A stretch of 64,000 nt of DNA, from positions 2,503,587-2,567,586 of the forward strand of contig OY760694.1 in NCBI GenBank assembly GCA_963663955.1, given 5' to 3'. Below are positions 1-64,000 of this stretch, piece by piece. This DNA comes from Acidimicrobiia bacterium. Lineage in GTDB: Bacteria; Actinomycetota; Acidimicrobiia; Spongiisociales; Spongiisociaceae. Position 1 is the stretch's first letter; the number at the start of each line of letters is the position of its first letter. Both the position numbers and the translations under genes were made by a program. Below the pieces are notes generated by a model. That model saw only the letters and a program-made list of their open reading frames with translations, did no database searches and was not told where the DNA came from.

Positions 1-1
1 C

Positions 2-853
2 TACTGGTACAAGTCTGACTTTGAGACCTTGGTACGAGCAAACTTCGCCGAGGCACACGATGCCTTGGCAGCCGTGAACTTCGCCGAAACCAAACGAATC
101 GCGACGGGCCAACTCGTGAGACGGCTCCGACTCAACGAGCAGAAGTACCAACCACTGGTTATCGACGCTCTCGTGGCCCTCGGCCGTTTCGATCCAGACT
201 TCCCTCACCTTGCTCGCCTCGACGACGGTCCGGCTCGTGTCGCCGAAGCCAAAGAAGCATACGACACCGTCCAGACTGTCATTAGACAGCACGCCGAAGC
301 AGTAGCGTCACGAGAGGCGGTAAGGCGCACTGCCGATAAGACAATCGCTGAGGCGTCCGCGCGGCGACAGCACGACAGCAGACTCAACCAACTCCATGAC
401 CAGTTCTTGAGGATGGCTCAATTATCCGACGAACCACACAAGCGGGGATTCGCGTTCGAGAGATTACTGAACGCAATGTTCGAACTTTGGGACCTCTATC
501 CGAAAGCGAGCTACAGGACCAAGCATGAACAGATCGACGGCGCCTTCACATTCCGAGCCAACGACTACCTACTCGAAGCGAAGTGGCACGCGGAGCCGCT
601 TGGTCTCGAGCACCTCGACAAGTTCAAGGCGAAAATAGATCGTAAGGCCCGGAATACCCTCGGTCTCTGCATCTCGATTTCAGGCTTCAAAGAGAGTGCC
701 GTCGATGCACACTCCTACAATCAAACACCGCTAATCCTGATGGACGGGATCGACCTCGTGCCCATACTCGAAGGCCACATCGAACTCATCGAGGTCCTGG
801 ATCGTAAACGACGAAATGCAGCTGAGACAGGCAAGCCCATGTATCGCGCATGA
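2..853 (+). CDS. Mrr-like restriction endonuclease-domain protein (PD-(D/E)xK), 5'-partial at window edge
   Basis: Reading frame is open from nt 2 (TTG at 29 is only the first possible start). C-terminal half GFAFERLLNAMFELWDLY...EQIDGAF...YLLEAKW...LILMDGIDL matches the Mrr catalytic core (D...EAK). N-terminal half is helical. Confidence 0.55.
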   Translation, partial: YWYKSDFETLVRANFAEAHDALAAVNFAETKRIATGQLVRRLRLNEQKYQPLVIDALVALGRFDPDFPHLARLDDGPARVAEAKEAYDTVQTVIRQHAEAVASREAVRRTADKTIAEASARRQHDSRLNQLHDQFLRMAQLSDEPHKRGFAFERLLNAMFELWDLYPKASYRTKHEQIDGAFTFRANDYLLEAKWHAEPLGLEHLDKFKAKIDRKARNTLGLCISISGFKESAVDAHSYNQTPLILMDGIDLVPILEGHIELIEVLDRKRRNAAETGKPMYRA

Positions 854-1019
854 ACCTCGACGATAGGCCGGCACACGTAAGCATGCCGGGTTCAAAGGGT
901 GGTCGCAACGCTCCCTTCAGTCTTCTCGTCTATCGGCCCGTGCTCCTGACCAGAGCGAAACGGTGCCACCTGAGCGTCCAAGTTGGGCAACAGCCGTCGG
1001 ACGCTGTCGTCTGTTCCCG

Positions 1020-1799
1020 TCATGCCCCTGCGTGGAAGCCAGCTAGGTACTTGTCGATCACCGCGACGGCTTCGTTCCGGAGGCGCGCCTTGGCCAGGTA
1101 GTCGCCAGGTTCCGCTTGGAATGACGCGTAAGCGTGGGGTCCGTCGTAGCCTGCTTCGGCAAAGCGCTCCGAGAGGAGGGCGATGGCTTCGGTGACTAGC
1201 GGGTGGCTGAAAACCGGACTGGCAGCGCTGGCGTACCCGGCTGCGGTTGGACCGCCGTCGTAGTTGAGGATGACAAAGACGAGGTCGTAGGCATCCTTGT
1301 TGTCGTGGCGGTCCTGGAACGTTAAAATCTTCAGAACCGTGTAAGGAAGCAGTCCAGCGACTCGAACCGTCACCTTGGAGCGGCCGCCATCGTCGAGTCG
1401 GTCTCTTTCGATCGGGCGTTCGATGTAGTCCCTCGTAACCAGTTGGGCGCCGCGGACATTGACCGCAGCCACCTTTGAACCGGTCGTTCCTCTCGGACGG
1501 TAGATAGTTCCTGGTTCAACTTGGTCGGTTTCGCAGAGAAACTCTACGTATACAACGGCACCATCCACAGTTCGGGACCATCGAAAACTCGGCTGGGCTT
1601 GTTTGAAGCCTGCGGTCTTGAGATTGTTGTGGAGGGTGCGGTACGTCTCTGGCGTATCGGCGTCAAGGGTGAGCCCGATGATCAAGTCGACGTCAGTAGT
1701 GCCGACATGTGCTCTGGCTCCAGCGGGGAGGCGGCCGACGAGGTAGCGGGGTGCGAGGCCCTCCGGCGAGATAGACGCGCTTGTTCCATGGACCGACAT
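1020..1799 (-). CDS. Nucleotidyltransferase-domain protein (AbiEii / GSU2403-like, putative toxin/effector)
   Basis: About 259 aa with an hG...D.D-type minimal NTase core (GTTDVDLIIGL). Lies immediately downstream of an HTH gene on the same strand, the arrangement typical of AbiE-type modules. Confidence 0.45.
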   Translation of the reverse strand: MSVHGTSASISPEGLAPRYLVGRLPAGARAHVGTTDVDLIIGLTLDADTPETYRTLHNNLKTAGFKQAQPSFRWSRTVDGAVVYVEFLCETDQVEPGTIYRPRGTTGSKVAAVNVRGAQLVTRDYIERPIERDRLDDGGRSKVTVRVAGLLPYTVLKILTFQDRHDNKDAYDLVFVILNYDGGPTAAGYASAASPVFSHPLVTEAIALLSERFAEAGYDGPHAYASFQAEPGDYLAKARLRNEAVAVIDKYLAGFHAGA

Positions 1800-1874
1800 C
1801 GCCGAGGAGCGTTAGTAACACTCTCTAGCAGCGGTCTGTTGCGAAGTTGTCGTAGGCGGTGTGATGGTCCCTCA

Positions 1875-2957
1875 TCAGAAGCCTATGACCTCGCGTCGTA
1901 GGTGATCCGCTTGCTCGACCCCACGGCGTCTGTCACGTCGGAGATCAGCGTAGAGCCTGAACTGATTGACCATCCAAAGATTGCCGTATTGCTTGCTAAA
2001 GGCGAGCGGTGCGTCGGAGCGAGCTTGCAGGAACGCGACGTTGTGACCCTGGGCGACTGGAGTTGCCGCCGTGTGGTCGAAGAGTTGCCTGGGGTCGGCT
2101 GCCTCGGCAACCCATACTTCTGCGACGGTGATCGTAGTTATGAGAGGCGCGATGATGCTCGCTGCGGCGGCGCCGGTCAGCGCATACTCGATACCGGCAC
2201 CATGAAGGCCCTCCCCGAGTTCGGTGATGAGTTGCCGAGGGGTTTGGGCCAGCAGGTAGCAACGGGTCCGGACTGGTCGGTCAACATTCTCCTCGGCCCA
2301 CAAATCCAGCAAGGCGGTGGGATCCGAGACGTGGCGCGTCCGGAGAGGACCGGCACCCTTCGTGTTGACAACGCCCTCAACCTCAAGGCGTGACAGCACA
2401 CGGTGAATCAGGCCACTCGAGACGCCAGTCTGCTCAGCCAAGTCCTTAATTCGCCAAGCCCTTCCAGGATCCAGCAAGAGGGCTTGAGCTATCAAACCGG
2501 CCTTGCCCGACAAGCGGCTCGGCGCGGGGGGACGAGTCGACCGGCCGGTCCCTTCGATGTGACAGAGCAGTCCCGGCAGCTCTAGGTGAACGTTGCCGAG
2601 CCCATCAATGAAGGCTATGCCGTGCTCCGTGAGTATCCGTCGGGCATCTGTCGTAGTCTCGGCGGCGATGAGTATCAGTGGGAACTCGAGACGGGGTTGA
2701 ACAAGGTTGACTAGCTGCCAAGCGACCACAGCATTGACACGGGTCTTGAACTCGATCGCGACCCATTCCTCAGTCCCTGCGAACATCACAACGGCGTCCG
2801 CTGCACTGCGGAGAGGTTCGGACTCTGCAATGACATCGAGACCAGGGATAGCTCTTATTATCCGTAGGGCTTCGGCTTCGAACCTACCGCCTATGTTTAT
2901 CATCGGTGCTATCTTCACAATGAGTGTAAAGATAGCACTCCTTGTGAAGAAGGCCAA
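1875..2957 (-). CDS. HTH DNA-binding protein, putative AbiEi-like regulator/antitoxin partner of the downstream NTase
   Basis: Central helix-turn-helix IKDLAEQTGVSSGLIHRVLSRLEVEGVV. About 76 nt separates it from the NTase gene on the same strand. N-terminal ~130 aa resembles a small nuclease-like alpha/beta domain. Start codon uncertain. Confidence 0.4.
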   Translation of the reverse strand: MAFFTRSAIFTLIVKIAPMINIGGRFEAEALRIIRAIPGLDVIAESEPLRSAADAVVMFAGTEEWVAIEFKTRVNAVVAWQLVNLVQPRLEFPLILIAAETTTDARRILTEHGIAFIDGLGNVHLELPGLLCHIEGTGRSTRPPAPSRLSGKAGLIAQALLLDPGRAWRIKDLAEQTGVSSGLIHRVLSRLEVEGVVNTKGAGPLRTRHVSDPTALLDLWAEENVDRPVRTRCYLLAQTPRQLITELGEGLHGAGIEYALTGAAAASIIAPLITTITVAEVWVAEAADPRQLFDHTAATPVAQGHNVAFLQARSDAPLAFSKQYGNLWMVNQFRLYADLRRDRRRGVEQADHLRREVIGF

Positions 2958-3384
2958 GCGTCTGGGACTGTAGGCTCAACTGCTTTTCTCAACAAGAAGG
3001 GAGACGCATGTACGGCACTTCCAATTTCGAACCTATTGAGTGGGCCTGCCTAGATTGTGGTAGTTACAAGGATGGTTACACTGTTTAGAGATACTGAGCT
3101 TAGAGGCTAAAACTATATTATGCTTCAAGTCGGGCTATCCTTGAAGGTGCCGCCCCGACAACGGAACTCTGACTCGGGACGGACGGGTGTGCAGGGCTCA
3201 GTGTGAACCTACCTGACTTGCGATTACCCCTCCCCTCAGTACTGCATTACGGATCGGATACTTGGCTTGGTAGCCTCCGAAGGCAGGCCACTAACGATGA
3301 CACCACGGAGGCGAGACCGGTCGGACAACCCGCACCAAACTCGACACCTTGGCGTAGCACAGAACCGGACGCAGCGGGTTCTGG

Positions 3385-3812
3385 CTACTCGTGGCCCGAC
3401 GACGTGTTGTCAATCCAACGTCTTGCAGACGCTAGGAGCGACGGCGAACACTTCAACATGTCCATACCCACCGCAACACGAGAAGGTGAATCCTCCGGGA
3501 ACCATTTCTGCTCCAAATCCGCATAAACCTGAACCTTCGGGATTCGCACGTGTTCGATCTGCACGGTTACTTCCGGGAGCATGTGCTCTTCTGCTCCTGT
3601 TCTTGCAATAGTGATTTGAGACTGTGGGATGCCGTGTTGGACGAAGAGGCGTGTGAATAGCAAACGCTAGATTACCGACCTTTCAAGCTCGGGGTAAAGC
3701 AATCCACTAACCCTTGCACCGAATTGTAAATCGGTCGGGTCGGCTCCATAGGCGGCTATCTGCACAACAACGACTGGGCGCTCAGGTCCGTCAGCGATAG
3801 CGTTTCCTCCTG
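3385..3812 (-). pseudogene. Gene remnant with in-frame amber stop (unknown function)
   Basis: Minus-strand frame reads ...SGGNAIADGPERPVVVVQIAAYGADPTDLQFGARVSGLLYPELERSVI-TAG-RLLFTRLFVQHGIPQSQ... A single TAG at ~3664-3666 joins the 47-aa piece to ORF 3385..3663. No canonical start is visible upstream. Confidence 0.25.
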
Positions 3813-3953
3813 AGTAATACCGGCAGACACCCTAGCCTGAACCCTGTCAGTTCCCAACTCGGCACCCAACCCCCGCGATTCCGTGAAGCCTCAACTATGT
3901 CCCAATTCTGAGTTCAGACAGACCGATACTTCCCTGCCGGGCAACGGTCGTAT

Positions 3954-6919
3954 TTACTCAGGAACGGGGTCCCACAGCGTCCCAGAGCGAGTAGTTATCA
4001 CGGGAGTGACACGGCTCGCCCGGTCGGGACTGGTCTCTTGGGAACCGGCCAGGCCGGCGCGGACTTCTTCGGCGGCGCGCTGGGCGTTGAGTTCTAGCAG
4101 CCGGGCAAGCACCTCGTCGCGGACGGCGTCGGGCCAGCGGTAGGGCTTCTTCTTCTTGCCCCAGGTCTCCTCGTCGATCTCGTAGTCGAGGAGGAACTCG
4201 CAGTCCGTGGGGATGTCGGTCCAGCCGTAGGCATCCAGTACGGCTTGATCCATGGCGGTGTGCAGACGGCGGAGTTCGGCGATCTCGGGATCATTCTCGT
4301 AGGGATCGTGGAAGCGGTTGTATGTCTTCGTTATCCCCTCATTATTGTGGACCATGAGGGTTGCTCGGAACTCGTAGTACTCTGTGCCGACGTGTTCGAG
4401 ACTGACGCGATTCTCCCAGTTGCCCGGGAACGGAAATGTCTCGAAGCAGTCGGAGGGTGTGTAGCGTAGGTCGTCCTTCATCGAGGATACGCAAAACCGT
4501 GACCATAGTTCATGGGTCCTCGACTGAATCAAGCAAAAGGCTGCGTAGTCTGTAAACGGAAAAACAATCAGTGAATCCGCATACACCATGCCGCTAGATA
4601 AGAAGGCGAATCCCCAATAGTGGCTAACACGGCATATGGTGAGAACTCTTTCTAAGCCTATAAGTCTTTCGTACAGTTCTTTACGAGGACGTTCAAAGTG
4701 CCACCAATGCGCAGTCGAATGGCTCGCACGTTTTCCATGAACACGATCCTCTACGATGGACAATAGTTGCGGCCAGTCGGCTGCAACAGGGCCAGAGTAG
4801 TCGAGAGGGACCTCTCCGTCTCGGATCCAATCTTGCTGCTGGGTTTCTGACGCATCTCTCCATTTTTGACCTAGGCCCATCCGCGCAAGCGGATAGTCTT
4901 GGAAGTTGATTACATAGCGATGGTGTAGCAGAGCCGGACTTCGATTAACTTCTTTGCCTCCGATGTATGGTCCTTCGCCAGGGTGATCAACCAGAGCGAC
5001 AGCTTCGCGAGATCGACCGCCTTGGGATTGCGGTCTACTCCGTAGAGGCAGCGCTGGGCCACCAGCCGCCGGGCGAAGATCGCCTCGTCCTCGTCGGGTG
5101 GGATTTGGGGCATGGCGTCGTGGGCGCGCCAGGATTCGGCGAGTTGGCGGCAGGCCTCAACCAGGAAGGCGGCCGAGCCCATGGCCGGGTCGCACATCTT
5201 GAGGTCGAGAATCTGATCGGGACGGACCGGCCCGCTGGCTTTGGTGGCCAGCCCATCCAGGATGGGTTCCAGGGCTTTGCGGACGATGGGCTCGGTGAGC
5301 TCGCGGGGCGTGTAATGCGAGCCGGACTTTCGGCGTTCCTCGCTCGGTTGCAGCACCATGGCGCCCGCCGCTACCAGGTCTGGAGTGGCGTTGCGATCAA
5401 TAACCGGATCGAGTGCGGCGTGCATCTCGTCGAGCGAACCCGACTCCCGAACAGCCTTACCCACCTTGGCGGTGAGCTTGCGGTCGGTACGGTCCCGCAT
5501 CCACTTGACCCGCTCTGACGGTTCCTGTCCCAGCAGGCCTTCGAGGTTCACCGTGGCGGGAGCGCCGTGCCTCTTGGCGGCCTTGATGGCAACGCTCCGG
5601 CCTGTAGCGGTCTCCAGCCGGAAGCCCATCATGGTCTCGTAGACAGAGCCGATGTGCTCAACGTCGAGGGCTCGGTAGGAGATGCGTTCGGCGTCTAGGA
5701 CGATGAGCTTCTCGAGCACCCGGTCGATCGTGCCGTCCCCGATGCGCGGCGGCTCGATCCTCTCCAATGTCTGCCGTGGGCCGAAATCACGCCCTTCGAG
5801 GAACGGGTAGCGATCGGGGAGAAAAAGATCGCCATACTTGGGCGCCATGGACATCTGCCCGGCGTTTGCGCCGTCGTGGACCATGCGCCAGAGGGCTAGG
5901 AGCTGGGCGTAGGCGCCGTAGCGCTGGTCCATCGTATCTGGGTACAGGGAAGTGTGGGCTCGCAGCCGCTCGTAGAGACCGGACACCGAGTAGGCACCCA
6001 GGAAGGTCTCGTCCTGGGGTAGCAGGTCCCGTTCCTCGGCGTACAGCAGGTAGACGAGGCGCAGCACGACCGTCAGCAGTCCCCGATAGATCTCGTCAGG
6101 GTCCTCCGTAAGCCAGCGCCGGAGCAGCCGACCGTCAGACGCGTCATGAGCTGCCTGGAAGCCCCGCAGCAACTCGTACAGGGCGTGTAGAACCTGCTCG
6201 GCGAGGCGTTCCGAGACCTCGTTCTGGAACTTGCGGCTGTCTTCCAGCAGTGCCGCCAGGCGTTTCTCGCGAGCCACGCTCAGCAGGCGCGTCTCTCCGA
6301 GGAGCTCGCGCATGGCCGAGACGAGCCGGATCGTTTCGCCGTTGAAGAGGAGCCCCGCGGGAACGCCCGTGTTCCTCAGCAGGCGCTCCATCCGGCCATG
6401 AGGCGATAGGTCCAGACCGCCGCCGGTAATAGCGCGGTCCAGGTCCTCGCCGGGTTCGCACACGCTGACCAGGAACTGCCACGGAGAGGGTTCCTCCTCA
6501 AGCTCGTCACCCTCCGGAACGGCAGGCGGCGCCGAAGCCTTGAGCGGTTCGGAGCGAACTGCGAAGTCGGGCCGGAACACGTTGCCGGACTCCGGCAGCG
6601 GAAGCTCTAGGTTGGCCGGAACCGGTACCTCGGCGGTACCGGCGTAGCCCTTCGCGGTGAAACGCCAGCCGAGCACTTTCTGGGCGAACTCCCGGAAGTC
6701 CGGCAGTTCGGTCGTGGTGCCGGCCGGATCGGGAACGCCGTTCTCGACCCACTCGCGGAGTAGCTTCTGGCCTGCGATATCCCGGCGGTTCAGGATCACA
6801 CCCGCTTTTACGAGCGCAGGCGCCGACACCACCAGGCCGGTAGGTCGGACGAACCCGATCCACTCCAGATGGTCGATTACCCGCTGGTCGCGCTTCGCCA
6901 TCAGTTGGTCTCTGGCCAT
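3954..6919 (-). pseudogene. Gamma-class N6-adenine DNA methyltransferase (PglX / type IIG / DISARM DrmMI-like), frameshifted or internally deleted
   Basis: True start MARDQLMAKRD at 6919; the first 292 aa of ORF 4910..7795 are low-complexity overlap with the helicase. Motif X-like SGSHYTPRELTEPIV, motif I DPAMGSAAFL, then GVDRNPKAVDLAKLSLWL. Frame breaks near 4990-5000 before any NPPY-like motif IV. C-terminal domain (HWWHFERP..., FCLIQSRTHELW, DDLRYTPSDCFETFPFP, LHTAMDQAVLDAYGW) continues in a different frame as ORF 3954..4880. Confidence 0.65.
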
Positions 6920-9702
6920 AGGTATACGAGACCCACCGGTTCGACCCGTTTCACATGTACCTCGTAGAACTCGCGCACCCGGGCAGGCTCGTCCACCAGG
7001 TCCTCGTCGAACTGGGCGAGTCTCCTGTGCCAGTGCCGGATGTCGGCGTTGAGCTGCTTCGTTTCCTGGGCATTGAATCCGAAGGAAAGCTGCTTCCGGT
7101 CGCGTTCGTAGTGCTCGAGTTGGGCGACCACTTGGGCGCGGTGCCGCTCCAGGGTCTCTCGCAGCGACCGTTCCTCGCGCCGTCCGCGTTCGGCAAGCCG
7201 TTGCTCGGCTACTGCCGCGAACTCTTCCGCTCGAGGCTCCAACTGGGGACGGAGATCGGCGATGTCCTGGGGTGCGGAGGCGAGCAGTCTCCGGCGGATC
7301 ATCTCGTCCGGTTCTCGGGCGCGGGAGTCCAGGGAGGCGTCGAGGAGCCTCATGGTGCGTTCCTGCGCTTCCCGAGCGTAGGCGCGCAGCGGTCCGGAGC
7401 GCCGTTCCGGTTCGCTCCACCGGGCCGCCACCGGGATGATCTGCTCGTGCAGACGCTCGGCACCCCGGCCATACAGCGACAAGCGCCCGAGCAGGATGAC
7501 ACGCGGGATCGAATCCTTCGTCTGGGCGAGGCACGCTCGAGACAGGTCGTGATAGATGAACCCCTGTGAGCGGAACCGGGCCAGCAGCCGCTGGGCCACC
7601 CGCTGTTCCAGATGCAGGTGCACGGTTTGGTCGTCGAGCCGTCCTGTGTCCTCGAACACGACGGGTCGGAGGGGCGCGTCGCGTCGCCAGTCGGGGATCT
7701 TCTGGTCGATCCGGCGGGGCACGCGCAGTGAGTCGAGGGTGGATGTCCAGCTTGGATCGGTAGCTGCTCGCTGTTCCAGAGCAGGGAAGGTCCACACCCG
7801 GTGGCCGTTGTCACCGGCGCTCTCGGCGAGTTCCGAAGCTCCGAGCAGGCGGAGGGAGCAGTTGATCGCCTGGCGGAAGGGTTCCGCCGAGAACCTGACC
7901 CAATCCCGTGACTTCTCGAGGAGCTTCCGGCATCGCTCGATCTGGTCCTCGAGATCCTCGCGCCGTTCACGGGCCGCCTCTATCTCCTCGGCGGCGGCAA
8001 GGGTGCTTTCGCCCTGGGGAGACTCCGCCTTGATCTCGTATCTCAAGTGTTCCGCGTCGCTATGGCGGATGCCGTGGCGGATCAGGCGTTGCTCCACAGC
8101 GTCCTCGATCACCTTCGGTAGGCCTCCCAGTTCCTTCTTGATGGTCTCGGTCTTCCTGACCAGCACTTCGAGCACCCGGTCCTCGACTCGCTGCGGCAGC
8201 ACGAAGTAATGGCAGGTCACTTCGGTGGCCGGTTGCAGCTTGCGGTCGATGCGGCCGTTGCGCTGCTCGATACGGCCCGGATTCCACGGCAGGTCGAAAT
8301 GGAACATGTCCGAGCACCGCGCCTGCAAGTTGAGTCCCTCACGGGCGGCGTCGGTGGCTATCAGGATCCGCAGGGGCTCGTCGGCTGGGTCGGCATTGAA
8401 GCGGCGTTGTATCTCGCGGCGGCGCGCCGGGCTGGTCAACCCGTCGATCACATCTATCCGCTCATCGGCCTGGTCGGTGCCGAAGATGGCCTGCTCCAGA
8501 GTGGACTTCAGATACCGCTTGGTGCCCTGACGGTTCTCCGTGAAGATCAGGACGCGGCAGTCGGTCCAGGTGGGCGGCGGGCCGGTGATGGGCTTGCCCA
8601 TGGCTGGTAGCTCCGGGCACTGGTTGCGGCGTATCCACTCAATGAGCCATCGGGTCTTGGCGTCGGGTAGGTGCCTGGTCTCCTCGGCGATCTCCTGCAT
8701 GCGCTGGAGGAGACCCTGTTCACGTTCCCATGCCGCTGTCTCAGGGTCCTTGGACGGGAGGGCCGCCAAGTCGATCTCGCGGATGCGGGCCACCTCATCC
8801 GCCTCAACCTCTCAGGAGGCCAGCCAGCGCGCTCATCGTCGGCGTCGGGTGACTTCAGGAAAGCGAAGGCTTGATGGGAGTCGATCCGAGGTTGTGTCTC
8901 GCCGTCTTCGTGGGCTTCTTTCCAGTGGCGCAACACGTCCGGCGATGTACCAAGAGGGTGCGGACGAAAGCTTCGATCGACGACAGCAACTGCTGCCGCA
9001 AACGGATCACCATCAACCCGGCGGCATGTCGAACACGGCTGGATTCTGACCGGTAACGCTCCTCGCGCGCAATCCGATACTCGTCGAGGAGGCGGGATAA
9101 TTCCAGTTCGGGCGCCTCTTCGGGTAAGCCGTCGATCTCGATCCGCCTCACGTTGCGTTTCGGGAACCCACCTTGCACCGCCCGGATGTCCTCCTTCAGG
9201 CGTCGCACCATTACAGGTGCAAGATCGGTCTTGGGACGGGTCACCTTGACACCCCGGGTGAAGCGGTACGGGTCCAGCAGTTCCAACAGTGTGGAAAAGC
9301 TGTTCGAGTGGGCCGTTGTGGGGCGTCGCCGACAGGAACAGCCGATGCTCGAACCGGTGAGCGAGATCACGCACCGCTCGGGTGAACTTGGTCTCGATGC
9401 CGTACCGCCCGCCCGAGGAGGGCGCAGCGTGATGAGCTTCATCGAGGATCAGCAGGCTCCCCGTACGATGGTCACCCAGCCATTCACGCATCGGGTCCGT
9501 GTAGGACGGGTCGATCAGCAGGCGTTGCGAGATCAGGAACCTGCTGTGGGTACGCCAGGGATTCACACCGAAGCCGCGATCCCGGCGCATCCTCGACACG
9601 TAGCGCCTGTCGAGCACCTCGAACACGAGGCCGAACCGGTCCTCCATCTCCCCCTTCCATTGCTCCAGCATCGACGGAGGCGCGGCAACGACTGTGACCT
9701 TT
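6901..9702 (-). pseudogene. SNF2-family helicase (DrmD-like), C-terminal ~930 aa: remainder of ATPase core plus helicase-C and C-terminal region; internal frameshift
   Basis: DEAH box LILDEAHHAAPS and LFLSATPHNG in ORF 8547..9671. Frame switches to ORF 8855..9442 (STLLELLDPYRF), then continues in ORF 6901..8793 (helicase-C: RILIATDAAREGLNLQ..., FHFDLPWNPGRIEQRNGRIDR). The 5' boundary is the IS3 left inverted repeat at 9703. The stop overlaps the methyltransferase start by 19 nt. Confidence 0.7.
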
Positions 9703-9753
9703 GAACCCCCCCGGGTTTTCCGGAGACTCTAATTGGTTGGGAGATAATGGAGT

Positions 9754-12147
<2,394 letters not shown>

Positions 12148-12241
12148 CAATACCTGTCCATCCGCTACACAAACCGTTTAACGGAAACCGGGATCCGACC
12201 TTCGGTCGGATCCGTAGGCGACTCATACGACTGTGACGAGA

Positions 12242-13570
12242 ATGGTGTGGTCGTTGGGTCGGGTCTGACTCTTGTTACGACCGGCCGCAGAGTGCCTTTG
12301 CGTTGATCTGTCGGCCCGGCTCGGCGGCTTGTCCACACGCAGCTAGCCGTCCGGGAGGGCAGTGACCCAATAGGGGCCTGGGGTTTGAAACCCGACTCGT
12401 CACAGTCTTGTCCGCCCGCCCGGACGGCCGGTCTGCGTTCCACCACAGGGAGGAAACTATGACCAGTATCGTGTCCGATGCTCCGTTCGGGCAAGGTGAT
12501 TGTCGGGGTCGACACTCACAAGCACATCCATGTCGCGGTGGCAATTCAGCCAGCACGGCACCCGTCTGGGTGACCGCGCGGTGAGCGCTGACAGCGGCGG
12601 CTACGCCCAACCGGGTGGCATGGGTCCAGGAACTCGGCCAGCTTGACCGGTTCGGGATCGAGGGCACCGGCAGCTACGGCGCTGGGCTCACCAGTTACCT
12701 GCGACGCTGCGGGCATCGGGTAGTTGAGGTGAACCGGGGTGATCGCCGCTCGCGGCGCAACAGCGGCAAATCAGACGCTATCGACGCTGAAGCCGCCGCA
12801 CGGTCGGTCCTTGCGGGGACCTCGACCGCGGTTCCCAAGACCACGAATGGGCTGGTGGAGATGATCCGCCAACCCAAAGTAGCCAGAGACACCGCCCGCA
12901 AAGGCCGAACCTCGGCGATCATCACCCTTAAGACGCTGATCGTGAACGCCCCGGCCGAGTTGCGCGAGTCCCTCGATGGGCTCACCAATCGGGTCCTCAT
13001 CAACCGTTGCGCCCGCTTCCGAGTGTCGGCAATGGACAGCCCCACAGCCTCGGCCAAGCACTCGCTGAGAGCGTTAGCACGCCGCCGGCGCCACCTCGAC
13101 ACCGAGGTACGCCACCTACGACGCCGTGCTCGACGACGTCGCTACCCAGGCGTCGCCGACACTACGAGACGCCTACGGCATCGGAGCCGACTCCGCGGCC
13201 GAGGCTCCTCATCGTGTTCGGCGACAACCCAGAACGGATCCGCTCAGAGGCCGCCTTCGCGAAACTCTGCGGCACCTGCCCCATCCCAGCGTCGTCAGGG
13301 CAAACCAGCCGGCACCGCCTCTACCGAGGCGGACACCGACAAGCCAACGCGGCGCTCTACCCACTCGCCATCGTACGAATGCGATTCCACCAACCCACCA
13401 TCAACTACGTCGCTCGCCGCACCACCGAAGGCCTCACCAAAAAAGACATCATCCGCTGCCTCAAACGGTTCCTCGCCCGCGAGGTCTACCAGCGAGTCAT
13501 GACCGACCACCGTGCCCGGCAATGCCCTGCCCCCACCCCCTGAACCACAATATTTGACTATAGGGGCATC
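12242..13570 (+). mobile_element. IS110-family element inserted in IS3 OrfB; transposase heavily frameshifted
   Basis: Inserted exactly between the IS3 OrfB codons ...DSYD and NALAES.... No inverted repeats, as expected for IS110. Confidence 0.7.
12478..13543 (+). pseudogene. IS110-family transposase, at least 4 frameshifts
   Basis: MLRSGKVIVGVDTHKHIHVAVAI, then GTRLGDRAVSADSGGYAQ, then VAWVQELGQLDRFGIEGTGSYGAGLTSYLRRCGHRVVEVN...KSDAIDAEAAAR, then LLIVFGDNPERIRSEAAFAKLCGTCPIPASSGQTSRHRLYRGGHRQANAALYPLAIVRMRFHQPT..., each in a different frame. Confidence 0.7.
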
Positions 13571-13824
13571 AACGCCCTAGCCGAATCCGTAATCGGACTA
13601 TACAAAACAGAACTCATCCACAAACAGGCCCCATGGCGGAACCGTGACCACGTCGAATACGCCACCCTCGAATACGTCGACTGACACAACCCACCGGAGA
13701 CTGCTCAAACCAAACGGGGACAAACCACCAACAGAAACCGAAGCCGACTACTACCGTGACCACACACCAGCCCAGGTAGCTGGACTCAAATAAAAAAACT
13801 CTCCGGCAAACCCGGTACGGTTCA

Positions 13825-14255
13825 ACGGGTGATCAGGCCCGCCTCGATGGTCTTCCCCAAGCCAGTGTCGTCGGCAATCAGCAAGTTGACCCGCGGGAGC
13901 AGCAGCGCCTTACGCAGCGGGTTTCCATCTGATAGGCGTCGATAGTGATCCCTGCCCGGAAAGGCGCCTGGAACAGGGTCGGGTCGGTGGCAGTGGTGCA
14001 GTTCCACCGCAACGTGTTGAGAAAAGCAGCGAATTGGTGCGGCGGGTCCAACCCCTTAGTGGCCAGGCCCTCCCATCCCGCATCCTCGATGATCAGGCGG
14101 TCAGGCTCGTACTCCCAGAACACCTCGAGCGACTGACCCTGGTTGTCGTCGTCCACACAGGCCAGTCGGACCCGGGGCGACTCCGCCGGCTTGTCGGATT
14201 GGGCGACCTCCTCGACGATCCAGCGCCGAGATCGAACCTGGACCAGTTCACCCAC
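13825..14255 (-). pseudogene. SNF2-family helicase N-terminal fragment (motif I), separated from the rest by the IS3 composite insertion
   Basis: ORF 13878..14255 (...GITIDAYQMET) and ORF 13822..14007 (PLRKALLLPRVNLLIADDTGLGKTIEAGLITR = SNF2 motif I) are offset by 1 nt at the GAAACCC run around 13920-13926. The fragment ends exactly at the IS3 right inverted repeat (13824). Confidence 0.6.
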
Positions 14256-14321
14256 GTCGGGCGGACCCGTAGGGAGAAGAACGATGTCAACCTCCTCTCA
14301 CCGCCGGTTCGGAACGCTCGA

Positions 14322-16066
14322 TATCCTAGGAGCCTGCTGTTCTATGGGGGTTGTGGTGTAGCGGGTTGTGTGGGTGGGGGGTGTGTTTTGGTGGTTCGGG
14401 GCGGGGTTTTGGGGTTTGTTCGATGTTGGGGGGCCGGTTTATGCGGTGTGGGCTGGTTATGCGGGGTTGAGGGTCCAGCGGGTGTTTGTGTGGGTGAGTC
14501 CGAGGTTGGTGAGGCGTTGTAGGTTGACGGCTGCTGCTCTGGTGGTGAGCCATTGTTTGTTGCGGGTTAGTCCTCGGTAGGGGACGCGTCTGGCTTTGCC
14601 TCGGGTGAGCCAGGCGATGGTTCGTTCCACGAGCGGCCTCCGGGTGCGGTAGGTGGTTTGGTTTCCGGGTTCCTTGAAGCGTGTCTTGTTGGCTTCCCGC
14701 CGGTCGTGGTGTTCGTCGACTGTGACGGTGCGTCCTGCTTTGGCGGTGGTGCACCGGGCCCTCAGTGGGCAGCCGTTGCATCGTTTCGCAAAGCGGGCGG
14801 TTCCTCCGGGGCGTATGCTGGCGGTGTGTCCGGCGGGGCATGTCACGGTTCGTGCCCCGGTGTCGATAGTGAAATCGTCGCGGTGGTATCCGCCTTCGAT
14901 GCGGGTTTTGCGTACGATCGGTTTCACGATGGGGGTGTGACCTGCTTCTTCGAACGTTTTGAGCGCCGGACCCGACGCGTAAGCGGAGTCGGCGAGTATC
15001 ACGGTTTCGGGGGGTTCTTCGGCTATAAGATCGGCGATGCTGCCGGCGTCTGTGGTGTTAGCCGCGGTGAGATCCGTAGTGGTGACCAACCCGGTTTCGG
15101 GTTCCACCGCGACATGTGCTTTGTAACCGTCCCGCTTGGCGGACCGGGTTTTGTGACCGTGCCGGGCTTCGGGGTCCACCACCGAGATTGTCCGGTCCTT
15201 GGCGACACGGCGGGCTATCCGCCAACGGCCTTCCCGGTCGGGGTCCTGTTCCACGTCCTGGCCGCACACCACTCCCAACAAACCCAGAGCTTCGACCTGG
15301 TCCGAATCCAGTTTCATGTCCTTGACCGTTTCGATCAGCTTCAGGCCGTCTGTGACCAACCCGTTGATCAACTCGGAACGGGACTCCGGATCGGACCAAT
15401 CACAGGACGGTTTCGTCTTCGATTCGTAATCATGCGCTACCAACACCACATCGGCGGCTTCGGGTATCAGACGGCGGCAACGCCGTATCTGGGATGAGAT
15501 CATCGTTACCGTGTCCTGAGTAGCAACCGCGTCATCCAAAATCGTGGAATCCAGAGCCCGACGATCCTTACCCGCCAACACCCCCGACTCTGCAACCACT
15601 TCCCGCACCGCGTCGAAGATACGCTCAGGCTTCTTACTCGCCCGCAGCCTCGCCCGCCACCGGGTCAACACCGTCGGATGAAACCCCTCATCCACCAACG
15701 ACAAACCCGCCGCTGCTTTCCAGGCGATGTCACAACGCAGCCGCTCAACCGCTTCCCGATCCGAAACAGCCTCCAAAGCCTGCAACACCAACACAGTCGC
15801 AATCACAGAACCCGGAACCGACGGGCGACCCCGCCCACTACCAAACAAATCCGCGAACATCCCGTCGGGAAACAAACGGAGGCGATGCTCCGCTAGAAAC
15901 CGGTACACCGAACCCACCGGCACCAACCCCCCACACAACCCCATCGTATCCAACAACTCACGATCAAAACGTTCAACACCCTGCATAACCCCCACAATAA
16001 CACCACCAAACACAAAACGCGAATACCCCCGGGCCCGACCACCCGAATAAAACAGCAGTCTCCTAG
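14322..16066 (-). mobile_element. IS1182-family (IS4/IS5 superfamily) insertion sequence upstream of the helicase gene
   Basis: Terminal inverted repeats CCTAGGAGCCTGCTGTT (14323-14339) and AACAGCAGTCTCCTAG (16049-16064), 1 mismatch. Encloses a 518-aa DDE transposase. Confidence 0.75.
14457..16013 (-). CDS. IS1182-family DDE transposase (intact)
   Basis: ...ILADSAYASGPALKTFEEAGHTPIVKP...RPLVERTIAWLTRGKARRVPYRGLTRNKQWLTTRAAAVNLQRL, the C-terminal signature of IS1182/IS5-like transposases. Confidence 0.8.
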   Translation of the reverse strand: MFGGVIVGVMQGVERFDRELLDTMGLCGGLVPVGSVYRFLAEHRLRLFPDGMFADLFGSGRGRPSVPGSVIATVLVLQALEAVSDREAVERLRCDIAWKAAAGLSLVDEGFHPTVLTRWRARLRASKKPERIFDAVREVVAESGVLAGKDRRALDSTILDDAVATQDTVTMISSQIRRCRRLIPEAADVVLVAHDYESKTKPSCDWSDPESRSELINGLVTDGLKLIETVKDMKLDSDQVEALGLLGVVCGQDVEQDPDREGRWRIARRVAKDRTISVVDPEARHGHKTRSAKRDGYKAHVAVEPETGLVTTTDLTAANTTDAGSIADLIAEEPPETVILADSAYASGPALKTFEEAGHTPIVKPIVRKTRIEGGYHRDDFTIDTGARTVTCPAGHTASIRPGGTARFAKRCNGCPLRARCTTAKAGRTVTVDEHHDRREANKTRFKEPGNQTTYRTRRPLVERTIAWLTRGKARRVPYRGLTRNKQWLTTRAAAVNLQRLTNLGLTHTNTRWTLNPA

Positions 16067-16518
16067 ACCTTCACCCTGACATCCTAAAGGGAGCACTCTC
16101 CTGATCTAGGACCCGAACCCCTTGTATCCAGGACGAAGTCGAACCCAACAGGGCCCGATACGAACGCACACAGACGCCCGGACTCCCCGACAATGTCGAA
16201 GATGGGACTCCAGAGCGCCTTGAAGTGAATGATGACGACCTGGCCAGGAACACCAAGGGCGGACTGCGGTCGGATCAACCAGATCCGGCGAAGTATCGCT
16301 ACCGAGTCCCGGCGGTCCAAGAATCTTTGATGCATGGCAGAAACAGCGAGGGCCATCCGTCGATTCCCGGCTCGTCGGTCGCTCAGGGCGCGCGCCGGGA
16401 GGCACTAGTCAGAACTTATACCAGACCTAATCCTTGGTACTGAGTAGGTACTCATCTGGCTACCGCTATAACGGAAAACGAAGGGGCTCGCTGACACCCA
16501 CGTTCGCTTGCAGTCACC

Positions 16519-17322
16519 ATGTGGATCGGTATGGTGGAACGTATGAGCAGACGTGAGCCAGAAGGCAATCGAGCAACTCCTCACGACACGGTGGACGCCA
16601 TCGCTAAGTCTAGCCGGCGGACGGCTTTTCCTCTGCGCCGAATGTTTCTCCAACAGAAGCGGGGTGACGAGACTCGACCGGGCCCGCTGGCTAGATTCGT
16701 CTCAGCGGGTGACCGCACGGGTCTACTCCTGTACTTCTTGGCCCTTACCAAGGCGAGCCAGAAACCTTGGAACGTTTCGCTCCACTCGGCGGTCTGGGCG
16801 AGGGCAATAGACCTGCCCCTTCCTGACACGACAACCGCTCGGGGTCGCGTGTCGAAAGCGTGGTCTCGGCTCGCTGATCGAGACTTGGTGGTCCGAGCTC
16901 GGCAGGGCCGCCTGGCCAAGTTCACGTTGCTACGCGAGGACGGGTCTGGCTCTCCCTACACGAGACCCGAGCGTGCCTTCGTGAAAGTCCCACACGTTTT
17001 GTGGACCAACGGGCCCGTGGCATCAAAGCGGTGGTATCAACTACTGACCCTGCCTGAGCTCGCCTTCCTAATCATTGCGTTGAGTAACTTGGACGACTTC
17101 TCTCTTCCGGTCGAACGTGGTCCCGATTACTACGGTGTCTCGGCCGATACCCTGCTGCGCGGATACACGGGTCTCCAGAATCATGACCTTCTGGTGGTCC
17201 GGAGCAACGCGTTCACCGCCCCCCTGTCGCCTACCGGACTGTCATACGAGAACCGCTACACGTTGAAGCCGCCCTTCGGTCCGGTCGGCAAGGTCAGCAA
17301 GGCGAGGAGCCGTGCCCGATGA
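16519..17322 (+). CDS. Hypothetical protein (possible wHTH)
   Basis: 267-aa ORF with alternative starts at 16531 and 16543. Stop overlaps the next ORF's start as ATGA (17319-17322). No recognisable catalytic motif. Confidence 0.4.
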   Translation: MWIGMVERMSRREPEGNRATPHDTVDAIAKSSRRTAFPLRRMFLQQKRGDETRPGPLARFVSAGDRTGLLLYFLALTKASQKPWNVSLHSAVWARAIDLPLPDTTTARGRVSKAWSRLADRDLVVRARQGRLAKFTLLREDGSGSPYTRPERAFVKVPHVLWTNGPVASKRWYQLLTLPELAFLIIALSNLDDFSLPVERGPDYYGVSADTLLRGYTGLQNHDLLVVRSNAFTAPLSPTGLSYENRYTLKPPFGPVGKVSKARSRAR

Positions 17323-17858
17323 GTCGGCAAGCGTACGCTGACGAGTCTGTGCGTGGGCGCGACTACATGCTTGGGGTCACGCTTGTTCCATCGAGCGAAG
17401 TAAAGGCCACCCGCAGGGCGCTACGGGCCTTGGTCTTGCGTGGTCAACGACGGATCCACTTCTCGAGCGAGAGCAACCACCGCCGTCGGGCCCTCCTGAG
17501 TGATATCGCTGCCCTCGAGACGAGTTCGACTATCTACCTTGCTCGGCACCATGATCAACCGGCGGCTCGCGATGCCCTTCTCACGGCGATGGTGCACGAC
17601 CTACTGAAGGAGCCGACGGCGCGGCTCGTGCTCGAATCACGCGCAGGCCAGGATCAGCGAGACCGCTCGGTCATCTGGCGCGCTATCGGCTCGAGCAGCC
17701 GGACGCGTCTTGCCTACGGTCACGAAGTTGGTTACCACGAGCCGTTGCTGTGGGTGCCCGATGCAGTCGCCTGGGCATGGGGTCGAGGTGGTCGCTGGAG
17801 ACAGACGGTAAGCGATCTTGGGCTGGTAACCGAGATCAAGAACATTGAGGTTTCCTAG
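17319..17858 (+). CDS. Hypothetical protein with RNase H-like N-terminal motifs
   Basis: N-terminal AYADESV...YMLGVTLV resembles the RNase H first-strand motif (YTDGS...G..GvvL), followed by SSEVKATRRALRAL (candidate Glu plus helix). Weak; function not established. Confidence 0.35.
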   Translation: MSRQAYADESVRGRDYMLGVTLVPSSEVKATRRALRALVLRGQRRIHFSSESNHRRRALLSDIAALETSSTIYLARHHDQPAARDALLTAMVHDLLKEPTARLVLESRAGQDQRDRSVIWRAIGSSSRTRLAYGHEVGYHEPLLWVPDAVAWAWGRGGRWRQTVSDLGLVTEIKNIEVS

Positions 17859-17868
17859 AAGCGCGCAA

Positions 17869-17902
17869 GCCCGGCCGCTCTCCGTCCGGAGAGGAGCCGG
17901 GC
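17869..17902 (+). terminator. GC-rich stem-loop (intrinsic-terminator-like) directly after the stop of ORF 17319..17858
   Basis: GCCCGGCCGCTCTCC-GTCC-GGAGAGGAGCCGGGC: 15-bp stem with one 2-nt internal mismatch and a 4-nt loop. No U-tract follows, which is common in high-GC actinobacteria. Confidence 0.35.
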
Positions 17903-18140
17903 CTACTTCCTTGGTCTACTGCCCTTGGCAATTGCATTATCACTTGACGGAGTCACGATTTCAACCGGAATTACAGACGACGATCCTCAGGGTAACCAAT
18001 TGCACGACGGCGCCGACTCCGCAAAAGGGTCCGAGACGCGTTGGAAACGTCGAAAAGAAAGGGCACACACAACCCCAATCAGGCCAAACGGAAACCGACA
18101 ACCAATCGGGGCATTCAGGTTTTGGGTACCGGTGCCACGC

Positions 18141-18500
18141 TCATGGAGTCGGCTCGAATCCCGCGCATCCCTCCGCCTCGATCACCTCGAAAGTCTCGGT
18201 AGGAAGCTCGATAACCTGCATGACGGCAACTTCGGAGCCGTCTATTACCACTGTCCCGGTGCGGGCGCTGTCCACATGAACGGAGGGCTGGTGGGAGTCG
18301 TAGGTGGTCGACCAATCCACCATCGCATCGAACGGGGTCCTCTCACCTTCATGGTCCCATAGGTAGGGGATCGTCACCGACCAGGCCGCCTCGGAGCAGT
18401 CGATAGCTCCGTCGAACCCCTCCGGACTCTCGGAAGAACCACACGCCACAACCGAGAGCAGCACGAGGGCCGCCGACGGCGCGAGGTTAAGCAGTCTCAT
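18141..18500 (-). CDS. Small lipoprotein (hypothetical)
   Basis: Signal peptide plus lipobox MRLLNLAPSAALVLLSVVACGSS. Start overlaps the enoyl-CoA hydratase stop. Confidence 0.4.
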   Translation of the reverse strand: MRLLNLAPSAALVLLSVVACGSSESPEGFDGAIDCSEAAWSVTIPYLWDHEGERTPFDAMVDWSTTYDSHQPSVHVDSARTGTVVIDGSEVAVMQVIELPTETFEVIEAEGCAGFEPTP

Positions 18501-19291
18501 GTCCCGGTGAAACTCGCCTTGCGTTTCTCGAGAAAGGCGGAAACGCCTTCTTTGGCGTCATCGCCGGCGAACGCCTCGTCGAAAGCGGTGGCTTCGACAG
18601 CCAGCGCCTCGTCAATCGGTCGCCCCCACCCTTCATTAATCGCACGCTTAGCCATGGAGAGAGCTACGGACGGGCCGGTCGCGTAGCGGGTGGCATCGGC
18701 CATCGCCGCAGAGAGCAACTCGTCGGCGGGAAACACCTTGTCGGCCAGCCCGATAGCCAGGGCCTCTTCCGCCCCGATGTGGCGACCGGAGTAGATCAGT
18801 TCGCGAGCCCGGTTGAGACCGACCAACCGGGGAAGCCGTTGGGTTCCTCCGGCGCCGGGGATGATCCCCAGCCGGATCTCCGGCTGGCCGACCTGGGCAT
18901 CTTCGGCCAGGTACCGGAAGTCGGCGCCTAGCGCCAACTCGCATCCGCCCCCGAGGGCATAACCGAACACCGTCGCGATCACCGGCTTCGGTAGCTGCTC
19001 CAACCTTCTGATGACCGTACCGATACGAAGTTCATCCAGACCCTTCGAACCCCCTTCGTGGGCATCTTTGAATAGGTTGATGTCGGCGCCGGCCGCGAAG
19101 TGCGGACGCCCTGTGATGACGACCGCCCGAACGGCGCCATCGGAGGCGAGGTTGATAGTTGCATCGAGATCTTCGACCAACTGCGTTGAAAGGGCATTGA
19201 CCGGCGGGCGGTTCAACTCGATGACTCCGACCGCACCCTCGACTGTGTAGGACACCAGTTCCACGTTTCCTCTCCTCCTGAGCGCGTTCAA
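18497..19291 (-). CDS. Enoyl-CoA hydratase/isomerase (crotonase family)
   Basis: VGVIELNRPPVNAL, FAAGADI, GYALGGGCELALGADFR, GIIPGAGGTQRLPRLVG. Confidence 0.85.
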   Translation of the reverse strand: MNALRRRGNVELVSYTVEGAVGVIELNRPPVNALSTQLVEDLDATINLASDGAVRAVVITGRPHFAAGADINLFKDAHEGGSKGLDELRIGTVIRRLEQLPKPVIATVFGYALGGGCELALGADFRYLAEDAQVGQPEIRLGIIPGAGGTQRLPRLVGLNRARELIYSGRHIGAEEALAIGLADKVFPADELLSAAMADATRYATGPSVALSMAKRAINEGWGRPIDEALAVEATAFDEAFAGDDAKEGVSAFLEKRKASFTGT

Positions 19292-19294
19292 AGG

Positions 19295-20083
19295 TTAGAT
19301 GGATACGCCGGTCTCGGACAGATGGGCGCCATGGCTTTCGAGAGCCCTCCACAACTCCTCGATCCCCCGCCCTTTGGTGGCGACCGTCTCGACCACCGGC
19401 GGAAGCCAAGACCGTCGAGGCCCCATGGCAAGCATCGCTTCCAGATCTCTCCGGGCCCGAGCGGCCCCCGGACGGTCCGCTTTGTTAACCACGAACACAT
19501 CCCCGATCTCCATCAGTCCGGCCTTACCCGCTTGCACGCTGTCACCCCAGCCGGGCGTAACCACCACCAAGGTGGTGTCCACATGGTGCATGACCTCCAC
19601 CTCGGACTGGCCCACCCCTACCGTTTCGATAAGGATGATTTCGAAACCGGCCCCGTCGAGCAGACTGGCCACGTCCGGCACGGCCGCCGCAAGCCCACCG
19701 AGGTGACCCCGTCCGGCCATAGACCGAAGGTACACCCCCGGATCGACGATGTGGTCCTGCATCCGGATGCGATCGCCCAGAATGGCGCCCCCACTGAACG
19801 GACTGGAAGGATCGACCGCGATCACCCCCACCGTGTGACCGATCTTCCGGATGTGGGAGATCAGTAGAGATAAGAGCGTGCTCTTCCCCACCCCGGGCGC
19901 ACCGGTGACACCGATTCTGGGCGCCTTCCGAGAGTACAAGGAGAATCCTTCCACGATAACCGGACCATCCGGCGACCCATCCTCGACCGCGGTGATCGCC
20001 TTGGCTAGGGCGCGGCGATCGCCCGATCTCGCTTTCCGAACCAATCCGGTCGGGTCGGGCAAGCGGGCCGAGGGCCGATCCAT
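19295..20083 (-). CDS. meaB: Methylmalonyl-CoA mutase-associated GTPase MeaB/ArgK
   Basis: P-loop GVTGAPGVGKSTL, VIAVDPSSPFSGGAILGDRIRM, VVNKADR. Confidence 0.8.
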   Translation of the reverse strand: MDRPSARLPDPTGLVRKARSGDRRALAKAITAVEDGSPDGPVIVEGFSLYSRKAPRIGVTGAPGVGKSTLLSLLISHIRKIGHTVGVIAVDPSSPFSGGAILGDRIRMQDHIVDPGVYLRSMAGRGHLGGLAAAVPDVASLLDGAGFEIILIETVGVGQSEVEVMHHVDTTLVVVTPGWGDSVQAGKAGLMEIGDVFVVNKADRPGAARARRDLEAMLAMGPRRSWLPPVVETVATKGRGIEELWRALESHGAHLSETGVSI

Positions 20084-20131
20084 CCCGCTCAGCCGGCTAG
20101 CGGTCGGGAGTGCAACGAAGGTGGTCCGGAC

Positions 20132-20419
20132 TCAAGTGGCATTTACGGCGGTGACCCCGGGAACCCGATCCGTGAGTATGCGCTCGATTCCGGCGGTGAG
20201 GGTCATCATCGACATGGGGCACCCGCTGCACGCGCCGACCAGGTCGAGGTTCACAGTCCCATCGTCATCCACCCCGAGCAGGACCAGATCGCCACCGTCA
20301 TGCTGGAGGGCCGGCCGGATATATTCAAGCGTGGAATCGAGCAGGTCGCGGTCGACCTGGCCGGGCTCGCCAGCAGGCCGCGGCGGCTTGATGGTTACAA
20401 CAGTCTCCGATACGGCCAT
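20132..20419 (-). CDS. NifU-like (Nfu-type) Fe-S cluster assembly domain protein
   Basis: 95 aa containing ...GGDLVLLGVDDDGTVNLDLVGACSGCPMS... (CxxC NifU C-terminal domain). Confidence 0.65.
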   Translation of the reverse strand: MAVSETVVTIKPPRPAGEPGQVDRDLLDSTLEYIRPALQHDGGDLVLLGVDDDGTVNLDLVGACSGCPMSMMTLTAGIERILTDRVPGVTAVNAT

Positions 20420-20487
20420 GGCCGGTTGACTCCTGTCGGTAGGCGAGTTGATAACGATTTTAGGGGGTTCGAAGACTTGTGGGGGCT

Positions 20488-20693
20488 AACCCTGATTATT
20501 CAGGTTTCTCACACACCGGGGCATGTAACGCCAGTTCAACCCGAGTATTGGGAGAAACCCGCCGTTCACCCGGCAGGTGAATCTCTATACCGGGCCGGGA
20601 TGGGAAACGCCTATAGCTGTATTCCCTGGTCAGGGCGCGAATATGGTCTACTCCGCTCATCCTCCAAACCCCTATCCGTGAATAATCGGGGCT
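20488..20693. repeat. ~205-bp intergenic element with ~16-bp terminal inverted repeats (MITE-like or structured sRNA), copy A
   Basis: GCCCTGATTATTCAGG at the start and CCGTGAATAATCGGGGC at the end (reverse-complement match). About 85% identical to 32192-32398. Contains an internal palindrome GTTCACCCGGCAGGTGAA. Confidence 0.6.
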
Positions 20694-21480
20694 AAGCGTC
20701 GAACGCGGTAGCCGAAAGTTGGAGGGAGAGATACCCCGTATCGAGATCCTCCTTGCGTACCCGAAGGTCCAAGTACACGACCCCCAAAACTACCCCGATG
20801 AAAGGCTGGGCGACCAACCACGCCATCTCGGACGCCACCCAAAACCCGAAATCACCAAGTAGAGGTACCGTGACCATTCCAAGGAGCAATCCCCCGGCGA
20901 TCTCCACAAACAACACGAGGGCGGTGGAGATCAGGAGAACACCGAATACACCCCAACGCCTACCCGAGGTCAGCCTCCAGGAACGGGACATAGCGGGGAG
21001 AGGACCGCCGCCCTCGACCATCAGGACCGGTAGGCAGGCGCACAAGGCCACCAGCATGTAGAAACCAGGCACAACGAACAGGGCGGATCCCGCTGTCACC
21101 GCCGCCCAGAACAAGATCGATACCACGGCGATGGCGACCATCCTGCTTATCGCCGCGGCCGCGTGCTGACGCCAGGGCGACTCCACCCCCACGTAGGCCT
21201 CCACCACCGTTCTGGATATCGCTGACAGAATGATGGCAATGATCAACAAGCGGATGATCAGCCAGGGCGCCATCGCCGACAGGACCTGCTGGAGTTCTTC
21301 AACGGTGGCGGCAGCAGTTAGAGAGGGTGGCGATTCCATGAGGATGGGGTAGAGAACCGCGTACGGGAGGATGAGAACCCCGGCGACGGCAATCAAGGTC
21401 CCCCACCTCTTGCGGTAGACCTTGAACGAGGTTCCGAGAATCTCCCCGATGGTCATCGGACGGAGTTGCAGCATGTCCAT
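20692..21480 (-). CDS. Integral membrane protein (hypothetical, ~6 TM)
   Basis: Hydrophobic segments throughout. No catalytic motif recognised. Confidence 0.45.
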   Translation of the reverse strand: MDMLQLRPMTIGEILGTSFKVYRKRWGTLIAVAGVLILPYAVLYPILMESPPSLTAAATVEELQQVLSAMAPWLIIRLLIIAIILSAISRTVVEAYVGVESPWRQHAAAAISRMVAIAVVSILFWAAVTAGSALFVVPGFYMLVALCACLPVLMVEGGGPLPAMSRSWRLTSGRRWGVFGVLLISTALVLFVEIAGGLLLGMVTVPLLGDFGFWVASEMAWLVAQPFIGVVLGVVYLDLRVRKEDLDTGYLSLQLSATAFDA

Positions 21481-21574
21481 GGACCCATCCTATCGGTAGT
21501 ACGGCGTCACACCCACCGGGCATCCGGTCCGGCACGGATTCGTGGAAGCTATTCTCTAAGGGAAGGAGGACGCT

Positions 21575-22018
21575 ACGAGAGTTGCCATAGGTTCGGACCA
21601 TGCGGGTTACCCGTTGAAGGACTACCTCACCCGGGTCATGGCGAGCGAGCACCATTTCGTCGACCTCGGGACCCATTCGACCGACTCGGTGGATTATCCG
21701 GACTTCGCCGCTGCCGTGGGGGAGTCCGTGAGAACCGGGCAGGTTGAGCGGGGCATCATCGTGTGCGGATCGGGTGCCGGAGCGGCGATCGCCGCCAACA
21801 AACTGACCGGGATACGGGCCGTGCTGGCTCACGATCACTACACCGCTCATCAGGCTGTGGAGCACGACGACGCCAACATCCTCTGCCTGGGCGGCCGGGT
21901 GATCGGCCGAGACACGGCCATCGAGTTGGTGCGAGCCTTCCTGAAGGCCGGTTTCTCGGGGGACGCGCGCCATGTTCGGCGCCTATCCAAGATAAGACAG
22001 CTAGAAGTAACCCGCTGA
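21575..22018 (+). CDS. rpiB: Ribose-5-phosphate isomerase B (RpiB/LacAB family)
   Basis: RVAIGSDHAGYPLKDYL..., GIIVCGSGAGAAIAANK, CLGGRVIG. No ATG/GTG/TTG in frame between the upstream stop (21557) and the conserved AIGSDHAG, so the start is unresolved. Confidence 0.75.
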   Translation, partial: TRVAIGSDHAGYPLKDYLTRVMASEHHFVDLGTHSTDSVDYPDFAAAVGESVRTGQVERGIIVCGSGAGAAIAANKLTGIRAVLAHDHYTAHQAVEHDDANILCLGGRVIGRDTAIELVRAFLKAGFSGDARHVRRLSKIRQLEVTR

Positions 22019-22082
22019 GCCGGTTTCCAGTTACCAGTTACTACTTGCGTGGTATATCGTTGTGTAGCGATCAACTCACGGG

Positions 22083-22721
22083 CTACGGAAGGCCCGAAAT
22101 CCACTCCGAGGTACGATCCACCATCCAGGTGACCACCTCCTCCTGGGTCCGGCCGCTTCGCTTAAGAACCCGGAACCCGTGGTCGGCGTGAGGGATGATC
22201 TCGATAGTTGCCCGCTCCAACGGAACCAACCATCGATCCACCTGTTCGGGAAGAGCCAGCGCATCCCGGCTACCGGTGAGAAACAGCATCCGGACCGGAA
22301 CCTTCGGAAGGTGGTCGGCCCTGATACGGTCCGGGCTCCGGGCGGGGTGGAGCGGGTAACCGTAGAAAACCAGCCCTTCGCATGGCTCCCCGTCCGCCGC
22401 CAGGTAGGAGGCCATCCTTCCTCCCATTGATCGGCCCGCCATCACCAGATGGGGAAATCGCTCCCGCAGCCAAGCGGCCGCCGCCCGATGGCAGGCAAGC
22501 AGCAGAGGATGGCGGTCGGGAAACCGGCGGCCTGCTTCCATGTAGGGGTAGTTGAAGGTAAGCACCGGATGCCCATTTTTTACCAGGCCATCCCGGATAG
22601 CGATGACACCAGGGTGGTCTTGGCCTGCTCCGGCGCCGTGAGCCAGGAGCACCGCGGTTCCGGCTGCATCGTCCGTACATACCCAACGACCAGACACGGA
22701 CCGGTCTTCCCATCCGATCAT
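22083..22721 (-). CDS. Alpha/beta hydrolase family protein
   Basis: LLAHGAGAGQDHPGV...AGRSMGGRMASY...FLTGSRD...HADHGF. Start taken at an internal Met to avoid overlapping the divergent pgl gene. Confidence 0.55.
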   Translation of the reverse strand: MIGWEDRSVSGRWVCTDDAAGTAVLLAHGAGAGQDHPGVIAIRDGLVKNGHPVLTFNYPYMEAGRRFPDRHPLLLACHRAAAAWLRERFPHLVMAGRSMGGRMASYLAADGEPCEGLVFYGYPLHPARSPDRIRADHLPKVPVRMLFLTGSRDALALPEQVDRWLVPLERATIEIIPHADHGFRVLKRSGRTQEEVVTWMVDRTSEWISGLP

Positions 22722-22743
22722 TACCCGTTCCGGATCGTTTCTC

Positions 22744-23535
22744 ATGCCGAAACCTGTAAGGTATTCGCCGATGACGCCATCCTCATATCCATACCCACCC
22801 CCCGACCTATCGGTGTTCGCCGACGATACCGCTTTGGCCGCCGGCGCGGCCGGACTCATCGCCGGATTCATCAAGAAACACGCTAACAACCATCCGGTCA
22901 CCGTCGCCATGGCCGGAGGATCCACCCCTATAGCCACCTATCGGCACCTAGCGGGTATGGATGTCCCGTGGGATCGGGTCTGTGCCTGGGTGGGAGACGA
23001 GCGCTACCTCCCCCCCGACCATCCGGATAGCAATAGCGGAATGATCTCCCGGCTTCTGCTGGACGGAACAGATGCTCGATTCCTGAAGATCCCTTGGAAG
23101 GAAGGGCGTTCGGCCCATCAAGCGGCCGCTATCTACGAAGAGTATCTGCTCTCGGTCATGGCCGCCGGAGCGGATGGCCCTCAGCCCGACCTTGTATTGG
23201 TGGGGATGGGCGGTGACGGACATACTCTGTCGTTGTTTCCTCATTCACCGACCCTGGATATAGCCGATCGCTGGTATGTGGCCGACCGGGTTGAGGCCAA
23301 GCACCCCTGGAGGCTCACCGCCACCTTTCCCCTCGTCCATCGAGCAAGGCAGATCTACGTCCTCGTTTCAGGGGCCGGCAAGGCCACCGCCCTGGCGGAG
23401 TCGCTGAACCCGGTGGGTGGGTGGGTGCTGCCGGCTCGGCGCCTCATGGATGGTCCGGCGCCGGTAACGTGGCTGGTGGATCGGGCGGCAGCGTCCTTCC
23501 TTCCGGACGAGTGGAAGTATCCCGCCTTTTCCTGA
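22744..23535 (+). CDS. pgl: 6-phosphogluconolactonase
   Basis: VAMAGGSTP, LVGMGGDGHTLSLFPHSP, WRLTATFPLVHRARQIYVLVSGAGKA. Alternative start at 22771. Confidence 0.8.
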   Translation: MPKPVRYSPMTPSSYPYPPPDLSVFADDTALAAGAAGLIAGFIKKHANNHPVTVAMAGGSTPIATYRHLAGMDVPWDRVCAWVGDERYLPPDHPDSNSGMISRLLLDGTDARFLKIPWKEGRSAHQAAAIYEEYLLSVMAAGADGPQPDLVLVGMGGDGHTLSLFPHSPTLDIADRWYVADRVEAKHPWRLTATFPLVHRARQIYVLVSGAGKATALAESLNPVGGWVLPARRLMDGPAPVTWLVDRAAASFLPDEWKYPAFS

Positions 23536-23542
23536 TCGATGG

Positions 23543-24457
23543 TCAGGAGCGCCGGAAATCTCGAGGAGCGAGCCGTGGTCCGTAGGCCGGCGCCCTTCCC
23601 TCGTAGCGTTCCAGCAGCCGGATCACCCGACCCCGCTGACCTTGGTAAGGAGCGAGCAATTCGAGCATCCGAGCGTCATCACCTCTGGGTTCTCCGGCCA
23701 GCGCCCACGCCACCGTGTTAGGTAAATGGAAATCACCCACCGGAACTGCGTCGGGATCACCCCGCACCACCCTCATGACCGAAGCGCTGGTCCATGGACC
23801 GATTCCCCGAAGTTGGTGCAGAAACCGGTAGGAGGTAGCTAGTTCCCAGTGGATAGTCGCCTCGATTCGATCCGCCACCTTGCACGCATCGATGATCGTT
23901 TCCGCCCGGCGACGCTCCACTCCTAACGGGTGAAAGTCGAAGTAGCGAAGCTCGGCTAGGTGGTCGGGGCGGGGAGGCAACCTCACCAGATCCCCGGGTC
24001 CCGGCGCCGACTCCCCGTAACGAGCCACCAGGCGCCGGTAGCTCCGTCCGGCTTCCACCCCGGTAACTTTCTGGGCGAGGATCGTGGGTACCAGCACCTC
24101 TACCATCCCGCCCACCGCCGCCATCCGCATGCCCCTTCCTTTGCGGACGGCCCGCTCGACGGCCGGGTGACTTGGAATCAGCTCACCCGGGTCGTCATAC
24201 TCCCCCACCCACTCTGGAATCCGATGCATCGCCCACTCGGACCCTGTTCCCCAGGCATGCACGATCAGGCACCGGTTCTCCAAGCGCATCCTTACCGTCG
24301 CCGGACCGCATGGCGTGCGGGTAGCTCTCCATAACCCATCAGGTCGGAGCGCCAGCGACGGTCCCTTGAGGCCGGACACCGCTAGGGTGGCGCGCAGGTC
24401 CAACGGACGGGTAAGGGTGATGGACCGGGATCCCGGTGGGGATTGCATGGCCTTCAA
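23543..24457 (-). CDS. DNA-3-methyladenine glycosylase II (AlkA-like, HhH-GPD superfamily)
   Basis: HhH-GPD: LRGIGPWTSASVMRVVRGDPDAVPVGDFHL with a catalytic Asp. Helix-hairpin-helix ILAQKVTGVEAGRSYRRLV. Confidence 0.7.
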   Translation of the reverse strand: MKAMQSPPGSRSITLTRPLDLRATLAVSGLKGPSLALRPDGLWRATRTPCGPATVRMRLENRCLIVHAWGTGSEWAMHRIPEWVGEYDDPGELIPSHPAVERAVRKGRGMRMAAVGGMVEVLVPTILAQKVTGVEAGRSYRRLVARYGESAPGPGDLVRLPPRPDHLAELRYFDFHPLGVERRRAETIIDACKVADRIEATIHWELATSYRFLHQLRGIGPWTSASVMRVVRGDPDAVPVGDFHLPNTVAWALAGEPRGDDARMLELLAPYQGQRGRVIRLLERYEGRAPAYGPRLAPRDFRRS

Positions 24458-24573
24458 GGTAACAGTCCCTGGACAGGCAGCAATCAGGATCCGCCCCGTA
24501 CCGGCCGGATACGACGGGCGCCCTTCCAGCAGGGCTAACGTACGGTTCGCATCACCGACCGGCTAGGAGATCC

Positions 24574-26949
24574 ATGCGCTTGCAGAGGTTGAAACCCTTG
24601 CCTACCTGCGAGCCTTCCCGCCCGCGACCCCGGATTCGTCCGGCTGCTCTGTTAACCACCTTGGCGATGTTGCTAACCACCTTCTTCTCCACCCAGGCCG
24701 GCGCCCAATCAGGTAGCAACGACAACCCGAACCAGGATCCGGGATCGGCGCGGGTTACCTGCGAGGAAACCGTCGTCGTGTTCCAACTACTGTGTATCGC
24801 TTACCAGGTCATCAGCGACAACCATATCGATCCGGTCGACGACGCCGACTTGGCCAGGGAAGCGGTGAACCGGATACGGGAGGCGAAGCTGGCCGAGCGA
24901 ACGGAGGGAACACCTACTCCGTGCCCGCTACCGGCGCCCGAATTCGAGGAGGTGTGCCGGGAGATCGATAGGGTCGAAGACACCGCGATGGCCGTCGAGA
25001 TGGCCATGAGAGGAATGGTACGGGCGCTGGACGAGAACTCGTACTTCCTTACCGCGGCCCAGTACGACCGATTCCTGGAAGCCATCGAGAATCGGGGAAT
25101 CACCGGCCTCGGATTGGCCTTTGCTCTGACCGATGACGGCGAAGCCTGCTTCGAGGTTTCGACCTCCTGCGTGCCGGTAATCAGCGAGGTCTACGAGGGA
25201 ACGCCGGCTCATGAAGCCGGGCTGGCGGTCGGTGATGTGCTCGAGAAACTCGGAAACGTCTTCCCCGCCGACCTGAAGTGTTCTGCGGTACCCGGTCTCG
25301 ATAGGTTCCCGGCGGGTACCGGTGTCGCCATCACGGTGAGGCGGGGAACCGAAACCGTTTCAACGACGATCACCGCCGCCGACCTTGCTATACCCGCGGC
25401 GCGGGGGCGCCTCGTGGACGATGAAATCGGGTTGCTGCGTCTCGATTCGTTCGGTAGTTCGGCCGGCCAGGACGTGCGGGAGGTGCTTGAAAGGCTAACC
25501 AATACCGGGGCTAGCGCCCTGGTGTTCGACCTCAGGGGGAATCCGGGTGGTTACGTCGATTCGGCTGTCGGAGTGGCGGGGCTTTTCCTCCCGAACTTGA
25601 CAACGGTCGTGCAATTGGTGAGCAGGGAGCAGGCCGAGTCCATCGGCGCCCGAGGCAAGGAACTCTATCCGGATCCGATACTCCTGCCCATGGTGGTGGT
25701 CACCGACAACCGCAGTGCGTCGGCGTCGGAGTTGGTCACCGGCGCCCTTCACGACCACGGAAGGGTCACCACGGTGGGTGAACGGACCTACGGCAAGAAC
25801 ACGGGTCAGTCCTCCTACCGGCTGCATCTGGAAGGTAGGACGGTTGCCGTGATCCATTTGACCACGATCCGGTGGTTGACTCCCGACTCCCGTAGCGCCG
25901 ATGGCGGATTCGGGCCGGACGTGGCTATGGAACTGCCTTCCTGCCTGCCGCCTGCCGAAGTGGCCAGGAGAGCTGTCTCCGCTATCCGTCCCCGGGTTAC
26001 CGGCGTGGCGATCACCAGCACCCCCCAACATAAGGCAGGCTACGCGGCGGGCGAATCGGTGAAGCTGGCCGTGTCCTTTACATCCCCGGTGGTGGTCGTG
26101 GCTAGTGGAGCAACGCCACAACTCGAGCTCCGGATCGGAGAAAGCAACCGATTTGCTCTCTACCGAGCGGGAAGCGGAACTTCCCGGCTGGTCTTCGAGT
26201 ACCTGGTAACCGAGAACGACAACGACGAGGACGGAATCACCGTTGAGCCCGACTCCCTATTCACCGGAAGAGCGAATATACAGCTCCCGGGCGGACTGGA
26301 CGCCAACCTCTCTCATGCGGCCGCCGCTCCGGACCCCACGCAGCTGGTTACCGGATCGAGCCGGGATAGGCCCGACGACCACCCCGCCTTCGTCGATATC
26401 GCCGCTTCGCCACATCGCACCGGCATCGAGATCATCACCACGGCTGCCATCGCTGAAGGCTGCGGGAATGCGGATAGCAGACGGTTCTGTCCGGACGATC
26501 CGGTGACCCGTGGTCAGATGGCCACCTACCTCGCCAGGCTCCTAGACCTACCCGCCGCCGACCTCGACCACTTCACCGACGACAACGGAACCACCCACGA
26601 AAACAACATAAACAGCCTCGCCGCAACCGGCATCACCCAAGGCTGCGACAACCACCGATACTGCCCCGACCAACCCATCACCCGAGGGCAAACGGCTACC
26701 TACCTCGCCAGGGTCCTAGACCTACCCGCCGCCGACCTCGACCACTTCACCGACGACAACGGAACCACCCACGAAAACAACATAAACAGCCTCGCCGCAA
26801 CCGGCATCACCCAAGGCTGCGACAACCACCGATACTGCCCCGACCAACCCATCACCCGAGGGCAAATGGCTACCTACCTCGCCAGGGTCCTGGACCGTCT
26901 TGCGGCGGCGAACCCGCCGGTTGTGGAGGAAGGCTTCAAAGGCCCTTAG
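24574..26949 (+). CDS. S41-family C-terminal processing peptidase with PDZ domain and three C-terminal SLH (S-layer homology) repeats
   Basis: Signal peptide. S41 motifs LVFDLRGNPGGYVDS and DNRSASASELV. Three repeats FTDDNGTTHENNINSLAATGITQGCDNHRYCPDQPITRGQMATYLARVL (SLH consensus F.D...I..L...GI..G......P...ITR...A..L). Confidence 0.8.
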   Translation: MRLQRLKPLPTCEPSRPRPRIRPAALLTTLAMLLTTFFSTQAGAQSGSNDNPNQDPGSARVTCEETVVVFQLLCIAYQVISDNHIDPVDDADLAREAVNRIREAKLAERTEGTPTPCPLPAPEFEEVCREIDRVEDTAMAVEMAMRGMVRALDENSYFLTAAQYDRFLEAIENRGITGLGLAFALTDDGEACFEVSTSCVPVISEVYEGTPAHEAGLAVGDVLEKLGNVFPADLKCSAVPGLDRFPAGTGVAITVRRGTETVSTTITAADLAIPAARGRLVDDEIGLLRLDSFGSSAGQDVREVLERLTNTGASALVFDLRGNPGGYVDSAVGVAGLFLPNLTTVVQLVSREQAESIGARGKELYPDPILLPMVVVTDNRSASASELVTGALHDHGRVTTVGERTYGKNTGQSSYRLHLEGRTVAVIHLTTIRWLTPDSRSADGGFGPDVAMELPSCLPPAEVARRAVSAIRPRVTGVAITSTPQHKAGYAAGESVKLAVSFTSPVVVVASGATPQLELRIGESNRFALYRAGSGTSRLVFEYLVTENDNDEDGITVEPDSLFTGRANIQLPGGLDANLSHAAAAPDPTQLVTGSSRDRPDDHPAFVDIAASPHRTGIEIITTAAIAEGCGNADSRRFCPDDPVTRGQMATYLARLLDLPAADLDHFTDDNGTTHENNINSLAATGITQGCDNHRYCPDQPITRGQTATYLARVLDLPAADLDHFTDDNGTTHENNINSLAATGITQGCDNHRYCPDQPITRGQMATYLARVLDRLAAANPPVVEEGFKGP
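26527..26880. repeat. Near-identical 174-bp tandem duplication (2 copies) encoding SLH repeats 2 and 3 of the S41 peptidase
   Basis: TACCTCGCCAGGGTCCT... recurs at 26527, 26701 and 26875. Only a few mismatches over 174 bp (e.g. ACGGCT/ATGGCT and CTAGA/CTGGA). Confidence 0.8.
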
Positions 26950-27805
26950 GGTGCCACACGGTCTTGATCTCGGTGAAGGCCGCGATGAGGTAGGGGCTCT
27001 GTACAGCCCGGTCGTCGTGCCAGTCTATGGCGTCCTTCGGCGGGCGCACCACCCGCTTAATTCCCCCTGCAGCAGCCTGTTCCAACTCGACCATCAAGCT
27101 CGACTCGACCCCGCAGGCGTCTAGAGCATTCACGTCGAGGTGTGACGCAAGGTAGGGAACCATTCCGCCTCTCGATCCGGTCAGCACGTTCACCACCCCT
27201 CGCGGAACGTCCGCGGTAGCCATGGCTTCCGAGAAGGTGATGGCCGGCACCGGCCGACCTTCCGAGGCAATTACCACCGCGGTGTTTCCCGAAACCATTA
27301 CCGGCGCCAATCTGGACACCAGACCGAGCAAGGCCGACTCCTCCGGAGCGATTATCCCCACCACGCCGGTGGGCTCCGCTACCGAGATGTTGAAGAACGG
27401 ACCAGAGACCGGGTTCAGATTGCCGACAACTTGCTGGTACTTGTCGGCCCACCCGGCATACCACACCAGGCGGTCGATCGCCTTGCCTACCTCCCGGCGT
27501 GACTTGCCCGCACTCGCTCCGGTAGCGCGGATCCCTTCGACGAACGCCTCCGCTCGGTCTTCAACCATCTCGGCTATCCGGTACAAGATTTGACCTCGGT
27601 TGTATCCGGTACGCGACGCCCATCCGGGCTGGGCCTTCCTAGCGCAGCGGACCGCATGACGCAGGTCCTTGCGGGTTCCGGCCGCCATCCGGGCGATGAT
27701 CTCCCCCCGATAATCGTATGCCGGATAGGAACGACCAGACTCGGAGCGGGGAAAGTCCCCGTCGACGTAGAGTTTGTAGGTCTTCCGTACTCTGAGCCTG
27801 TTCAC
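26936..27805 (-). CDS. Aldehyde dehydrogenase-like protein, truncated/degenerate paralog (lacks catalytic Cys/Glu region)
   Basis: ALDH-like N-terminus KTYKLYVDGDF...SGRSYP and the NAD-binding region are present. Only 289 aa with no ELGGK or catalytic Cys motif. Start overlaps the stop of the upstream ALDH. Confidence 0.55.
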   Translation of the reverse strand: MNRLRVRKTYKLYVDGDFPRSESGRSYPAYDYRGEIIARMAAGTRKDLRHAVRCARKAQPGWASRTGYNRGQILYRIAEMVEDRAEAFVEGIRATGASAGKSRREVGKAIDRLVWYAGWADKYQQVVGNLNPVSGPFFNISVAEPTGVVGIIAPEESALLGLVSRLAPVMVSGNTAVVIASEGRPVPAITFSEAMATADVPRGVVNVLTGSRGGMVPYLASHLDVNALDACGVESSLMVELEQAAAGGIKRVVRPPKDAIDWHDDRAVQSPYLIAAFTEIKTVWHPKGL

Positions 27806-29289
27806 ATTCCGCCCTTAACGTAGGGAAGGAGCCCATGGCGGCCTCCCTCACGACCGAACCCGGACTCTTGATATCCACCGAACGGGGAACTCGGATCGAA
27901 CTTGTTGTAGGTATTGGCCCACACCACCCCGGCCTTGAGCCGGTCCGCCATCCAGAGGATCCGTGATCCCTTGGATGTCCAAACCCCTGCCGAAAGACCG
28001 TATGGGGTGTTGTTGGCCTTCTCCACGGCTTCCGTAGGGGTGCGGAAGGTCATGATCGAGAGGACCGGTCCGAATATCTCCTCCTGAGCAATCCGGTGGC
28101 TCTGCGACACCCCCATGAACAAGGTGGGCGCGAACCAGTAACCACGCTCAGGCAGGGAACAAGAAAGCTGGTACATCTCAGCTCCTTCAGCCAAGCCCGT
28201 ATCCACCAGTTCGGCAATCCTGTCGAGCTGGGCCCGGCTATTGATCGCTCCCACGTCGGTGTTCTTGTCGAGCGGGTCTCCCACGCGGAGGGTCGCCAGC
28301 CGCACCTTCAGCCTGTCTATGAAGCCGTCGTATATCGACTCTTGTACCAGCAGACGACTCCCCGCACAGCAAACGTGTCCCTGATTGAAGAAGATCCCGT
28401 TGATCACCCCTTCGATGGCCTGGTCGATGGGGGCGTCGTCGAAGATGACGTGCGGGGCCTTGCCGCCGAGTTCCAGCGTCAACCGTTTGCGGGTGCCGGC
28501 CAGGGTTCGTTGGATTCTCCTACCCACCTCGGTGGACCCGGTGAAGGCCACCTTGTCAACCCCCGGATGGGACACCACCTCCGCCCCGGTCTCCCCGTCT
28601 CCGGTGACGATGTTCAGCGCTCCGGGAGGCAGTCCGGCTTCATCAGCAAGTCGGGCGAACGCAAGGGCGGTCAGCGGGGTGGTCTCGGCCGGCTTCAGAA
28701 CCACCGTGTTGCCGGTGGCAAGCGCAGGCGCCACCTTCCAGGCGAGCATCAGCATGGGAAAGTTCCAGGGGATAACCTGCCCTACCACTCCCAACGGGCG
28801 GGTGTCGAGACCCGGGAAAGCGTATTCCAGCTTGTCGGCCCACCCTGCGTAGTAGAAGAAATGAGCGGCGGCCAGCGGAAGGTCGATGTCCCTCGATTCC
28901 GTGATGGGTTTGCCTCCGTCGAGGGTTTCGAGCACTGCAAACTCGCGGGACCGTTCCTGGAGCATCCGAGCCAGTCGATACAGATACTTGGCTCTTTCAC
29001 CGCCCCCGATCCGGCCCCAGACACCACCGTAAGCCTTACGGGCCGCCTTGACCGCCCGGTCCACATCCTCGGCGCCCCCTTCGGCCACCCGGCTGAGGGT
29101 CTCTTCGGTGGCCGGGTTAACGGTAGGAAAGTAACGATCTGTGGCAGGCTCGGACGGCTTGCCGTCGATCCACAGCCCGTAACTTTCATCTATGGAAACC
29201 ACGTCGGTTGATTCGAGTGAGGACACGTAGTCGAGTCCGGCGGGAACGATCTCCGGCTTCTCGCCGTCGGTGGAAGCTGGAAGATCCAT
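27802..29289 (-). CDS. Aldehyde dehydrogenase (NAD(P)+)
   Basis: FTGSTEVG, LELGGKAP, catalytic FFNQGHVCCAGSR, EEIFGPV, 495 aa. Confidence 0.85.
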   Translation of the reverse strand: MDLPASTDGEKPEIVPAGLDYVSSLESTDVVSIDESYGLWIDGKPSEPATDRYFPTVNPATEETLSRVAEGGAEDVDRAVKAARKAYGGVWGRIGGGERAKYLYRLARMLQERSREFAVLETLDGGKPITESRDIDLPLAAAHFFYYAGWADKLEYAFPGLDTRPLGVVGQVIPWNFPMLMLAWKVAPALATGNTVVLKPAETTPLTALAFARLADEAGLPPGALNIVTGDGETGAEVVSHPGVDKVAFTGSTEVGRRIQRTLAGTRKRLTLELGGKAPHVIFDDAPIDQAIEGVINGIFFNQGHVCCAGSRLLVQESIYDGFIDRLKVRLATLRVGDPLDKNTDVGAINSRAQLDRIAELVDTGLAEGAEMYQLSCSLPERGYWFAPTLFMGVSQSHRIAQEEIFGPVLSIMTFRTPTEAVEKANNTPYGLSAGVWTSKGSRILWMADRLKAGVVWANTYNKFDPSSPFGGYQESGFGREGGRHGLLPYVKGGM

Positions 29290-29292
29290 CTG

Positions 29293-30255
29293 TCAGTCCT
29301 TTGTGAAGTAATCAGGCGACTGGTACCGACCCTCGCGGATCCAGCGGATCTGCATCAGAAGATCGTTGAGAAGGCTGGACGCTCCGAAACGGAACCTGGT
29401 CGGGGTAAGCCAGTCCCGCCCTAGGGTCTCGGAGAGAAGAACCAGGTAGCGGATGGCGACCTTGGCGGTGCTGATTCCTCCGGCCGGTTTCATTCCCACC
29501 GCCCGACCGGTCGACCGGTAGAAGTCCCGGATCGCCTCGAGCATCACCAGGGTGACGGGTAGGGTCGCATTGGAGGCGGTCTTGCCGGTGGAGGTCTTGA
29601 CGAAATCGGCGCCGGCGGCCATAGCCAGCATCGATGCCCTACGGACGTTGTCATAAGGGCCGAGCTCGCCCGTCTCGAGGATCACCTTCAGATGGGCTGT
29701 CCGGCAGGCCTCCTTCACAGCCACTATCTCATCGTGAACCACTCGGTAGTCACCGGACAGAAACGCCCCTCGGTTGATGACCATGTCTATCTCATCGGCG
29801 CCTTCGGCAACCGCCCAAGCCACGTCTTCGACCTTCACCGAGATAGGGGCCTGCCCCGAAGGGAAGTAGGTAGCCACCGACGCCACCGCAACGTCGCTTC
29901 CCTCGAGCGCCTGGACCGCAAAGGGAACCATGTTGGGGTAGACACACAGTGCAGCTACCGGGGGGATGGTGGGATCGGTGGGGTCGGGACGGACCGCCTT
30001 GGCAGCCAGCTGGATGGTCTTGCCGGGTGTATCCCGTCCCTCGAGAGTGGTGAGATCGCACATGCGTATGGCCATTTCCAGGGCGGCCAGCTTGGACTCC
30101 CGCTTCACCGACCTGGTTGACAGGGAAGCCGCCCGCTCGGTTACCCCCACCTCATCAACAGGCGAGACGGAACGGAGGAAGGACTCGACTACTGCATTGG
30201 AGACAGCGGCGCCCAGTACCGGGGAGGCCGAAGCGGGGGCTGGAAGAACCGTCAT
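29293..30255 (-). CDS. deoC: Deoxyribose-phosphate aldolase (long actinobacterial form)
   Basis: GADEIDMVIN, FVKTSTGKTASNATL, GMKPAGGISTAKVAIRYL. Confidence 0.85.
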   Translation of the reverse strand: MTVLPAPASASPVLGAAVSNAVVESFLRSVSPVDEVGVTERAASLSTRSVKRESKLAALEMAIRMCDLTTLEGRDTPGKTIQLAAKAVRPDPTDPTIPPVAALCVYPNMVPFAVQALEGSDVAVASVATYFPSGQAPISVKVEDVAWAVAEGADEIDMVINRGAFLSGDYRVVHDEIVAVKEACRTAHLKVILETGELGPYDNVRRASMLAMAAGADFVKTSTGKTASNATLPVTLVMLEAIRDFYRSTGRAVGMKPAGGISTAKVAIRYLVLLSETLGRDWLTPTRFRFGASSLLNDLLMQIRWIREGRYQSPDYFTKD

Positions 30256-30370
30256 GGGCTACAGAGTATCCGAATGCGGAGGTTGACAGAAAGTCATCAC
30301 CGCTTGTCATTCACTTATCGAACAGGATAGCTCCCCAAAAGTGTCACACCCCCTCCGTACCATTGCATAC

Positions 30371-31513
30371 ATGGAAACAATTGCTCTGATCTCAGCTCTA
30401 GTCATATCCGTTCTATTCGCCGCCGGATTCGCCCTGGCATGGGGCCGGGAGCGGAGCGCTCACCCGCCGATCAACCCGGAAGCCCTCATGCAGCGGATGG
30501 TGGCGCTGGCCGACAGCACCTTTCGTAACCACTTGGAGACCGGTAAAGCCCAACTAGTACACCAGAAGGAGGTGATTGACCAGAAGTGGGATGGGGTCAC
30601 GTCCAAGATGAACGATGAGCTATCGGAACTTCGTAACCTGGTTACAGACCTGCAAAAGGAGCGGGCTGCCCAACACGCCGGACTCACCGAGAACCTACTC
30701 AAGACCGGACGGCAGCAAGATCTGCTGATCCGCTCCACCCAAAAGCTCAACGACATCCTGATCAACCGCCAGGCACGAGGCCAATGGGGAGAACGCATGG
30801 CCGATGACATCTTGCGAGCGGCCGGAATGGCGGAAGGCATAAACTACTTCAAGCAGAAGACCACCGCCAGCGGTACCCGGCCCGACTTCACGTTCCTGCT
30901 GCCCGACGGTCAGCAGCTGAACATGGACGTCAAGTTCCCCCTCGAGGCCTACGCCCGCTACATAGGCACCTCATCGGATCTCGAGCGAAAGAAGGCGCTG
31001 AAAGACTTTGGCGCCGCCGTCAAGGGCCACGTCAATGACCTTGCGCGCCGGGAGGGCTACATGGACCCGACCGGCACGGTCGGTTACGTGTTGATGTTCA
31101 TCCCCAACGACGGGGTGTACGCCTTCATACACGAACATCATCAGGAAGCATTCGATCAAGCGATGGCATGTCGGGTGGTGATCTGCTCTCCCTCCACCCT
31201 CTTCGCCATGCTGTCATTGATCCGTCAGGCTATCGACACCCTGGCCATGGAAAGATCGTCCCAAGAGATTCTTGAACATCTATCCACATTCGAGGATCAG
31301 TGGGGCCGCTACGTCAAGCAGTTCGATAAGGTCGGCGGGCACCTAGGGCGGCTCAACTCGGCGTTCAATGAACTGTCCACCACCCGGCGAAACCAGCTGG
31401 AAAGACAGTTGGACCGCATCGAAGAACTCAAGAACCACACCGGCCAAGCAACACTGGAAGGGGTAGGAAACGACGCAACGGTCACACCTATCCCGCACCG
31501 GGCGGCGAGATGA
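30371..31513 (+). CDS. rmuC: DNA recombination protein RmuC
   Basis: N-terminal TM segment, coiled-coil, C-terminal RmuC nuclease-like domain (RPDFTFLLPDGQQLNMDVKFPLEAY...FIPNDGVY). Alternative GTG start at 30341. Confidence 0.8.
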   Translation: METIALISALVISVLFAAGFALAWGRERSAHPPINPEALMQRMVALADSTFRNHLETGKAQLVHQKEVIDQKWDGVTSKMNDELSELRNLVTDLQKERAAQHAGLTENLLKTGRQQDLLIRSTQKLNDILINRQARGQWGERMADDILRAAGMAEGINYFKQKTTASGTRPDFTFLLPDGQQLNMDVKFPLEAYARYIGTSSDLERKKALKDFGAAVKGHVNDLARREGYMDPTGTVGYVLMFIPNDGVYAFIHEHHQEAFDQAMACRVVICSPSTLFAMLSLIRQAIDTLAMERSSQEILEHLSTFEDQWGRYVKQFDKVGGHLGRLNSAFNELSTTRRNQLERQLDRIEELKNHTGQATLEGVGNDATVTPIPHRAAR

Positions 31514-31586
31514 TCGACCTACCCACGGCTCACGACCGGACATGCACATCAGACCTCGGCGTTTCGACAACAGTACGGAATCGACC

Positions 31587-32081
31587 ATGAACCTCATCCT
31601 CTGTGACCTCAACATGACCCTTTCCAGCAACATGCGGCAGGTCTTTGCGCGGGTCAGCGCCTCCAAGACGTTTGGCGAGGCCATCAAGCAGGTGGAGGTG
31701 TACCGCCCGGAACTCGTCGAGTGGCTCCAGCAGGCTCAACAGGCCGGGTGGGCGGTGGAGCTGTTCACCGTCCGCAAGGCTGAGTGGAGAGAGGACACCC
31801 TCCGCAACGTGGAAGCCCGAACCGGGTTCGTCCCCGACGGTTCCTGGTTCAACGACACCGACATATCGGGCAGATACGCTGCCAGGGTGAAACGACAATT
31901 GCTGGAACGGGCGGTGCTTCACCACCGTCCAACCCGGCTGTTCGCCTTGGAATCGAACCCCTCGACCCGGGCAATGTTCAACCGGCACAAGGTGGCTAAC
32001 CAGCCATACCAAGGCCCCGAATCGCTTCTGGAGGTTGAAGCCTTAGACGACGTCGCCGGAGCCGCCCCCGTGTTTGAGTAA
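31587..32081 (+). CDS. Hypothetical protein (possible HAD-like fold)
   Basis: N-terminus MNLILCDLNMTL loosely resembles HAD motif I. No other support. Confidence 0.3.
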   Translation: MNLILCDLNMTLSSNMRQVFARVSASKTFGEAIKQVEVYRPELVEWLQQAQQAGWAVELFTVRKAEWREDTLRNVEARTGFVPDGSWFNDTDISGRYAARVKRQLLERAVLHHRPTRLFALESNPSTRAMFNRHKVANQPYQGPESLLEVEALDDVAGAAPVFE

Positions 32082-32191
32082 GGGGAGCCTCACGGCGAAA
32101 CCAGCCGGGAGGATCGCGGGAGCTCAAGAACCACACCAACCGGGAATCGCCGGAGGTCGAGGGATCCGAATCGAAATCGCGCCTGCCCCGC

Positions 32192-32448
32192 TAGCCCTGA
32201 TTATTCAGGTTTCCCACACACCGGGGCATGTAACGCGAGTCCAACCCGAGTATTGGGAGAAAACCCAACGTTCACCTGCCGGGTGAACCTCCACAGCGGA
32301 TCGGGATGGGAGATGCCGATAGCTGTATTGCCTGGTCAGGGCGTGAAACTGGTCTACTCCACTCATCCTCTAAACCCCCATCCATGAATAATCGGGGCTA
32401 AAGCCTGATCATTCGGGTTTCCCACCCACCGAGGCATGTATTCGGGAT
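32192..32448. repeat. ~205-bp element with terminal inverted repeats (copy B) plus an adjacent partial third copy
   Basis: GCCCTGATTATTCAGG ... CCATGAATAATCGGGGC (32195-32397), then CCTGATCATTCGGGTTTCCCACCCACCGAGGCATGTA (32403-32448) repeats the first ~45 nt. Lies between convergent gene ends. Confidence 0.6.
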
Positions 32449-32502
32449 AGCCGGTCGACAGGCCGGGACACGCCGGAGGAATCGTGCCGAAGTACTGGAA
32501 TC

Positions 32503-33216
32503 CTACCGAGCGGCAGTCGGCTCGGCGCCGGTTGATGATGTAGGCATCGTTCGGCGGGCCCCCACCGCGATACGAAATCCGGCCCAGATGAGGGTCGCCG
32601 CCACCAGTAGGGAAGCGGAGAATCCCCAGTCGATCCCGAAGGCCAGAATGGTCCCTCCGGTAGAAGCCGCCAGCGTACCGGCCACGATGACAACGTTCCC
32701 GAGAACCAACCGCCGGTTCCGGTTCCAGAAACGCACCGCCGACACCAGCGCCAGCACGATGATGATGGTGGCGCCCATTCCGCCCCCGATAGCGGCCCAC
32801 AAACGGGGTCCGAACATCTCCGCCCACAACTCCCGCCCGCCCGGCACCCCGTCCGGCGGGAGCGGAGCGAAGTCGAAGGGCTGCGCCACTGTCATCGGTA
32901 TTGCGATAGCGAAGAAGGGAAAAAGTAGCAACAGCATGAGGTGGCCGGCCCGTTTGCCCACTACTAGAAACATCGAACCCAGCGCAAGTACCGGAATATT
33001 GACGATGGCGCCGAAAAGGAAGAACGCTCGGTAACTCGCCGAGGTCCAGCCGGTGGCCGCCCCGATAAACAGCGCCCAGGTGGCGAGCGCAAAGAACCCT
33101 ACCCCGGCTGCATAGGAGGCTGTATGGGGCCGCGGTGACCCCCGATACCTCGAAACCAGGTCGGCAAAGAAGAGGGTGGCGACCAGCGCCGCCGCGAGAG
33201 CCACTGTCACTCTCAT
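32503..33216 (-). CDS. Integral membrane protein (hypothetical)
   Basis: Strongly hydrophobic 237-aa frame. The overlapping 287-aa frame is rejected. Confidence 0.5.
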   Translation of the reverse strand: MRVTVALAAALVATLFFADLVSRYRGSPRPHTASYAAGVGFFALATWALFIGAATGWTSASYRAFFLFGAIVNIPVLALGSMFLVVGKRAGHLMLLLLFPFFAIAIPMTVAQPFDFAPLPPDGVPGGRELWAEMFGPRLWAAIGGGMGATIIIVLALVSAVRFWNRNRRLVLGNVVIVAGTLAASTGGTILAFGIDWGFSASLLVAATLIWAGFRIAVGARRTMPTSSTGAEPTAAR

Positions 33217-33302
33217 TGGTGTTCATGGTAGGCGTACGAGTCCTGCGGAGTTATCTTCCGGCAGTTAGGTCGCATCGTTCCGACTCCGGTACCCTTGGCG
33301 AT

Positions 33303-34940
33303 ATGAACCGACACATCCTCGTATCCGTCGCATGGCCTTACGCATCAGGATCCCGCCACCTCGGGCACCTGGCCGGCGCCTACCTACCCGCAGACATCTT
33401 CGCCCGATACCACCGGCTAGTCGGCGACCGCGTCTTGATGGTGTCGGGTAGCGACGTATACGGCACGCCCATAACGGTCCGAGCCGACCAGGAAGGCGTA
33501 ACCCCCCAGGAAATCGTGGATCGCTACCACGCCGAGTTCGTGTCCAACTGGAAGGACCTGGCGATTCAGTGGGAACTGTTCACCATGACCGGGACGCGCA
33601 ACCACCACGAGGTGACCCGGGACATCTTCCGGACCCTACACGAGAACGGCTACATAGACCGGCGTACCTCCGAACAGTTTTACGATCCCGAATCCAGGCG
33701 CTTCCTCCCTGACCGGTACGTGGAGGGAACCTGTCCGCACTGCTCCTACGGAGAGGCCAGGGGTGACCAGTGCGACAGTTGTGGCCGGACCCTCGATCCG
33801 ATAGACCTTATCGACGCCCGCTCCAAGCTATCCGGCGCCACCCCTGTCAGCCGGAAAACCGACCACTTCTACCTGAAGCTTCCCGACTTTTCCGACCGGT
33901 TGGAGAAGTGGCTTCGGTCACGGCAGGGATGGCGCAAGCACGTCCTCAACTTCTCGCTCGGCTGGATAGAGGAAGGCCTGCAGGACCGGGCCATTACCAG
34001 AGACATCGACTGGGGAGTTGACATACCGGTCGAAGGGCTCGGGCCGGGCAAGAAGATATACGTGTGGTTCGATGCGGTGATCGGCTACCTGTCGGCATCC
34101 AAGGAATGGTCGCTTATCCGAGGGGAGCCGGACGCTTGGAAAGACTGGTGGCAGAACCCCAAGGCCGAGCACTACTACTTTATCGGTAAGGACAACATCC
34201 CGTTCCACACCATCATCTGGCCTGCCATGCTGCTCGGCTACGGAGGTTTGGAACTGCCCACCAATGTGCCCGCCAACCAGTACGTGACCTTCCGGGGAGG
34301 CAAAGCATCCGCAAGTAGAGGGATCGGCCTCACCATCGACGGCGCGCTGGAGATATATGAAGTGGATTCACTTCGTTACGCTCTGGCGGCCAACCTGCCG
34401 GAGAGCAGCGACACCGAAATGACCGAGGAAGAGATCGACCGCCGCATCAACGACGAGTTGGTCGCCACCTGGGGCAACCTGGTCAACCGGGTGCTTTCGA
34501 TGACCCGATCCAACTTCGATGGCGAGGTTCCGGAACGAGGACCGGAACATCCCGAGGACGCTGCCGTCCGGACCGCAGCGGACCGGTTGCTCGACCGGGT
34601 GGGTGACCGGATCGAAAGGGTAGAGCTCCGGGCCGGACTCCGGATAGCCATGGAGATGGCCGGACAACTCAACGCCTACCTAAACGCAACCGAGCCGTGG
34701 AAGACGGCCAAAATAGATCCGGCCAGGACTGCCACGGTACTCAAAACCTGCCTGGACGCCATCAACAACCTGAAGGTAGCCTTAGCCCCCTACCTCCCCA
34801 TCACCACGAACCGACTCCACTCCATGCTGGGCCTCTCCGGACCCCTCACCGAGCAGGGTTGGGTAGGTCAACCGGTGCCTGCCGGAACCAGATTGGGCGC
34901 CGTCAAACCGTTGTATCGTAAGGTTGAGAAACGCGACTAA
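33303..34940 (+). CDS. metG: Methionine--tRNA ligase
   Basis: HIGH-like PYASGSRHLGHLAG. Zinc knuckle CPHCSYGEARGDQCDSCG. KMSKS-like FRGGKASASRG. Anticodon-binding helical domain. Confidence 0.85.
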   Translation: MNRHILVSVAWPYASGSRHLGHLAGAYLPADIFARYHRLVGDRVLMVSGSDVYGTPITVRADQEGVTPQEIVDRYHAEFVSNWKDLAIQWELFTMTGTRNHHEVTRDIFRTLHENGYIDRRTSEQFYDPESRRFLPDRYVEGTCPHCSYGEARGDQCDSCGRTLDPIDLIDARSKLSGATPVSRKTDHFYLKLPDFSDRLEKWLRSRQGWRKHVLNFSLGWIEEGLQDRAITRDIDWGVDIPVEGLGPGKKIYVWFDAVIGYLSASKEWSLIRGEPDAWKDWWQNPKAEHYYFIGKDNIPFHTIIWPAMLLGYGGLELPTNVPANQYVTFRGGKASASRGIGLTIDGALEIYEVDSLRYALAANLPESSDTEMTEEEIDRRINDELVATWGNLVNRVLSMTRSNFDGEVPERGPEHPEDAAVRTAADRLLDRVGDRIERVELRAGLRIAMEMAGQLNAYLNATEPWKTAKIDPARTATVLKTCLDAINNLKVALAPYLPITTNRLHSMLGLSGPLTEQGWVGQPVPAGTRLGAVKPLYRKVEKRD

Positions 34941-34994
34941 CGAACTCGAAAGAAACGGCGGACGACCAGTGACGGTTTCGACTATATCCTGCTG

Positions 34995-35282
34995 GTGTCA
35001 CGGGCTATGACCGTGCTCCGCAACCTTCGCCGGATGCTCGTGGCGGTCGGCGGCGCCTTCTTGGTTCTCCTGGGCATACTGGGAACCGCCCTTCCGGTCA
35101 TACCGGGAATGGTGTTCCTCGGGGCGGGATTGCTCCTCTGGTCCACCGAGTTCCCATGGGCGAAGCGCCTTCTCTCCAGACTCAGGCAATGGATGAAGGA
35201 TCGTCAGGACCGAGTTAGGAAAACCGGAAGGCTAGAGTTCGGATCAGGATCGGATGTTACCGGAGAGGAGGAAGGTGGCTAG
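34995..35282 (+). CDS. Small PGPGW-type transmembrane protein
   Basis: LPVIPGMVFLGAGLLLWSTEFPWAKRLL. Confidence 0.5.
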   Translation: MSRAMTVLRNLRRMLVAVGGAFLVLLGILGTALPVIPGMVFLGAGLLLWSTEFPWAKRLLSRLRQWMKDRQDRVRKTGRLEFGSGSDVTGEEEGG

Positions 35283-36216
35283 TCAACGGAGACCAAGCCG
35301 CTCCGAGTCACCGATCATCGAAACCGCCGGTCTGTACAAGCACTACGGTAAGGTCAGAGCACTCGAGCAAATCGACCTGCAAGTTCCCCCCGGCGTGACC
35401 GGCCTGATCGGAGCCAACGGCGCCGGCAAGACCACCCTGATAAGGCTCCTGCTTGGTCTGATCCCGCCCACCTACGGCGAGGTATCGGTATTCGGTACGC
35501 CGGTAGCCGACGATCCCGCCGCGCTGCGGGCCCGCATGGGCTACATGCCCGAGGGGAAGTGCCTCCCCCTAGACCAGACAGCCGCCGATTTCGTAGCCTA
35601 TGCGGCGGAGTTGGCCGGTATACCCTCCTCCGAATCCCGGCGGCGCGCTTCGGAAACCCTCTTCCTCGTCGGCCTCCACGAAGAACGGTTCCGCTACCTG
35701 GGGGACTTCTCCACCGGTATGCAGCAACGGGTCAAACTCGCCCAGAGCATCGTCCACGATCCGGACTTGGTGCTTCTCGACGAACCTGCGTCTGGCCTCG
35801 ACCCGGAGGGAAGGGATCAGATGCTGGAACTGATCGGTCGTTTCGGACGGTTCGAAATGAACGTGCTGTTCTCGACTCATATCCTCGACGACATCGAGCG
35901 AACCTGTGACCAGGTGGTCATGCTGGACGACGGACGGTTGATCCACGCCGGACCGCTCGAACCCCCCGGTAAAGACGACCACATTTCGGTAGAGGTGTTC
36001 GGCGATCCGATTCCCCTGGTGACCGCCTTACGCGGCCAGGGCGCCGACGTAACGGTAGACAATCGGGTTCTTATGGTCTCAAGCCGCTCCGGTGACGTGT
36101 TCCTACTGCTCAGGGAGGCTATGGAGAGTTCCGATGCATCGGTCCGGAGACTGGGCACCAGCCTGAGCCGCTTGGAAGACGTACTCTTGGCAGCCGCGCG
36201 AGAAGCGAATGGCTGA
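35254..36216 (+). CDS. ABC transporter ATP-binding protein
   Basis: Walker A GANGAGKTTL, signature FSTGMQQRV, Walker B LVLLDEPASGLD. Confidence 0.85.
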   Translation: MLPERRKVASQRRPSRSESPIIETAGLYKHYGKVRALEQIDLQVPPGVTGLIGANGAGKTTLIRLLLGLIPPTYGEVSVFGTPVADDPAALRARMGYMPEGKCLPLDQTAADFVAYAAELAGIPSSESRRRASETLFLVGLHEERFRYLGDFSTGMQQRVKLAQSIVHDPDLVLLDEPASGLDPEGRDQMLELIGRFGRFEMNVLFSTHILDDIERTCDQVVMLDDGRLIHAGPLEPPGKDDHISVEVFGDPIPLVTALRGQGADVTVDNRVLMVSSRSGDVFLLLREAMESSDASVRRLGTSLSRLEDVLLAAAREANG

Positions 36217-37135
36217 CCTACCCCCGGCCGACGCTCGTGAAGAAGCGATCATCGTCGATCGCGGCTACCGCCACTTCGAGGGGACCCGAACGGGTAGGCG
36301 GGGCGCCATCCGGGCCATCATGCGGGATGGGTTCCGGAGAGTGACCGGTCTCCGCCGCAAGGCGCGAAGAAAGTTGCTGCCCTGGACACTGATAGCGCTG
36401 GCGCTGGCTTCGGTTGTCATCCTGATAACCATTGCATGGTTCGAGTCGCAACTCCCCACGCCGGACACCGCTGCGGAATTGGTGCCCCGATATCGCGGTT
36501 ACTTCGACTTCATCTCGGTGGTGGCCCTTCTGTTTGCCGCCTACGCGGGCGCCCAACTACTGGTACCCGATAGGTCCTACGGGGTTCTCAACGTCTACTT
36601 CTCCCGACCCCTCTCCTTGCGGGACTATCTCGTGGCCAAACTCCTGGCCTACGCGGCCGTGATCCTCAGCTTCTGGCTGGTCCCCCAGGCTCTGCTCCAT
36701 TTGGGATTGGCGACCCTCTCCCAGGATGGATTCCTCTCCTACCTCGGAGAAACCACCGACATCCTGTGGAGGGTCCCACTTGCCGCCTTGGTCTATTTCG
36801 TCCTTCACGCCTCGCTGATTTTCGTGGCAGCTTCCTTTATCAACCGGGTGGGCGGCGCCGCATCAGCCTTCCTGGCCGGCTCATTGGGACTCAACCTGGT
36901 AGCAGTTTTCTTCCAGGAGGCGATCGAGGAGACAACCGGAACCCGATGGACGGCGTTGCTTGCCACCGAACAGCACCCTCGATACGTAAGAGACTGGATC
37001 TTCGGGGTCCACGAAGGCGCGGAATGGATACCGGCTCAGGCCGGATTCGGACCGGAGGTGTCCCTTGGCGTGGTGATCGGACTGGCGGTGGTGAGCGTGA
37101 TACTGGTCGGCTGGCGCTACCGGAGGCTGACATGA
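36209..37135 (+). CDS. ABC-2-type transporter permease (hypothetical)
   Basis: Polytopic membrane protein. Translationally coupled to the flanking ATPase genes (ATGA overlap at 37132). Confidence 0.55.
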   Translation: MADLPPADAREEAIIVDRGYRHFEGTRTGRRGAIRAIMRDGFRRVTGLRRKARRKLLPWTLIALALASVVILITIAWFESQLPTPDTAAELVPRYRGYFDFISVVALLFAAYAGAQLLVPDRSYGVLNVYFSRPLSLRDYLVAKLLAYAAVILSFWLVPQALLHLGLATLSQDGFLSYLGETTDILWRVPLAALVYFVLHASLIFVAASFINRVGGAASAFLAGSLGLNLVAVFFQEAIEETTGTRWTALLATEQHPRYVRDWIFGVHEGAEWIPAQAGFGPEVSLGVVIGLAVVSVILVGWRYRRLT

Positions 37136-38082
37136 CCGGCAATAAACAGACCGTCGACGCCCTCCATGTCGGTAACGCCACCGTCGTAGCGACCAAACTA
37201 TCGAAATGGTACGGCCCCAAAGTGGCGGTGTCGGAGATGGACTGCTCGTTCGGACCCGGGGTCACCGGGTTGTTAGGCCCCAACGGAGCGGGCAAGACCA
37301 CATTCCTGAGGGTGGCGGCCGGGCTCCTGGCGCCCTCGTCGGGGCAGGTTACGATTCTTGATCGATCACCCAGGAAGAAACCCGACGTGTACCGCGACGT
37401 AGGGTTCGTTCCGGAGGACGAAGCGGTTTACGACCATATGACGGCCCGCCGTTTTGTGAGTTGGAGCGCTGCTCTGTCCGGCACGGGTAACCCGGCGGAA
37501 GATGCAAACCGGGCGCTGGAAACGGTCCGCCTCACCAAGGAAGCGGATCGAACTCTGGCAACCTATTCGAAGGGTATGAGACAGCGTGCCAAGGTCGCCG
37601 CCGCTCTCGTACATGACCCGGCGGTACTGCTTCTTGACGAACCGCTGAACGGGGCGGATCCGCTGCAGCGGGCTCGCTTGATCGATCTGTTCCTGGACCT
37701 CGGACAACAAGGTCGCACCATCATCGTCTCTTCCCATGTTCTCGCCGAGGTTGAGCGCATGGCCGGAAGGGTGGTGGCCATGGTCGATGGACGGGTGGCG
37801 GCTGCCGGGACGGTGGCAGCCCTTAGGGATGCGATGTCCGATACGCCGCGGCTGATCAAAATCGACACCGACCGGCCTCGTCCGCTGGCGCGGGAGTTGC
37901 TGGTAGGGGACTGGGTGGAAGCGGTGCGAGTGACTTCGGAGAGCATCGAGGTCAGGACCAACGACGCTCTCTCCTTAGGTCGCCATATTGCCGTCGCGGC
38001 CCGGAAGTCCGATGCGAGGATCACCTCCGTATCTCCCGAGGACGATTCGCTGGACAGCGTGTTCCGCTACCTCGTGAATTGA
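37132..38082 (+). CDS. ABC transporter ATP-binding protein (second copy)
   Basis: Walker A GPNGAGKTTFL, signature YSKGMRQRA, Walker B LLLDEPLNGAD. True start MTGNKQ... at 37132; the upstream part of ORF 36766.. is an artefact. Confidence 0.85.
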   Translation: MTGNKQTVDALHVGNATVVATKLSKWYGPKVAVSEMDCSFGPGVTGLLGPNGAGKTTFLRVAAGLLAPSSGQVTILDRSPRKKPDVYRDVGFVPEDEAVYDHMTARRFVSWSAALSGTGNPAEDANRALETVRLTKEADRTLATYSKGMRQRAKVAAALVHDPAVLLLDEPLNGADPLQRARLIDLFLDLGQQGRTIIVSSHVLAEVERMAGRVVAMVDGRVAAAGTVAALRDAMSDTPRLIKIDTDRPRPLARELLVGDWVEAVRVTSESIEVRTNDALSLGRHIAVAARKSDARITSVSPEDDSLDSVFRYLVN

Positions 38083-38849
38083 TGCATATGAGATCTCTCC
38101 TGCTGATAATCGGATCCATAACCGGTCGGTTAATGAACCTCCGGCGTTCGATCGCCATGTTCTTGCTGGCGGCTGCCCCGACGCCGCTGATCATCATGAT
38201 CGGGTTGGGCCGACCAGAGCACTTCATAACCGAGAGGTACAACGAAATCACGGCCACCCTGGGAATCGCAATCCTCTACCCGGTGGTCGCCCTCGTAATC
38301 TCGACCGCCGCTCTCGGAGAGGAACGAAAAGCCCACACCCTCCCCTTCCTGCTCCTGAAACCGGTATCGAGGTGGGTAATCGCCCTGGGCGGATTGACAG
38401 CTGCGGCGGTTTCCTCCTTCGTAATACTGGAAGCCGGTGTCATAACGACGTGGGTGACCACCGGTGTAATGACCGGCGATTGGTCCCTAGGAGCTTCTAC
38501 CACTGTCGCGGTAGCCATCCAGAGTGTGGCTTCGGCAGCTCTGTTCGTCCCTCTCGGCCTGATTCTCAACCGGGCTACGTTGGTGGGGCTCGGCTACCTG
38601 TTTCTCTGGGAGGGAATACTCGCCGGGTTGATATCAGGAATCCAGGCTTCTTCGGTCTACCGGATCGTTCTCTCCGCCTGGGCAGACCTAGCCGATATGA
38701 GCCCCGATACCTACGACGGGGTGGCCTTCGCCCTAGGCCGGGTAGCCACCGGTACCGGAGGCGCAGTCGCCAAGGTTCTGGTTATGGCTTTGGCGTCGGT
38801 CGTCCTTACCGGAATGGTGCTACGCAACCGAGACCTGGTCGGCGAGTAA
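38079..38849 (+). CDS. ABC-2-type transporter permease (second copy)
   Basis: Polytopic membrane protein. Overlapping start/stop with the ATPase gene. Confidence 0.55.
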   Translation: MMHMRSLLLIIGSITGRLMNLRRSIAMFLLAAAPTPLIIMIGLGRPEHFITERYNEITATLGIAILYPVVALVISTAALGEERKAHTLPFLLLKPVSRWVIALGGLTAAAVSSFVILEAGVITTWVTTGVMTGDWSLGASTTVAVAIQSVASAALFVPLGLILNRATLVGLGYLFLWEGILAGLISGIQASSVYRIVLSAWADLADMSPDTYDGVAFALGRVATGTGGAVAKVLVMALASVVLTGMVLRNRDLVGE

Positions 38850-38886
38850 CGCCGACCGGTCCCTGGTCAGATTGTTTCGGGATGGG

Positions 38887-39303
38887 TCAGGAAGGCGGGT
38901 AGAGACCCACGTTGGCCGACTCGTCGGTCTGCCAGAACACGTCGGCAATGGCGTTGATCTGGGCGATCAGATCCTCGGCCACGCCCGGATCGGTCGACTT
39001 CTTGGCGTCTCCCGCAGTCTTGATAGCGTTCCAGAACATGCCGTGCAGCTCGGGGAACCTCTCGAGATGGTGTGGCTTGAAAAAGTCCGTCCACAGGACG
39101 GAAAGGTGATGCTTCACCAACTCCGCCTGTGACTCCTTAACCGAGATGCAGCGCGACCGGAAAACCTCGTCATCACTACCGTGGTACTTCTTGGCTGCCT
39201 GGAGTACCGACTCGGCCTCGATGCGGGCTTGGGCAGGGTCGTACACCCCGCAGAACAGATCGCAGTGGGCGTGAGCCACCTTCAACGGCTTGAGAATCCC
39301 CAT
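38887..39303 (-). CDS. sodN: Nickel-containing superoxide dismutase precursor
   Basis: Leader MGILKPLKVAHA followed by the Ni-hook HCDLFCGVYDPAQA at the mature N-terminus. About 138 aa. Confidence 0.85.
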   Translation of the reverse strand: MGILKPLKVAHAHCDLFCGVYDPAQARIEAESVLQAAKKYHGSDDEVFRSRCISVKESQAELVKHHLSVLWTDFFKPHHLERFPELHGMFWNAIKTAGDAKKSTDPGVAEDLIAQINAIADVFWQTDESANVGLYPPS

Positions 39304-39468
39304 CTATGGTCTCCTTCGGGATTAGCTTCGCGTACCGGGTTCAGAATACACTCACCACCGCCCGCCGCAGACGTCGGTCGACGCCTGTCCTAACATCCGC
39401 ACGGAGCCCACACCATCATCGCTGCATCAGCGCCATTCGCCCGGCCCGGAAAACGCTTCGACCGCTTC

Positions 39469-39873
39469 GTGGTGATTGACCACTCGATGACACCCCTCCT
39501 TGCACCGGGCGACCATCTGATCACCCGTCTGCTAAGACCCGGCTTCCTTCCCCTCCGTGGGAACCTGGTGATATACCGCGACGATGACCGCTACCTGATC
39601 AAACGGGTAATCGGTCTCCCGGGGGAAAGCGTCACGATAGACGGTGGGATACTCTTGATCGACGGCCAGACCTTCTCCGAACCGTGGTGGTCCGCGGCCA
39701 CCCGCCCCGACGGGATCTGGACGATTCCGGCAGACTCCTGGTTCGTGTTGGGCGACAATCGCCCCCACTCCCACTCGGATAGCCGCTCAACCGGCCCGGT
39801 TCGAACCGGCGACCTCCACTCTGTCGCCGTCGCCCGTTACCGTCCGATCAAACGAATCCGTCGCCTCCGGTAA
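39469..39873 (+). CDS. sodX: Ni-SOD maturation peptidase (signal peptidase I / S26 family, SodX)
   Basis: S26 fold motifs RVIGLPGESV, WFVLGDNRPHSHSDSR. Adjacent and divergent to sodN, as is typical. Confidence 0.75.
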   Translation: MVIDHSMTPLLAPGDHLITRLLRPGFLPLRGNLVIYRDDDRYLIKRVIGLPGESVTIDGGILLIDGQTFSEPWWSAATRPDGIWTIPADSWFVLGDNRPHSHSDSRSTGPVRTGDLHSVAVARYRPIKRIRRLR

Positions 39874-39916
39874 GCCCCTGACCCCTCACTCAAACGATCA
39901 TCCACTCTCCCGTAGC

Positions 39917-40420
39917 TTGGGGGAAGCGGCAACCGGCTCCGCCTCACCGTTCGCACCTATCACACACGATCGCTATATTGTTACCGTGACAATTGGCAGA
40001 CAGACTTTCCCCGACTCTGACGACGACGTATTTGCCTTCTCCGACGACGAATGGGATTTGGATAATCCGTTCGGGGATTACGATGGGGATGCGTACCCCC
40101 CAGCCGCGGGGAACCACCTTGGGTCCCTCAGTGGCGGCTTCGTCCCGATACTGCTAGTACTGATCTCGTTCGTCGCCCTGATCGGCGCGGCGGCATTCAC
40201 CGTTCGCGACGTACAGGCCGAACAGGCGGTCTCCGGAAGCGGGTTCGTATCGGCGTTAGGGGCATACATTTTCGCCGCCGCCGCCGACACCGGCAACCGG
40301 CGCAGCAAGGAGATGAGAGAGATTCCCGGCCGCATGGGGTTTGCGGTTTTCTTACGGTGGATCGCGCCCTTAGTCGCCCTCGCGGTGGCCATCCTCGCCG
40401 CCCACGGAGCGGCCCTTTGA
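39917..40420 (+). CDS. Hypothetical membrane protein
   Basis: Two hydrophobic segments (GFVPILLVLISFVALIGAAAF and FAVFLRWIAPLVALAVAIL). Acidic N-terminal region. Start uncertain. Confidence 0.3.
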   Translation: MGEAATGSASPFAPITHDRYIVTVTIGRQTFPDSDDDVFAFSDDEWDLDNPFGDYDGDAYPPAAGNHLGSLSGGFVPILLVLISFVALIGAAAFTVRDVQAEQAVSGSGFVSALGAYIFAAAADTGNRRSKEMREIPGRMGFAVFLRWIAPLVALAVAILAAHGAAL

Positions 40421-40438
40421 GGATCTTCTTCGATAGCA

Positions 40439-40448
40439 GGGGGGGGGG
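40439..40448. repeat. Homopolymeric G10 tract in the intergenic region upstream of the VWA operon
   Basis: GGGGGGGGGG at 40439-40448, 42 nt upstream of the start at 40490. Confidence 0.9.
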
Positions 40449-40489
40449 AAGGCCCTTGGAACGAGTCGGCGCCAACAGGTACCGCGGCC

Positions 40490-43400
40490 ATGAGATTCCG
40501 GCGGCATGCTCTCATCCGGCGGAACAGGGTGGGTTTCCGTAAGCGGGTTTGCTCGCATCGAATACTGACCACGGTCACGCTGTGGCTCGTAATCGCGGCG
40601 GCTACGGTCGCGACGCCCTTGGGGGCCTCGGCCCAGACGTCATCAAGCTCAGACCCTGATATCCCGCAAAGCCCCGACTGCCATCCCAGCCAGACCATAA
40701 GGATCCTATTCCTGCTTGACACCTCGGGGAGCTTGCAATGGAACGATCCGGCGGGTAACCGGATCGAAGGAACCATTCGGGCCGTGTCCGACCTGGTAAC
40801 CCGGGCGATCAACGACGGCCCGGAGCAGCGCCGCAGATACGGCGGATGGTCATTGCAGGTGGCGGTCGACACATTCGCCAACGACTACTACCGATCCGGA
40901 GACTGGCGCCCGCTGGTCGGTACCGATGAGGCTCTGCTCACCGGTACCGACCAAATCAGGGATCTAGCCCGGCAGCTTGAGGACACGATACGAGCGGCGG
41001 AACCGTCCGGCTCCCGGACCGACTACCGCAGAGCCTTGGCCGGCGCCGTCGAACGGTTTCGCGAAGGCGGCGGCGGCTCCTGCAACCTGCTGTTCTGGTT
41101 CACCGACGGGGAACACGACACTCAGGGCCGCGCCAGGCTCAACAGTACCGAGCGCCGCCAGATAGACGACATGTGTCGATCGGACGGGGTGGTAGCGGAC
41201 CTCAGACAGTCCGGAATATGGACCAGTGTGATCGAGTTGACCGAGAACCGCGCCCCAACCGCCGTGCTGCCTCGGCTGGTTGGGACCGGTCAGGAGTGCG
41301 ACGGCCTCAACGGGAGCGTCGTGGGACGTGTCATCCCGGTAGCGTCCGCCTCGCAGCTGGTGGACGACATCGAAAGGATCCTGTACGAGGTCTGGCCTCG
41401 CACACCGATCGAATACCATCCTTGCTCCCCCACGCCGGAGCGTCGGTTCGTTCTCGACGAAGACCTTGAAGAGGTCAGGGTGTTCGTCGACCTTACCAAG
41501 GTCGACGAACCCGACGCTGTGGTGCTAAGCCTTCAACCTCCCGGCGGCCGACCGTTTCCGATCTCGTTTCCCGACACTTGGAGGAGAATCTCGAACACAG
41601 GATTGCTCGGCTGGAAGCCCACCAAGTGGCATCGGGAGATCAGGGCGCATCAGCTTGGCCGGCAGCTGTACGGAACGGTCTGGGGCGCCGATCAGGAGTG
41701 GCGTCTGTTCTGTTCCGGCCCCGGCTACGAACGGGCCGAGATCGCCATAGAGAAACTCGAGATAGAGAAAGCGAGGGTGGTGGAGCTGAACCGGACCGCC
41801 GACAATCTGGTGGGGCAGGTGCAACCACCACCGAAAGAGGGGGAAACGGTCCGCATCTCGGCCCGAATCGGCGGTGTTGGTCCCGGTGCCGGACGTAGCC
41901 TTGATCTCCCCGATGAGGACCTTCGGGTCGAGCGCAACGGCAGGTTCACGATCCCCACCGTCAAGGACCGGGTTGAGGAGGCGCTCGGGGAGACCGGAGA
42001 ATGCCAGGCCGAACTTGAGGTCTCGGTCACCAAGTGGGTGACCTATGGCGAAGAGCGCAGCTTCTGGGACATCCCCGGATCGGAGGCCGTACTCGCCGTG
42101 GACGTCTGTCGGGGCCCTCTGCCGGAAGTCTCGATCGCCCTGATCGATGGACAGCCTTCAGGCCCTCTCGAGGTCACCGCCCGCGGCGGCTATCTCGATT
42201 CCCTCCTTACGATCGCGGGAATCGGCACCGATCCTCCGGTGGAACTCGGTCCATTGGTGTGGCGTTGTGAAGTCCCCGCCAATGTAGACGGTTTCCGCTG
42301 CGACAACCTTGCGGTGGACGTGTCCGACCAGCCCGACATCGGAACGGAAGTGGACTTGGAAGTGACCGTCGAAGCAAGCCCCCAAGGCTTGGACCGGCCA
42401 GAGACCCGGATCCTTCCGGTGGCGGGGCTGCTGGTCAAGGGCAAACTCCCCCACCCCGATCGGGTGATGGTCGGCGGCGCTGGAACCGGTGTGGTCCAGG
42501 TAGGCGCCGACGGTGGCCTGCATGACTCCGAGATGGAGATAACCGCCGTCCGACCTGTGGAAGTAAGCGTGTCGGATGGTCCCTGGCGTTGCTACGTGCC
42601 CGCCAATGAGGTCGAGTATTCCTGCAGTCCAGATGTCGTCCTGACCGCGCCGGGAGCTACGCGGTCGATCAACACCCCCCTGTCGCTCACCATCAGGGCT
42701 CGATCCACGGTCGACGGTTCCGCCGAGTGGGTCAGGGACTTCCCGATCAGCAGCCTCGACATACCGGGTGATCTGCCCCGAGAGTTGACCGTAACTGCTC
42801 TGCCCCGTGACCCGGACGAGCCGATCACGCTGAAGGTAGCGGTCGAACCCGGGGCCCAGGCCGCGGTGGTGTCATCGGAATCGGTCGAACCGGTAGAGGC
42901 CGCCCATCCCGAGAAAGATCCGGTCCGGATCGTCGTATCATCCTGGGAAGGCTGGCGATGTGACATCGAAAGAACCCTTCCGGGTGTCGCCACGAACGTC
43001 ACAGAGTGCGACCAACCGCTCCGCATCGAGTGGGAGGGTTCCCACGACTCGGAGATCGGTCTCAACCTCACCTTCGGGATCCGGGGATCGGCGGACGGGG
43101 AAGTATCTCAGTCGGTCACCGCCACCTCCGGACCGTTCGAGATACGAGTCTGGGAACTCTCGGAGTTCATCGCCGCCCTGATCCGCTACCTGGCCGTGCT
43201 CGTCGTAGCTGTGTTAGCGGTTCGCGTGTTAACGGCTTGGTGGCGTCGGCGATGGGCCCCGGCGTCCTCGGCGCAATACTTCACCCTCCGCGGCGACAGC
43301 GGTACGTCGATCGAGGAGTCGACCGGAAGGTCTCAGATCGAACCGTCAGAGTATGAGATGGCACCCGGCCTCGACTCCAGAGCGTCCTCGGCGAACCTGG

Positions 43401-43825
43401 GCGAGATTCAGCTCCGCATGTTGTGGTGGCCGTTGCTGCTCGGGGGGCGCCGACGGATCGCCGCGTTCTATCCGGACGGCGCCTGCACATCCGGTGCCGG
43501 AAGTAGCAAGCAGCGGCTGGGCGAAGGCAGGTACGGCGTGGTCGGATCCTCTCTACGGGACGGTTGGGCCTTGGGACGGGCATCGGATGACGGATGGACA
43601 TTGGTGGTATGGGATCTCCCTTCCGACCAGGATGAGGCCCAAGCCAGGCTCGACGAGGCGATCAACGAGGCCGCCGCCCGGTGGGACTCCGTTTCTCCCC
43701 GGAAGACACCATCGCCAAGTTCGGCCCAGGATTCCCCCGAAGTTCCCCAACGTGAACCGCCCGGGGAAGAAGGTTCTTCTGACTGGGATTCCGATCTCGA
43801 CGACGATCCCTTCGTAACCAAATGA
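40490..43825 (+). CDS. Exported VWA-domain protein, 1111 aa, single C-terminal-proximal TM anchor and cytoplasmic tail
   Basis: N-terminal signal/TM segment. VWA MIDAS motif IRILFLLDTSGSL ... LLFWFTDGEHD. Three ~115-aa repeats each with W-R-C...C. TM helix FIAALIRYLAVLVVAVLAVRVL. ~200-aa tail ending in an acidic patch. Confidence 0.7.
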   Translation: MRFRRHALIRRNRVGFRKRVCSHRILTTVTLWLVIAAATVATPLGASAQTSSSSDPDIPQSPDCHPSQTIRILFLLDTSGSLQWNDPAGNRIEGTIRAVSDLVTRAINDGPEQRRRYGGWSLQVAVDTFANDYYRSGDWRPLVGTDEALLTGTDQIRDLARQLEDTIRAAEPSGSRTDYRRALAGAVERFREGGGGSCNLLFWFTDGEHDTQGRARLNSTERRQIDDMCRSDGVVADLRQSGIWTSVIELTENRAPTAVLPRLVGTGQECDGLNGSVVGRVIPVASASQLVDDIERILYEVWPRTPIEYHPCSPTPERRFVLDEDLEEVRVFVDLTKVDEPDAVVLSLQPPGGRPFPISFPDTWRRISNTGLLGWKPTKWHREIRAHQLGRQLYGTVWGADQEWRLFCSGPGYERAEIAIEKLEIEKARVVELNRTADNLVGQVQPPPKEGETVRISARIGGVGPGAGRSLDLPDEDLRVERNGRFTIPTVKDRVEEALGETGECQAELEVSVTKWVTYGEERSFWDIPGSEAVLAVDVCRGPLPEVSIALIDGQPSGPLEVTARGGYLDSLLTIAGIGTDPPVELGPLVWRCEVPANVDGFRCDNLAVDVSDQPDIGTEVDLEVTVEASPQGLDRPETRILPVAGLLVKGKLPHPDRVMVGGAGTGVVQVGADGGLHDSEMEITAVRPVEVSVSDGPWRCYVPANEVEYSCSPDVVLTAPGATRSINTPLSLTIRARSTVDGSAEWVRDFPISSLDIPGDLPRELTVTALPRDPDEPITLKVAVEPGAQAAVVSSESVEPVEAAHPEKDPVRIVVSSWEGWRCDIERTLPGVATNVTECDQPLRIEWEGSHDSEIGLNLTFGIRGSADGEVSQSVTATSGPFEIRVWELSEFIAALIRYLAVLVVAVLAVRVLTAWWRRRWAPASSAQYFTLRGDSGTSIEESTGRSQIEPSEYEMAPGLDSRASSANLGEIQLRMLWWPLLLGGRRRIAAFYPDGACTSGAGSSKQRLGEGRYGVVGSSLRDGWALGRASDDGWTLVVWDLPSDQDEAQARLDEAINEAAARWDSVSPRKTPSPSSAQDSPEVPQREPPGEEGSSDWDSDLDDDPFVTK

Positions 43826-43854
43826 GATGAAACCATCGACTAGGAGATGAACAA

Positions 43855-44961
43855 ATGCTGAGACCCGTCATCATGATCGGTTGCGGAGGATCCGGTTCCA
43901 AAGCGGTTCGCTATGTCCGCGACGCGGTGGAGCGCAAGCTGCGTCACGCCGGGGTCAAGGGCGGCATTCCCGATGCGTGGTCATTCATAGGGCTCGACAC
44001 CCTCACCGTGCAGGAGGACGCGACGGAAATACCGACCCTTCCGGCGACGGACTTCCTGTCGGTGTCGCTCGGCCTCAACAAGTACAGCGATGTTCACGAC
44101 GGACTGATGGTCGAACGCCCGGTTACTTCCTCCACCTATCCGAGCCTGGTGGGTTGGCGCCCCAACCCTGGTGACGTGAACGTGCCGCTGCTCGACGGGG
44201 CCGGAAAGTTCCGGGCAGTGGGGCGGTTGGTCGGGCTGCTGGCGTCGACGAACGAACTTCAAAAACGGATAGGCCGCGCCTTCATGGCCGCCAAGTCGGG
44301 GGGGCCGGAACTGGGTCGTATCTCCGAAGCCTTGGGTGTCCCCTCAAGCTTGGGCTCGGCGACGCCCTCCCCGCTCGTGGTGATCTGTGCTTCGGTGGCG
44401 GGGGGCACCGGCGCCGGGATCGCCCTTGATGTGGTGGATATGGTCCGTAGAGTCGACGATCTCGGGGGATTCCCGGTCCTGGTGCTGTTCACCGCCGACA
44501 TCTTCGACTTCGGCGTCGACGACGCCATGGCGGCCAATTCGCTCGGCCTGGTTTCGGAGACCATGGCCTCCTATTGGGGCAAGCAAGGCGACAACTTCTT
44601 TCCGTCGTTGGTTCCCGAGCCGGGGTCCGGCCCGCACGCCCTGTTTTTCGTCGGCCGACACAGCCTCAAAGGTGGCGATCTGGGCGACACCGTGTCGGTG
44701 TATCGGGCGGTGGGCGAAGCGATGTCCACCTGGGTCACCGAGCCGAGGGTGCAGGAACAGATCCACAACTTCATCACCGTCAACTGGGCGAGTCAGGCCA
44801 AGAATCGGATGGGGGGATATCCCTTCGGAGTGGAATATCAACCGGGTGCGGTGTCCTCATTCGGCGCGGCCACCGTCTCGATGGGGCGTGACCGCTTCGA
44901 GCGCTGGGCCACCGATCTGCTGTCCCCACGAGACCCTCCGACGACTCGCCGGCGGGCATAA
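43855..44961 (+). CDS. Divergent FtsZ/tubulin-superfamily GTPase domain protein (FtsZl-1-like); probably the N-terminal part of a larger protein
   Basis: T1 loop VIMIGCGGSGSKAV (cf. FtsZ IKVIGVGGGGGNAV). T4 signature LVVICASVAGGTGAGIALDVVDMV (cf. FtsZ ITAGMGGGTGTGAAPVIAE). The frame ends 3' of a C4 run at 44924-44927, where the next ORF continues. Confidence 0.65.
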   Translation: MLRPVIMIGCGGSGSKAVRYVRDAVERKLRHAGVKGGIPDAWSFIGLDTLTVQEDATEIPTLPATDFLSVSLGLNKYSDVHDGLMVERPVTSSTYPSLVGWRPNPGDVNVPLLDGAGKFRAVGRLVGLLASTNELQKRIGRAFMAAKSGGPELGRISEALGVPSSLGSATPSPLVVICASVAGGTGAGIALDVVDMVRRVDDLGGFPVLVLFTADIFDFGVDDAMAANSLGLVSETMASYWGKQGDNFFPSLVPEPGSGPHALFFVGRHSLKGGDLGDTVSVYRAVGEAMSTWVTEPRVQEQIHNFITVNWASQAKNRMGGYPFGVEYQPGAVSSFGAATVSMGRDRFERWATDLLSPRDPPTTRRRA

Positions 44962-47050
44962 CCGGTACAAGGCGACGGTAGGAGACGATGTCGATCTGGC
45001 CGAACCGGAATTGATCGAAGTACTGGCCGAGCAGCGGGCCGACAGTATCTACGAAGGTCTCCGGACCGCGCCCGACCACTTCGCGTCGGATCGCGATGGC
45101 AAGGACGAGAGAACCACAATCCTCGCCGAACTCAAGAGACCGTTCTCCGGTCACGCCGTTTCCGGGACCGACTGGTACCGCAGGCTGAAACGCCAGGTCC
45201 GGACCATGAGCAAGGAAAGGAAGAAACGTGCCGAGAACATCGATGTTCCCTCGTGGGGCGCCGAAATGGTACGGGCGATTTGCTCCGCCTCGTCCGAGGT
45301 AGCGGCGGATACCTCTTTGGAAGTTGCCCGGAATGCGATCCTGCTGGCCCGGGAGAAGGCCGAGCAACAGGCGGAGGTTTTGCGACAGAAAGCCGCCCAG
45401 GACCGGGATCCGGCGAAGAAATACCAGCAGAAAGGGCTCAACGACCTGACGGGCCGCAAAGGCAAACTGCGCCTTGACGATGCTCCGGTAACCGACGCTT
45501 TCAAGACGGTGGCTAGCGGCTTGACTTTTGAATGGCGCAGTGTACGCCGCGAGCGGACGGCCGAGGTATTGGAGGCAGCAGCCCGGGAAGTGCTACCGAC
45601 CGCGGCCCGTGCGCTCGGTGCGGCGGCGTCCCAGGCGAACGGCGCCCTCAAAGAGGACGAGGTAACGACTTGGCCGACGATCGGCTCCGGCATACCGAAG
45701 GACTACCTTCCCGCCACCGTGGAGTTTCCGCTTGAAGATCACAACGCTTGGCCGGACCAACTCAAACAACTTTGCAAGGAGGCGGTTCGCCGTGATGCGA
45801 GCGCTACCCGTCCGGTGGACGCGGTCCGTCGGGTTCTGGTAGGCGGAGACAGGGACGGAACTCTCCCGCCGCTGCTGAACCCCTCCGATCCTCAGGCTTC
45901 ATGGGCGCCCGGGGTGTCGCTTCGCCTGTCGTGCGACGCCCGCTCCGGGGCAATCAAGAAGCGTGTGGACGAGTGGACCGGCAGTCCGGGATCGCCGTTC
46001 TCCGACTTCTTTCGGGAAGGCCTGAGGGCCTACCTGTCGGAGAATAACCCGGACACCGATGAGCAACAGGTGGACCATGTGGACCGAATCAAGTCCTTCC
46101 GGCATAGCCTTGAGCAAGCGCTGGTCCGCTCCCAACCGCTGGTTCAGATCAACCCGGGTCTCCATCGGGTGGTCCACCAAAGCGATGTGGCAGTCGACCG
46201 GCTGTGCGCCGCCTTCCCCTTCCAGGAAGGACATCCCGCCGCCGAAGTGGCCCGTGAGGTCGTTGGAAAGGACAACTATCGGGTAACCGACACCGACACT
46301 TCTTCCGTGCTGGTCTCTCACTACATGAGTTCGCCGGTTCACCCGATGGTCGTCAAGTCCTTTACCGAGCCGGTATCCCGATCTGTAGCGAGTTTCGGCG
46401 CCGACGAGGGCCGATTTCGATCGTCTTTCTGGCTGTTTCGTCGGGCGAGAACCTTGCCGGGTTTCACGCCCATGGCCCCCGACATGCTCAAAGCCATGAT
46501 TCGAGGGTTTGCAGTCGGCCGGCTGTGTGGCTATCTGAACCTTGGCCCGTCGCGGCCGAGGATCAGTTCGCCGGAAGGCCCGGTAACCTTCCCCGGTCCG
46601 ATGCTGTCCTCGGTAGAGCAGGACGACATGCTCGCGGCCTTGATCGAGAACTTCTCCCTCTGCTATGCGCTGGTAGACGCCCAAAAGCTGCTGTGTTTCA
46701 AGGCCTACGAGCTCCTGTACGAACTCGGTGAGCACAGGAACCCTGTGCACGACGATCTCCGCCGCCTCCTCGCTACCGGGAACACCCTCCGCCATACTGT
46801 CGATGAGCCGAAATGCCGAGGCACCGATCCCGAAGCCCGCGAGAAGACCGCCGTCCTTTACCTGGACCTCAACATCAAACGTTTTGACAGGCTGGCGTCC
46901 GCAGATACGTTCACGGGCGAGGAATACCGGCATGAGACCGGACACGCCAACCCGAACGTTCCGAGCATGGAAATCGCCGCGATTGCCGCGGAATGCCATC
47001 AGGAGGTCCGCCAAGCCGTAGAGGAAGTGAGCGCCGGAGGGGTGGCATGA
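44942..47050 (+). CDS. Large helical protein, probably continuous with the tubulin-like domain via a frameshift (combined ~1060 aa)
   Basis: No ATG/GTG/TTG start in frame near 44940-45000. Protein-like sequence begins ...HETLRRLAGGHNRYKATVGDDVDLAEPELIEVLAEQ. Long charged, helical, coiled-coil-like stretches. Stop overlaps the next start (ATGA at 47047). Confidence 0.45.
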   Translation, partial: RLAGGHNRYKATVGDDVDLAEPELIEVLAEQRADSIYEGLRTAPDHFASDRDGKDERTTILAELKRPFSGHAVSGTDWYRRLKRQVRTMSKERKKRAENIDVPSWGAEMVRAICSASSEVAADTSLEVARNAILLAREKAEQQAEVLRQKAAQDRDPAKKYQQKGLNDLTGRKGKLRLDDAPVTDAFKTVASGLTFEWRSVRRERTAEVLEAAAREVLPTAARALGAAASQANGALKEDEVTTWPTIGSGIPKDYLPATVEFPLEDHNAWPDQLKQLCKEAVRRDASATRPVDAVRRVLVGGDRDGTLPPLLNPSDPQASWAPGVSLRLSCDARSGAIKKRVDEWTGSPGSPFSDFFREGLRAYLSENNPDTDEQQVDHVDRIKSFRHSLEQALVRSQPLVQINPGLHRVVHQSDVAVDRLCAAFPFQEGHPAAEVAREVVGKDNYRVTDTDTSSVLVSHYMSSPVHPMVVKSFTEPVSRSVASFGADEGRFRSSFWLFRRARTLPGFTPMAPDMLKAMIRGFAVGRLCGYLNLGPSRPRISSPEGPVTFPGPMLSSVEQDDMLAALIENFSLCYALVDAQKLLCFKAYELLYELGEHRNPVHDDLRRLLATGNTLRHTVDEPKCRGTDPEAREKTAVLYLDLNIKRFDRLASADTFTGEEYRHETGHANPNVPSMEIAAIAAECHQEVRQAVEEVSAGGVA

Positions 47051-49662
47051 GCGAGTCGCTGACGGTCTGCGTGGTTCCCGAGGACTATCGAGCCGAAGCT
47101 TCCGACCTATTCACCTCTTGGACCCAAGCAGGGTTGATTGGAGGCGTCGTCCTGTGCTCGCAGAGCGACCCCGAGGCCGATTGTCACTTCTCCGACGACC
47201 TGGAATGGAAATCGGGGAGGCTGTGGAAGGTGCTTGGGCGAGCTACTTACGAAGCGGTGACGGTCGCCGTGCTACGCCCCGACGGTCCCTCCGACAACGA
47301 GGAGAAGGTGGATTGGGAGCACCGACTCGCCGAGGATCTCAGCAAACCGTTCGAGGGAAGCAAGGTGAGGCTTCGGCGAATCACTGTAGGCGTCGCCAAC
47401 CCGGAGATGCCGACCGGGGACCGCGCATTCTCTCCACAATGGGATGCTCACCTGCTCCACGACCTGAGCATGGTCGGCCATGTCGAGGCTGTCCGTTCGC
47501 CGGTCGGCGCCGAGGACCGCGCCGGTGTATGTATGGTGACCGCTCTCCTGGCGGGTGGCGGATGGGCGTTCACCAACCAGGTATGGAAGGTGTCGGACCG
47601 ACCGGTGGGGAACACCAAACCCTTCCGCATTGTGCGGCCACAGATCAGGATTCTCTACGGCGGGGATCCCCGGATCCGGGTCGCCGCCGGAACTATACCC
47701 ATCACCCCGCCTTGGCCCCGTCCCAAAGGCACCGAGACCATCCGGGTAGGTCCGGACATCGAAGTTCCCCGTGACCTGGGAATATCGCTCGCCTCTCGGT
47801 GCGAGTTCCGCTTGCGACAGGCGAGGACCGGAGTCGAGCCGGAAGTGTCGTTTACCGGCAAGATGCGCACAGCGGTTCGGATACTCGGCAAACCCCTCAC
47901 GTCGCCGCGGCCGCCCGATCCGGTCGAACGGGCCCTGGATCGTCTCAACGCCATGGATGCCGGCCTATCCGGACACCCTCGGCAAGCGGAATCCCCCACC
48001 GAGGACCGCGCCATGCTTCTGAAACGAATCAGAAGATCGGGGATGCCCGACCTCGCGCTGGGCAGAGTAGGAGACCCCGAGCCGTGGCGACGGATGCGTC
48101 GTGTGCTGTACGGCTTGGTGGACGCATCTGTGCCCGGGGAGGATGTTCGCATGCCTTATCACCCGCAGGGGGCTGATCCGAGCCTGCTGCCGGTGTGGTC
48201 GGATCCCCACATGATCGCGCCTCCGCCCGATGCCGAGGCGTTCGATCTCGACGGAGACTTGCCGGACGAACTCGGGACCGATCGAATTGAAGCGATCGAC
48301 GTCGCCAACTGCCGGACCGCTCATCACCGCATCACCGGCGGCGATTCCAACTCACCCGCATCGGACACGGAGGAACGACAGGACGACGGAGAAATGGCGG
48401 ATCGGTGGCTTTCGTGGCGGGAACGGTGGAGATGGACGCCGTTGTGGACCCTTGCCGACCGGCTCGCGGGATCTCTCGAGGGCGCCCACAGGGCCTTCGC
48501 GCAATATTCGCAGCGGGCCCGTTCGGATTCCGAGCACCGGGCCGCGGTCCACGCCCGCCGCAAACTCCGTCGAACCGGGTGGACGTTGACAATAGCGGCG
48601 CTGCTGGCCGGACTGGCGGTCGCGGAACGTCATACCGGCTTGGCAGGCGATTGGTTGCAGTTCGTGATCGGCCCTCCGGCCGGGTCGTACTTCGACATTA
48701 TTGCCTACGCGGCCCTCGGCGCCTTTGGTGTAGGTGTCATGGGCTCGCTAGCCCGCCGAGTGGTGGTCGCGACCCTCGCCTTCGAGAAGGCGGAACGATC
48801 ACGTGAAAGCCACAGCAACGCTGCCCGCCACTACGCCTCCGAACTGGCGCGCTTGCACACCGCGGCGGCGGAGTTCCACGATCACCAGAAGGTGATCCGC
48901 ACCATGCTCCACAAGCCGTTCGGCCCCCTGACCGAGAGCCCGGATGTGGGACCCCAACGCCGGTTGATCCCCGAACATTGCGTCCCGGCTTCGATAGTCA
49001 TCGCCACCAGCGAGGCCGATCCCGCCAAGCTGGCGGATGTCCGAAAGGAAATAGCGCAGGGCGTAATCAACCGTGGATGGCTGCTCGATGCCCACTCCAA
49101 GGCGTTAGCGCTCTGGCGACCCTCATTCGAGCGGCAGGTGACCACCGACTTCGATCCGCCCGATGCGGACAACAGCCCACCGGACGCCGAGTTTCTCCAT
49201 GATCCCGCCGGGGGCGGCGCCGTGCCCTTTCCGAGACAGCACTTCACCGACACGGTGGCCGCCGACAGCGCTCTGCGCCGCGCCCTTCGGATAGAGTTCC
49301 CGCTCTCCGTGACCGAGGAAGGGTTCGACGCCCTTCGAATTCTCGGCCTGGTACAGGTGGAACACGGTCCGCAGATGCCGGATACATCAGCCGAAGAGTT
49401 TCTCCGGATAGACGAGCCGGGGGACCAAGACTGGTTCAGCCAGGAGATACTGGACAAGGCGGCCGGACTGAAGCGCCGCCACACCAGGCTGGAAGGTCCG
49501 GAAAAGCTGATAGAACTCCCCGACGGGGAGGAGCGCGACGAGATGATCATGGCCAACTGGCTGATCCCCATGTCTGATCCGATCGAGCCCCGCCATCTGG
49601 CCGGTTGGCGCTCGGTAACCGATGCGGCGATTGTCAGCCAGGGGAGTTCCCAATATGCGTAG
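47047..49662 (+). CDS. Large membrane-associated protein (hypothetical, ~870 aa)
   Basis: Start MSESLTV overlaps the upstream stop. Central pair of TM helices (WTLTIAALLAGLAVA and YFDIIAYAALGAFGVGVMGSLA). No known catalytic motif. Confidence 0.45.
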   Translation: MSESLTVCVVPEDYRAEASDLFTSWTQAGLIGGVVLCSQSDPEADCHFSDDLEWKSGRLWKVLGRATYEAVTVAVLRPDGPSDNEEKVDWEHRLAEDLSKPFEGSKVRLRRITVGVANPEMPTGDRAFSPQWDAHLLHDLSMVGHVEAVRSPVGAEDRAGVCMVTALLAGGGWAFTNQVWKVSDRPVGNTKPFRIVRPQIRILYGGDPRIRVAAGTIPITPPWPRPKGTETIRVGPDIEVPRDLGISLASRCEFRLRQARTGVEPEVSFTGKMRTAVRILGKPLTSPRPPDPVERALDRLNAMDAGLSGHPRQAESPTEDRAMLLKRIRRSGMPDLALGRVGDPEPWRRMRRVLYGLVDASVPGEDVRMPYHPQGADPSLLPVWSDPHMIAPPPDAEAFDLDGDLPDELGTDRIEAIDVANCRTAHHRITGGDSNSPASDTEERQDDGEMADRWLSWRERWRWTPLWTLADRLAGSLEGAHRAFAQYSQRARSDSEHRAAVHARRKLRRTGWTLTIAALLAGLAVAERHTGLAGDWLQFVIGPPAGSYFDIIAYAALGAFGVGVMGSLARRVVVATLAFEKAERSRESHSNAARHYASELARLHTAAAEFHDHQKVIRTMLHKPFGPLTESPDVGPQRRLIPEHCVPASIVIATSEADPAKLADVRKEIAQGVINRGWLLDAHSKALALWRPSFERQVTTDFDPPDADNSPPDAEFLHDPAGGGAVPFPRQHFTDTVAADSALRRALRIEFPLSVTEEGFDALRILGLVQVEHGPQMPDTSAEEFLRIDEPGDQDWFSQEILDKAAGLKRRHTRLEGPEKLIELPDGEERDEMIMANWLIPMSDPIEPRHLAGWRSVTDAAIVSQGSSQYA

Positions 49663-50608
49663 GAGTCCCGGCCCGGTCGGATCCCGACGGATTTGGCCCG
49701 CGGTTGTGGCTGTGTTGATCTGTGCAGCGACCCCGGTTACCGCCCAACCACTATCACAACCCGACGACCTCTTGGATCGCGGCTACGGCCTCTGGGTGTC
49801 GGTTGTCGTCAACGTGGATGGCGCCTCCGGCGGTCACGCCGAGTTCGTGGCTACACGCGAAGCAGTGACGGCCATAGCCGACCATTTCGATGTCTCCCGA
49901 GCAGAAGCCTGCCGACGCATCGTCTATCCCGATTCGGAGTCGGAGAGACCATACTTCCTTAACCCACGCCTGTGGACTGAACGTACCTCGCACCAGGGGG
50001 TAGATCAATGCCGCTACACCTTCGGATATCCCGAAGGAACCGACCTCTCCTCCTTCTCTATTACCTCGACGGGGCGGATCCGCTATTCCGAGCGGTTTGA
50101 CTCTCCGAACCGGAGCACCCTGTTCGAATCGGAGCAGACAGCGGGCACGGTCTGGGATGAGGAGGTTGTCGAGTTGTTGATCAGTGAGTACGGGCTCCCT
50201 AGGCAGGGACCCTTGGAGGTGGTAAGGATTAGGTTTCCACATCGGCCCGACGGCCCCGAGTCACGCAACGCCGAGTATGCCGTGGGTAACGATCTAATCT
50301 GGCATTACAGCCCTCTCGGTACGATCATCGTAGACTCCTTGGAAGGTTCCGCCACCCCGACCACGACCGCGCCGACCACCTCAATAACCCCTACTACCAC
50401 TACAACCATACCGACAACCACAACCACAACCACCCGCCCGCTGTCTACGACCACTACCACAACACCGGTCGCTGAAGAACCGCCGCCCGAGCCGGAACCG
50501 TTTCCGTGGCTGTTGCTGCTCCTAGCCATGCTGGGCGGCTTCGCATCCGGCTGGATAGTGGGAGAAACAACATCGAAGCGCAAAGCAGAACGTGCTTCGG
50601 AGGGTTAG
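49655..50608 (+). CDS. Secreted protein with Thr/Pro-rich linker and C-terminal TM anchor (hypothetical)
   Basis: Signal peptide MRRSPGPVGSRRIWPAVVAVLICAATPVTAQP. Linker PTTTAPTTSITPTTTTTIPTTTTTTTRPLSTTTTTTP. C-terminal anchor PWLLLLLAMLGGFASGWIV. Confidence 0.45.
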   Translation: MRRSPGPVGSRRIWPAVVAVLICAATPVTAQPLSQPDDLLDRGYGLWVSVVVNVDGASGGHAEFVATREAVTAIADHFDVSRAEACRRIVYPDSESERPYFLNPRLWTERTSHQGVDQCRYTFGYPEGTDLSSFSITSTGRIRYSERFDSPNRSTLFESEQTAGTVWDEEVVELLISEYGLPRQGPLEVVRIRFPHRPDGPESRNAEYAVGNDLIWHYSPLGTIIVDSLEGSATPTTTAPTTSITPTTTTTIPTTTTTTTRPLSTTTTTTPVAEEPPPEPEPFPWLLLLLAMLGGFASGWIVGETTSKRKAERASEG

Positions 50609-50793
50609 GTCGAGAACGCATCTCCTGAATCCCGCCTGTCCGACCCATCGGTGCAAACCGAACTGCACACGGGTTCTCGGATGAATGTCAACGGATCCGT
50701 CGGCTTCTGTAGCCGCTAATCGGGCGATTCGGCGGCCTTACACCTATTAGGGTCGTTGCATTCGGACCATGTTTTCTGAGACACTTCACCTAT

Positions 50794-52011
50794 ATGTCTA
50801 TGTCGCGCAAATCCCTAGCCATCCTGACTATCTGGCTTCTCATGGCCGTTGCCTGTGGAAGCGAAGATACCGTCCCGTCTTCGACCGGCACTCCGAGCGA
50901 AGAGGGAACGGTCACGACCACAGCACCCGCCACCACCGGTGCGGGAACCAGCCCGGAACCGGATCCGGAAACCAGCACGTCGGCGGCGGATGATCCGAAC
51001 ACGGAAACGTCGGACCCGGAGCCGAACCAAACCGAGACACCCGTCTCCGAAACCACTGTCGTTGACCAGCCACCACCGCCGGACGACGCTCCGACCACCA
51101 CCATCTACTCGGGCCCGGTTTCGCCGATCACCGGCCTCCCGGTCCAGGACCCGGAGCTCCTCAACCGGAATGTTCTCGCAGTCAAAGTAGACAACCATCC
51201 GGCCGCCCGACCGCAATCGGGGATCGAGCAAGCCGAGGCCGTCTACGAGGTGATGGTCGAAGGGGGACTAACCAGGTTCATCGCATTGTTCCACCATTCA
51301 GACTCGGACTGGGTAGGACCGATGCGCTCGGCTCGACCCACCGACTGGACGCTGCTACAACCACTCAGCGGGGTCATGCTGATCAGCGGCGCCCAGCCGT
51401 GGATCACCCGACGGATAACCAACAACAACGTGCCTCTGATCGGGGACTCCGGCCCTCCGCTAACCGCCAGATGGGGACAGCGCGTAGCGCCGCACAACCT
51501 GTACGTCGACACCTACCAGGGCCGACGGGTGGTGGACGAACGCGGTATCGACCGGCCTCCGCCTCCGGCGCTATTCAAGCGAGGTCCCCTTAACAGTCCC
51601 GAAGGTGCGACCGCCGGCTACATCTTCTTCGATTGGTCATCCGTGGTGGACGTGTCATGGCTCTGGAACGGCGAGCGATACGTCAGGCTGGCCGCCGAAG
51701 AACCCCACGAGTGGCGGTCCCGTGAAGGTGAGCAGACCGACCAGATATCAGCGGATGTACTGGTAGTCCTGATGGCCGAGGGCTACACGGCTTGCCCTCA
51801 GGGGGAAGGTTCCTGCGTGCCGGCTTGGGACACGGTGGGCGAGAACCGAGCCATCGTGTTCGCGGAAGGAAGCTACGTCGAGGGTAACTGGCGCCGCGAC
51901 CGGGCCGCTGACTGGTTCGTGATCACCGACCAATCCGGTGAAGAGATCACCGTACCTGCCGGGAGACCCTGGATAATTATCTACCCCGATACGGAAGACG
52001 TGACCTGGTAA
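50794..52011 (+). CDS. DUF3048 (YerB-like) lipoprotein
   Basis: Lipobox LLMAVACGS. Thr/Pro/Glu-rich linker. LAVKVDNHPAARPQSGIEQAEAVYEVMVEGGLTRFIALFH resembles the YerB/DUF3048 core. Confidence 0.55.
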   Translation: MSMSRKSLAILTIWLLMAVACGSEDTVPSSTGTPSEEGTVTTTAPATTGAGTSPEPDPETSTSAADDPNTETSDPEPNQTETPVSETTVVDQPPPPDDAPTTTIYSGPVSPITGLPVQDPELLNRNVLAVKVDNHPAARPQSGIEQAEAVYEVMVEGGLTRFIALFHHSDSDWVGPMRSARPTDWTLLQPLSGVMLISGAQPWITRRITNNNVPLIGDSGPPLTARWGQRVAPHNLYVDTYQGRRVVDERGIDRPPPPALFKRGPLNSPEGATAGYIFFDWSSVVDVSWLWNGERYVRLAAEEPHEWRSREGEQTDQISADVLVVLMAEGYTACPQGEGSCVPAWDTVGENRAIVFAEGSYVEGNWRRDRAADWFVITDQSGEEITVPAGRPWIIIYPDTEDVTW

Positions 52012-52021
52012 AGGGGTTGAA

Positions 52022-53431
52022 GTGTCGGGACCGGTTGAATCCATCGCCAAGGAGGTCCGAGCAGGCACCCGCACCGCCCGGGAAGTTGTCAACGAGTATA
52101 TCGAGATTGCCCGCGACCGGAACCGTCACCTCAACGCCTTCATCGAACTCGACGCCGAAGGGGCGCTACGGCAGGCGGAGTTGGTCGATCGCGGGCCCCG
52201 GACCGGTCGGCTGGCGGGCGTTCCGATCGCCCTCAAGGATCTGATCGACCACGCCGGTCGCATCACCACCGCCGGTTCCGCCTTCTACCGTTTCGAACCC
52301 ACGGTCTCCGCTACGGTGGTTGACCGGTTGCGGGATGCCGGCGCCGTTATCTTGGGCCGGACCGGGCTTCATGAGTTCGCCTTCGGTTTCTCCTCCGAAA
52401 ACCCCTGGTACGGGCCGGTGAGAAACCCCTGGGACCTCGCTCTGTCACCGGGAGGCTCCTCAGGCGGTTCGGCGGCGGCGGTAGCGGCCGGAATGGTACC
52501 GGCCGCCCTAGGGACCGACACCGGCGGATCGGTCCGCGTGCCTGCCGCCCTGTGCGGGATAGTCGGACTCAAGGTAACCCACGGACGCATTCCCCTCACC
52601 GGGGTCTTCCCTCTGGCCGGCTCTCTCGACACGGTAGGTCCACTGGCCTTGACGACCGGTGACATCCGCCTGCTCTACGAGACCATGAAGGGATTCGACC
52701 GGGGAGATCCCTGGTCGGTCCCCGCAGCCCCGTCTAATCCACACGTCCCCGATGTTGGTCGCCTTCGGGTGGGGGTACCGCTCCGATGGCTCGATCGAGT
52801 GGAGACTTCCAGCGCAACGAGGAGAAGTTTCGATGCGTTTTGCGATCGGCTCAGGGATCTCGATGTCAGCGTCGATCCGGTGACACGTCCCGCCCTGGCG
52901 CCCGAACCCATCCTCTTTACCCTGGTCGGAACGGAGGCCGCCGAGGTCCATAGGAAGTGGTTCTCGGACCACACCAAGACTTACGGACCGGACGTCCGTG
53001 AACGCTTGGCTCAAGCCATGGATACCACCGCCGCCGAATACCTGGAGGCCGTTCGGTGGCGGGCCGCCATGATTCAGGCGGCGCGGGAACTGTTCGCCCG
53101 ATACGACCTGCTCCTTGTCCCAACCGTGGGGGATCCCGGAAAGAAGATCGGGGTTGACACCATCGACATCGATGGAACCCCGGCCTTCTACCGGTTGGTG
53201 CTGAGCGGTTATACCGCCTTGGTCAACGTATTGGGTTGCCCGGCGATGTCCCTGCCGGTTGCCGACGAAGGAAAGCCTCCCCCGTCGGTGCAGATCATCG
53301 GCCCATGGTGGAGTGAAGAACTTCTTCTCGGGGTGGGCGCCGCGCTGGAACGGTCGGGGCTCGTCGCTTCGGGGAAACCGCCGGTACCGTCCGGCTCGAT
53401 TGGAATACCCGAACAAGGACCGAGAGGTTAG
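52022..53431 (+). CDS. Amidase (amidase-signature family, GatA-like)
   Basis: GGSSGGSAAAVAAG amidase signature with Ser-cisSer-Lys context. GTG start. Confidence 0.8.
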   Translation: MSGPVESIAKEVRAGTRTAREVVNEYIEIARDRNRHLNAFIELDAEGALRQAELVDRGPRTGRLAGVPIALKDLIDHAGRITTAGSAFYRFEPTVSATVVDRLRDAGAVILGRTGLHEFAFGFSSENPWYGPVRNPWDLALSPGGSSGGSAAAVAAGMVPAALGTDTGGSVRVPAALCGIVGLKVTHGRIPLTGVFPLAGSLDTVGPLALTTGDIRLLYETMKGFDRGDPWSVPAAPSNPHVPDVGRLRVGVPLRWLDRVETSSATRRSFDAFCDRLRDLDVSVDPVTRPALAPEPILFTLVGTEAAEVHRKWFSDHTKTYGPDVRERLAQAMDTTAAEYLEAVRWRAAMIQAARELFARYDLLLVPTVGDPGKKIGVDTIDIDGTPAFYRLVLSGYTALVNVLGCPAMSLPVADEGKPPPSVQIIGPWWSEELLLGVGAALERSGLVASGKPPVPSGSIGIPEQGPRG

Positions 53432-53532
53432 AATCAAAGTCGCGTCCTGCCGTGTTCAGGAAGGCAGATGAGTACCTTTACACCCGTAAAACCCTCTGGT
53501 AAGAGCTTGCCCGCGTCAAGAGAGCAGTAGCC

Positions 53533-55437
53533 ATGGAAAGTGAGACCCACACCACAAACTCCAAGGGCCCACAACCTGTGACCCTGGAGTCGAACGGAAA
53601 CATTAAAACCGTCAACCAGGATCGGATGGTGATCCGCTTCGCCGGCGACTCGGGCGACGGTATGCAGTTGGCCGGTAACCGGTTTACGGATGCAGCCGCC
53701 AACTTCGGGAACGACCTGTCCACCCTCCCCACATTTCCCGCTGAGATACGGGCGCCTGCAGGCACCCTTCCCGGAGTTTCCTCCTTCCAGCTGCAGATAG
53801 CCGACTGGGACATCCTTACCCCCGGCGACCGGCCCGGGGTGCTAGTTGCCATGAACCCCGCCGCTCTAAAGGTTCACCTCAAGGATCTGCGCGAGGACGG
53901 GATCCTGATCATCAACGAAGAAGCCTTCGACGAGCGTAACCTCTATAAGGCCGGTTTCGAGAAAAACCCCCTCGACGACGACACCCTGCTCCGCTACAAC
54001 GTGCACAAGGTACCCATGGAGACCCTTACCAAGGCAGCTGTGAAGGGTTCGGGGGTGAGTGGTCGGGCGGTGCTCCGATCCAAGAACTTTCTGGCTCTGG
54101 GTCTGCTCCTGTGGATGTTCGGACGCGATACCAAGGTCACGGCCGAATGGGTGAAGAAGAAGTTCGGACGTATCGAGCCGGTCATGAACGCCAACCTCGC
54201 GGCGCTGAAAGCCGGATACAACTACGGAATAACCACCGAGAGCTTCGCTCATCAGATCGAAGTAAAGCCGGCTTCGCTCCCCCCCGGCACCTACACCAAC
54301 GTGAACGGCAACACAGCCCTCTCGTGGGGGCTGATAGCCGCATCGCAACTGTCGGGTCTTCCGCTTTTCTATGCCTCCTACCCCATCACACCGGCCTCGG
54401 AAATCCTCCACGAATTGGTGCGCCACCGTAACTTCGGCGCCAAGACCTTCCAGGCGGAAGATGAGATCGCCGCCGCCGGAGCGGCGCTCGGAGCGGCTTT
54501 TGCCGGGTGCTTGTCGATTACCGGAACCAGTGGCCCCGGCCTCTCTCTCAAGGGGGAAACGATCAGCCTGGCAATGATCGCCGAGCTGCCGCTGATCATC
54601 GTCGACGTGCAGCGCGGGGGACCTTCTACCGGCCTTCCCACCAAGCCGGAACAGTCTGACCTGTTCCTGGCCGCATGGGGACGGCACGGCGAATCGCCTC
54701 TCCCGGTGGTGGCCGCCTCATCGGCATCCGACGCCTTCGAGGTAGCAATCGAAGCCGCCCGCATTGCTGTCAAGTACATGACCCCGGTCATCCTTCTCTC
54801 CGACGGTTACATTGCTACCGGTTCTGAACCGTGGAAACTGCCGGATGTCGAAACCCTCCCCCCTATCGACGTGCCCTACGCTACCGGGCCGAACACGCAG
54901 GATCGGTTCCTGCCCTACGTGCGGGATCTGAAGACAATGGCCCGAAGCTGGGCGATACCCGGCATGCCGGGGCTGGAACACCGCATCGGGGGATTGGAGA
55001 AGGAGGAAGCCACCGGAGACGTCTCCTACGACCCCGCCAACCATCAGCTAATGACGGACATCAGGGCCTGGAAGGTAGCGAACATAGCGAACGACATTCC
55101 CGAGATCGAAGTGGATGACCCCGACGGAGCGGACCTGCTGGTGCTCAGTTGGGGATCGACCTCCGCGGCGGTGAGGGCCGGGGTGGGGAACGCTCGCAGA
55201 AACGGCGCCAAGGTCGCCTATGGCCGGATCCGGCACCTGTGTCCTTTCCCGCCCAACATGCCCACCCTGCTAAGCAGCTACGAGCATGTTCTGGTCCCCG
55301 AGTTGAACAACGGACAGCTATCCCGGCTGATCAAGGCCGAGTTCGTGAGGCCCGTCGTTTCCTACAACAAGGTGGCCGGAGTCCCGTTCACATCAGGCGA
55401 GATACACGGGAAGATAATGGAATTGGTGGCGCCATGA
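53533..55437 (+). CDS. korA: 2-oxoglutarate/2-oxoacid:ferredoxin oxidoreductase subunit alpha
   Basis: 634-aa KorA-type fused alpha/gamma subunit (FAGDSGDGMQLAG..., ITGTSGPGLSLK...). Stop overlaps korB start (ATGA). Confidence 0.85.
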   Translation: MESETHTTNSKGPQPVTLESNGNIKTVNQDRMVIRFAGDSGDGMQLAGNRFTDAAANFGNDLSTLPTFPAEIRAPAGTLPGVSSFQLQIADWDILTPGDRPGVLVAMNPAALKVHLKDLREDGILIINEEAFDERNLYKAGFEKNPLDDDTLLRYNVHKVPMETLTKAAVKGSGVSGRAVLRSKNFLALGLLLWMFGRDTKVTAEWVKKKFGRIEPVMNANLAALKAGYNYGITTESFAHQIEVKPASLPPGTYTNVNGNTALSWGLIAASQLSGLPLFYASYPITPASEILHELVRHRNFGAKTFQAEDEIAAAGAALGAAFAGCLSITGTSGPGLSLKGETISLAMIAELPLIIVDVQRGGPSTGLPTKPEQSDLFLAAWGRHGESPLPVVAASSASDAFEVAIEAARIAVKYMTPVILLSDGYIATGSEPWKLPDVETLPPIDVPYATGPNTQDRFLPYVRDLKTMARSWAIPGMPGLEHRIGGLEKEEATGDVSYDPANHQLMTDIRAWKVANIANDIPEIEVDDPDGADLLVLSWGSTSAAVRAGVGNARRNGAKVAYGRIRHLCPFPPNMPTLLSSYEHVLVPELNNGQLSRLIKAEFVRPVVSYNKVAGVPFTSGEIHGKIMELVAP

Positions 55438-56435
55438 GCTACACCCGGGTCGACTTCCAAACCGATCAGGAGGTCCGCTGGTGCCCCGGCTGCGGCGACT
55501 ACACCATACTCGCCGCGGTCCAGAACTTCTTCGCGGGGCTAGACATCAAGCGGGAAAACGTGGTGTTCGTCTCGGGAATCGGCTGCGCCGCCCGGTTCCC
55601 CTATTACATGAACACCTACGGTATGCATTCGATTCACGGTCGAGCTCCCGCCATCGCCACCGGCGTAGCTGTCGCCAACCCGGCATTGTCGGTGTGGGTG
55701 GTCGGAGGCGACGGGGATCTCCTCTCGATTGGCGGCAACCACCTGATCCATGCCTTGAGACGTAACATCGACATGACGATCCTGCTGTTCAACAACCAGA
55801 TCTATGGACTCACCAAGGGTCAATACTCTCCAACCTCCGAACCCGGGAAGACCACCAAATCCTCTCCGGCGGGGTCGATCGATTATCCGTTCAACCCGGT
55901 AAGCCTGGCGCTGGGAGCGGAAGCCACCTTCGTGGCGCGTACCCTGGATATGGACCGCAAGCACACCACCGCCATCCTCAAAGCCGCGCACGCCCATCGC
56001 GGGTCAGCGCTGATCGAGATCTACCAGAACTGCAACGTGTTCAACGACAAGGCCTTCATCCAGTTGACCGGCAAGCAGGAGCGGCACGCCAACCGGATCG
56101 ACCTAGTGCACGGCCGGCCTATCGTGTTCGGCGCTCGTAAAGAGAAAGCCTTGGTATGGAAGGGTGGACAGGCGGTAATCGTCGATCGCGCCTCTGTGAA
56201 CCCCGGAGCGATAATCGTCCACGACGCCCATGCCGAGGATTCTTCCCAGGCTTTCGCTCTTTCGAGACTGGCGCATGGTCCCTACGGTCCGACTCCGCTG
56301 GGTGTCTTCCGCGACGTGTACCGCCCGGTCTACGATGATGAGCTCCAGGAAGCGGTGGTCCGCTCCCAAACCGCACGCGGCTCGGGAGACCTCGGCAAGT
56401 TGCTCACCAGCCTGGGAACCTGGACCGTCGATTAG
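55434..56435 (+). CDS. korB: 2-oxoglutarate/2-oxoacid:ferredoxin oxidoreductase subunit beta
   Basis: TPP-binding beta subunit WCPGCGDYTIL...VVGGDGDLLSIGGNHL. True start MSYTRVDF at 55434. Confidence 0.85.
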   Translation: MSYTRVDFQTDQEVRWCPGCGDYTILAAVQNFFAGLDIKRENVVFVSGIGCAARFPYYMNTYGMHSIHGRAPAIATGVAVANPALSVWVVGGDGDLLSIGGNHLIHALRRNIDMTILLFNNQIYGLTKGQYSPTSEPGKTTKSSPAGSIDYPFNPVSLALGAEATFVARTLDMDRKHTTAILKAAHAHRGSALIEIYQNCNVFNDKAFIQLTGKQERHANRIDLVHGRPIVFGARKEKALVWKGGQAVIVDRASVNPGAIIVHDAHAEDSSQAFALSRLAHGPYGPTPLGVFRDVYRPVYDDELQEAVVRSQTARGSGDLGKLLTSLGTWTVD

Positions 56436-56492
56436 GAGGACCTGCTTGGTAACCGAGTCCTCCGGACTTCCCTCGTCTTTCGAGGCCCGAGC

Positions 56493-57152
56493 ATGAGAGG
56501 AGTGCGAGTGGATGTGCTAGACCTGATGCGAACGCAGCGGAGCGTCAAGCGCTTCAAGCCGGACCCGGTGTCCGACGATGACATCCGCACCATCCTCACT
56601 GCCGCTACCTGGGCGCCTAACGGAACCAATGCCCAACCTTGGGAGTTCATCGTCATCAGGAACCCGGATCTGAAGAAGGAGATCGCCGACATCTACCGGG
56701 AGGGTCTCCAGTTCCTACTGGATCACCCTCGGCGGCAGGGTTACCGGGAGCCCGACCCCCGCACTTTCTTCAACACGATGCTCCGCAAGTCGCAGCACCT
56801 GCGCGATCACCTCGAAGAGAGCCCGGTTCTCATCGTGGTCGCCATGAACAAGAAGAAGGACAACCTGCCGCGCTTCGGAGCTCTCAAGTCCATCCGAGCC
56901 GAGGCGACCTACACCTCGATCATGCCTTGCGTCCAGAACCTGATGCTGGCGGCTCGCAGCCTGGGCCTCGGTACCTGCCTGACGACCGCTATCACCATCC
57001 TGGAAGAAGACGCCAAGATCGCGCTCGGGATGCCGGAGGAAACCCAGATCATAGCTTTGATTCCCTTGGGGTATCCCGCCGATGACTTCAAACCGGTCAC
57101 CAGGATCCCGGCCGAGGAGTTCACGCACTGGAACGGATGGAACCGCGACTGA
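56493..57152 (+). CDS. Nitroreductase family protein
   Basis: RSVKRFKPDPVSDDDIRTILTAATWAPNGTNAQPWEFIVI. Confidence 0.75.
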   Translation: MRGVRVDVLDLMRTQRSVKRFKPDPVSDDDIRTILTAATWAPNGTNAQPWEFIVIRNPDLKKEIADIYREGLQFLLDHPRRQGYREPDPRTFFNTMLRKSQHLRDHLEESPVLIVVAMNKKKDNLPRFGALKSIRAEATYTSIMPCVQNLMLAARSLGLGTCLTTAITILEEDAKIALGMPEETQIIALIPLGYPADDFKPVTRIPAEEFTHWNGWNRD

Positions 57153-57189
57153 GGATCGAGTAGATCGACCTCGCCCAAGCGGTTACGGG

Positions 57190-58359
57190 CTACCCATCTG
57201 CGGCAGAAAAATCCGCGTCGTCAATCCGTAACCACCGAAATGCGGAAAACACCCATACCAGTGACATGACCACCACCAGGCTGAGGGCGAACAACCAAGG
57301 CGCCGGCGCCCACAGCGCAGCAACAACCACGACTCCTGACGCTGACATCATCAAGCGCACCATCGGCTTATAAATGGTCGGAAATCGGTTGTGGTCGATC
57401 AGAGTCCTGATCTTGAAAACAAGGGCCCACAGCCCGATGGCCATCGACCCGGAGAGGAGCCACGCCGTGGCCGTGGGGGTACGGGCATCAGCCGCGTGCT
57501 CTATCAGGCTCACCATGGCGGCGCCGGCCGCGGCGATCGACAAGGTAACCGGAAGATGGAGAAAGGTCCATCTCGTCCGGATCCGGGCCGTATCGATCGG
57601 TAGTCGTTGGCCCACAAAATCGAAGTATGTCCACCAGTACGCAAAACCGACACACAAGCCGACCACCCCTGTCATGATCGAGCGAACGTTGTCCTCAGCC
57701 TCGGACAGCCCATCGACAACACCGACCACCACCTCACCGAGAACGATGATGACGAACAGGCCGAACCGCTCGACCATGGAATGGGTTACGGTGACCCCCG
57801 ACTCCATGGCTTCGAAGCGGGAGAGGCTTAAGCCGAAGCCGACCGACGTCACGATGAGCAGCGCCCAGACGATAACCCGGAACTCGCCGGGGACGGCGAT
57901 GCTGATCGCCATCAACCCGATGGCTACCAGCATCGCGGTGAGGTAACGACGGGTTGCCTCCATGTATTCCTCTGCGTCCTGGCGTCGCACCGTGTACCAG
58001 AGCCATGACAAAACAGCCAGGTGCAGGATGTATACAATGGCGAACTGCGTTCCCGAGCCTCCTGCCGCGTCGCCGGTTAACACCGCCAGAAGGGTGAGGA
58101 GAATCATCTGGATGAACACGTACACGCGGGTACGCCCATCCTCACGCCCGTGAAACTCGTAGTAAAGGGTTCCGTTGATCCACGCGATCCAGATAAGAGC
58201 GAAGATCACGACGAACTCCCCGGCGCTTCGCCATGTGATCTCCTTTGCCAGGGTATGGGCAGCCTGGGCGATCACCACCACATAGACGAGGTCATAGAAC
58301 AGTTCGAGAAATGAGACCGACCGATCCTCGATGATTTCACCGTGAGCGCGTGGAGGCAT
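57190..58359 (-). CDS. Low-temperature-requirement LtrA-like membrane protein
   Basis: SFLELFYDLVYVVVIAQ near the N-terminus, polytopic. Start placed at an internal Met; the ORF is open to 58491. Confidence 0.55.
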   Translation of the reverse strand: MPPRAHGEIIEDRSVSFLELFYDLVYVVVIAQAAHTLAKEITWRSAGEFVVIFALIWIAWINGTLYYEFHGREDGRTRVYVFIQMILLTLLAVLTGDAAGGSGTQFAIVYILHLAVLSWLWYTVRRQDAEEYMEATRRYLTAMLVAIGLMAISIAVPGEFRVIVWALLIVTSVGFGLSLSRFEAMESGVTVTHSMVERFGLFVIIVLGEVVVGVVDGLSEAEDNVRSIMTGVVGLCVGFAYWWTYFDFVGQRLPIDTARIRTRWTFLHLPVTLSIAAAGAAMVSLIEHAADARTPTATAWLLSGSMAIGLWALVFKIRTLIDHNRFPTIYKPMVRLMMSASGVVVVAALWAPAPWLFALSLVVVMSLVWVFSAFRWLRIDDADFSAADG

Positions 58360-58664
58360 CCAGAAGCGGCGACGGAACTCAGCGAATATCGAATCAGTCA
58401 AAATATCACCTCCCGCTTCCAACGCCGGGGTGGGCTGGGAGATGGATCGGACCCTGGGCCAGCCCCTTGACGGCGAACGAAATCGACCCATCAGGACGTT
58501 ACCAAATGCAGCACGCTAGTACCCGTTCAAAGGGGTCGCGCCCTGTACCCAGCGCCTCGACCACGGGGGTTGCCGGACTGCGAACTCCGCCTGTATCACG
58601 TTTCAGTACCCTCCGCCATCAGAAGTATGATTTGTTCCAGTCCGGATGGAAAGGCGAATCGGTT

Positions 58665-59180
58665 GTGACACCCAAGCTGTGGTTGATCGGGATGATGAGT
58701 TCGGGTAAGACCAAAGTAGGCAGGAAGGTCTCCCGACTCAGCGGCCATCCTCTCGCTGACACCGACGACGAAATCGTGGAGCGAGCGGGGATGAGCATTC
58801 CTGATATTTTCGCTACTCGGGGCGAGCCGGCTTTCCGAACCATGGAGTCCGAAGAGGTGGCGCGCATCGCCGACGGACCCCATCAAATGGTGGTCGCTAC
58901 CGGGGGAGGCGTGATACTCGATGAAACCAATCGCCGACTGATGCGTGAGTCAGGACTGGTGGTCTTGCTGAAACCTTCCCTCGGTGCCCTTATCGCTCGG
59001 GGTAAGACCCGTAACCGTCCCCTCCTTCAGGGTCATGCTGACCTAGGAGCGCGCTACACCGAGATCTGGGAAGCTCGCAAACACCTCTACCGGGAAGCTA
59101 GCCACGCCGACGTTCCAACGGATGGTAAGCCTAGGAGCCTGATCGCCAAGGAGGTTTGGGAACTATGGCGATCGTCCTGA
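58665..59180 (+). CDS. aroK: Shikimate kinase
   Basis: P-loop LIGMMSSGKT, DTDDEI, VVATGGGV. GTG start inferred; a TTG at 58632 is also possible. Confidence 0.7.
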   Translation: MTPKLWLIGMMSSGKTKVGRKVSRLSGHPLADTDDEIVERAGMSIPDIFATRGEPAFRTMESEEVARIADGPHQMVVATGGGVILDETNRRLMRESGLVVLLKPSLGALIARGKTRNRPLLQGHADLGARYTEIWEARKHLYREASHADVPTDGKPRSLIAKEVWELWRSS

Positions 59181-59241
59181 GCCCCGGATCCACCAATCCC
59201 CGATTCTCACCCCTTTGGCCCCGGATGCTTATGGATCGGGG

Positions 59242-60012
59242 CTAATACATCAGCAGCGCGCCGCTGACGTTGATGGTGGCGCCGCTTATGAAGCTGGCAT
59301 GCTCGGACGCCAGGAACGCTACCACCCGGGCTAGTTCCTCGGGGCGACCCATCCTGCCCAGCGGGCATTGAGCCATTGCAGCCGCCACCATTTCGGGACT
59401 GTTGTCGAGATGCTGCATGGGCGTGTCGACCTGGCCTGGTGACACACAGTTCACAAGGATGTTATGGGGACCGTAGGTCCGAGCGAACCCTCTAGTCATG
59501 GTGACCACCCCGCCCTTGCCGGCCACATATGCGTGGCTCCCGTGCGCCGGCCCGGTCAACCAGGCGCCGGAAGTGAAGTTAATGATGCGCCCACCCCGCC
59601 CGGTAGCGATCATGGCCTCCCCCACCGCTTTGTTGAGGAAGAAGGAAGCCTTGAGGTTCACGTCGAGCTGCGAATCCCAGTCCGCTTCGGTCACCTCATG
59701 CAGTTCCTTCCGCCGCAGATAAGCCGCCGCGTGAGCCGCCGCCCAGATCGGGCCCAGCTGATCCTCCACCCGGGTCACCATGGCAGGGATGGCGGCGATG
59801 TCGGAAAGGTCGAACACCAAGGACATGTGCGGCCCCGGACCGCCCAGATCGGCTACCACCTCCCGTACCCCTTCCTGAACATCCAGCGCCGCCACCCGGG
59901 CGCCCAGGGCAGCCATAGTGATGGCGGTCGCCTCGCCGATTCCGCTCGCGGCGCCGGTTACCAGGACGGCCTGTCCCTCCAGGCCGGCTCCCAAGCTCCA
60001 TTCGGTGCTCAT
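59242..60012 (-). CDS. SDR-family oxidoreductase
   Basis: VLVTGAASGIGEA, NAAA, YVAGKGG (YxxxK). Confidence 0.8.
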   Translation of the reverse strand: MSTEWSLGAGLEGQAVLVTGAASGIGEATAITMAALGARVAALDVQEGVREVVADLGGPGPHMSLVFDLSDIAAIPAMVTRVEDQLGPIWAAAHAAAYLRRKELHEVTEADWDSQLDVNLKASFFLNKAVGEAMIATGRGGRIINFTSGAWLTGPAHGSHAYVAGKGGVVTMTRGFARTYGPHNILVNCVSPGQVDTPMQHLDNSPEMVAAAMAQCPLGRMGRPEELARVVAFLASEHASFISGATINVSGALLMY

Positions 60013-60575
60013 CTCATGGTCACTTTCGGTTGGCTATCGATCCGGGTATGAACGGGAAACAAAAGGGTCGGAGGGACTCGCGTGGTTGTCACACCACGCT
60101 GGGCAAAGATTGCTCGACCATGACGGGACCGACCGTAGCACCGCCGTCATGAAAGCCCGCTTCGATCGTTCAGTCTCAGCTCGAGGAGAACGACCAGCGG
60201 AGTATCACCATCGGGAAACCTGTCCGGATACGCGGTCCCTCGGCCTCCGAAAATGAACTGGTCCCCTGGGACGTGGGACTCGGTTGTCGTCTCGACGGGG
60301 GAGATCAAGATGGTCTCGATCCACTATCTGCCGCAGGGCCTATTCGAGTCTTAGCTGGGCGAGGAACGGTTCGACGCTAGATGGGACTAATAGTGAATCC
60401 ACTGAGTGCTTGTCGGTACTCTGGAGAAGGTGAGATGAGTGATAGCTACCGCAAGGATGGGTGTCGGGACGATCCCACCCCGGCACTGCACAGAATCAAG
60501 ACTATGTTCGCTTCCCGGTCGAGGTGGATGTTCGGAATCGACTTCGCCCTGACCATTATTAGCGCGGTACGGCGA

Positions 60576-60755
60576 TGACGGTCAGCGAGTCCCTGGTGGA
60601 CGCCAAGGATACGGCGGTTGAGGCGCGCCTCGAATCGAAGATCGAACGAGCCGTAGCGGCCTTGGAACGCCGAATCAACCAGCACACCCTTTGGGTAGTC
60701 GGCTGGATCACCCTCGTCGGCGGCCTCATCATCACGGTGGTCCTCAACCAGTAGG
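60576..60755 (+). CDS. Possible 59-aa small membrane protein
   Basis: MTVSESLVDAKDTAVEARLESKIERAVAALERRINQHTLWVVGWITLVGGLIITVVLNQ: amphipathic helix plus a C-terminal TM segment. Not in the ORF track (below 60 aa). Confidence 0.2.
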
Positions 60756-60870
60756 ATCGGACCGATTAGGCGCATCGGGCGCGGGCAGGCGCTTCAATGG
60801 TCGAAACTCCTTCAACCCCTACCATCCGGGAACCGCAAGAAATGTCTTCAGTCACGGTCCGACGACGTGA

Positions 60871-62655
60871 CTACCGACCTGCGACGTTCCTCCCCGACTG
60901 CTGACGATCCAAGCGGGCGTCAACGGGGGTCGCGATCCCTTCCGCGTTGACCTTGACTCCGTAGACCCGTTCAGCCTGTTCCGGCGAGACGTAGCCGTCT
61001 AGGACGTCTTCCCGGACCAACTCGATGAGGCGATCGAGCGGGTCCCCCCAACCTCCGCCACCTGCCGAGAAGTTCCGGAACCGGTCACCGGGCGCCATGG
61101 TGAATCGTTCCATCCGCGCCGAGTGGGCCCGTTCCGTGTCAGGCCATACGATCATGCCGTTGGTCTCCGGCTCGTGTCCACCACGCAACGCCCAAGGTTT
61201 GGTCTTGGTTTTCTTCTTCATGGATAGCATCTCGCCGGTCGCCAGAAACCTAACCTCACGCCAGATCCCCAGCCCGCCTCGCCACTTTCCGGCGCCTCCG
61301 GAGTCCTGACGCAGCTCGAGGCGTTCGTGAAAGATGGGTGACTTGTGTTCGAGAACCTCCATCGACGTGTTGCGCACCGCGGTGGTCGAAGGGTGTTGCA
61401 GGGCGGTGGCCCCGTCGTGGGTGGGCGTGGCGCCCCAACCGATTCCTTCATTATTGCTCACCGCATACATCTCCCCGGTATGGGGATGCGCGCCCACCGC
61501 CATGAAACCCGGTTCGTCGGAGCCGGACGAAGCGTTGATCTGATCCATCCCCTGCGCCAAAGCCTTGTTGATCAGCTCGAAGGCCGCCATACCCGTCCAG
61601 AGCGTGAAAGTCGCTGCGGGGTAGACAGCATGAAAAAGGTTCCCCGGTGGACACGAGACGGTGAGTGGTAGGAAGTGGCCATGGTTGGCCGGGGTGTCGG
61701 GGGTGGTAAGGGACTTGAAAACGGACTTCGCCAGGCTCATGGTCTTGCCGAAGGGCATATTCACCGGCCCGGGAACGGCGCCGTCGGAGTCACCGTAGTC
61801 GACCATGAACCGGTCTCCCTCGATAGTTACCGTCACCGCCATCCTGATCAGATCGTGGGAGATTCCATCATCATCGAGCCAGTCATGGGCCGACCATGTC
61901 CCGTCGGGCATGGCACGAACCGCGTCGGCAGCCGTCAGGGCCCCATGATCGATGATCCGGTCAATGGCCTCTTCAACCCTGGACAGCCCGAACTTGTCCC
62001 AAATCTGGTGCAGGCGCCGCTCCCCCACCCTGATGGCGGATATCTGGGCATGGAAATCCCCGATGATGGTCTCGGGCATTCTCGAGTTGTAACGCAGGAT
62101 GGCCATGATCTGCTGGTCTATCTCGCCCCGCCGAACCAGCTTCACACCCGGCATTATCAGGCCTTCCTGATGCATGGAGGTGGAGTCCAGAACGTAACCC
62201 GGATCCTTGGCGCCCAAGTCCATCCAGTGTGCCCGAACCGCCAGGTAGGCGTCGGGTAGTTCGCTTCCCTCGCAGAACACGGGGGCGAACAGCATGGCAT
62301 CGGATACGTGGGCGCCGCTCCAGTAGGGATAATTGATCATCACCACATCCCCCGGGTGGAGGTTCTCGACCCCTACTTTTTCGATCCCTTTGTGAATGGC
62401 GTAGTCGTTAGCCCCCAGAAAGGTGAGTATCCCCGTCGACTCCGAGATCAGTCGACGGTCCCGGTCGTACATCGAGATGCCGAAGTCAAGCACCTCGTAG
62501 ATGACCGGATTGAAGGCCGTCCGTACAAGGGTACGACGCATCTGCTCGGAGGTGGAGTTCAGGTAATGACGGATTACTTCCACACTGGCGCCGTCGAGGA
62601 CAGGTGGTCCGCTCATCGGATCACCTGTCGAGGGTCGAGGGTGCAAGCCCAACAA
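60871..62655 (-). CDS. Hydantoinase B/oxoprolinase family protein
   Basis: HyuB-family N-terminus ...LDGASVEVIRHYLNSTSEQMRRTLVRTAFNPVIYEVLDF. Alternative start at 62616. Confidence 0.8.
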   Translation of the reverse strand: MLGLHPRPSTGDPMSGPPVLDGASVEVIRHYLNSTSEQMRRTLVRTAFNPVIYEVLDFGISMYDRDRRLISESTGILTFLGANDYAIHKGIEKVGVENLHPGDVVMINYPYWSGAHVSDAMLFAPVFCEGSELPDAYLAVRAHWMDLGAKDPGYVLDSTSMHQEGLIMPGVKLVRRGEIDQQIMAILRYNSRMPETIIGDFHAQISAIRVGERRLHQIWDKFGLSRVEEAIDRIIDHGALTAADAVRAMPDGTWSAHDWLDDDGISHDLIRMAVTVTIEGDRFMVDYGDSDGAVPGPVNMPFGKTMSLAKSVFKSLTTPDTPANHGHFLPLTVSCPPGNLFHAVYPAATFTLWTGMAAFELINKALAQGMDQINASSGSDEPGFMAVGAHPHTGEMYAVSNNEGIGWGATPTHDGATALQHPSTTAVRNTSMEVLEHKSPIFHERLELRQDSGGAGKWRGGLGIWREVRFLATGEMLSMKKKTKTKPWALRGGHEPETNGMIVWPDTERAHSARMERFTMAPGDRFRNFSAGGGGWGDPLDRLIELVREDVLDGYVSPEQAERVYGVKVNAEGIATPVDARLDRQQSGRNVAGR

Positions 62656-62676
62656 GTGGTAACAATGCTCGACATG

Positions 62677-64000
62677 CTACGCCGCCCCGTCCTGCGCACG
62701 AACCATCAGGTTCCCGAGAGGATCGGGAGTCACCTTCTGGTCACCGTGGATGATGGTCACCGAGGTGGGTTCGCGGATGATGGCAGGACCGTTGATTTCC
62801 ACGCCCCCTTCGAGCAGGCTTCGCTCGTAGATGGGGAAGCGGCGCTGTTCCCGAGTCGCGAAATCGAAGGCGTAACGTTCGCCGACCCGGGCGTTTCGCC
62901 GGGTGCCGACCCCGTGTCGGGCGCCCACAACGTGGGTGGGTGGTTTCTCCAGGCGGCCGATTGCCCTCACCCGAACGGTAAGGATCTCGACTTGTTCGGT
63001 CAATCGGTGCCCGTAGCGTTCAACATGGCGGTGGTGAAACCGGTCGATGACCGCGTCGCTGTTGTCACCTTTCTCCAAGTCAACCGACAGGGTGTGCTCC
63101 TGTCCGTTGTAACGCAGATCCAATCGCCTCAGAAATGTCCGGTTTTCCGGGGGTACGGATTGGGCGGCGAGCACTTGGACGGCTTCCCGTTCGAGTTCGG
63201 CAAAAACTCCTTCGATTTGGGTAAGGGCCGTGCTGTCCAGCATGGTCAGGACCGTTTGTCCCAGGTCGTATTCAAGATCCGACATGAGCATTCCCCAAGC
63301 GGAAAACACGGCAGGGGCAGCCGGTACCACGACCTCGGGCAGTTCCATCTCCCTGGCCAGAAGCGGCGCCAGCATCGGCCCCGCCCCACCGAAAGCCACC
63401 AACGAGAACTCTCTCGGGTCGAGACCTCTCTCTACCGTGATCTCCCGGATGGCGCCGACGGTGCGGGCCAGAAGCACATCAAAAACCGAAGCGGCGGCCC
63501 GCCGGGTGGACATACCGAGCGGCGCCGCCAGTTTCTCTCCAACACCTCGAAGAGCGGCTTCCTCATCCAAACGCATGTCACCACCCAGAAACTCGTCCGC
63601 CGCCAGGTATCCGAGGCAGAGGGAAGCGTCGGTCACGGTCGGTCGGGTAGCGCCTCTTCCGTAGCAGATCGGTCCGGGAACCGCGCCGGCGCTCTGGGGA
63701 CCCACGCGCAGGAGCCCTTTGTCCATCCAGGCGATAGACCCGCCCCCGGCCCCGATCGTGCGGATATCAAAGACAGGAATACGGATCGGCAGGCTCTCGA
63801 TCTCGGCTTCGTACACCTCGGTGGGGGCGCCATCGACTATCACGCATGCGTCGAGGCTGGTACCACCTACGTCAAAGGAGATAAGGGAAGACCGGCCGGT
63901 AGCTTCGCCCAAGCCGATCGTCCCGGCGATACCACCCGCCGGCCCGGAGAATACCGTAAGCAGGGGTGACATCCGAGCGATCTCCGACGTCATGGCGCCG
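62677..64000 (-). CDS. Hydantoinase A/oxoprolinase family protein, 3' part (gene continues beyond window end)
   Basis: ISFDVGGTSLDACVI..., FGGAGPMLA. ORF is open at 64000. Confidence 0.75.
   Translation of the reverse strand, partial: GAMTSEIARMSPLLTVFSGPAGGIAGTIGLGEATGRSSLISFDVGGTSLDACVIVDGAPTEVYEAEIESLPIRIPVFDIRTIGAGGGSIAWMDKGLLRVGPQSAGAVPGPICYGRGATRPTVTDASLCLGYLAADEFLGGDMRLDEEAALRGVGEKLAAPLGMSTRRAAASVFDVLLARTVGAIREITVERGLDPREFSLVAFGGAGPMLAPLLAREMELPEVVVPAAPAVFSAWGMLMSDLEYDLGQTVLTMLDSTALTQIEGVFAELEREAVQVLAAQSVPPENRTFLRRLDLRYNGQEHTLSVDLEKGDNSDAVIDRFHHRHVERYGHRLTEQVEILTVRVRAIGRLEKPPTHVVGARHGVGTRRNARVGERYAFDFATREQRRFPIYERSLLEGGVEINGPAIIREPTSVTIIHGDQKVTPDPLGNLMVRAQDGAA

What the first reader, a model, noticed from the sequence alone, without database searches (positions are those of the whole stretch)
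16519..17905. Translationally coupled pair of unknown genes (wHTH-like + RNase H-like motifs) with a strong terminator hairpin
Two ORFs of 267 and 179 aa overlap by ATGA. They sit between the IS1182 and the core genome inside the defence island. The second protein begins AYADESV...YMLGVTLV, reminiscent of the RNase H/RuvC-like first strand (YTDGS...G.GvvL), then a Glu-containing helix. The rest is unrecognisable. A 15-bp GC stem-loop (17869-17902) follows directly. Composition dips to lower GC on both sides (16400-16520 and 17905-18100). Candidate novel small defence or mobile-element module.
Basis: inference. Interest (0 to 1): 0.5.

Follow-up and report, generated by a model that had tools for sequence, protein, structure and literature searches.

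The report
RNase H-like nuclease with partner RNA
The two coupled genes are real, but the "terminator" behind them is a small, very conserved RNA gene on the opposite strand that sits next to this RNase H-like nuclease gene at almost every site examined in actinobacterial mobile DNA, and that some phages carry alone, which points to an uncharacterised protein-RNA toxin- or defence-type module.

Summary
ORF1 (16519/16531-17322) and ORF2 (17319-17858) overlap by ATGA, and a 14/16-bp hairpin follows.

- **The hairpin:** it is stem P1 of a ~70-nt two-hairpin RNA gene on the minus strand, with its own conserved promoter. Eighteen of 23 pairs show compensatory changes, and G·U outnumbers A·C 164 to 23. 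It has no Rfam match.
- **Linkage:** the RNA lies beside ORF2-family genes in 79 of 80 species-level genomes, with or without ORF1, and also on plasmids and in phage Gaia. Gordonia phages carry the RNA without ORF2.
- **ORF1 partners:** ORF1 precedes ORF2 in about a quarter of loci. Its distant homologues instead precede TacT-like GNAT toxins.

Best reading (inferred): a toxin/defence-type module of mobile islands, with nuclease effector, cognate RNA partner and optional antitoxin-like DNA binder. Function is untested. It is a new variant of the known but unexplained "DUF3800 gene plus structured RNA" association.

The parts
16436..16479 (+). Putative promoter/operator of ORF1. Two GGTACT repeats 11 nt apart (16436-16441, 16447-16452) are followed by a conserved box TACCGCTATAACGGAAAAC (16461-16479).
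   Evidence: The box TACCGCT-N3-AAC/AG-AAA, preceded by GTAC-containing repeats, recurs about 90-100 nt upstream of ORF1 starts in divergent loci. This includes L096, where ORF1 pairs with a canonical DUF3800 gene. That ORF1 binds here is inference.
16519..17322 (+). ORF1: a 267-aa (or 263-aa from 16531) protein with two tandem winged-helix domains. It is translationally coupled to ORF2 and is read here as an antitoxin-like or regulatory DNA binder.
17319..17858 (+). ORF2: a 179-aa RNase H2-like (DUF3800-type) putative nuclease.
17858..17929 (-). Predicted small RNA of about 70 nt, convergent with ORF2. In 5'-to-3' order: P2 hairpin (17909-17928, loop AGUA), linker AAGUA (17904-17908), long P1 hairpin (17867-17904, invariant apical CCGGACGG) and tail UUGCGCGCUUC.
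   Evidence: nucleotide conservation across classes. (65 sequences; 87.8% of cells paired against 30-49% when slid; 18 of 23 pairs with compensatory changes; 0 of 500 shuffles). (G·U 164 against A·C 23, so the minus strand). (z = -3.5 on the minus strand, -1.2 on the plus strand). (R1 scores 81.5 bits, E 3e-18, the only hit in the window). RNA ends are predicted, not mapped.
17936..17964 (-). Sigma-70-type promoter of the small RNA: -35 TTGAAA (17959-17964), 17-nt spacer, -10 GATAAT (17936-17941).
   Evidence: 10 of 12 match, the only promoter-like site in 16000-18500. (TANNNT starts 13-14 nt before P2 in 31 of 65 instances and essentially nowhere else; TTGAAA/TTGACA-like -35 in many).

Best explanation
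The locus is a compact three-part module carried by actinobacterial mobile DNA (genomic and defence islands, plasmids, occasionally phages).

**Core.** The core is ORF2 plus a dedicated small RNA. ORF2 is a DUF3800-type protein with an RNase H2-like fold and an intact acidic active site. The RNA is about 70 nt, has two hairpins, and is transcribed from its own promoter on the opposite strand just beyond the ORF2 stop codon.

**Optional third part.** ORF1, a dual winged-helix DNA-binding protein translationally coupled to ORF2, is present in about a quarter of ORF2 loci.

**Most likely mechanism (inferred).** ORF2 is the toxic or effector nuclease of a toxin-antitoxin / abortive-infection-type system. 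The RNA is its specific trans-acting partner, most simply an RNA that binds and restrains or controls the nuclease, as in type III toxin-antitoxin logic. ORF1 occupies the antitoxin/autoregulator position of a type II-like pair and probably binds the GGTACT repeats at its own promoter. Loss of the element, or phage infection, would upset the RNA/protein balance and release the nuclease. Phages that carry the RNA alone would use it as a decoy.

**Shown:** gene structure, folds, conserved residues, RNA structure and strand, promoter, near-obligate ORF2-RNA linkage, contexts, and orphan RNAs in phages.

**Inferred:** nuclease activity, toxicity, RNA-protein binding, the role of ORF1, and the defence or addiction function.
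For: **ORF2**
- RNase H2-like model, with D8, E51, D115 and D148 invariant and E9 in at least 90% of members.
- DUF3800 kinship. DUF3800 is described as RNase H2-like, with a DE motif, and as linked to mobile elements, defence and ncRNAs (PMC7736814; PMC5737381; PMC10910872; PMC13594972).

**RNA**
- Covariation and the strand test; conserved promoter.
- The RNA model hits beside the ORF2 gene in 70 of 71 GTDB loci searched, and the motif pattern is present in the other 9.
- This holds for lone, integrase-coupled and tandem ORF2 copies (L073, L085, L027). It also holds on M. avium, Rhodococcus and Gordonia plasmids and in phage Gaia.
- In L094 two IS elements separate ORF2 from its RNA.

**Trans action.** In L014 and L017 the RNA lies upstream of ORF1 and divergent from it, in a 1.9-kb insert between metabolic genes.

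**ORF1 as antitoxin-like**
- 4-nt overlap; DNA-binding fold; conserved repeats at its promoter.
- Homologues of 35-40% identity sit in the same position before GNAT proteins that match TacT-type toxins in the PDB (E 5e-11 to 2e-9).
- Another homologue precedes a canonical PF12686 protein.

**Context**
- Neighbours include restriction-modification, CBASS, SIR2, PIN, ParE, RES and AbiEii genes and integrases.
- On plasmids the module lies near ParA and resolvase genes.

**Orphan RNA in phages**
- Gordonia phages of two genera carry the RNA inside the virion-structure module, without ORF2.
- Zitch shares a 32-nt identical P1 block with the RNA of the Gordonia plasmid module.
Against: - No experiment, transcript data or biochemistry exists for any member.
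- ORF2 plus the RNA occur without ORF1 in about three quarters of loci, so ORF1 cannot be the essential antidote.
- The RNA is a single-copy, convergent gene. It is not a repeat array upstream of the toxin as in known type III systems.
- The PADLOC, Pfam and NCBIfam libraries do not recognise either protein.
- A Legionella accessory DUF3800 gene scored as essential in Tn-seq. That would fit a protective rather than a toxic role for at least some DUF3800 proteins.
- Defence-island enrichment was seen in every context inspected but was not tested against a background.
- The phage orphan RNAs could serve a purpose unrelated to ORF2.
Confidence: 0.45

Rival explanations
1. RNA-dependent nuclease. 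The small RNA is not an inhibitor but a required cofactor, scaffold or guide of ORF2, as in Argonaute, IscB or TnpB logic. The complex would attack invading nucleic acid directly.
Against: At 179 aa there is room for little beyond the catalytic core. Every stretch of the RNA is either paired or sequence-invariant, so no variable guide-like segment is visible inside the conserved core. A phage carrying an activating cofactor for a host nuclease would harm itself.
Confidence: 0.2
2. Cis-antisense (type I-like) control. The convergent RNA shares the P1 hairpin with the 3' end of the ORF2 mRNA. The two transcripts pair, and this sets ORF2 mRNA stability or translation. The RNA would have no protein partner.
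For: The RNA ends about 5-10 nt from the ORF2 stop codon in nearly all loci, so P1 would be a bidirectional terminator giving about 40 nt of perfect complementarity.
Against: In L014, L015 and L017 the RNA is on the other side of the pair with no overlap. In L094 it lies about 3 kb away, beyond two IS elements. Loop and linker nucleotides (CCGGACGG, GAAG) are invariant across classes, which pure antisense pairing does not require. Orphan copies exist in phages. The candidate toxin is a 179-aa soluble enzyme, not a small membrane peptide.
Confidence: 0.1
3. Replication module of an integrated plasmid-like element. ORF1 would be an iteron-type initiator, the small RNA a primer or regulatory RNA, and ORF2 an RNase H that processes an RNA-DNA hybrid at the origin (ColE1-like logic; own knowledge).
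For: The best structural match of ORF1 is the R6K pi initiator, over both WH domains. ORF2 is closest to RNase HII. Both families occur on actinobacterial plasmids. GTAC-containing repeats lie upstream of ORF1.
Against: ORF1 is absent from most ORF2-RNA loci. The M. avium plasmid carrying the module is typed with its own replicon cluster. Modules occur as 1.9-kb inserts between core genes, and as two or three tandem copies. No iteron array lies around the pair. No Rep_3/RepA Pfam signal appears beyond one weak RP-C hit in 60 members. ORF1 relatives pair with GNAT toxins.
Confidence: 0.1
4. Ordinary two-gene operon of unknown function that ends in an intrinsic terminator. Alternatively, the conserved element acts only as DNA, for example as an attachment or recombination site.
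For: The hairpin is stable and directly follows the stop codon. Integrases are adjacent in some loci.
Against: G·U pairs outnumber A·C 164 to 23, which is expected only for an RNA read from the minus strand. A second hairpin, conserved single-stranded motifs and a position-fixed promoter are also present. Several genomes hold multiple copies, and tandem ORF2-RNA units exist. The element lies inside islands rather than at their ends. In phages it sits in the virion-structure module, far from integrases.
Confidence: 0.05

Closest known systems
DUF3800 genes with associated structured RNAs (DUF3800-I to -XI motifs; Weinberg et al. 2017, PMC5737381)
   Same: [quoted passage not shown]
   Different: ORF2 itself does not reach any Pfam DUF3800 score. 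The RNA matches none of Rfam's families, which include DUF3800-I and -IX. Features not reported for the known motifs in the texts I could read: restriction to Actinomycetota among the loci and records examined, a fixed convergent arrangement, an optional wHTH partner, and orphan copies in phages.
Retron type VII (RT + ncRNA + DUF3800 effector; Mestre et al. 2020, PMC7736814)
   Same: A DUF3800 protein modelled on RNase H2, with an N-terminal DE motif, working with a dedicated ncRNA in a tripartite defence-type system.
   Different: No reverse transcriptase gene was seen among the called genes of the annotated homologous loci. The acidic set here is D-E...D...D plus E51, not the DEED noted for retron VII. 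The third component is a wHTH protein.
Type III toxin-antitoxin systems (ToxIN and relatives) and phage pseudo-ToxI decoys (own knowledge: Fineran 2009; Blower 2012)
   Same: The proposed logic is the same: a nuclease held in check by a cognate structured RNA, carried on plasmids and islands, with phages carrying RNA look-alikes.
   Different: Known type III antitoxins are tandem repeats upstream of, and co-oriented with, an endoRNase toxin of a different fold, and the toxin processes them. Here there is one convergent RNA gene with its own promoter and an RNase H-fold protein. Binding and inhibition are untested.
TacAT/AtaRT-type type II toxin-antitoxin pairs (GNAT toxin with an upstream DNA-binding antitoxin)
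   Same: Distant ORF1 homologues occupy the antitoxin position, upstream and overlapping, before GNAT proteins that match PDB 5fvj, 7ak7 and 7ak8. From memory these are Salmonella TacT-family toxins.
   Different: The canonical antitoxin is a small RHH/DUF1778 protein, not a 260-aa dual-wHTH protein. In the window the partner is a nuclease, not an acetyltransferase.
Iteron-binding plasmid initiators (R6K pi, RepA, RepE)
   Different: There is no sequence-family match, no iteron array, and no origin context.
Type 2 RNase H (RNase HII/H2A, HIII)
   Different: 13% identity and no PF01351 hit. ORF2 has extra conserved H47/E51/R84 and an E-P-L-L-W-x-x-D motif. Its distribution is on mobile elements rather than as a housekeeping gene.

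Membership tests
DUF3800 (Pfam PF12686) | Match to the Pfam model at or above its threshold | tested here: not met
   The window protein gives no Pfam hit even at E <= 1. 18 of 57 family members give weak hits (best E 1.4e-4). UniRef and RefSeq name two distant members DUF3800.
DUF3800 (Pfam PF12686) | N-terminal DE motif | tested here: met
   D8 is invariant and E9 is present in at least 90% of 57 sequences. The motif definition is from PMC7736814.
DUF3800 (Pfam PF12686) | C-terminal QxxD motif | tested here: not met
   D148 is invariant, but the position three residues before it is an invariant W (E-P-L-L-W-V-P-D), not Q. Retron-associated DUF3800 proteins also lack the Q.
DUF3800 (Pfam PF12686) | RNase H2-like fold | tested here: met
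DUF3800-associated RNA motifs I-XI (Rfam) | Covariance-model match to one of the described motifs | tested here: not met
   No Rfam 15 family comes near its threshold on 15900-18500, on 17840-17975, or on the M. avium copy. All hits are at or below 20 bits and far under their gathering scores. Rfam holds DUF3800-I and -IX.
Type III toxin-antitoxin (ToxIN-like) | Antitoxin RNA as tandem repeats upstream of and co-oriented with the toxin gene | tested here: not met
   The RNA is single-copy and convergent, downstream of ORF2, with its own promoter. No tandem repeats were reported in 16000-18500.
Type III toxin-antitoxin (ToxIN-like) | RNA binds and inhibits the toxin protein | not testable with these tools
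   This needs co-expression/toxicity and binding assays.
Type I toxin-antitoxin | Small hydrophobic toxin peptide; antisense RNA must overlap the toxin mRNA | tested here: not met
   ORF2 is a 179-aa globular enzyme-like protein. The RNA is non-overlapping in L014, L015, L017 and L094.
Type II toxin-antitoxin | Two small overlapping genes, with an upstream DNA-binding antitoxin and a downstream toxin; partners exchangeable between families | tested here: inconclusive
   The pair has a 4-nt overlap. ORF1 has a DNA-binding fold. Its relatives precede a TacT-like GNAT, a canonical DUF3800 protein and a 148-aa unknown family. Toxicity and neutralisation are untested, and ORF2 mostly occurs without ORF1.
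Iteron-type replication initiators (Rep_3 / pi / RepA) | Sequence-family match and iterons at an origin | tested here: not met
   No Rep_3 hit. No direct-repeat array was found in 16000-18500. Only the dual-WH fold is shared.
RNase HII (PF01351) | Sequence-family match; housekeeping single-copy gene | tested here: not met
   No Pfam or NCBIfam hit. The profile search of PDB sequences finds no RNase H. Several copies occur per genome, on mobile elements.

The most novel reading that the evidence does not exclude
ORF2 and its convergent small RNA form a previously unrecognised class of protein-RNA toxin-antitoxin / anti-phage system. The RNA keeps an RNase H-fold (DUF3800-type) nuclease silent, and actinophages such as Gordonia phage Zitch counter it with a host-matched decoy copy of the RNA. 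ORF1 belongs to a promiscuous dual-wHTH antitoxin/regulator family that can be swapped between unrelated toxins (DUF3800 nucleases, TacT-like acetyltransferases). If so, this would also suggest what the eleven unexplained DUF3800-associated RNA motifs do.
Probability: 0.3. Interest if true: 0.85.

Novelty: new variant of a known kind. Interest (0 to 1): 0.65.

Why it matters
DUF3800 proteins turn up next to retrons, Cas12a2/a3 and Cas13 loci, and next to eleven different structured RNAs. In the papers searched here, nobody reports what the domain or the RNAs do.

This locus gives a very clean instance:
- a minimal 179-aa DUF3800-type protein;
- one RNA that accompanies it in 79 of 80 species-level genomes;
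- strong covariation, a defined strand and a defined promoter;
- natural "experiments": the RNA relocated, the RNA separated from ORF2 by IS elements, tandem units, and RNA-only copies in isolated phages.

It occurs in tractable systems: M. smegmatis phage Gaia, the Gordonia terrae phages Zitch, Zipp and Phinally, and M. avium, Rhodococcus and Gordonia plasmids. The long-open question can therefore be tested directly.

The ORF2 family is large, with 3551 clusters at 50% identity. In the annotated records inspected its members are almost all called hypothetical proteins, and the RNA is not annotated in any of the records I inspected.

ORF1 may be a new exchangeable antitoxin-like DNA-binding family.

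Tried and rejected
- **Family libraries.** Pfam, NCBIfam, PADLOC and PHROGs scans of both proteins found nothing usable.
- **PDB by sequence.** Profile searches with both families gave only chance hits.
- **Iterons.** A search for direct repeats around the pair found none; only short two-copy chance families turned up.
- **tRNA/att site.** The window has no tRNA, so integration at a tRNA cannot be argued here.
- **Intrinsic terminator.** The scan does not call the hairpin.
- **Rfam.** Four searches gave only sub-threshold noise. One was a 12-bit, E 3.6 hit to PtaRNA1, an antitoxin antisense RNA, which I treat as chance.
- **Raw DNA pattern in IMG/VR.** It returned mostly chance matches. Only 5 of the 80 pattern-derived loci scanned passed the covariance model.
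- **RNA as a host gene used as an attachment site.** I considered this and rejected it. Genomes hold several copies, tandem ORF2-RNA units exist, the RNA lies inside islands, and phage copies sit in structural modules.
- **Partners of distant ORF1 homologues.** Pfam scans found nothing. The GNAT link came only from a profile search of PDB sequences.
- **The 148-aa partner family.** It stayed unassigned, with a weak MAG6450_fam hit and no PDB match. My impression that it is RelE-like is unverified.
- **Unavailable resources.** The supplement of Weinberg 2017 was not held, so I could not check the taxonomic range of the eleven known motifs there.
Full report
**1. The observation.** ORF1 (16519-17322, 267 aa; the database copy starts at 16531 and is 263 aa) and ORF2 (17319-17858, 179 aa) are on the + strand. 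They overlap by ATGA. The hairpin has arms 17869-17884 and 17887-17902, with 14 of 16 positions paired. Its energy is -28.7 kcal/mol, z = -4.7. It lacks a U-tract and is not called by the terminator scan. GC falls to 0.57-0.58 on both sides against 0.60-0.65 inside the genes. To the left lie a DDE transposase (14457-16013) and a decayed system: an SNF2-like ORF (assigned by similarity to the SNF2 gene of L001), a Helicase_C ORF and MmeI-type methyltransferase ORFs, with IS3-, IS30- and IS110-type transposase ORFs among them. To the right are ORFs that look like ordinary housekeeping genes (not scanned against any library).

**4. The hairpin is part of an RNA gene on the other strand.**
- *Conservation.* I compared the DNA after the ORF2 stop codon across loci. 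About 105 nt are conserved far better than the proteins, from Acidimicrobiia to Microbacteriaceae.
- *Structure.* An alignment of 65 distinct instances supports two helices. P2 has 8 bp and loop AGUA. It is followed by an invariant GAAG linker. P1 has 15 bp and an invariant apical CCGGACGG.
- *Covariation.* RNAalifold finds compensatory changes in 13 of 16 predicted pairs. With my 23-pair structure, 87.8% of cells pair, against 30-49% when partners are slid by 1-3 columns. Eighteen pairs carry double changes (191 cells), and no shuffle out of 500 reaches the observed values.
- *Strand.* There are 164 G·U cells but only 23 A·C cells. The pairing therefore works as RNA read from the minus strand (87.8% paired) and less well from the plus strand (78.3%).
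- *Promoter.* On that strand a TANNNT hexamer starts 13-14 nt before P2 in 31 of 65 instances and almost nowhere else, often with TTGAAA/TTGACA 17 nt upstream. In the window these are TTGAAA (17959-17964) and GATAAT (17936-17941), the only promoter-like site in the region.
- *Stability.* The window RNA folds at -41.2 kcal/mol with z = -3.5 on the minus strand, against z = -1.2 on the plus strand.
- *Rfam.* No family in Rfam 15 matches, although it holds DUF3800-I and -IX.

**5. What goes with what.**
- *ORF2 and the RNA.* A scan of one genome per GTDB species found 303 ORF2 relatives, and every named taxon among the best 80 loci is actinobacterial. The covariance model R1 hits directly beside the ORF2 gene in 70 of the 71 such loci searched. 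The motif pattern is present in the other nine. This holds whether ORF2 is preceded by ORF1 (19 loci, overlap 1-7 nt), by a tyrosine integrase with the same 4-nt overlap (7 loci), by a small unknown family, or by nothing recognisable. Tandem ORF2 copies each have their own RNA (L073, L085). So does a second, inverted copy in L027.
- *Rearranged loci.* In L094 two IS elements lie between ORF2 and its RNA. In L014 and L017 the RNA lies upstream of ORF1 and divergent from it. There the three parts form a 1.9-kb insert between a CoA-transferase-like gene and a luciferase-like monooxygenase gene, both assigned by eye from their sequences. The RNA therefore does not need to overlap the ORF2 transcript.
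- *Plasmids and phage.* The ORF2-RNA unit is also on an M. avium 16-kb plasmid, on Rhodococcus and Gordonia plasmids (near ParA and resolvase genes), and in Mycobacterium phage Gaia, where ORF2 is gp134.
- *The constant core.* ORF2 plus the RNA is the constant unit; ORF1 is an add-on.

**6. ORF1's partners.** I fetched 79 metagenome loci with ORF1. Where ORF1 is at least 45% identical to the window protein, 19 of 25 evaluable loci have an ORF2-family gene downstream. Among the more distant ORF1 homologues only 2 of 34 do. In seven of these distant loci the overlapping downstream gene encodes a ~190-aa protein. Its profile matches GNAT acetyltransferases in the PDB at E 5e-11 to 2e-9, including 5fvj, 7ak7 and 7ak8. 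From memory these are Salmonella TacT-family tRNA-acetylating toxins. Three loci carry a 148-aa family that I could not assign. One ORF1 homologue (61% identical) precedes a 254-aa protein with a direct PF12686 hit. A DNA-binding protein that sits upstream of, and overlaps, interchangeable toxin-type genes behaves like a type II antitoxin/regulator. This is the main reason I read ORF1 that way rather than as a replication initiator.

**7. Context.** Wherever I obtained annotated neighbours, the module lies among defence, toxin-antitoxin and mobility genes:
- next to SNF2, Helicase_C and MmeI-type methylase genes, as in the window;
- between hsdS and hsdM of a type I system;
- in a variable island with SNF2-NOV_C and an M78 peptidase, plus either Prok-E2/DUF1156/PIN or a CBASS (SAVED, SMODS, ThiF);
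- beside SIR2, Fic, PIN, ParE/Phd, AbiEii and RES-Xre genes;
- directly after an integrase and before RHH and excisionase genes.

Fifteen of the 80 GTDB loci have a tyrosine recombinase within 8 kb. I did not test enrichment against a background.

**8. Orphan RNAs in phages.** Only 2 of 2.9 million IMG/VR contigs encode an ORF2 relative. The RNA model nevertheless finds good copies (50-66 bits) in five further viral contigs that lack ORF2. PHROG hits show that their neighbours are a major head protein, Neck1, an endolysin and an integrase. One of these contigs is Gordonia phage Zitch. The element is conserved in about a dozen Gordonia terrae phages, including members of Zitchvirus and Leonardvirus. 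Where the annotated region was read (Zipp and Phinally), it lies between the Neck1 gene and the next structural gene and is co-oriented with them. A weaker copy sits beside the tRNA cluster of Microbacterium phage Leaf. Zitch's P1 shares an identical 32-nt block (CCCGGCAGCCATCCGGACGGTTGGTGAGCCGG) with the RNA of the ORF2 module on Gordonia plasmid pGKT1. Phage-borne copies of an RNA that in cells always accompanies a nuclease recall the pseudo-ToxI decoys of type III systems (own knowledge). This resemblance is suggestive, not proof.

**9. Interpretation.**
- *Shown:* a three-part module. The near-obligate core is a DUF3800-type RNase H2-like protein plus a dedicated convergent small RNA. A dual-wHTH protein is an optional third part.
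- *Inferred and most likely (about 0.45):* a toxin-antitoxin / abortive-infection-type module of mobile islands and plasmids. ORF2 would be the effector nuclease and the RNA its trans-acting controller. ORF1 would be an antitoxin-like autoregulator.
- *Rivals:* the RNA as a required cofactor or guide (0.2); pure cis-antisense control (0.1, weakened by the relocated and orphan RNAs); a Rep + RNase H + primer-RNA replication module (0.1, weakened because ORF1 is optional, tandem copies exist, there are no iterons, and ORF1 relatives pair with GNAT toxins); a plain terminator or DNA site (0.05, contradicted by the G·U asymmetry and the promoter).
- *Cautionary datum:* an accessory DUF3800 gene scored as essential in Legionella Tn-seq. 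The polarity (which partner is harmful) could therefore be the reverse of what I propose.

**10. Novelty.** The kind is known: a DUF3800 gene with an associated structured RNA of unknown role. This instance differs in several respects:
- the protein subfamily falls outside the Pfam model;
- the RNA is absent from Rfam;
- the convergent architecture is fixed and has its own promoter;
- there is an exchangeable wHTH partner;
- phages carry the RNA alone.

I found no paper linking DUF3800 to a toxin-antitoxin mechanism. I rate it a new variant of a known kind, of real interest because it makes an old open question experimentally tractable.

Noticed in passing
window 3954-14255: A decayed defence system on the minus strand. 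It comprises ORFs with MmeI_TRD, N6_Mtase/MmeI_Mtase and Helicase_C hits plus an SNF2-like N-terminal fragment (13878-14255, no Pfam hit; assigned by similarity to the SNF2 gene of L001). The reading frames overlap or are broken, and IS3-type (10076-10828), IS30-type (10740-12140) and IS110-type (12615-13502) transposase ORFs lie among them, followed by the DDE transposase at 14457-16013. The intact version (SNF2 429 aa, Helicase_C 652 aa, MmeI-type methylase >1341 aa) lies next to the same ORF1-ORF2 pair in L001.
   Followed up: partly
L151 1378-1465; L223 2501-2589; L224 2501-2589 (Gordonia phages Zitch, Zipp, Phinally): Unannotated copies of the small RNA, without ORF2. In Zipp and Phinally the copy lies between the tail-completion/Neck1 gene and the next structural gene. 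The element is conserved in about a dozen Gordonia terrae phages, including members of two genera. Zitch's P1 is identical over 32 nt to the RNA of the ORF2 module on Gordonia plasmid pGKT1.
   Followed up: yes
L225 2461-2543 (Microbacterium phage Leaf): A weaker RNA-model hit (29 bits, E 1.6e-6). It lacks the GAAG linker and lies immediately upstream of, and slightly overlapping, the phage's tRNA-Asn/Gln/Trp cluster.
   Followed up: partly
L307 2995-3614 (Mycobacterium phage Gaia gp134 and downstream): An isolated M. smegmatis phage carries the full ORF2-RNA unit: gp134, annotated hypothetical, with the RNA at 3524-3614 on the opposite strand. It is flanked by HNH endonuclease genes.
   Followed up: partly
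L091 5529-13033: The ORF1-ORF2-RNA module sits between the hsdS and hsdM genes of a type I restriction-modification system (hsdR, hsdS, module, hsdM). HsdR- and HsdS-like genes also lie upstream of the pair in L030 and L035. L035 carries a second, orphan RNA copy at 2939-3028.
   Followed up: partly
L014 6646-8540; L017 6646-8573: A rearranged minimal module: the RNA is upstream of ORF1 and divergent from it. The whole 1.9-kb unit is inserted between a CoA-transferase-like gene and a luciferase-like monooxygenase gene (both assigned by eye). No integrase was detected within the fetched locus, about 8 kb on each side.
   Followed up: yes
L263, L265, L272, L273, L276, L285, L291 (gene overlapping the end of the ORF1 homologue): Distant ORF1 homologues (35-40% identity) are coupled to ~190-aa GNAT proteins that match TacT-type toxins in the PDB (E down to 5e-11). 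Pfam did not detect these.
   Followed up: yes
L282 4630-5073; L283 3633-4073; L286 4728-5174: A third partner family of distant ORF1 homologues: 148-aa proteins with a lysine-rich N-terminus and a conserved LWELRVSGLERIWG motif. The only match is a weak NCBIfam MAG6450_fam hit (E ~1e-3), and there is no PDB match.
   Followed up: partly
L099 10001-11777: An integrase fragment, an ORF1 homologue and a 199-aa ORF2-like gene are followed by a convergent tRNA gene (11704-11777) where the small RNA usually lies. The RNA model finds no hit in the locus, and the contig ends soon after.
   Followed up: no
L085 5615-8612; L073 7917-9302: Three (L085) and two (L073) tandem ORF2 copies, each followed by its own RNA copy, in Saccharothrix and Actinosynnema genomes.
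   Followed up: partly
L015 5945-6775: A 276-aa ORF containing YVDDSGDE, which looks like another DUF3800-type protein (judged by eye only). It ends about 330 nt before the RNA copy that precedes the ORF1-ORF2 pair. A divergent ORF1-like ORF lies on the opposite strand at 4908-5822.
   Followed up: no
window 17859-17931 (-): A weak full-length Rfam alignment to PtaRNA1, a plasmid antisense antitoxin RNA (12.2 bits against a gathering score of 47, E 3.6 on 136 nt). I treat it as chance and record it only because of the thematic coincidence.
   Followed up: no

Follow-up and report, generated by a model that had tools for sequence, protein, structure and literature searches.

A 204-bp intergenic repeat of Acidimicrobiia, very probably a TA-inserting miniature inverted-repeat transposable element with a YTAR preference

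Introduction

RUP of Streptococcus pneumoniae, Nezha of cyanobacteria and Correia of Neisseria are non-coding repeats of roughly 100–200 bp that carry terminal inverted repeats (TIRs) and a TA duplication, occur in many intergenic copies and fold into one long hairpin. We take RUP and Nezha to be bacterial MITEs (miniature inverted-repeat transposable elements) derived from the IS630/Tc1-mariner group, and Correia to be TA-flanked; IS630/Tc1-type elements also duplicate TA. REPs are far shorter and are mobilised by RAYT transposases, and IS200/IS605-type elements make no target duplication and have asymmetric ends. For ERIC, we know of no demonstrated TA duplication with empty sites of the kind reported below. 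The class Acidimicrobiia is known mostly from metagenome-assembled genomes, and our literature search found no MITE family described for it. In the IS5 family, the 842-bp element IS711 duplicates the TA of a YTAR target (PMC2266754), and the target-site duplication of IS5 itself is YTAR (PMC5009759).

Here we describe a repeat from an Acidimicrobiia genome that is comparable in behavior to RUP, Correia, Nezha and the IS5-derived MITEs. Like the IS5-family elements with a YTAR target (IS711/IS6501 of Brucella, IS5 and MITEs derived from them), it sits in a Y-TA-R target with the central TA duplicated, and its ends begin just inside the TA; however, its apparent duplication varies, with 2, 3 or 4 identical bases, whereas that of IS711 is TA and that of IS5 is the 4-bp YTAR. 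It has no sequence similarity to RUP, Nezha or Correia and no Rfam, plasmid or phage match, and it differs further from the IS630-derived MITEs in that we saw no IS630-type transposase and that its host belongs to a high-GC actinobacterial class for which the literature search gave no MITE family. It resembles the enterobacterial ERIC/IRU and REP/BIME sequences in being intergenic, imperfectly palindromic and multi-copy, but for this element, in contrast to those, insertion polymorphism and target-site duplication were seen directly.

Results

The window, by which we mean the whole 64-kb stretch of DNA analyzed, contains two full-length copies and one fragment of the element, established by direct reading, a repeat finder and MAFFT alignment. 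Copy A (20489–20692, plus strand, 204 bp; nhmmer E=2e-69) and copy B (32194–32398, plus strand, 205 bp; E=7e-67) agree in 178 of 205 columns of a global alignment (87%), so that the two copies of about 85% identity in the first-pass annotation stand with refined limits. The partial third repeat noted there is also real and now runs from 32402 to 32441 on the plus strand (E=2e-7): this copy C is a truncated older copy of about 40 nt that retains the 5′ end only, repeating the first 40 nt of the element, belongs to a subfamily with GCCTGATCATTCGGG, and lies head-to-tail with copy B, the two abutting through a common CTAA. A 25-nt seed from the element matched three times in the window and in none of 100 shuffles, and a profile search of the window with the family model found no match beyond A, B and C.

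When copies were aligned together with their flanks, similarity stopped abruptly on both sides, giving the ends Y-TA-R|CCCTGATTATTCAGG ... CCATGAATAATCGGGG|Y-TA-R. The inverted repeats proposed earlier are present in imperfect form, the left one reading RCCCTGATTATTCAGG and the right one CC[G/A]TGAATAATCGGGGY, with one T/C difference and one extra base between them; the details given for them did not hold, in that the right end is not C[CG]TG... and copy A starts with A rather than G. In copy A, the left TIR (ACCCTGATTATTCAGG) occupies 20489–20504 and the right TIR (CCGTGAATAATCGGGGC) 20676–20692, both written on the plus strand. The sequence RCCCTGATTATTCAGG pairs with CCATGAATAATCGGGGY, and 12 pairs of this terminal stem are kept in 46–50 of 50 copies.

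The central palindrome reported for both copies is likewise a genuine hairpin, but its loop has 5 nt, not 6: copy A reads GTTCACC-CGGCA-GGTGAAT (20564–20582, plus strand) and copy B GTTCACC-TGCCG-GGTGAAC (32270–32288, plus strand). The suggestion that the loop had been inverted between the two did not survive comparison across about 50 copies with the pattern GTTCACC-NNNNN-GGTGAAY, whose loops are CGACA (the majority), CGGCA (as in A), CGATA, CGCCG, CGGCG, TGGCG and TGCCG (as in B). Since such intermediates occur in other copies of the family, the A and B loops are linked stepwise by single substitutions, DNA inversion of the loop was rejected, and the reverse-complement relation of the two is coincidental. 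A second hairpin, CCCGA-GTA-TYGGG, is found in some subfamilies and is destroyed (TCAAG) in the youngest and most abundant one, and is therefore dispensable for spread.

The earlier view that the element lacks coding capacity was confirmed. Plus-strand frame 0 is open for 68 codons in the consensus and in copy A, but 1-nt indels close it in copy B and in the 205–206-nt subfamilies, and we rejected a protein-coding reading on account of these frame-breaking differences between subfamilies. Database ORFs that cross the element are 33–95 aa long and carry no Pfam domain, and exact-sequence look-ups of a 179-aa ORF, the window's 54-aa ORF, P0001 and P0047 returned nothing on record.

Copies outside the window were sought with the 22-base seed GGTTTCNCACNCACCGNGGCATGTA, scanned over one genome per species (185,579 species); its 38 matches, on both strands, all fell in one Acidimicrobiia genome of 4.08 Mb (OZ246890.1; 4,082,865 bp). 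A BLAST census with six variants over 35 fetched 8-kb loci (280 kb of OZ246890.1) plus the window then gave 56 places, 50 of them full length and on both strands, with lengths of 201–206 bp across the family (MITEs range from about 50 to 600 bp). Identity to the consensus has a median of 92% and identity to the nearest neighbor a median of 97%, with a range of 68–100%, so that the family comprises old copies plus recently amplified subfamilies. The flanks of aligned loci are unrelated to one another, and an all-against-all BLAST of the loci and the window revealed, the element excepted, no common repeat of more than 350 bp. The BLASTN survey of copy number and target-site duplications suggested in the first-pass annotation thus delivered both, with about 50 dispersed full copies and the TA duplication described below.

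Distribution was also traced through a spurious 59-aa minus-strand ORF predicted on the element, which was searched against 5.8 billion protein clusters. The search yielded 46 small proteins, none with a Pfam domain, and every one of them lies on a contig of 4,140,741 bp, 4,082,865 bp (OZ246890.1) or 4,016,103 bp (the genome of locus L036), or on one of five ENA contigs of 0.2–0.57 Mb; the 4,016,103-bp and 4,140,741-bp contigs come from the ENA analyses ERZ25069711 and ERZ25084387. Because all 46 fall on these contigs, the family is confined to a narrow lineage of Acidimicrobiia, each genome of which carries dozens of MITE copies. A JGI metagenome scan with a 20-nt end of the element gave one chance match on an unrelated low-GC contig that had been sampled twice, and the same end had no match in viral contigs or plasmids. 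Two Logan short-read contigs from the strain of the window itself, L038 and L039, break off within the element, the behavior to be expected of a repeat.

Two arrangements are worth recording. In L020 (7290–7700), a strongly diverged copy with ends GCCGTGATTCTTCATG...CATGAAAAATCGGGGC sits at a TA within a second diverged copy, which shows that the family is old and that its elements insert into one another. In L014 of OZ246890.1 (3095–4648), a polyprenyl-diphosphate-synthase-like gene lies between two MITE copies of the same orientation in a composite-transposon-like arrangement, and the terminal repeats of the upstream copy are decayed.

Both full copies in the window are intergenic, as had been proposed. 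Copy A lies between a 262-aa membrane-protein gene (20692–21480, minus strand, TAG stop) and the start of a NifU gene (20132–20419, minus strand, PF01106), and copy B between convergent genes that end at 32081 and 32503. Across the family, with genes predicted by a simple GC3-based gene call, no copy was found inside a predicted gene, whereas half of all YTAR sites are genic (P about 4e-15), and orientation relative to the nearest gene end was the same in 16 cases and opposite in 17 (hand tally). For 8 of the 50 copies, a flanking TA belongs to the TAA or TAG stop codon of a neighboring gene, against 8.3% expected from available non-genic YTAR sites (p=0.05); this enrichment is marginal and seems to follow largely from which targets are available in a genome of 62% GC.

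The target site itself is well defined. Copy A is bounded by TA at 20487–20488 and 20693–20694, the latter forming, together with base 20692, the minus-strand TAG stop of the 262-aa gene, and copy B by TA at 32192–32193 and 32399–32400. Among the oriented full copies, 44 of 48 have TA on both sides, in flanking tetramers that read CTAG, CTAA, TTAG or TTAA. The terminal bases of the element are complementary in 38 of these 44 (permutation p=1e-4), in keeping with an element that has R...Y ends and duplicates TA, and only 18 of the 44 have all four flanking bases identical on both sides, so a simple 4-bp duplication does not fit. In the other six the terminal bases do not complement one another (A..C or G..T), and these are precisely the copies with four identical flanking bases. 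Furthermore, at least three contiguous flanking bases are common to both sides in all 44, and the junctions are asymmetric, with CTAG|CTAA outnumbering its mirror class TTAG|CTAG by 16:3. The junction pattern is therefore not fully explained by a simple 2-bp duplication.

Three comparisons of filled and empty sites between close strains place these junctions in context and show insertions to be polymorphic at 93–99% strain identity. The clearest is at the TTAG at 50747–50750 of the window, a site that is empty in the window and in strain locus L044 (98.8% identical to the window) and filled with a MITE copy in strain locus L042 (97.7% identical). The empty site reads ...ACCTAT-TAG-GGTCG... and the filled one ...ACCTAT-TA[G CCCCGATT...ATCAGGG C]TA-G-GGTCG..., a TA target-site duplication. 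Copy B and fragment C are absent from the matching spacer in L042, where the spacer is too diverged for the duplication of B to be read.

The third comparison concerns copy A, which is missing from L036, a locus of a 4.02-Mb genome whose NifU protein is identical and whose nucleotide identity is 93–95%. In L036 the last codons of the 262-aa gene are ...GCA TAG, the same stop codon as in the window but with no element, and 64 nt further on comes the start codon of NifU. In the window, copy A sits in the TA of that TAG, and the terminal base of the element rebuilds the stop codon. The flank of copy A reads GGGGG-CTAA (window 20481–20486) against GGG-CTA at the empty sites of L036 and L037, and the two extra C/G bases beside the duplication possibly originated by slippage or as a footprint.

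At the spot of copy A (window about 20480–20690), the strain represented by L037 carries a different insertion of 2.3 kb (585–3000), which has TAGCCCAYA on both sides and codes for an AAA_15/AAA_21 ATPase of 499 aa and a second protein of 173 aa. The spot looks like an insertion hot spot, and the insert is possibly a small defense cassette.

Two further features of the window were noted. A 10.8-kb segment (39864–50689) that is absent from the close strains L044 and L042 is bounded by a repeat of about 12 nt. Its products are a 1111-aa protein that matches VWA_2 weakly, a tubulin-like protein of 368 aa (Tubulin_2) and three large proteins for which Pfam has no match; it looks like a strain-variable island and is possibly a conflict or defense system. 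At 26482–26896, three tandem 174-bp repeats, 78–91% identical, lie inside a 791-aa ORF (24574–26949) and probably encode a repeated protein domain.

The search for a partner transposase covered about 411 kb from these genomes, in which we found no autonomous element with matching ends; nor did any pair of MITE ends among the fetched loci enclose a transposase. The 1.56-kb ‘pair’ in L014 was considered as an autonomous element and set aside, as it consists of two separate copies with the polyprenyl synthase gene between them, and the orphan ends of L006, L016 and L035 run on into ordinary genes. Screening the 411 kb for TA-flanked inverted repeats 600–2600 bp apart recovered only MITE pairs and one insertion sequence, located in the window at 14330–16062 on the minus strand. 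This IS1182/IS5-like element has CTAG on both sides, 15-nt ends (GAGCCTGCTGTTCTA) and a 518-aa transposase with DUF772, DDE_Tnp_1 and DDE_Tnp_1_6 domains (14457–16013). Each of the three complete MITE-bearing genomes has relatives that are 89–91% identical, one genome having 19 member sequences, and the copy fetched from OZ246890.1 is likewise CTAG-flanked, so a transposase of the same target habit coexists with the MITE. The ends of the IS1182/IS5-like element (GGAGYCTGCTGTT...) follow GGAG(C/A/T)CTGCTGTT, as against RCCCTGATTATTC in the MITE, and the likeness between the two is weak and not significant (best anchored alignment p 0.007–0.05 before correction for 20 comparisons).

An IS30-like element and an IS3-like remnant in the window were rejected as relatives of the MITE since their ends are unrelated. 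They lie together at 9700–12200, where the IS3-family remnant (ALIL frameshift pseudoknot at 10034–10150 and truncated rve ORF at 10076–10828) is interrupted by the IS30-like element (10700–12141), which has 21-nt inverted repeats at 10700–10720 and 12121–12141 and a 466-aa HTH_38+rve transposase.

Discussion

The repeat is very probably a non-coding 204-bp MITE that inserts at TA with a YTAR preference. The MITE reading, which the first-pass annotation had offered alongside that of a structured small RNA, draws support from the small size of the element, its TIRs, the TA duplication seen against empty sites, the dispersed copies on both strands and the lack of a conserved reading frame. The element is of an ordinary, well-known kind, though the family seems to be undescribed: neither Rfam nor the phage and plasmid collections nor the literature searched gave a counterpart.

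As a MITE, the element would be a non-autonomous DNA transposon that carries no gene and depends on a DDE-type transposase acting in trans, which would recognize its 15–16-bp terminal inverted repeats, by either cut-and-paste or copy-paste chemistry. Integration takes place at a TA in Y-TA-R context and duplicates the TA, and the element proper starts with R and ends with Y, so insertion into a TAA or TAG stop codon rebuilds the stop, as at copy A. By such insertions the family has multiplied to dozens of copies per genome, which survive only between genes.

The transposase is most likely of the IS5 superfamily, of IS711/IS427 or IS5 type, with an IS630/Tc1-like enzyme as a second possibility. 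We favor the IS5 superfamily on account of the target duplication, which is the TA of YTAR for IS711 and YTAR itself for IS5. No IS5-family element with the terminal repeats of the MITE was found in the approximately 411 kb, and the IS1182/IS5-like element of the window has other ends; it is a candidate for the kind of transposase that mobilizes the MITE, and we do not call it the partner.

The junctions may reflect a flexible 2–4-bp stagger, or a 4-bp YTAR duplication whose inner base is ‘corrected’ to complementarity in an extruded hairpin. With its R...Y ends, the element would perhaps be adapted to harmless insertion into stop codons in a TA-poor genome, and some copies might serve as hairpins at mRNA 3′ ends. 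We regard this account as speculative and quite improbable.

Some copies of the MITE could have been co-opted by the host as mRNA-stabilizing hairpins, terminators, RNase III targets or a supply of promoters, a fate reported for Correia, ERIC and RUP elements. Copies very often lie 0–150 nt from gene ends, copy A lies directly upstream of NifU in a spacer of 272 nt whose two flanking genes are co-oriented, and the element as a whole can close into a terminal stem of about 15 bp, all of which would suit such a role. However, the copies show no orientation preference, no promoter consensus and no consistent terminator consensus, and close strains that lack them keep the same genes intact, which makes co-option unlikely.

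A second possibility is that the repeat represents a structured small RNA gene or a cis-regulatory RNA family, the terminal ‘inverted repeats’ being the closing helix of the RNA. Single copies do fold better than shuffles (z about −2.5), a T.G wobble occurs in the terminal stem on the plus strand, the central hairpin is retained even in copies that are 68–80% identical, and the minus strand of copy B has a terminator-like match. Yet the folding z-scores are equally good on both strands (−2.5 plus, −2.2 minus), the picture expected from DNA inverted repeats, and what RNAalifold kept from 50 copies was confined to the terminal stem, the central hairpin and a few weak pairs, with covariation terms of −0.54 kcal/mol (plus strand) and −0.60 kcal/mol (minus strand). 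Double changes were seen in only 2 of 34 pairs, one such change in each, and no Rfam family matched the window at gathering score or the interval 20400–20800 at E<=10. The Rfam search and fold-covariance analysis that the first-pass annotation had named as checks therefore speak against its small-RNA reading, with no Rfam family and a covariation term of about −0.5 kcal/mol on either strand. In addition, orientation relative to genes is random, consensus scans gave no promoter-like site and just one terminator-like site, a weak one on B's minus strand, the CCCGA/TYGGG hairpin is gone from the most recently amplified subfamily, and the TA duplications and empty sites show insertion at the DNA level. 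An RNA gene is thus very unlikely, and the internal hairpin and long terminal stem belong to the transposon at the DNA level and do not count as evidence of an RNA gene.

A REP/BIME-type palindrome that owes its spread to a RAYT (Y1 HUH) transposase, or a palindrome-associated element of IS200/IS605 type, would also be intergenic, repeated and hairpin-forming; such an origin is extremely improbable, given that the element is 204 bp long against the 20–40 nt of REPs (it had rightly been judged too long for a REP, and the TA duplication adds to this), is bounded at both ends by true terminal inverted repeats and a symmetric TA duplication, and has no RAYT or TnpA gene in view near its copies, and because the target-site duplication in the L042 filled/empty pair contradicts it. 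That the repeat is a remnant of a duplicated gene end or of a local segmental duplication, an outcome the first-pass annotation had allowed for if only these copies existed and their flanks were homologous, has a negligible probability, for although the window itself shows only two and a half copies, another genome holds about 50 with unrelated flanks, and exact boundaries and empty sites are seen.

Recognizing the element as a MITE has several practical consequences. It breaks short-read assemblies and yields spurious ‘hypothetical protein’ calls of 33–95 aa, and its strain-level insertion polymorphisms are usable for typing. By itself the MITE opens no new biological question; it adds to the Acidimicrobiia a well-delimited and apparently still mobile MITE family, whose clean TA-in-YTAR rule and many copies would be a convenient handle for finding the transposase responsible in whole-genome scans.

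Follow-up and report, generated by a model that had tools for sequence, protein, structure and literature searches.

Domain Architecture of the S41-SLH Protein

The window, the whole 64-kb stretch of DNA analyzed here, comes from a sponge-associated actinobacterium and carries a complete gene for an S41 peptidase with C-terminal S-layer homology (SLH) repeats (Table 1). Its product is identical to a protein recorded on a 4.14-Mb contig (P0001), and its MRLQR... N-terminus is kept in orthologues. The probable signal peptide has an Arg-rich n-region and a hydrophobic core (residues 24–38), followed by AGA-QS. The Peptidase_S41 profile (PF03572) matched residues 285–451 with 131.4 bits against a cut-off of 24 (E = 3.1e-38), and an alignment to solved carboxyl-terminal proteases extended over residues 131–459 (E = 4e-29). 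Ser383, Lys408, and Gln412 align with the SASASE and GK motifs of the solved proteases and are invariant in 26 orthologues; we take Ser383 and Lys408, together with Gln412, to be the catalytic residues from the numbering of CtpB. The assignment of the protein as an S41 peptidase, as read from its sequence, is sound. The TIGR00225 “prc” model gave 168 bits, below its cut-off of 218.6, which places the protein outside that subfamily.

A divergent PDZ domain is predicted ahead of the catalytic domain. PDZ_6 (23.9 bits) and PDZ_2 (19.2 bits) both fall below the Pfam cut-off of 27 in the window protein, but the region is covered by the alignment to the solved proteases, and the orthologues have PF17820/PF13180 matches. 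The middle domain (residues 461–609) had no Pfam match at E values up to 10, and a fold search returned weak matches to Ig-like domains only; hence, the label used here goes no further than an Ig-like spacer. This spacer may keep the enzyme at a distance from the SLH domain. Compared with the S41 proteases CtpA, CtpB, and Prc/Tsp (for example, PDB codes 9JR1, 7RPQ, and 4C2C), the window protein shares the S41 domain and the Ser/Lys(/Gln) residues, has a predicted PDZ domain in the corresponding place before the catalytic domain, and differs in its Cys-rich N-terminal region, its extra Ig-like domain, its C-terminal SLH triplet, and its sub-cut-off TIGR00225 score. We predict that the gene encodes an exported serine peptidase of family S41 in which a Ser383/Lys408 dyad and a divergent PDZ domain are combined with an Ig-like spacer and a canonical three-repeat SLH domain. 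The open reading frame and both Pfam families (PF03572 and PF00395) bear out an earlier, sequence-only reading of this DNA, which proposed an S41 peptidase with an SLH triplet at its C-terminus.

Table 1. Positions of the gene, its predicted domains, and the features of the repeat tract within the window.
Feature	Position	Strand	Description and basis
S41 peptidase gene, complete	24574..26949	+	791 aa; exported CTP-type with C-terminal SLH triplet; ORF and Pfam
Probable Sec signal peptide, aa 1–44	24574..24705	+	Hydropathy and sequence
Divergent PDZ domain, aa 179–266	25108..25371	+	Sub-cut-off Pfam; Ctp alignment; PDZ matches of orthologues
S41 catalytic domain, aa 285–451	25426..25926	+	PF03572; Ser383, Lys408, Gln412
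All-beta Ig-like spacer, aa 474–570	25993..26283	+	Predicted beta strands in the AF2 model, pLDDT 75–89
SLH repeat 1 and linker	26389..26568	+	Head/core ~68% identical to repeat 2 at the DNA level
Homogenized tract	26524..26896	+	373 nt, period 174 (2.14 units), with a perfect 153-nt repeat inside
SLH repeat 2 and linker	26569..26742	+	Chimera: head/core like repeat 3, tail/linker like repeat 1
Junction inside the repeat-2 tail	26713..26718	+	Change from repeat-3 state to repeat-1 state
SLH repeat 3, then unique C-terminal tail	26743..26910	+	Profile match and alignment

Fold and Ligand Motifs of the SLH Domain

The SLH profile PF00395 matched the window protein in three stretches with 50 bits against a cut-off of 20.8, and a family-specific repeat profile delimited the three repeats (Table 1). 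The SLH part of the AF2 model has pLDDT values of 81–93. A Foldseek search aligned it to Sap (PDB code 3PYW) over 178 columns (E = 3.9e-9, target TM 0.83) and also matched complexes of SpaA with the pyruvylated ligand, the target TM for Sap and SpaA ranging from 0.74 to 0.83. The three repeats are thus modeled as the canonical three-pronged spindle with its three-helix core.

All three repeats contain TRGQ, a motif of the TRAE type, whose Arg (R646, R704, and R762) is invariant or nearly so across orthologues; the corresponding residue, SLH-Arg43, binds pyruvate (PMC6081394). In the GIIxG-type motif, which reads AIAEG in repeat 1 but GITQG in the other two, the second Gly (SLH-Gly29) is kept; these stretches align with GAVKG and GVIKG of Sap. 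The conserved ligand-pocket residue SLH-Trp13 is absent: where Sap has this Trp, the phmmer alignment places a Thr, followed by an invariant His (H614). By analogy with solved SLH domains, the triplet would dock non-covalently on a pyruvylated secondary cell-wall polymer. A scan of the 30 larger open reading frames in the window, which covers 64 kb of the genome, found no pyruvyltransferase (csaB) or wall-polymer gene.

The domain shares with B. anthracis Sap (PDB codes 3PYW and 6BT4) and P. alvei SpaA (PDB code 6CWC and others) three tandem repeats of ~58 residues, the PF00395 match, the fold, and, in every repeat, the TRAE-type Arg and the second Gly of GIIxG. Unlike in Sap and SpaA, it lies at the C-terminus, carries a protease rather than an S-layer lattice protein as cargo, lacks SLH-Trp13, and has two conserved Cys residues per repeat (GC...CP), of which Sap and SpaA have none. 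Furthermore, repeats 2 and 3 have almost the same sequence here, whereas in Sap and SpaA the repeats have diverged from one another and are not functionally equivalent.

Repeats 2 and 3 Are Nearly Identical over Slightly More Than One Period

Tandem Repeats Finder (TRF) reported 26506–26896 with a period of 174, 2.2 copies, 96% matches, and a score of 733. As had been noted from the sequence, the units 26527–26700 and 26701–26874 are almost base-identical: they differ at 2 of 174 positions (26539, C/G; 26693, C/T), and 26540–26692 matches 26714–26866 perfectly over 153 nt. The near-identity extends slightly beyond one period, with three mismatches in 199 nt between 26524–26722 and 26698–26896, and upstream of this stretch identity falls to ~78%. 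The identity between repeats 2 and 3 is far above chance.

Alignment of the repeats also revealed that repeats 1 and 2 almost match in their tails and linkers. Within the repeat-2 tail, position 26713 is G, the repeat-3 state (repeat 1 has C), and position 26718 is A, the repeat-1 state (repeat 3 has G). The same chimera, with the head of repeat 3 and the tail of repeat 1, was found in every lineage of the window's clade, in which the tract spans 0.93–1.26 periods. A two-repeat allele that underwent one unequal crossover would yield exactly this combination of tract and chimera. The tract of this clade is always about one period long or slightly longer.

A search of the 64-kb window with the SLH profile and with the unit found no other SLH gene or copy of the unit, which leaves no inter-gene donor within that distance. 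A diversity-generating retroelement was considered and rejected: the mismatches are C/G, C/T, and A/G and are not confined to template adenines, and both copies are coding and in tandem. No reverse transcriptase lies near the gene, whose neighbors are a lactonase, a glycosylase, and aldehyde dehydrogenases.

The Three-Repeat Architecture Is Old

The sequence-only reading regarded the fusion as uncommon, but S41 and SLH domains occur together in ~85 of the best 120 homologues, in at least two subfamilies, and the combination is the norm among relatives. The family-specific profile recognized three repeats in 62 of the best 120 homologues. Three repeats are present in 25 of 37 close orthologues, with an identity between repeats 2 and 3 of the same protein of typically 80–96%, and in all orthologues on long contigs, which come from sponge-associated metagenome-assembled genomes (MAGs) of Ca. 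Spongiisociaceae/Acidimicrobiia. The nearest relative, the independent chromosome-level assembly L001 (OZ246890; 94.4% DNA identity), has the same arrangement. The three-repeat architecture is old and common to Ca. Spongiisociaceae and related Acidimicrobiia.

These observations bear on the simplest account of the pattern, a single very recent duplication of one 174-bp SLH unit in a two-SLH gene of this genome or its immediate ancestor. The match of 172 of 174 bases between units would fit such an event, as would the junction at 26713–26718 in a repeat 2 built from the head of repeat 3 and the tail of repeat 1, the form that an unequal crossover in the tails would give; two-repeat orthologues are also on record, including the second-closest relative, L002 (75% identity). 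However, besides the three repeats of every long-contig orthologue, the window and L001 agree in how repeat 2 differs from repeat 3 at 26693/26867 and 26718/26892, with the repeat-2-specific codons ACG (26693) and CTA (26718) present in both, which indicates that the copies are older than the split between the two genomes (5.6% DNA divergence). The near-identity also recurs in at least nine further, deeply diverged lineages, so that as many independent recent duplications would be needed. The very recent tandem duplication that had been proposed is therefore highly improbable.

Two-Repeat Forms Are Suggestive of Assembly Collapse

Ten proteins are complete, in-frame two-repeat forms. Among the listed homologues, two-repeat proteins occur only on contigs of at most 30 kb, whereas the contigs of three-repeat proteins have a median length of 173 kb (Mann-Whitney p = 6e-5). 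Beyond the protein set, two genome loci also have two repeats, with L011 on the 135-kb contig k141_228285, a name that we take to denote a MEGAHIT assembly. The MAG loci with two repeats include L002 (CAZEZF010000069), L003 (JAPOQZ010000021), L009 (JAPYNS010000210), and L011 (JAJEIM010000031). Exactly 180 bp are missing from L009 relative to L006 and from L011 relative to L007. The short contigs and the absence of exactly one unit suggest that the two-repeat forms stem from assembly collapse. At two short-read loci, L008 and L010, N-gaps lie inside the repeats, as expected if short reads fail to resolve them. The earlier suggestion that the region is prone to collapse thus gains circumstantial support, with collapse the probable rather than the observed origin of the two-repeat forms.

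The converse error, in which a spurious duplication or mis-joined reads created the near-identity, has in its favor that a perfect 153-nt tandem core is a classic trouble spot and that related short-read assemblies have gaps at the repeats. Against it, at least 11 assemblies that are independent of one another share the structure, and several of these are chromosomes or contigs at the Mb scale; the identical protein is encoded on the 4.14-Mb contig, and the reading frame is intact, with a three-repeat product predicted to fold as a canonical SLH trimer. We give this explanation almost no credence. The earlier reading had named three divergent repeats in orthologues, combined with an artefact, as the outcome that would overturn it; most orthologues instead show near-identity, in independent assemblies.

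Repeats Group by Genome Rather Than by Position

To compare repeats within and between genomes, we used alignments in place of a fixed-offset identity scan for L012, L017, L018, L020, and L021, which have indels between their repeats. Among the 15 genomes studied at the DNA level, 11 have their own exact tract common to repeats 2 and 3, of 79–161 nt. The homogenized tracts span 168–226 nt with only 1–4 mismatches, in proteins that are only 51–66% identical to one another. Mean identity between repeats 2 and 3 is 84% within proteins, whereas between proteins it is 65% for repeat 2 with repeat 2 and 62% for repeat 2 with repeat 3. Across 55 genome pairs, 2393 sites group repeats 2 and 3 by genome and 114 by position; the control clade (L012, L018, L020, and L021) displays the reverse pattern, with position over genome. 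This site-pattern count is a cleaner test than a nearest-neighbor analysis of whole repeat envelopes, in which very close genome pairs and the lack of homology at the ends of repeats 2 and 3 obscure the signal. In a neighbor-joining tree, repeat 2 pairs with repeat 3 by genome or close genome pair.

Changes since the split from L001 point the same way. Four sets of parallel sites (26533/26707/26881, 26550/26724, 26557/26731, and 26697/26871), all in tails and linkers, make up the post-split evidence; the four copies in the two genomes do not differ in head or core, which are hence uninformative there. Two of the four sets, 26550/26724 and 26697/26871, are synonymous. This bears on the idea that old repeats 2 and 3 were kept alike by purifying selection on the protein, without recombination. 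The SLH motifs GITQG and TRGQ and the paired Cys residues are indeed strongly conserved, but in each genome the identity includes silent positions along more than 100 nt, the repeat sequence varies freely from one genome to another (25–74 genome-specific sites per pair), and half of the parallel changes relative to L001 are silent. Selection by itself is thus hardly tenable as an explanation.

Hence, we interpret the near-identity of repeats 2 and 3 as the product of concerted evolution over a long time, through gene conversion within the gene, unequal exchange, or both, rather than of one recent duplication, with a probability of roughly 0.8. Ongoing concerted evolution had been the alternative in the sequence-only reading, and the excess of genome-grouping sites and the exact tracts in most genomes now favor it. 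The close match between repeats 1 and 2 in their tails and linkers is likewise the current state of a long homogenization. The tandem copies would recombine such that one copy is overwritten by another, again and again, by gene conversion and possibly also by unequal sister-chromatid exchange, and copies that share more than ~100 identical bases are probably locked in the homogenizing regime.

The mosaic repeats of other lineages bear on the route. In L012 and L021, the three repeats agree completely over a core and tail of ~100 nt, with heads that are 30–50% identical, and the repeats of L017 are also mosaic by alignment; these mosaics indicate partial tracts without a change in copy number, a feature specific to conversion. 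The pattern in the window's clade is crossover-like, so cycles of deletion and reduplication could conceivably be the main homogenizing route, in which a unit is deleted (3→2) and restored by exchange between the tails of repeats 1 and 3 (2→3), with real two-repeat alleles in circulation. The tract length of about one period in that clade, its uniformly chimeric repeat 2, the two loci that equal another minus 180 bp, and the ten complete two-repeat proteins are all compatible with such cycling. On the other hand, the listed two-repeat homologues are confined to short contigs (L011 lies on 135 kb), N-gaps interrupt the repeats of L008 and L010, and no four-repeat form occurs among 37 orthologues. 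Re-duplication after the split would moreover erase the positional differences that the window and L001 have in common, and the partial tracts over all three repeats in L012 and L021 are beyond whole-unit events. We therefore regard cycling as the main route as rather doubtful.

Probable Concerted Evolution within a Three-Repeat Domain

Concerted evolution is a general phenomenon among the intragenic tandem repeats of bacterial surface proteins. The repeats described here resemble such cases in their higher similarity within a genome than across orthologues, synonymous sites included, in their mosaic tracts, and in a locus prone to copy-number errors; they differ in that there are only three repeats, the fold needs all three, copy number is apparently fixed, and the pattern persists family-wide. 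In the literature searched, we found no description of concerted evolution or gene conversion of SLH repeats, and nothing relevant on SLH proteins of sponge-associated Acidimicrobiia or on Spongiisocius.

Other SLH proteins of Acidimicrobiia, with CAP, Excalibur, M23, transglycosylase, or cupredoxin cargo, have the same Cys-containing SLH subtype at 40–66% identity, and 116 of 120 such proteins have three repeats. An adjacent pair of repeats reaches at least 85% identity in only 6 of the 120 (median 64%), which makes persistent homogenization a feature of the S41 orthologue group rather than of the subtype as a whole.

The repeat pattern leaves the expected biochemical role of the protein unchanged, and the protein itself is ordinary; the pattern is a modest evolutionary curiosity. 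It nevertheless represents a clear, family-wide case of concerted evolution within one protein domain that requires exactly three repeats to fold, in which copy number stays constant while sequence is homogenized, and in which a sister clade converts a different part of the repeat. The locus is also a pitfall in the assembly of short-read metagenomes: where orthologues have only two SLH repeats or contain N-gaps, a mis-assembled gene with three repeats is the probable cause, and caution is advised with SLH repeat counts from MAGs. It is improbable that the identical tracts act as a recombination switch, with loss and regain of an SLH unit (3→2→3) making the anchor a contingency locus and the two-repeat MAG genes real alleles; if they did, a sponge-symbiont population could toggle its protease between a firmly wall-bound and a weakly bound or released form. 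With two of the three predicted wall-polymer grooves built here from identical sequence, the domain could inform how many grooves need to function.

Domain Architecture and Relatives of the S41-SLH Protein

A Pfam search of the 791-aa protein placed Peptidase_S41 at aa 285–451 (E = 3.1e-38) and SLH (PF00395) over three stretches (50 bits versus a cut-off of 20.8), confirming the sequence-only reading of an S41 protease with three SLH repeats (R1–R3; see the table). PDZ matches scored under the Pfam threshold, and in NCBIfam the protein is nearest to C-terminal processing peptidases, yet under every curated cut-off. The solved carboxyl-terminal proteases 9JR1, 7RPQ, and 4C2C align with aa 131–459, with E-values down to 4e-29, in an alignment that covers the SASASE and GK motifs, and 26 orthologues all retain S383, K408, and Q412. 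The N-terminus has the makings of a putative Sec signal peptide, with an Arg-rich segment, a hydrophobic core (aa 24–38), and then AGA|QS. A structure model of aa 461–791, built from an orthologue alignment (mean pLDDT 77), displays an all-beta domain (aa 474–570) along with a disordered linker and an SLH part that contains six helices. Pfam returned nothing for the middle domain, and a fold search with the model gave only weak, Ig-like matches to it. S41 peptidases and SLH-anchored surface proteins are both well-known families, and the protein belongs to each of them; public records already annotate this architecture as "S41 family peptidase."

Fold matches of the modeled SLH part include complexes with pyruvylated ligands. 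SLH domains bind ligand through the TRAE-motif Arg, the second Gly in GIIxG, and a conserved Trp (PMC6081394); TRGQ and (G/A)I(T/A)xG are present in all three repeats here, whereas the Trp is not conserved. Given these fold matches and motifs, it is reasonable to suppose that the protein would be anchored to a pyruvylated wall polymer. No pyruvyltransferase was found among the 30 larger ORFs of the window. Each repeat also contains two conserved Cys residues (GC...CP); Acidimicrobiia also join this Cys-containing SLH subtype to a wide range of other cargo domains (1180 matches at E up to 1e-8), with three repeats in 116 of the 120 proteins listed.

The S41-SLH fusion had been thought uncommon, but both domains occur together in ∼85 of the best 120 database homologues, 62 of which have three recognizable repeats according to a family-built repeat profile. 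Close orthologues (∼780 aa, >50% identity) possess the middle domain; in a more distant group (∼650 aa), the three repeats are mutually only 30–50% identical. Among individual homologues, P0040 carries a cadherin domain in place of SLH, and P0020 is without the middle Ig-like domain.

R2 and R3 Are Nearly Identical but Probably Not Newly Duplicated

Tandem Repeats Finder reported a period of 174 nt over 26506–26896 (2.2 copies, 96% matches, score 733). The units 26527–26700 and 26701–26874 differ at 2 of 174 positions, with a perfect run of 153 nt, and the near-identity extends slightly beyond one period, 26524–26722 matching 26698–26896 at all but 3 of 199 nt; farther upstream, R1 and R2 are ∼78% identical. 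The unit occurs nowhere else in the 64-kb window, nor does any other SLH-like sequence. R2 is chimeric, its head and core being those of R3 and its tail and linker those of R1, with the junction between 26713 and 26718.

We aligned the three repeats of the window with those of the nearest orthologous locus, L001 (OZ246890, 4.08-Mb chromosome; 94.4% DNA identity over the gene), as six rows. In both genomes R2 has ACG (Thr707, 26693) where R3 has ATG (26867), and CTA (26718) where R3 has CTG (26892). These shared differences indicate that R2 and R3 were already separate copies prior to the split of the two genomes, contrary to the earlier proposal of a very recent duplication. Four window/L001 substitutions recur in two or three of the repeats, at paralogous sites (see the table), and are most simply explained as conversion events after the split. 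The R2/R3 head and core (26569–26700 and 26743–26874; 132 nt) do not differ among the four copies and are therefore uninformative on post-split conversion; over the same span R1 has 6 window/L001 differences, and gene-wide divergence is 5.6%.

Positions of features in the window
Feature	Position	Strand	Remark
Restriction-modification-like ORFs	3954–9671	−	
Insertion-sequence-rich patch	10076–16013		
DDE transposase	14457–16013		part of the patch
S41-SLH gene	24574–26949	+	ORF encoding 791 aa
SLH repeat R1	26389–26568	+	
SLH repeat R2	26569–26742	+	
SLH repeat R3	26743–26910	+	
Parallel change, G to A	26533/26707/26881		all three tails
Parallel change, A to C	26550/26724		synonymous
Parallel change, G to A	26557/26731		
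Parallel change, T to C	26697/26871		synonymous
Short aldehyde-dehydrogenase-family ORF	26936–27805	−	289 aa; adjoins full-length 495-aa one
Tubulin-like gene cluster	40490–49662	+	
Tubulin_2 (PF13809) gene	43855–44961	+	E = 4.8e-31

Homogenization Is Family-Wide and Probably Involves Gene Conversion

At the protein level, R2 and R3 within one member of the orthologue group are typically 80–96% identical, versus 55–72% for R1 and R2. Between proteins, R2–R2 identity (mean 65%) equals R2–R3 identity (62%), so that repeat position carries no signal, while the within-protein R2–R3 mean is 84%. Exact R2/R3 DNA matches of 79–161 nt occur in 11 of the 15 loci having three complete repeats, and R2/R3 tracts of 168–226 nt contain only 1–4 mismatches. 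Counted over all 55 pairs of the 11 genomes with exact tracts, 2393 sites have R2 equal to R3 inside each genome and different between genomes, versus 114 that group by repeat position, many of them in non-homologous ends; the ratio is reversed in the other four genomes (L012, L018, L020, and L021). A neighbor-joining tree likewise joins R2 to R3 by genome or close genome pair, and R1 tracks species relationships. The site patterns, along with the parallel window/L001 changes, bear out the suggestion of ongoing concerted evolution. Protein-level selection as the cause of R2/R3 identity was ruled out because the identity extends to synonymous positions, whereas from one genome to another the repeats vary freely. 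An adjacent pair at least 85% identical was present in only 6 of the 120 other same-subtype SLH proteins listed (median 64%). Persistent homogenization is thus characteristic of this set of S41 orthologues and is otherwise sporadic.

The layout of R2, with the head of R3 and the tail of R1, recurs in related clades and fits either gene conversion on both R2 flanks or, in an allele with two repeats, an unequal crossover between their tails. In the sister clade (L012, L018, L020, and L021), R3 resembles R1, not R2. In L012 and L021, ∼100 nt of core and tail, corresponding to the C-terminal half, are the same in all three repeats, with heads only 30–50% identical, and the sequence of this tract differs between the two loci; L017 is likewise mosaic, and no homogenization was seen in L018 or L020. 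Conversion without copy-number change is thus directly supported in the sister clade. From the patterns in L012, L021, and L017, we favor gene conversion as what would be the main homogenizing process, with unequal exchange a possible contributor; in the window's own clade, either route may have operated. Intragenic tandem repeats are already known to undergo homogenization, and the SLH case is an instance of this rather than a new phenomenon; the literature searched gave no description of family-wide, fixed-copy-number homogenization of SLH R2/R3.

The homogenized units (26569–26916) have a strong GC skew of −0.41, which puts them in the top 0.8% when 174-nt windows are ranked by absolute skew. 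Its sign is reversed in other clades (+0.27 to +0.35 in L005, L006, L007, and L022), and the skew is near 0 in the non-homogenized L018 and L020. A mutational or conversion bias may underlie the skew and also drive between-clade amino-acid differences.

Two-Repeat Orthologues

Public records include ten complete proteins with two repeats, all on contigs of at most 30 kb (median 12 kb), versus a median of 173 kb for three-repeat forms (Mann-Whitney p = 6e-5; Fisher p = 4e-5 at a 50-kb threshold). Removing exactly 180 bp converts L006 into L009 and L007 into L011, runs of N lie within the repeats of L008 and L010, and the exact tracts (e.g., 143 nt in L007, 153 nt in the window) are at least as long as typical assembly k-mers. 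Most of the two-repeat forms are therefore probably assemblies that collapsed, in keeping with the earlier suspicion that the region is prone to collapse. The contig name of L011, k141_228285, follows a pattern that we take to be associated with MEGAHIT at k = 141. None of 37 orthologues had four repeats.

Genomic Setting

A genome scan recovered 12 orthologous loci, all in MAGs labeled Acidimicrobiia, Ca. Spongiisociaceae, or Ca. Spongiisocius. The conserved neighborhood comprises a lactonase, HhH-GPD glycosylase(s), the S41-SLH gene, two aldehyde dehydrogenase genes, and DeoC. The short aldehyde-dehydrogenase-family ORF is convergent with the S41-SLH gene, with a 14-nt overlap at its 3′ end, and its length is kept in orthologous loci where the gene is called complete. 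L015 has another S41 paralogue immediately downstream (5518–8361), which bears a cadherin domain.

Elsewhere in the window, the Tubulin_2 gene is surrounded by very large ORFs that lack Pfam matches (1111, 887, and 889 aa), together forming an uncharacterized tubulin-like gene cluster. Minus-strand ORFs matching an MmeI target-recognition domain, an N6 DNA methylase, and a helicase C-terminal domain look like a restriction-modification or defense cluster, possibly frameshifted; their reading frames partly overlap (4910–7795 and 6901–8793). The insertion-sequence-rich patch includes an rve integrase with HTH_21 and an HTH_38 (IS30-like) ORF, and contains the window's most extreme GC skew, at ∼14340 (+0.72) and ∼15900 (−0.64).

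Follow-up and report, generated by a model that had tools for sequence, protein, structure and literature searches.

A Reduced, Chromosomal FtsZl1-vWA Operon of Five Genes in an Uncultured Acidimicrobiia Bacterium

RESULTS

Why does a gene for a very divergent FtsZ/tubulin-like GTPase stand next to one for a very large exported vWA protein in an uncultured Acidimicrobiia bacterium, and what could the products do together? We addressed this question in a window of 64,000 nucleotides (GenBank assembly GCA_963663955.1, contig OY760694.1). The locus is a reduced, chromosomal FtsZl1-vWA operon of five plus-strand genes, g0 (39986-40420), g1 (40490-43825), g2 (43855-47050), g3 (47047-49662), and g4 (49655-50608); all features given below lie on the plus strand. 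An operon of this kind has already been described, never with experimental study, and the present locus adds a member rather than a new system. The long co-directional open reading frames reported in an earlier note on this DNA were recovered at 40490-43825 (1111 aa), 43855-44961 (368 aa), 47047-49662 (871 aa), and 49655-50608 (317 aa). Its gene count was wrong, because a frameshift divides one gene and a conserved upstream gene, g0, had been overlooked; the locus should thus begin near 39950.

The genes are tightly spaced. The g1-g2 gap, given earlier as 30 nt, is 29 nt long and carries an AGGAGA Shine-Dalgarno sequence before the ATG at 43855. Of the two stop/start overlaps proposed earlier, the ATGA at 47047-47050 was confirmed, whereas g3 and g4 overlap by 8 nt (ATGCGTAG) and not by an ATGA. 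The 69-nt g0-g1 spacer contains a G9 homopolymer (40438-40446). In a promoter consensus scan over 39200-51200, the sole plus-strand site was TTCGCA-18 nt-TATATT (39950-39979), just 5' of the GTG start of g0. This site is a possible start of the operon; since the site count did not exceed the shuffle expectation, the evidence is weak.

The order g1-g2-g3 is kept in all 26 Acidimicrobiia genome loci with room for it, and g0 lies before g1 in almost every relative, so that the neighborhood check proposed earlier showed conservation of g0-g3 in Acidimicrobiia, with g4 being lineage-specific. The chromosomal context of g0-g4 is identical in a sister genome, against which dN/dS was 0.15-0.48 for all genes. 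Many names of the related metagenome-assembled genomes point to sponge hosts.

The product of g2 belongs to the FtsZl1 family. Its GTPase domain (43870-44904, aa 6-350) matched Pfam Tubulin_2 (PF13809) with an E-value of 4.8e-31 and 108.7 bits (cut-off 27), covering positions 1-344 of 356. This score and the published operon of the same type bear out the statement in the earlier note that FtsZl1 genes lie beside vWA genes (Makarova and Koonin, 2010). The T1 loop GCGGSGSK (aa 9-16) and the T4 loop AGGTGAG (aa 182-188) were as claimed, with a spacing of ∼174 aa in the alignment (∼175 aa in the earlier estimate), and a T3-like element, GAGKFRAVGR, was also present. A Foldseek search of PDB with a model of g2 returned FtsZ, TubZ, or gamma-tubulin as all of the top 50 matches, with E-values of 7.5e-3 or worse; the sequence profile matched FtsZ among PDB sequences at an E-value of 0.004 over S4-T4-H5. 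The AF2 model had a mean pLDDT of 58.9 and showed long helices at aa 380-600 (pLDDT 80-94), in agreement with the published FtsZl1 layout of an FtsZ-like domain, a coiled-coil, and a helical domain. With hhalign, the g2 family profile matched Rhodococcus FtsZl1 with a probability of 100% over 966 columns (identity 28%). The T6-H7-T7 elements that are needed for FtsZ-type filaments are unidentifiable in FtsZl1 (Makarova and Koonin, 2010), and our literature search found no experimental study of any FtsZl1-family member.

The gene g1 encodes a single-pass membrane protein of 1111 aa, in which the signal peptide, vWA/MIDAS domain, three WRC repeats, single transmembrane helix, and acidic tail noted earlier were all seen by sequence inspection, hydropathy, and Pfam (VWA_2, E-value 2.7e-4). 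The vWA core (40703-41113, aa 72-208) carries the MIDAS residues D77-x-S79-x-S81, T177, and D206, all five of which are kept in at least 90% of 24 g1 orthologues; because this motif and the ectodomain cysteines are conserved, g1 appears to be exported. The WRC motifs (aa 591, 699, and 822) lie on poorly conserved, beta-rich ectodomain repeats. A hydropathy scan placed the transmembrane helix at 43166-43222 (aa 893-911), and the sequence RVLTAWWRRRW that follows it indicates, by the positive-inside rule, that the C-terminal part is cytoplasmic. This part contains an aligned domain (43232-43624, ∼aa 915-1045) with a mean identity of 0.31-0.36 versus 0.11-0.20 in the ectodomain repeats; its counterpart in Kaur et al. 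(2020) is the “uncharacterized beta-strand-rich domain.” The family profile matched the Rhodococcus vWA protein with a probability of 99.4% (hhalign, E-value 2e-21).

Beyond the cytoplasmic domain, an acidic linker and tail (19 Asp/Glu among the final 71 aa) lead to a C-terminal Asp-Pro-Phe (DPF) peptide (43805-43813, aa 1106-1108). DPF occurs within the final 15 aa in 20 of the 24 g1 orthologues, although the linkers cannot be aligned, and the remaining four have DPL, NPF, or DRF in its place. The Rhodococcus vWA protein ends in ..SFDPFGG..SDPFDPFRGGSNR.

Similar peptides were found on g0, a protein of ∼144 aa with an acidic cytoplasmic N-terminal tail followed by three transmembrane helices. 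An independent annotation also calls this gene, and blastp clustered 25 such upstream open reading frames, directly 5' of g1 in ∼22 related loci. The g0 tail carries the DPF-like motifs DDDVFAF and DNPFGDYD; 12 of 22 g0 tails have a [D/E/N]PF motif, and DPF was not found in g0 of the most divergent clade. Rhodococcus has a 148-aa open reading frame of g0-like position and design, starting MTSPSDPFASDPFAA; in a profile comparison with g0, it gave a probability of only 19.7%. The conserved DPF on the g1 tail and the similar g0 peptide are a new detail for this operon. Because these peptides recur in g1 and g0 at the frequencies given above and in both Rhodococcus counterparts, we infer that they may dock cytoplasmic partners.

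The 871-aa product of g3 has large cytoplasmic N- and C-terminal regions around a transmembrane hairpin (48568-48753, ∼aa 508-569) that is bordered on each side by Arg/Lys-rich sequence. Hydropathy agreed with the earlier placement of a central hairpin (helices at ∼511-527 and 551-569). A gene for g3 was found in every related locus with room for it; its homologues fall into 152 representative clusters among 1.84 billion. Searches of Pfam, NCBIfam, PADLOC, and PDB gave no match, and the structure model (pLDDT 38) was unusable. The g3 profile matched the gene that follows FtsZl1 in Rhodococcus, “B3,” with a probability of 98.4% (hhalign, E-value 4e-15, 753 columns). The partner set is thus not new, since the vWA and tubulin-like proteins were described by Kaur et al. 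(2020). The last gene, g4, encodes an exported protein of 317 aa whose signal peptide, globular part, Thr/Pro-rich linker, and C-terminal transmembrane anchor (aa 285-303) fit its earlier description as a secreted, Thr/Pro-rich, anchored protein. Homologues were found in locus L004 and the sister genome only, and in other clades its place is taken by two unrelated lipoprotein-like genes; g4 is a lineage-specific accessory gene.

The earlier note had treated the 368-aa reading frame and a “∼700-aa helical protein” as two proteins, but they are halves of one gene, through which every intact orthologue reads. A 1-nt insertion in a CCCC run (44923-44926), a +1 frameshift, splits what was ancestrally a single 1064-aa frame (43855-44925 plus 44927-47050) into frames of 368 and ∼680-707 aa. 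The 97% identical sister genome lacks the extra C and encodes an intact FtsZl1 protein of 1064 aa (P0178), whose junction ..DLLSHETLRRL.. is the exact product of deleting one C from the run. Since g2 is interrupted, the system may be inactive in the present strain.

It is possible, if on the unlikely side, that the frameshift is real, FtsZl1 non-functional, and the operon an idle, decaying remnant in this genome. The 4.14-Mb genome record shows the extra C, and so does a contig in the separate Logan assembly of run ERR3887494, but the two assemblies may stem from the same reads. For the downstream half of g2, neither a start codon nor a ribosome-binding site is convincing, and no orthologue has the frameshift site, so that the shift is not a programmed one. 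On the other hand, 707 codons past the shift are free of stop codons, dN/dS after the shift versus the intact sister allele (0.48) is near that of the upstream part (0.35) and of neighbor genes, and the other operon genes are all intact. The lack of stops and the similar dN/dS point to a very recent change or to a homopolymer error; either the insertion inactivated g2 only a short time ago or the consensus sequence is wrong.

DISCUSSION

Judging from the sequence features of its members, we narrowly favor the reading in which all five proteins assemble into one complex on the cytoplasmic membrane, with ligand binding by g1, docking through DPF peptides, and FtsZl1 assembly as output. The MIDAS site of g1 would bind an extracellular ligand in a metal-dependent manner; the g1 cytoplasmic domain, the DPF peptide, and the g0 N-terminal tail would recruit FtsZl1 and/or B3 to the membrane, and GTP-dependent self-assembly of FtsZl1 at the recruitment site would be the output of the system. 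A physical trans-envelope complex, as the earlier note suggested, is still an inference. The predicted topology holds, in that signal peptides, transmembrane helices, and positive-inside flanks agree on an extracellular vWA domain and on cytoplasmic tubulin-like and hairpin-anchored proteins. Candidate roles are envelope or membrane remodeling and surveillance against invaders.

Kaur et al. (2020) re-interpreted the FtsZl1 operon as a DO-GTPase/GAP1 conflict system. If this applied here, the fast-evolving g1 repeats would sense a phage or other invader at the cell surface, and FtsZl1 assembly would be a thresholded, possibly suicidal effector. In Rhodococcus, Pfam finds a GAP1-N2/GAP1-M protein and a DO-GTPase2 after vWA-FtsZl1-B3, as published; neither the window nor any of the Acidimicrobiia loci has these defining elements. 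Conservation within the operon is lowest in the g1 repeats, the terminal exported genes vary among clades, and three distant homologues of B3 have peptidase domains. The genomic location is non-syntenic across clades, Rhodococcus megaplasmids carry copies, one genome (L025) has two, and several loci, including the present one, have interrupted genes. Nevertheless, PADLOC gave no match to the locus, the neighbors are housekeeping rather than defense genes, viral contigs yielded no relative (neutral at best), and the conflict role is itself a purely computational prediction. We consider this explanation unlikely.

A housekeeping-type machine for membrane remodeling or vesicle formation, in which B3 and the vWA protein would anchor FtsZl1 filaments that bend or constrict the cytoplasmic membrane (Makarova and Koonin, 2010), seems improbable to us. 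Every partner is membrane-anchored, B3 joins a transmembrane hairpin to large cytoplasmic domains, and characterized FtsZ/tubulin relatives form filaments (Makarova and Koonin, 2010), but the filament-forming elements are those that cannot be identified in this family. Similarly, the purifying selection on the operon and its vertical conservation across an Acidimicrobiia clade are set against a patchy family distribution and against the interruption of g2 in this and a few other assemblies, which, if real, means that the gene is dispensable.

That g2 is a cell-division FtsZ, or a plasmid or phage DNA-segregation tubulin of the TubZ/PhuZ type, is highly improbable: its sole support is the shared GTPase fold, against which stand a PF00091 score of 16.6 bits (cut-off 33), no FtsZ_C domain found, no C-terminal FtsZ peptide, no dcw genes seen in the annotated part of the window (in line with the earlier note), no TubR-like partner, the chromosomal context shared with the sister genome, no viral relatives found, and the usual presence of a canonical FtsZ in genomes with FtsZl1 (Makarova and Koonin, 2010).

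The closest known counterpart of the locus is the FtsZl1-vWA operon of Actinobacteria, for which Makarova and Koonin (2010; Biol Direct 5:33) proposed a membrane-remodeling role, with C. glutamicum cgR_2621-2628, R. opacus ROP_13750-13810, and Xylanimonas Xcel_1377-1380 as examples. Both have the same gene order, “B2,” vWA (COG2304), FtsZl1 (∼1100-1200 aa), and “B3” (∼870-930 aa), with profile homology for vWA, FtsZl1, and B3, an intact MIDAS in the present locus, and the same FtsZl1 layout (FtsZ-like, helical/coiled-coil, and helical C-terminal domains); the likeness of g0 to B2 is one of position and design, given the 19.7% profile probability. Unlike that operon, the present locus lacks B4, B5, B6, and the GTPase, ends in a lineage-specific exported protein, and has a frameshifted rather than intact FtsZl1. 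The supplements of the 2010 study do not list the Acidimicrobiia clade (“Acidimicrobium” is absent among the taxa searched).

The GAP1-N2-type DO-GTPase systems (Kaur, Burroughs, Iyer, and Aravind, 2020; eLife 9:e52696) likewise have a single tubulin fused to an uncharacterized alpha-helical C-terminal domain, along with a vWA/beta-rich membrane protein like g1, and near-membrane action is predicted for them as for the present locus; here the DO-GTPase, GAP1, and HRDC-FNIII proteins are absent, leaving the tubulin module alone.

FtsZ and its anchors (FtsA, ZipA, and SepF) offer an analogy only: both cases have a tubulin-fold GTPase whose likely tether is a short acidic Pro/Phe peptide on a disordered linker, but the peptide is on FtsZ itself and, in the present operon, on membrane proteins, and this operon lacks a dcw context and recognizable T6-H7-T7 elements. 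FtsZ C-terminal peptides, e.g. DIPAFLR, bind membrane anchors. Finally, integrin beta subunits, likewise just an analogy, differ in having an actin-based rather than a tubulin-like partner, and we claim no homology except for the vWA fold; common to both are a vWA-fold MIDAS ectodomain, stalk repeats, a single transmembrane helix, a short Pro-aromatic motif in the cytoplasmic tail, and, as proposed here, a cytoskeletal link.

Organization of the operon and its gene model

The genes described here occupy 39.9–50.6 kb of the window's + strand as co-directional long open reading frames (ORFs) with a high third-position GC content (0.71–0.74). An earlier note, made from the sequence alone, had outlined these ORFs, and its coordinates agreed with those that we found. 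Its gene inventory was incomplete, as a conserved gene upstream of the vWA gene, g0 (39986–40420), had been overlooked, and two ORFs that it had described as separate genes, a 368-aa tubulin-like protein and a "helical protein," proved to be halves of a single gene, g2 (43855–47050). The short gap between g1 (40490–43825) and g2 was present and measures 29 nt, with AGGAGA inside. Of the two ATGA overlaps proposed, that between g2 and g3 (47047–49662) was borne out at 47047–47050; the other, placed at 49655 between g3 and g4 (49655–50608), is an 8-nt overlap (ATGCGTAG).

The N-terminal ORF of g2 (43855–44961, + strand, 368 aa) is followed in the +1 frame by the ORF of the other half. Joining 43855–44925 to 44927–47050 yielded a 1064-aa protein that aligned without a break across the junction with metagenomic homologues, and 22 of 26 related genomes have the g2 homologue as one uninterrupted ORF of 1069–1119 aa. 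At the junction, orthologues read CTG CTG GCC CGC GAG and the window reads CTG CTG TCC CCA CGA; the break in the reading frame is thus due to one additional base within the C run of the window (44923–44926). A cluster look-up returned an intact 1064-aa protein, P0178, encoded on a 4.02-Mb circular contig with ∼97% identity to the window and full synteny. This sister genome (ENA ERZ25069711, ctg17310_46x_c, 842875–866069, corresponding to window positions 33969–57026) carries an intact FtsZl1 gene in the same operon, and the P0178 junction, ..DLLSHETLRRLAGGH.., is identical to our reconstruction of g2.

The extra C was also found in the Logan assembly of ERR3887494, which matches the window at 100% identity over 21.4 kb; both assemblies possibly stem from the same reads. 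Downstream of the shift 707 codons remain open, and dN/dS against the intact sister allele was 0.48 after the shift and 0.35 before it, compared with 0.06–0.47 in neighboring genes. Because the downstream codons are open and dN/dS resembles that of the neighbors, the extra C is either a very recent change or an error. Programmed frameshifting was rejected, since the site is not conserved and the sister genome sequence is uninterrupted, and a pseudogene reading would apply only to this strain. The other interrupted copies break elsewhere, two of them on long-read contigs of 2–3x coverage. For annotation purposes, the deposited 368-aa and 679-aa products of the window genome are best handled as one frameshifted gene; P0178 is the sequence suited to expression and can serve as the reference allele.

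g2 belongs to the FtsZl1 family

Pfam Tubulin_2 (PF13809), which represents the FtsZl1 family (Makarova & Koonin 2010, Biol Direct 5:33), matched g2 with 108.7 bits (cut-off 27, E 4.8e-31) over profile positions 1–344 of 356, and the Pfam search found no further domain in g2, with neither FtsZ_C nor Tubulin_C among the matches. That family is recognized by a T1 loop GGxG and a T4 loop GGTG[S/A]G with family-specific inserts in between. The T1 and T4 loops that had been noticed in g2 are present ∼174 aa apart (GCGGSGSK, aa 9–16; AGGTGAG, aa 182–188), and when the GTP-binding loops were aligned (alignment A5) both were invariant; a counterpart of T7, and of T6-H7-T7 as a whole, was not assignable in A5, and T6-H7-T7 is likewise not identifiable in FtsZl1 (Makarova & Koonin 2010).

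When the reconstructed g2 was modeled with AF2 from an alignment, the result was of moderate quality (mean pLDDT 58.9), with long helices at aa 380–600 (pLDDT 80–94) and a helical C-terminal part of low confidence. Foldseek matches of the model in the PDB agreed with the tubulin/FtsZ fold that had been anticipated: the top 50 (E 7.5e-3 to 7.6e-2) comprised FtsZ, TubZ and gamma-tubulin only, with a probability of 1.0 for 49 of the 50 and 0.98 for gamma-tubulin, and with TM-scores on the target of 0.24–0.47, mostly ∼0.4. The sequence profile of g2 matched FtsZ in the PDB at E 0.004 over S4-T4-H4-S5-T5-H5; the same search with the C-terminal region gave only coiled-coil or low-complexity noise. 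Model and profile agree on a predicted tubulin/FtsZ GTPase fold, and as modeled g2 has the FtsZl1 layout: the N-domain is FtsZ-like, an extended helical or coiled-coil stretch follows, and the C-domain is alpha-helical. Our literature search found no experimental characterization of FtsZl1 or Tubulin_2.

A housekeeping FtsZ was rejected on the basis of the PF00091 match, which is weak and lies around T4 (16.6 bits, cut-off 33), the missing FtsZ_C and the lack of dcw genes in the annotated parts of the window. A TubZ/PhuZ segregation tubulin, which is recognized by a plasmid or phage location and TubR/centromere partners, was likewise rejected, since the gene lies in a chromosomal context that shows synteny with the sister genome. 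Domain, context and partner tests at this locus effectively excluded both division FtsZ and TubZ-type segregation. No relatives were found in the viral contigs searched, and the plasmid matches were the Rhodococcus FtsZl1 operons themselves.

Partner proteins

The product of g0 (+ strand, ∼144 aa) has an acidic N-terminal tail followed by three TM helices, and in ∼22 related loci the ORF that immediately precedes g1 groups with g0 in a single blastp cluster. The strongly basic TM2-TM3 loop places the N-terminal tail, by prediction, in the cytoplasm. g1 has all the features reported for it, from the signal peptide and the MIDAS-bearing vWA domain through three WRC motifs to a single TM helix and the acidic tail. 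Its predicted topology is that of an exported protein with conserved cysteines, a conserved MIDAS and one membrane crossing, and the cytoplasmic part consists of a basic juxtamembrane stretch, a conserved domain at ∼aa 915–1045 and an acidic linker variable in length and composition. The ectodomain repeats are poorly conserved (identity 0.11–0.20), and Pfam gave no confirmation of an FNIII nature. No TM segment was found in g2.

The central TM hairpin noticed in g3 is present, and both large domains of the protein are predicted to be cytoplasmic because basic residues flank the hairpin on both sides. The g4 protein is exported, as had been proposed, with a Thr/Pro-rich linker, and is predicted to lie outside the cell, anchored via its C-terminal helix. 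Searches of Pfam, NCBIfam and PADLOC found no family for g3 or g4; weak MmpB and Keratin matches were judged to be noise. The AF2 model of g3 (pLDDT 37.9) was left out of the fold search, and its profile against the PDB gave coiled-coil or low-complexity noise alone. Only 152 representative clusters among 1.84 billion belong to the small g3 family, which is nearly uniform in length (850–1100 aa). The g3 orthologue of one locus (L020, 13357–17901) has 1514 aa, ∼600 aa above all other loci, with only a weak DUF4271 match. Three distant homologues (P0167, P0157 and P0166) carry C-terminal peptidase domains, two of them Trypsin_2 (E 5e-28 and 5e-14) and one a weak matrixin match; in some lineages, such fusions could point to an effector function.

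Distribution and genomic surroundings

A GTDB-wide pattern scan with a narrow alignment, the reach of which is the Acidimicrobiia clade, yielded 26 loci, the majority of them under the names Acidimicrobiia, Acidimicrobiales, Ca. Aldehydirespirator or Ca. Poriferisocius and a few under different or generic bin labels; sponge hosts are suggested by several of the bin and genus names. The conserved neighborhood expected of these genes held for g1-g2-g3, the order of which is kept in all loci with enough sequence, but not for the gene after g3, which varies. Among the loci compared, g4 occurs only in the window, the sister genome and L004. In approximately ten other loci it is replaced by two unrelated lipoprotein-like genes, families d1 and d2, which encode conserved small exported proteins with no Pfam match (L001, 16212–17869; similar in L009–L012, L021, L023 and L027–L029). 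Flanking genes are not common to different clades. The clade offers a stripped-down system of a four-gene core plus one variable gene. One Acidimicrobiaceae MAG (L025) has two FtsZl1 genes ∼3.5 kb apart (3217–6448 and 10001–13303), the upstream copy being frameshifted in appearance.

Immediately upstream of the operon lie two divergent genes, for a nickel superoxide dismutase (SOD; 38887–39303, − strand) and an S26-type peptidase (39469–39873, + strand), the latter presumed to be the SOD maturation protease. The 69-nt spacer between g0 and g1 contains a G9 homopolymer (40438–40446) that could be prone to slippage and so affect expression. Farther upstream, at 24574–26949 (+ strand), is a gene for a 791-aa S41 (tail-specific) peptidase with a PDZ and a C-terminal SLH domain, an arrangement that suggests cell-wall-polymer anchoring in this Acidimicrobiia lineage. 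Two transposase genes, at 10740–12140 (+ strand; HTH_38 and rve) and 14457–16013 (− strand; DDE_Tnp_1 and DUF772), are no more than 5 kb apart and precede the operon by ∼25 kb.

Homology with the actinobacterial FtsZl1-vWA operon

In the supplementary tables of Makarova & Koonin (2010), actinobacterial operons are listed in the order (B2)-vWA-FtsZl1-B3-B4-B5-B6-GTPase, together with shorter forms, for example vWA-FtsZl1-1027 aa in Xylanimonas. We compared family alignments from the Acidimicrobiia loci by hhalign with an operon of Rhodococcus sp. JS3073 (plasmid NZ_CP113952, 412436–441545), a complete seven- to eight-gene FtsZl1 operon on a 1.39-Mb megaplasmid that is unannotated in the record. 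g1 matched the Rhodococcus vWA protein (probability 99.4%, E 2e-21) over query columns 47–413, which cover the vWA domain and the adjacent region; g2 matched FtsZl1 (probability 100%, E 2e-46) over 966 columns; and g3 matched the gene after FtsZl1, the B3 position (probability 98.4%, E 4e-15), over 753 columns. Together with the Tubulin_2 match, these results confirmed the earlier recognition of the locus as FtsZl1 plus vWA.

Both operons have a vWA gene with an intact MIDAS beside FtsZl1 and B3 directly after it, the B3 label being inferred from gene order and size. No match of g3 was obtained by tblastn against plasmids; its homology to Rhodococcus B3 is visible at the profile level only. 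g0 is a candidate B2: gene position, length, the number of TM helices (three) and the DPF motifs of the N-terminal tail agree, but the profile probability was only 19.7%. For B4, B5, B6 and the diverged GTPase, which belong to the full Corynebacterineae-type operon, neither tblastn nor hhalign gave a match in the window or at any Acidimicrobiia locus, and the annotated neighbors are unrelated. Assignment of g4 as B6 was rejected, as hhalign showed no relation to B3, B4, B5, B6, the vWA protein or the GTPase of Rhodococcus.

DPF motifs and a possible link across the membrane

Asp-Pro-Phe is present at the very C terminus of g1 in 20 of the 24 orthologues, although the linker before it is unalignable; the remaining four have DPL, NPF or DRF instead. 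In 12 of 22 g0 proteins, [D/E/N]PF occurs in the cytoplasmic N-terminal tail. The same motifs are found in Rhodococcus, the FtsZl1 of which is 28% identical to g2: the small protein begins MTSPSDPFASDPFAA, and the vWA protein ends ..SFDPFGG..SDPFDPFRGGSNR. The term DPF is absent from the text of Makarova & Koonin (2010) and is not mentioned in the available passages of Kaur et al. (2020, eLife 9:e52696).

We infer that the DPF peptides of g1 and g0 may dock FtsZl1, B3 or both to the membrane proteins. Metal-dependent ligand binding by g1 outside the cell would then be coupled to a tubulin-like, GTP-dependent assembly on the cytoplasmic side of the membrane, with FtsZl1 polymerization and GTP hydrolysis both putative. 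FtsZ's own C-terminal peptide binds its anchors. By analogy, the arrangement here would be a mirror image, with the docking peptides on the membrane proteins and not on the tubulin-like protein. Peptides on both membrane-protein tails offer a concrete and cheap hypothesis for linking the cytoplasmic and extracellular parts.

A bolder proposal, which we consider improbable, is that B2-vWA-FtsZl1-B3 forms a self-sufficient, integrin-like "outside-in" device in which conserved cytoplasmic DPF peptides physically connect an extracellular MIDAS receptor with a tubulin-like polymer tethered to the membrane. In that case, the operon of the Acidimicrobiia would be the minimal form, and the DO-GTPase/GAP1 genes of other Actinobacteria would be add-on regulators and not part of the core. 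If true, this would be a first case of a surface receptor in bacteria that connects directly to a cytoskeletal element of the tubulin family.

The membrane-remodeling role suggested in 2010 draws on the topology of membrane-linked partners described above and on filament formation as a general habit of the family.

Relation to DO-GTPase/GAP1 systems

In the Rhodococcus operon, Pfam identified B5 as a GAP1-N2/GAP1-M protein and the GTPase as DO-GTPase2 (PF20013, PF20014 and PF19993), families defined in Kaur et al. (2020). According to the available passages of that paper, approximately half of these systems center on tubulin genes, and those of Actinobacteria combine a single tubulin fused to an uncharacterized alpha-helical C-domain with a membrane-bound protein that has FNIII repeats, a vWA domain and one more domain, uncharacterized and rich in beta-strands. 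g2 and g1 fit this description of the GAP1-N2-type systems, as far as those passages go. The core pair of DO-GTPase and GAP1, both present in the Rhodococcus operon, was absent from the window in Pfam, annotation and homology searches.

The same passages predict a role in biological conflict. Such a role is consistent with the link of the operon to DO-GTPase/GAP1 systems in other Actinobacteria, the poorly conserved g1 repeats, the variable terminal genes, the peptidase fusions in a few B3 homologues and the varying genomic locations. However, the defining core is missing, the neighbors are housekeeping genes, and PADLOC-DB v2 gave no defense match at E 0.01 or better with five sequences (g1, both halves of g2, g3 and g4).

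The partner set had been put forward as one not known to be characterized; its novelty was not upheld, as this operon type was already described computationally in 2010 and 2020, and the locus is a further example of it and not a new system. The present analysis adds a gene model in which one split gene has been rejoined and one missed gene included, a clade of Acidimicrobiia whose operon is minimal and DO-GTPase-free, the connection of g3 to B3, the conserved DPF tail motifs and an intact sister allele. Because the defining DO-GTPase and GAP1 pair is missing, the Acidimicrobiia operon is a tubulin-vWA-B3 module standing alone and not a member of the DO-GTPase/GAP1 systems. The module therefore exists without the pair that the available passages of Kaur et al. 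(2020) treat as the core.
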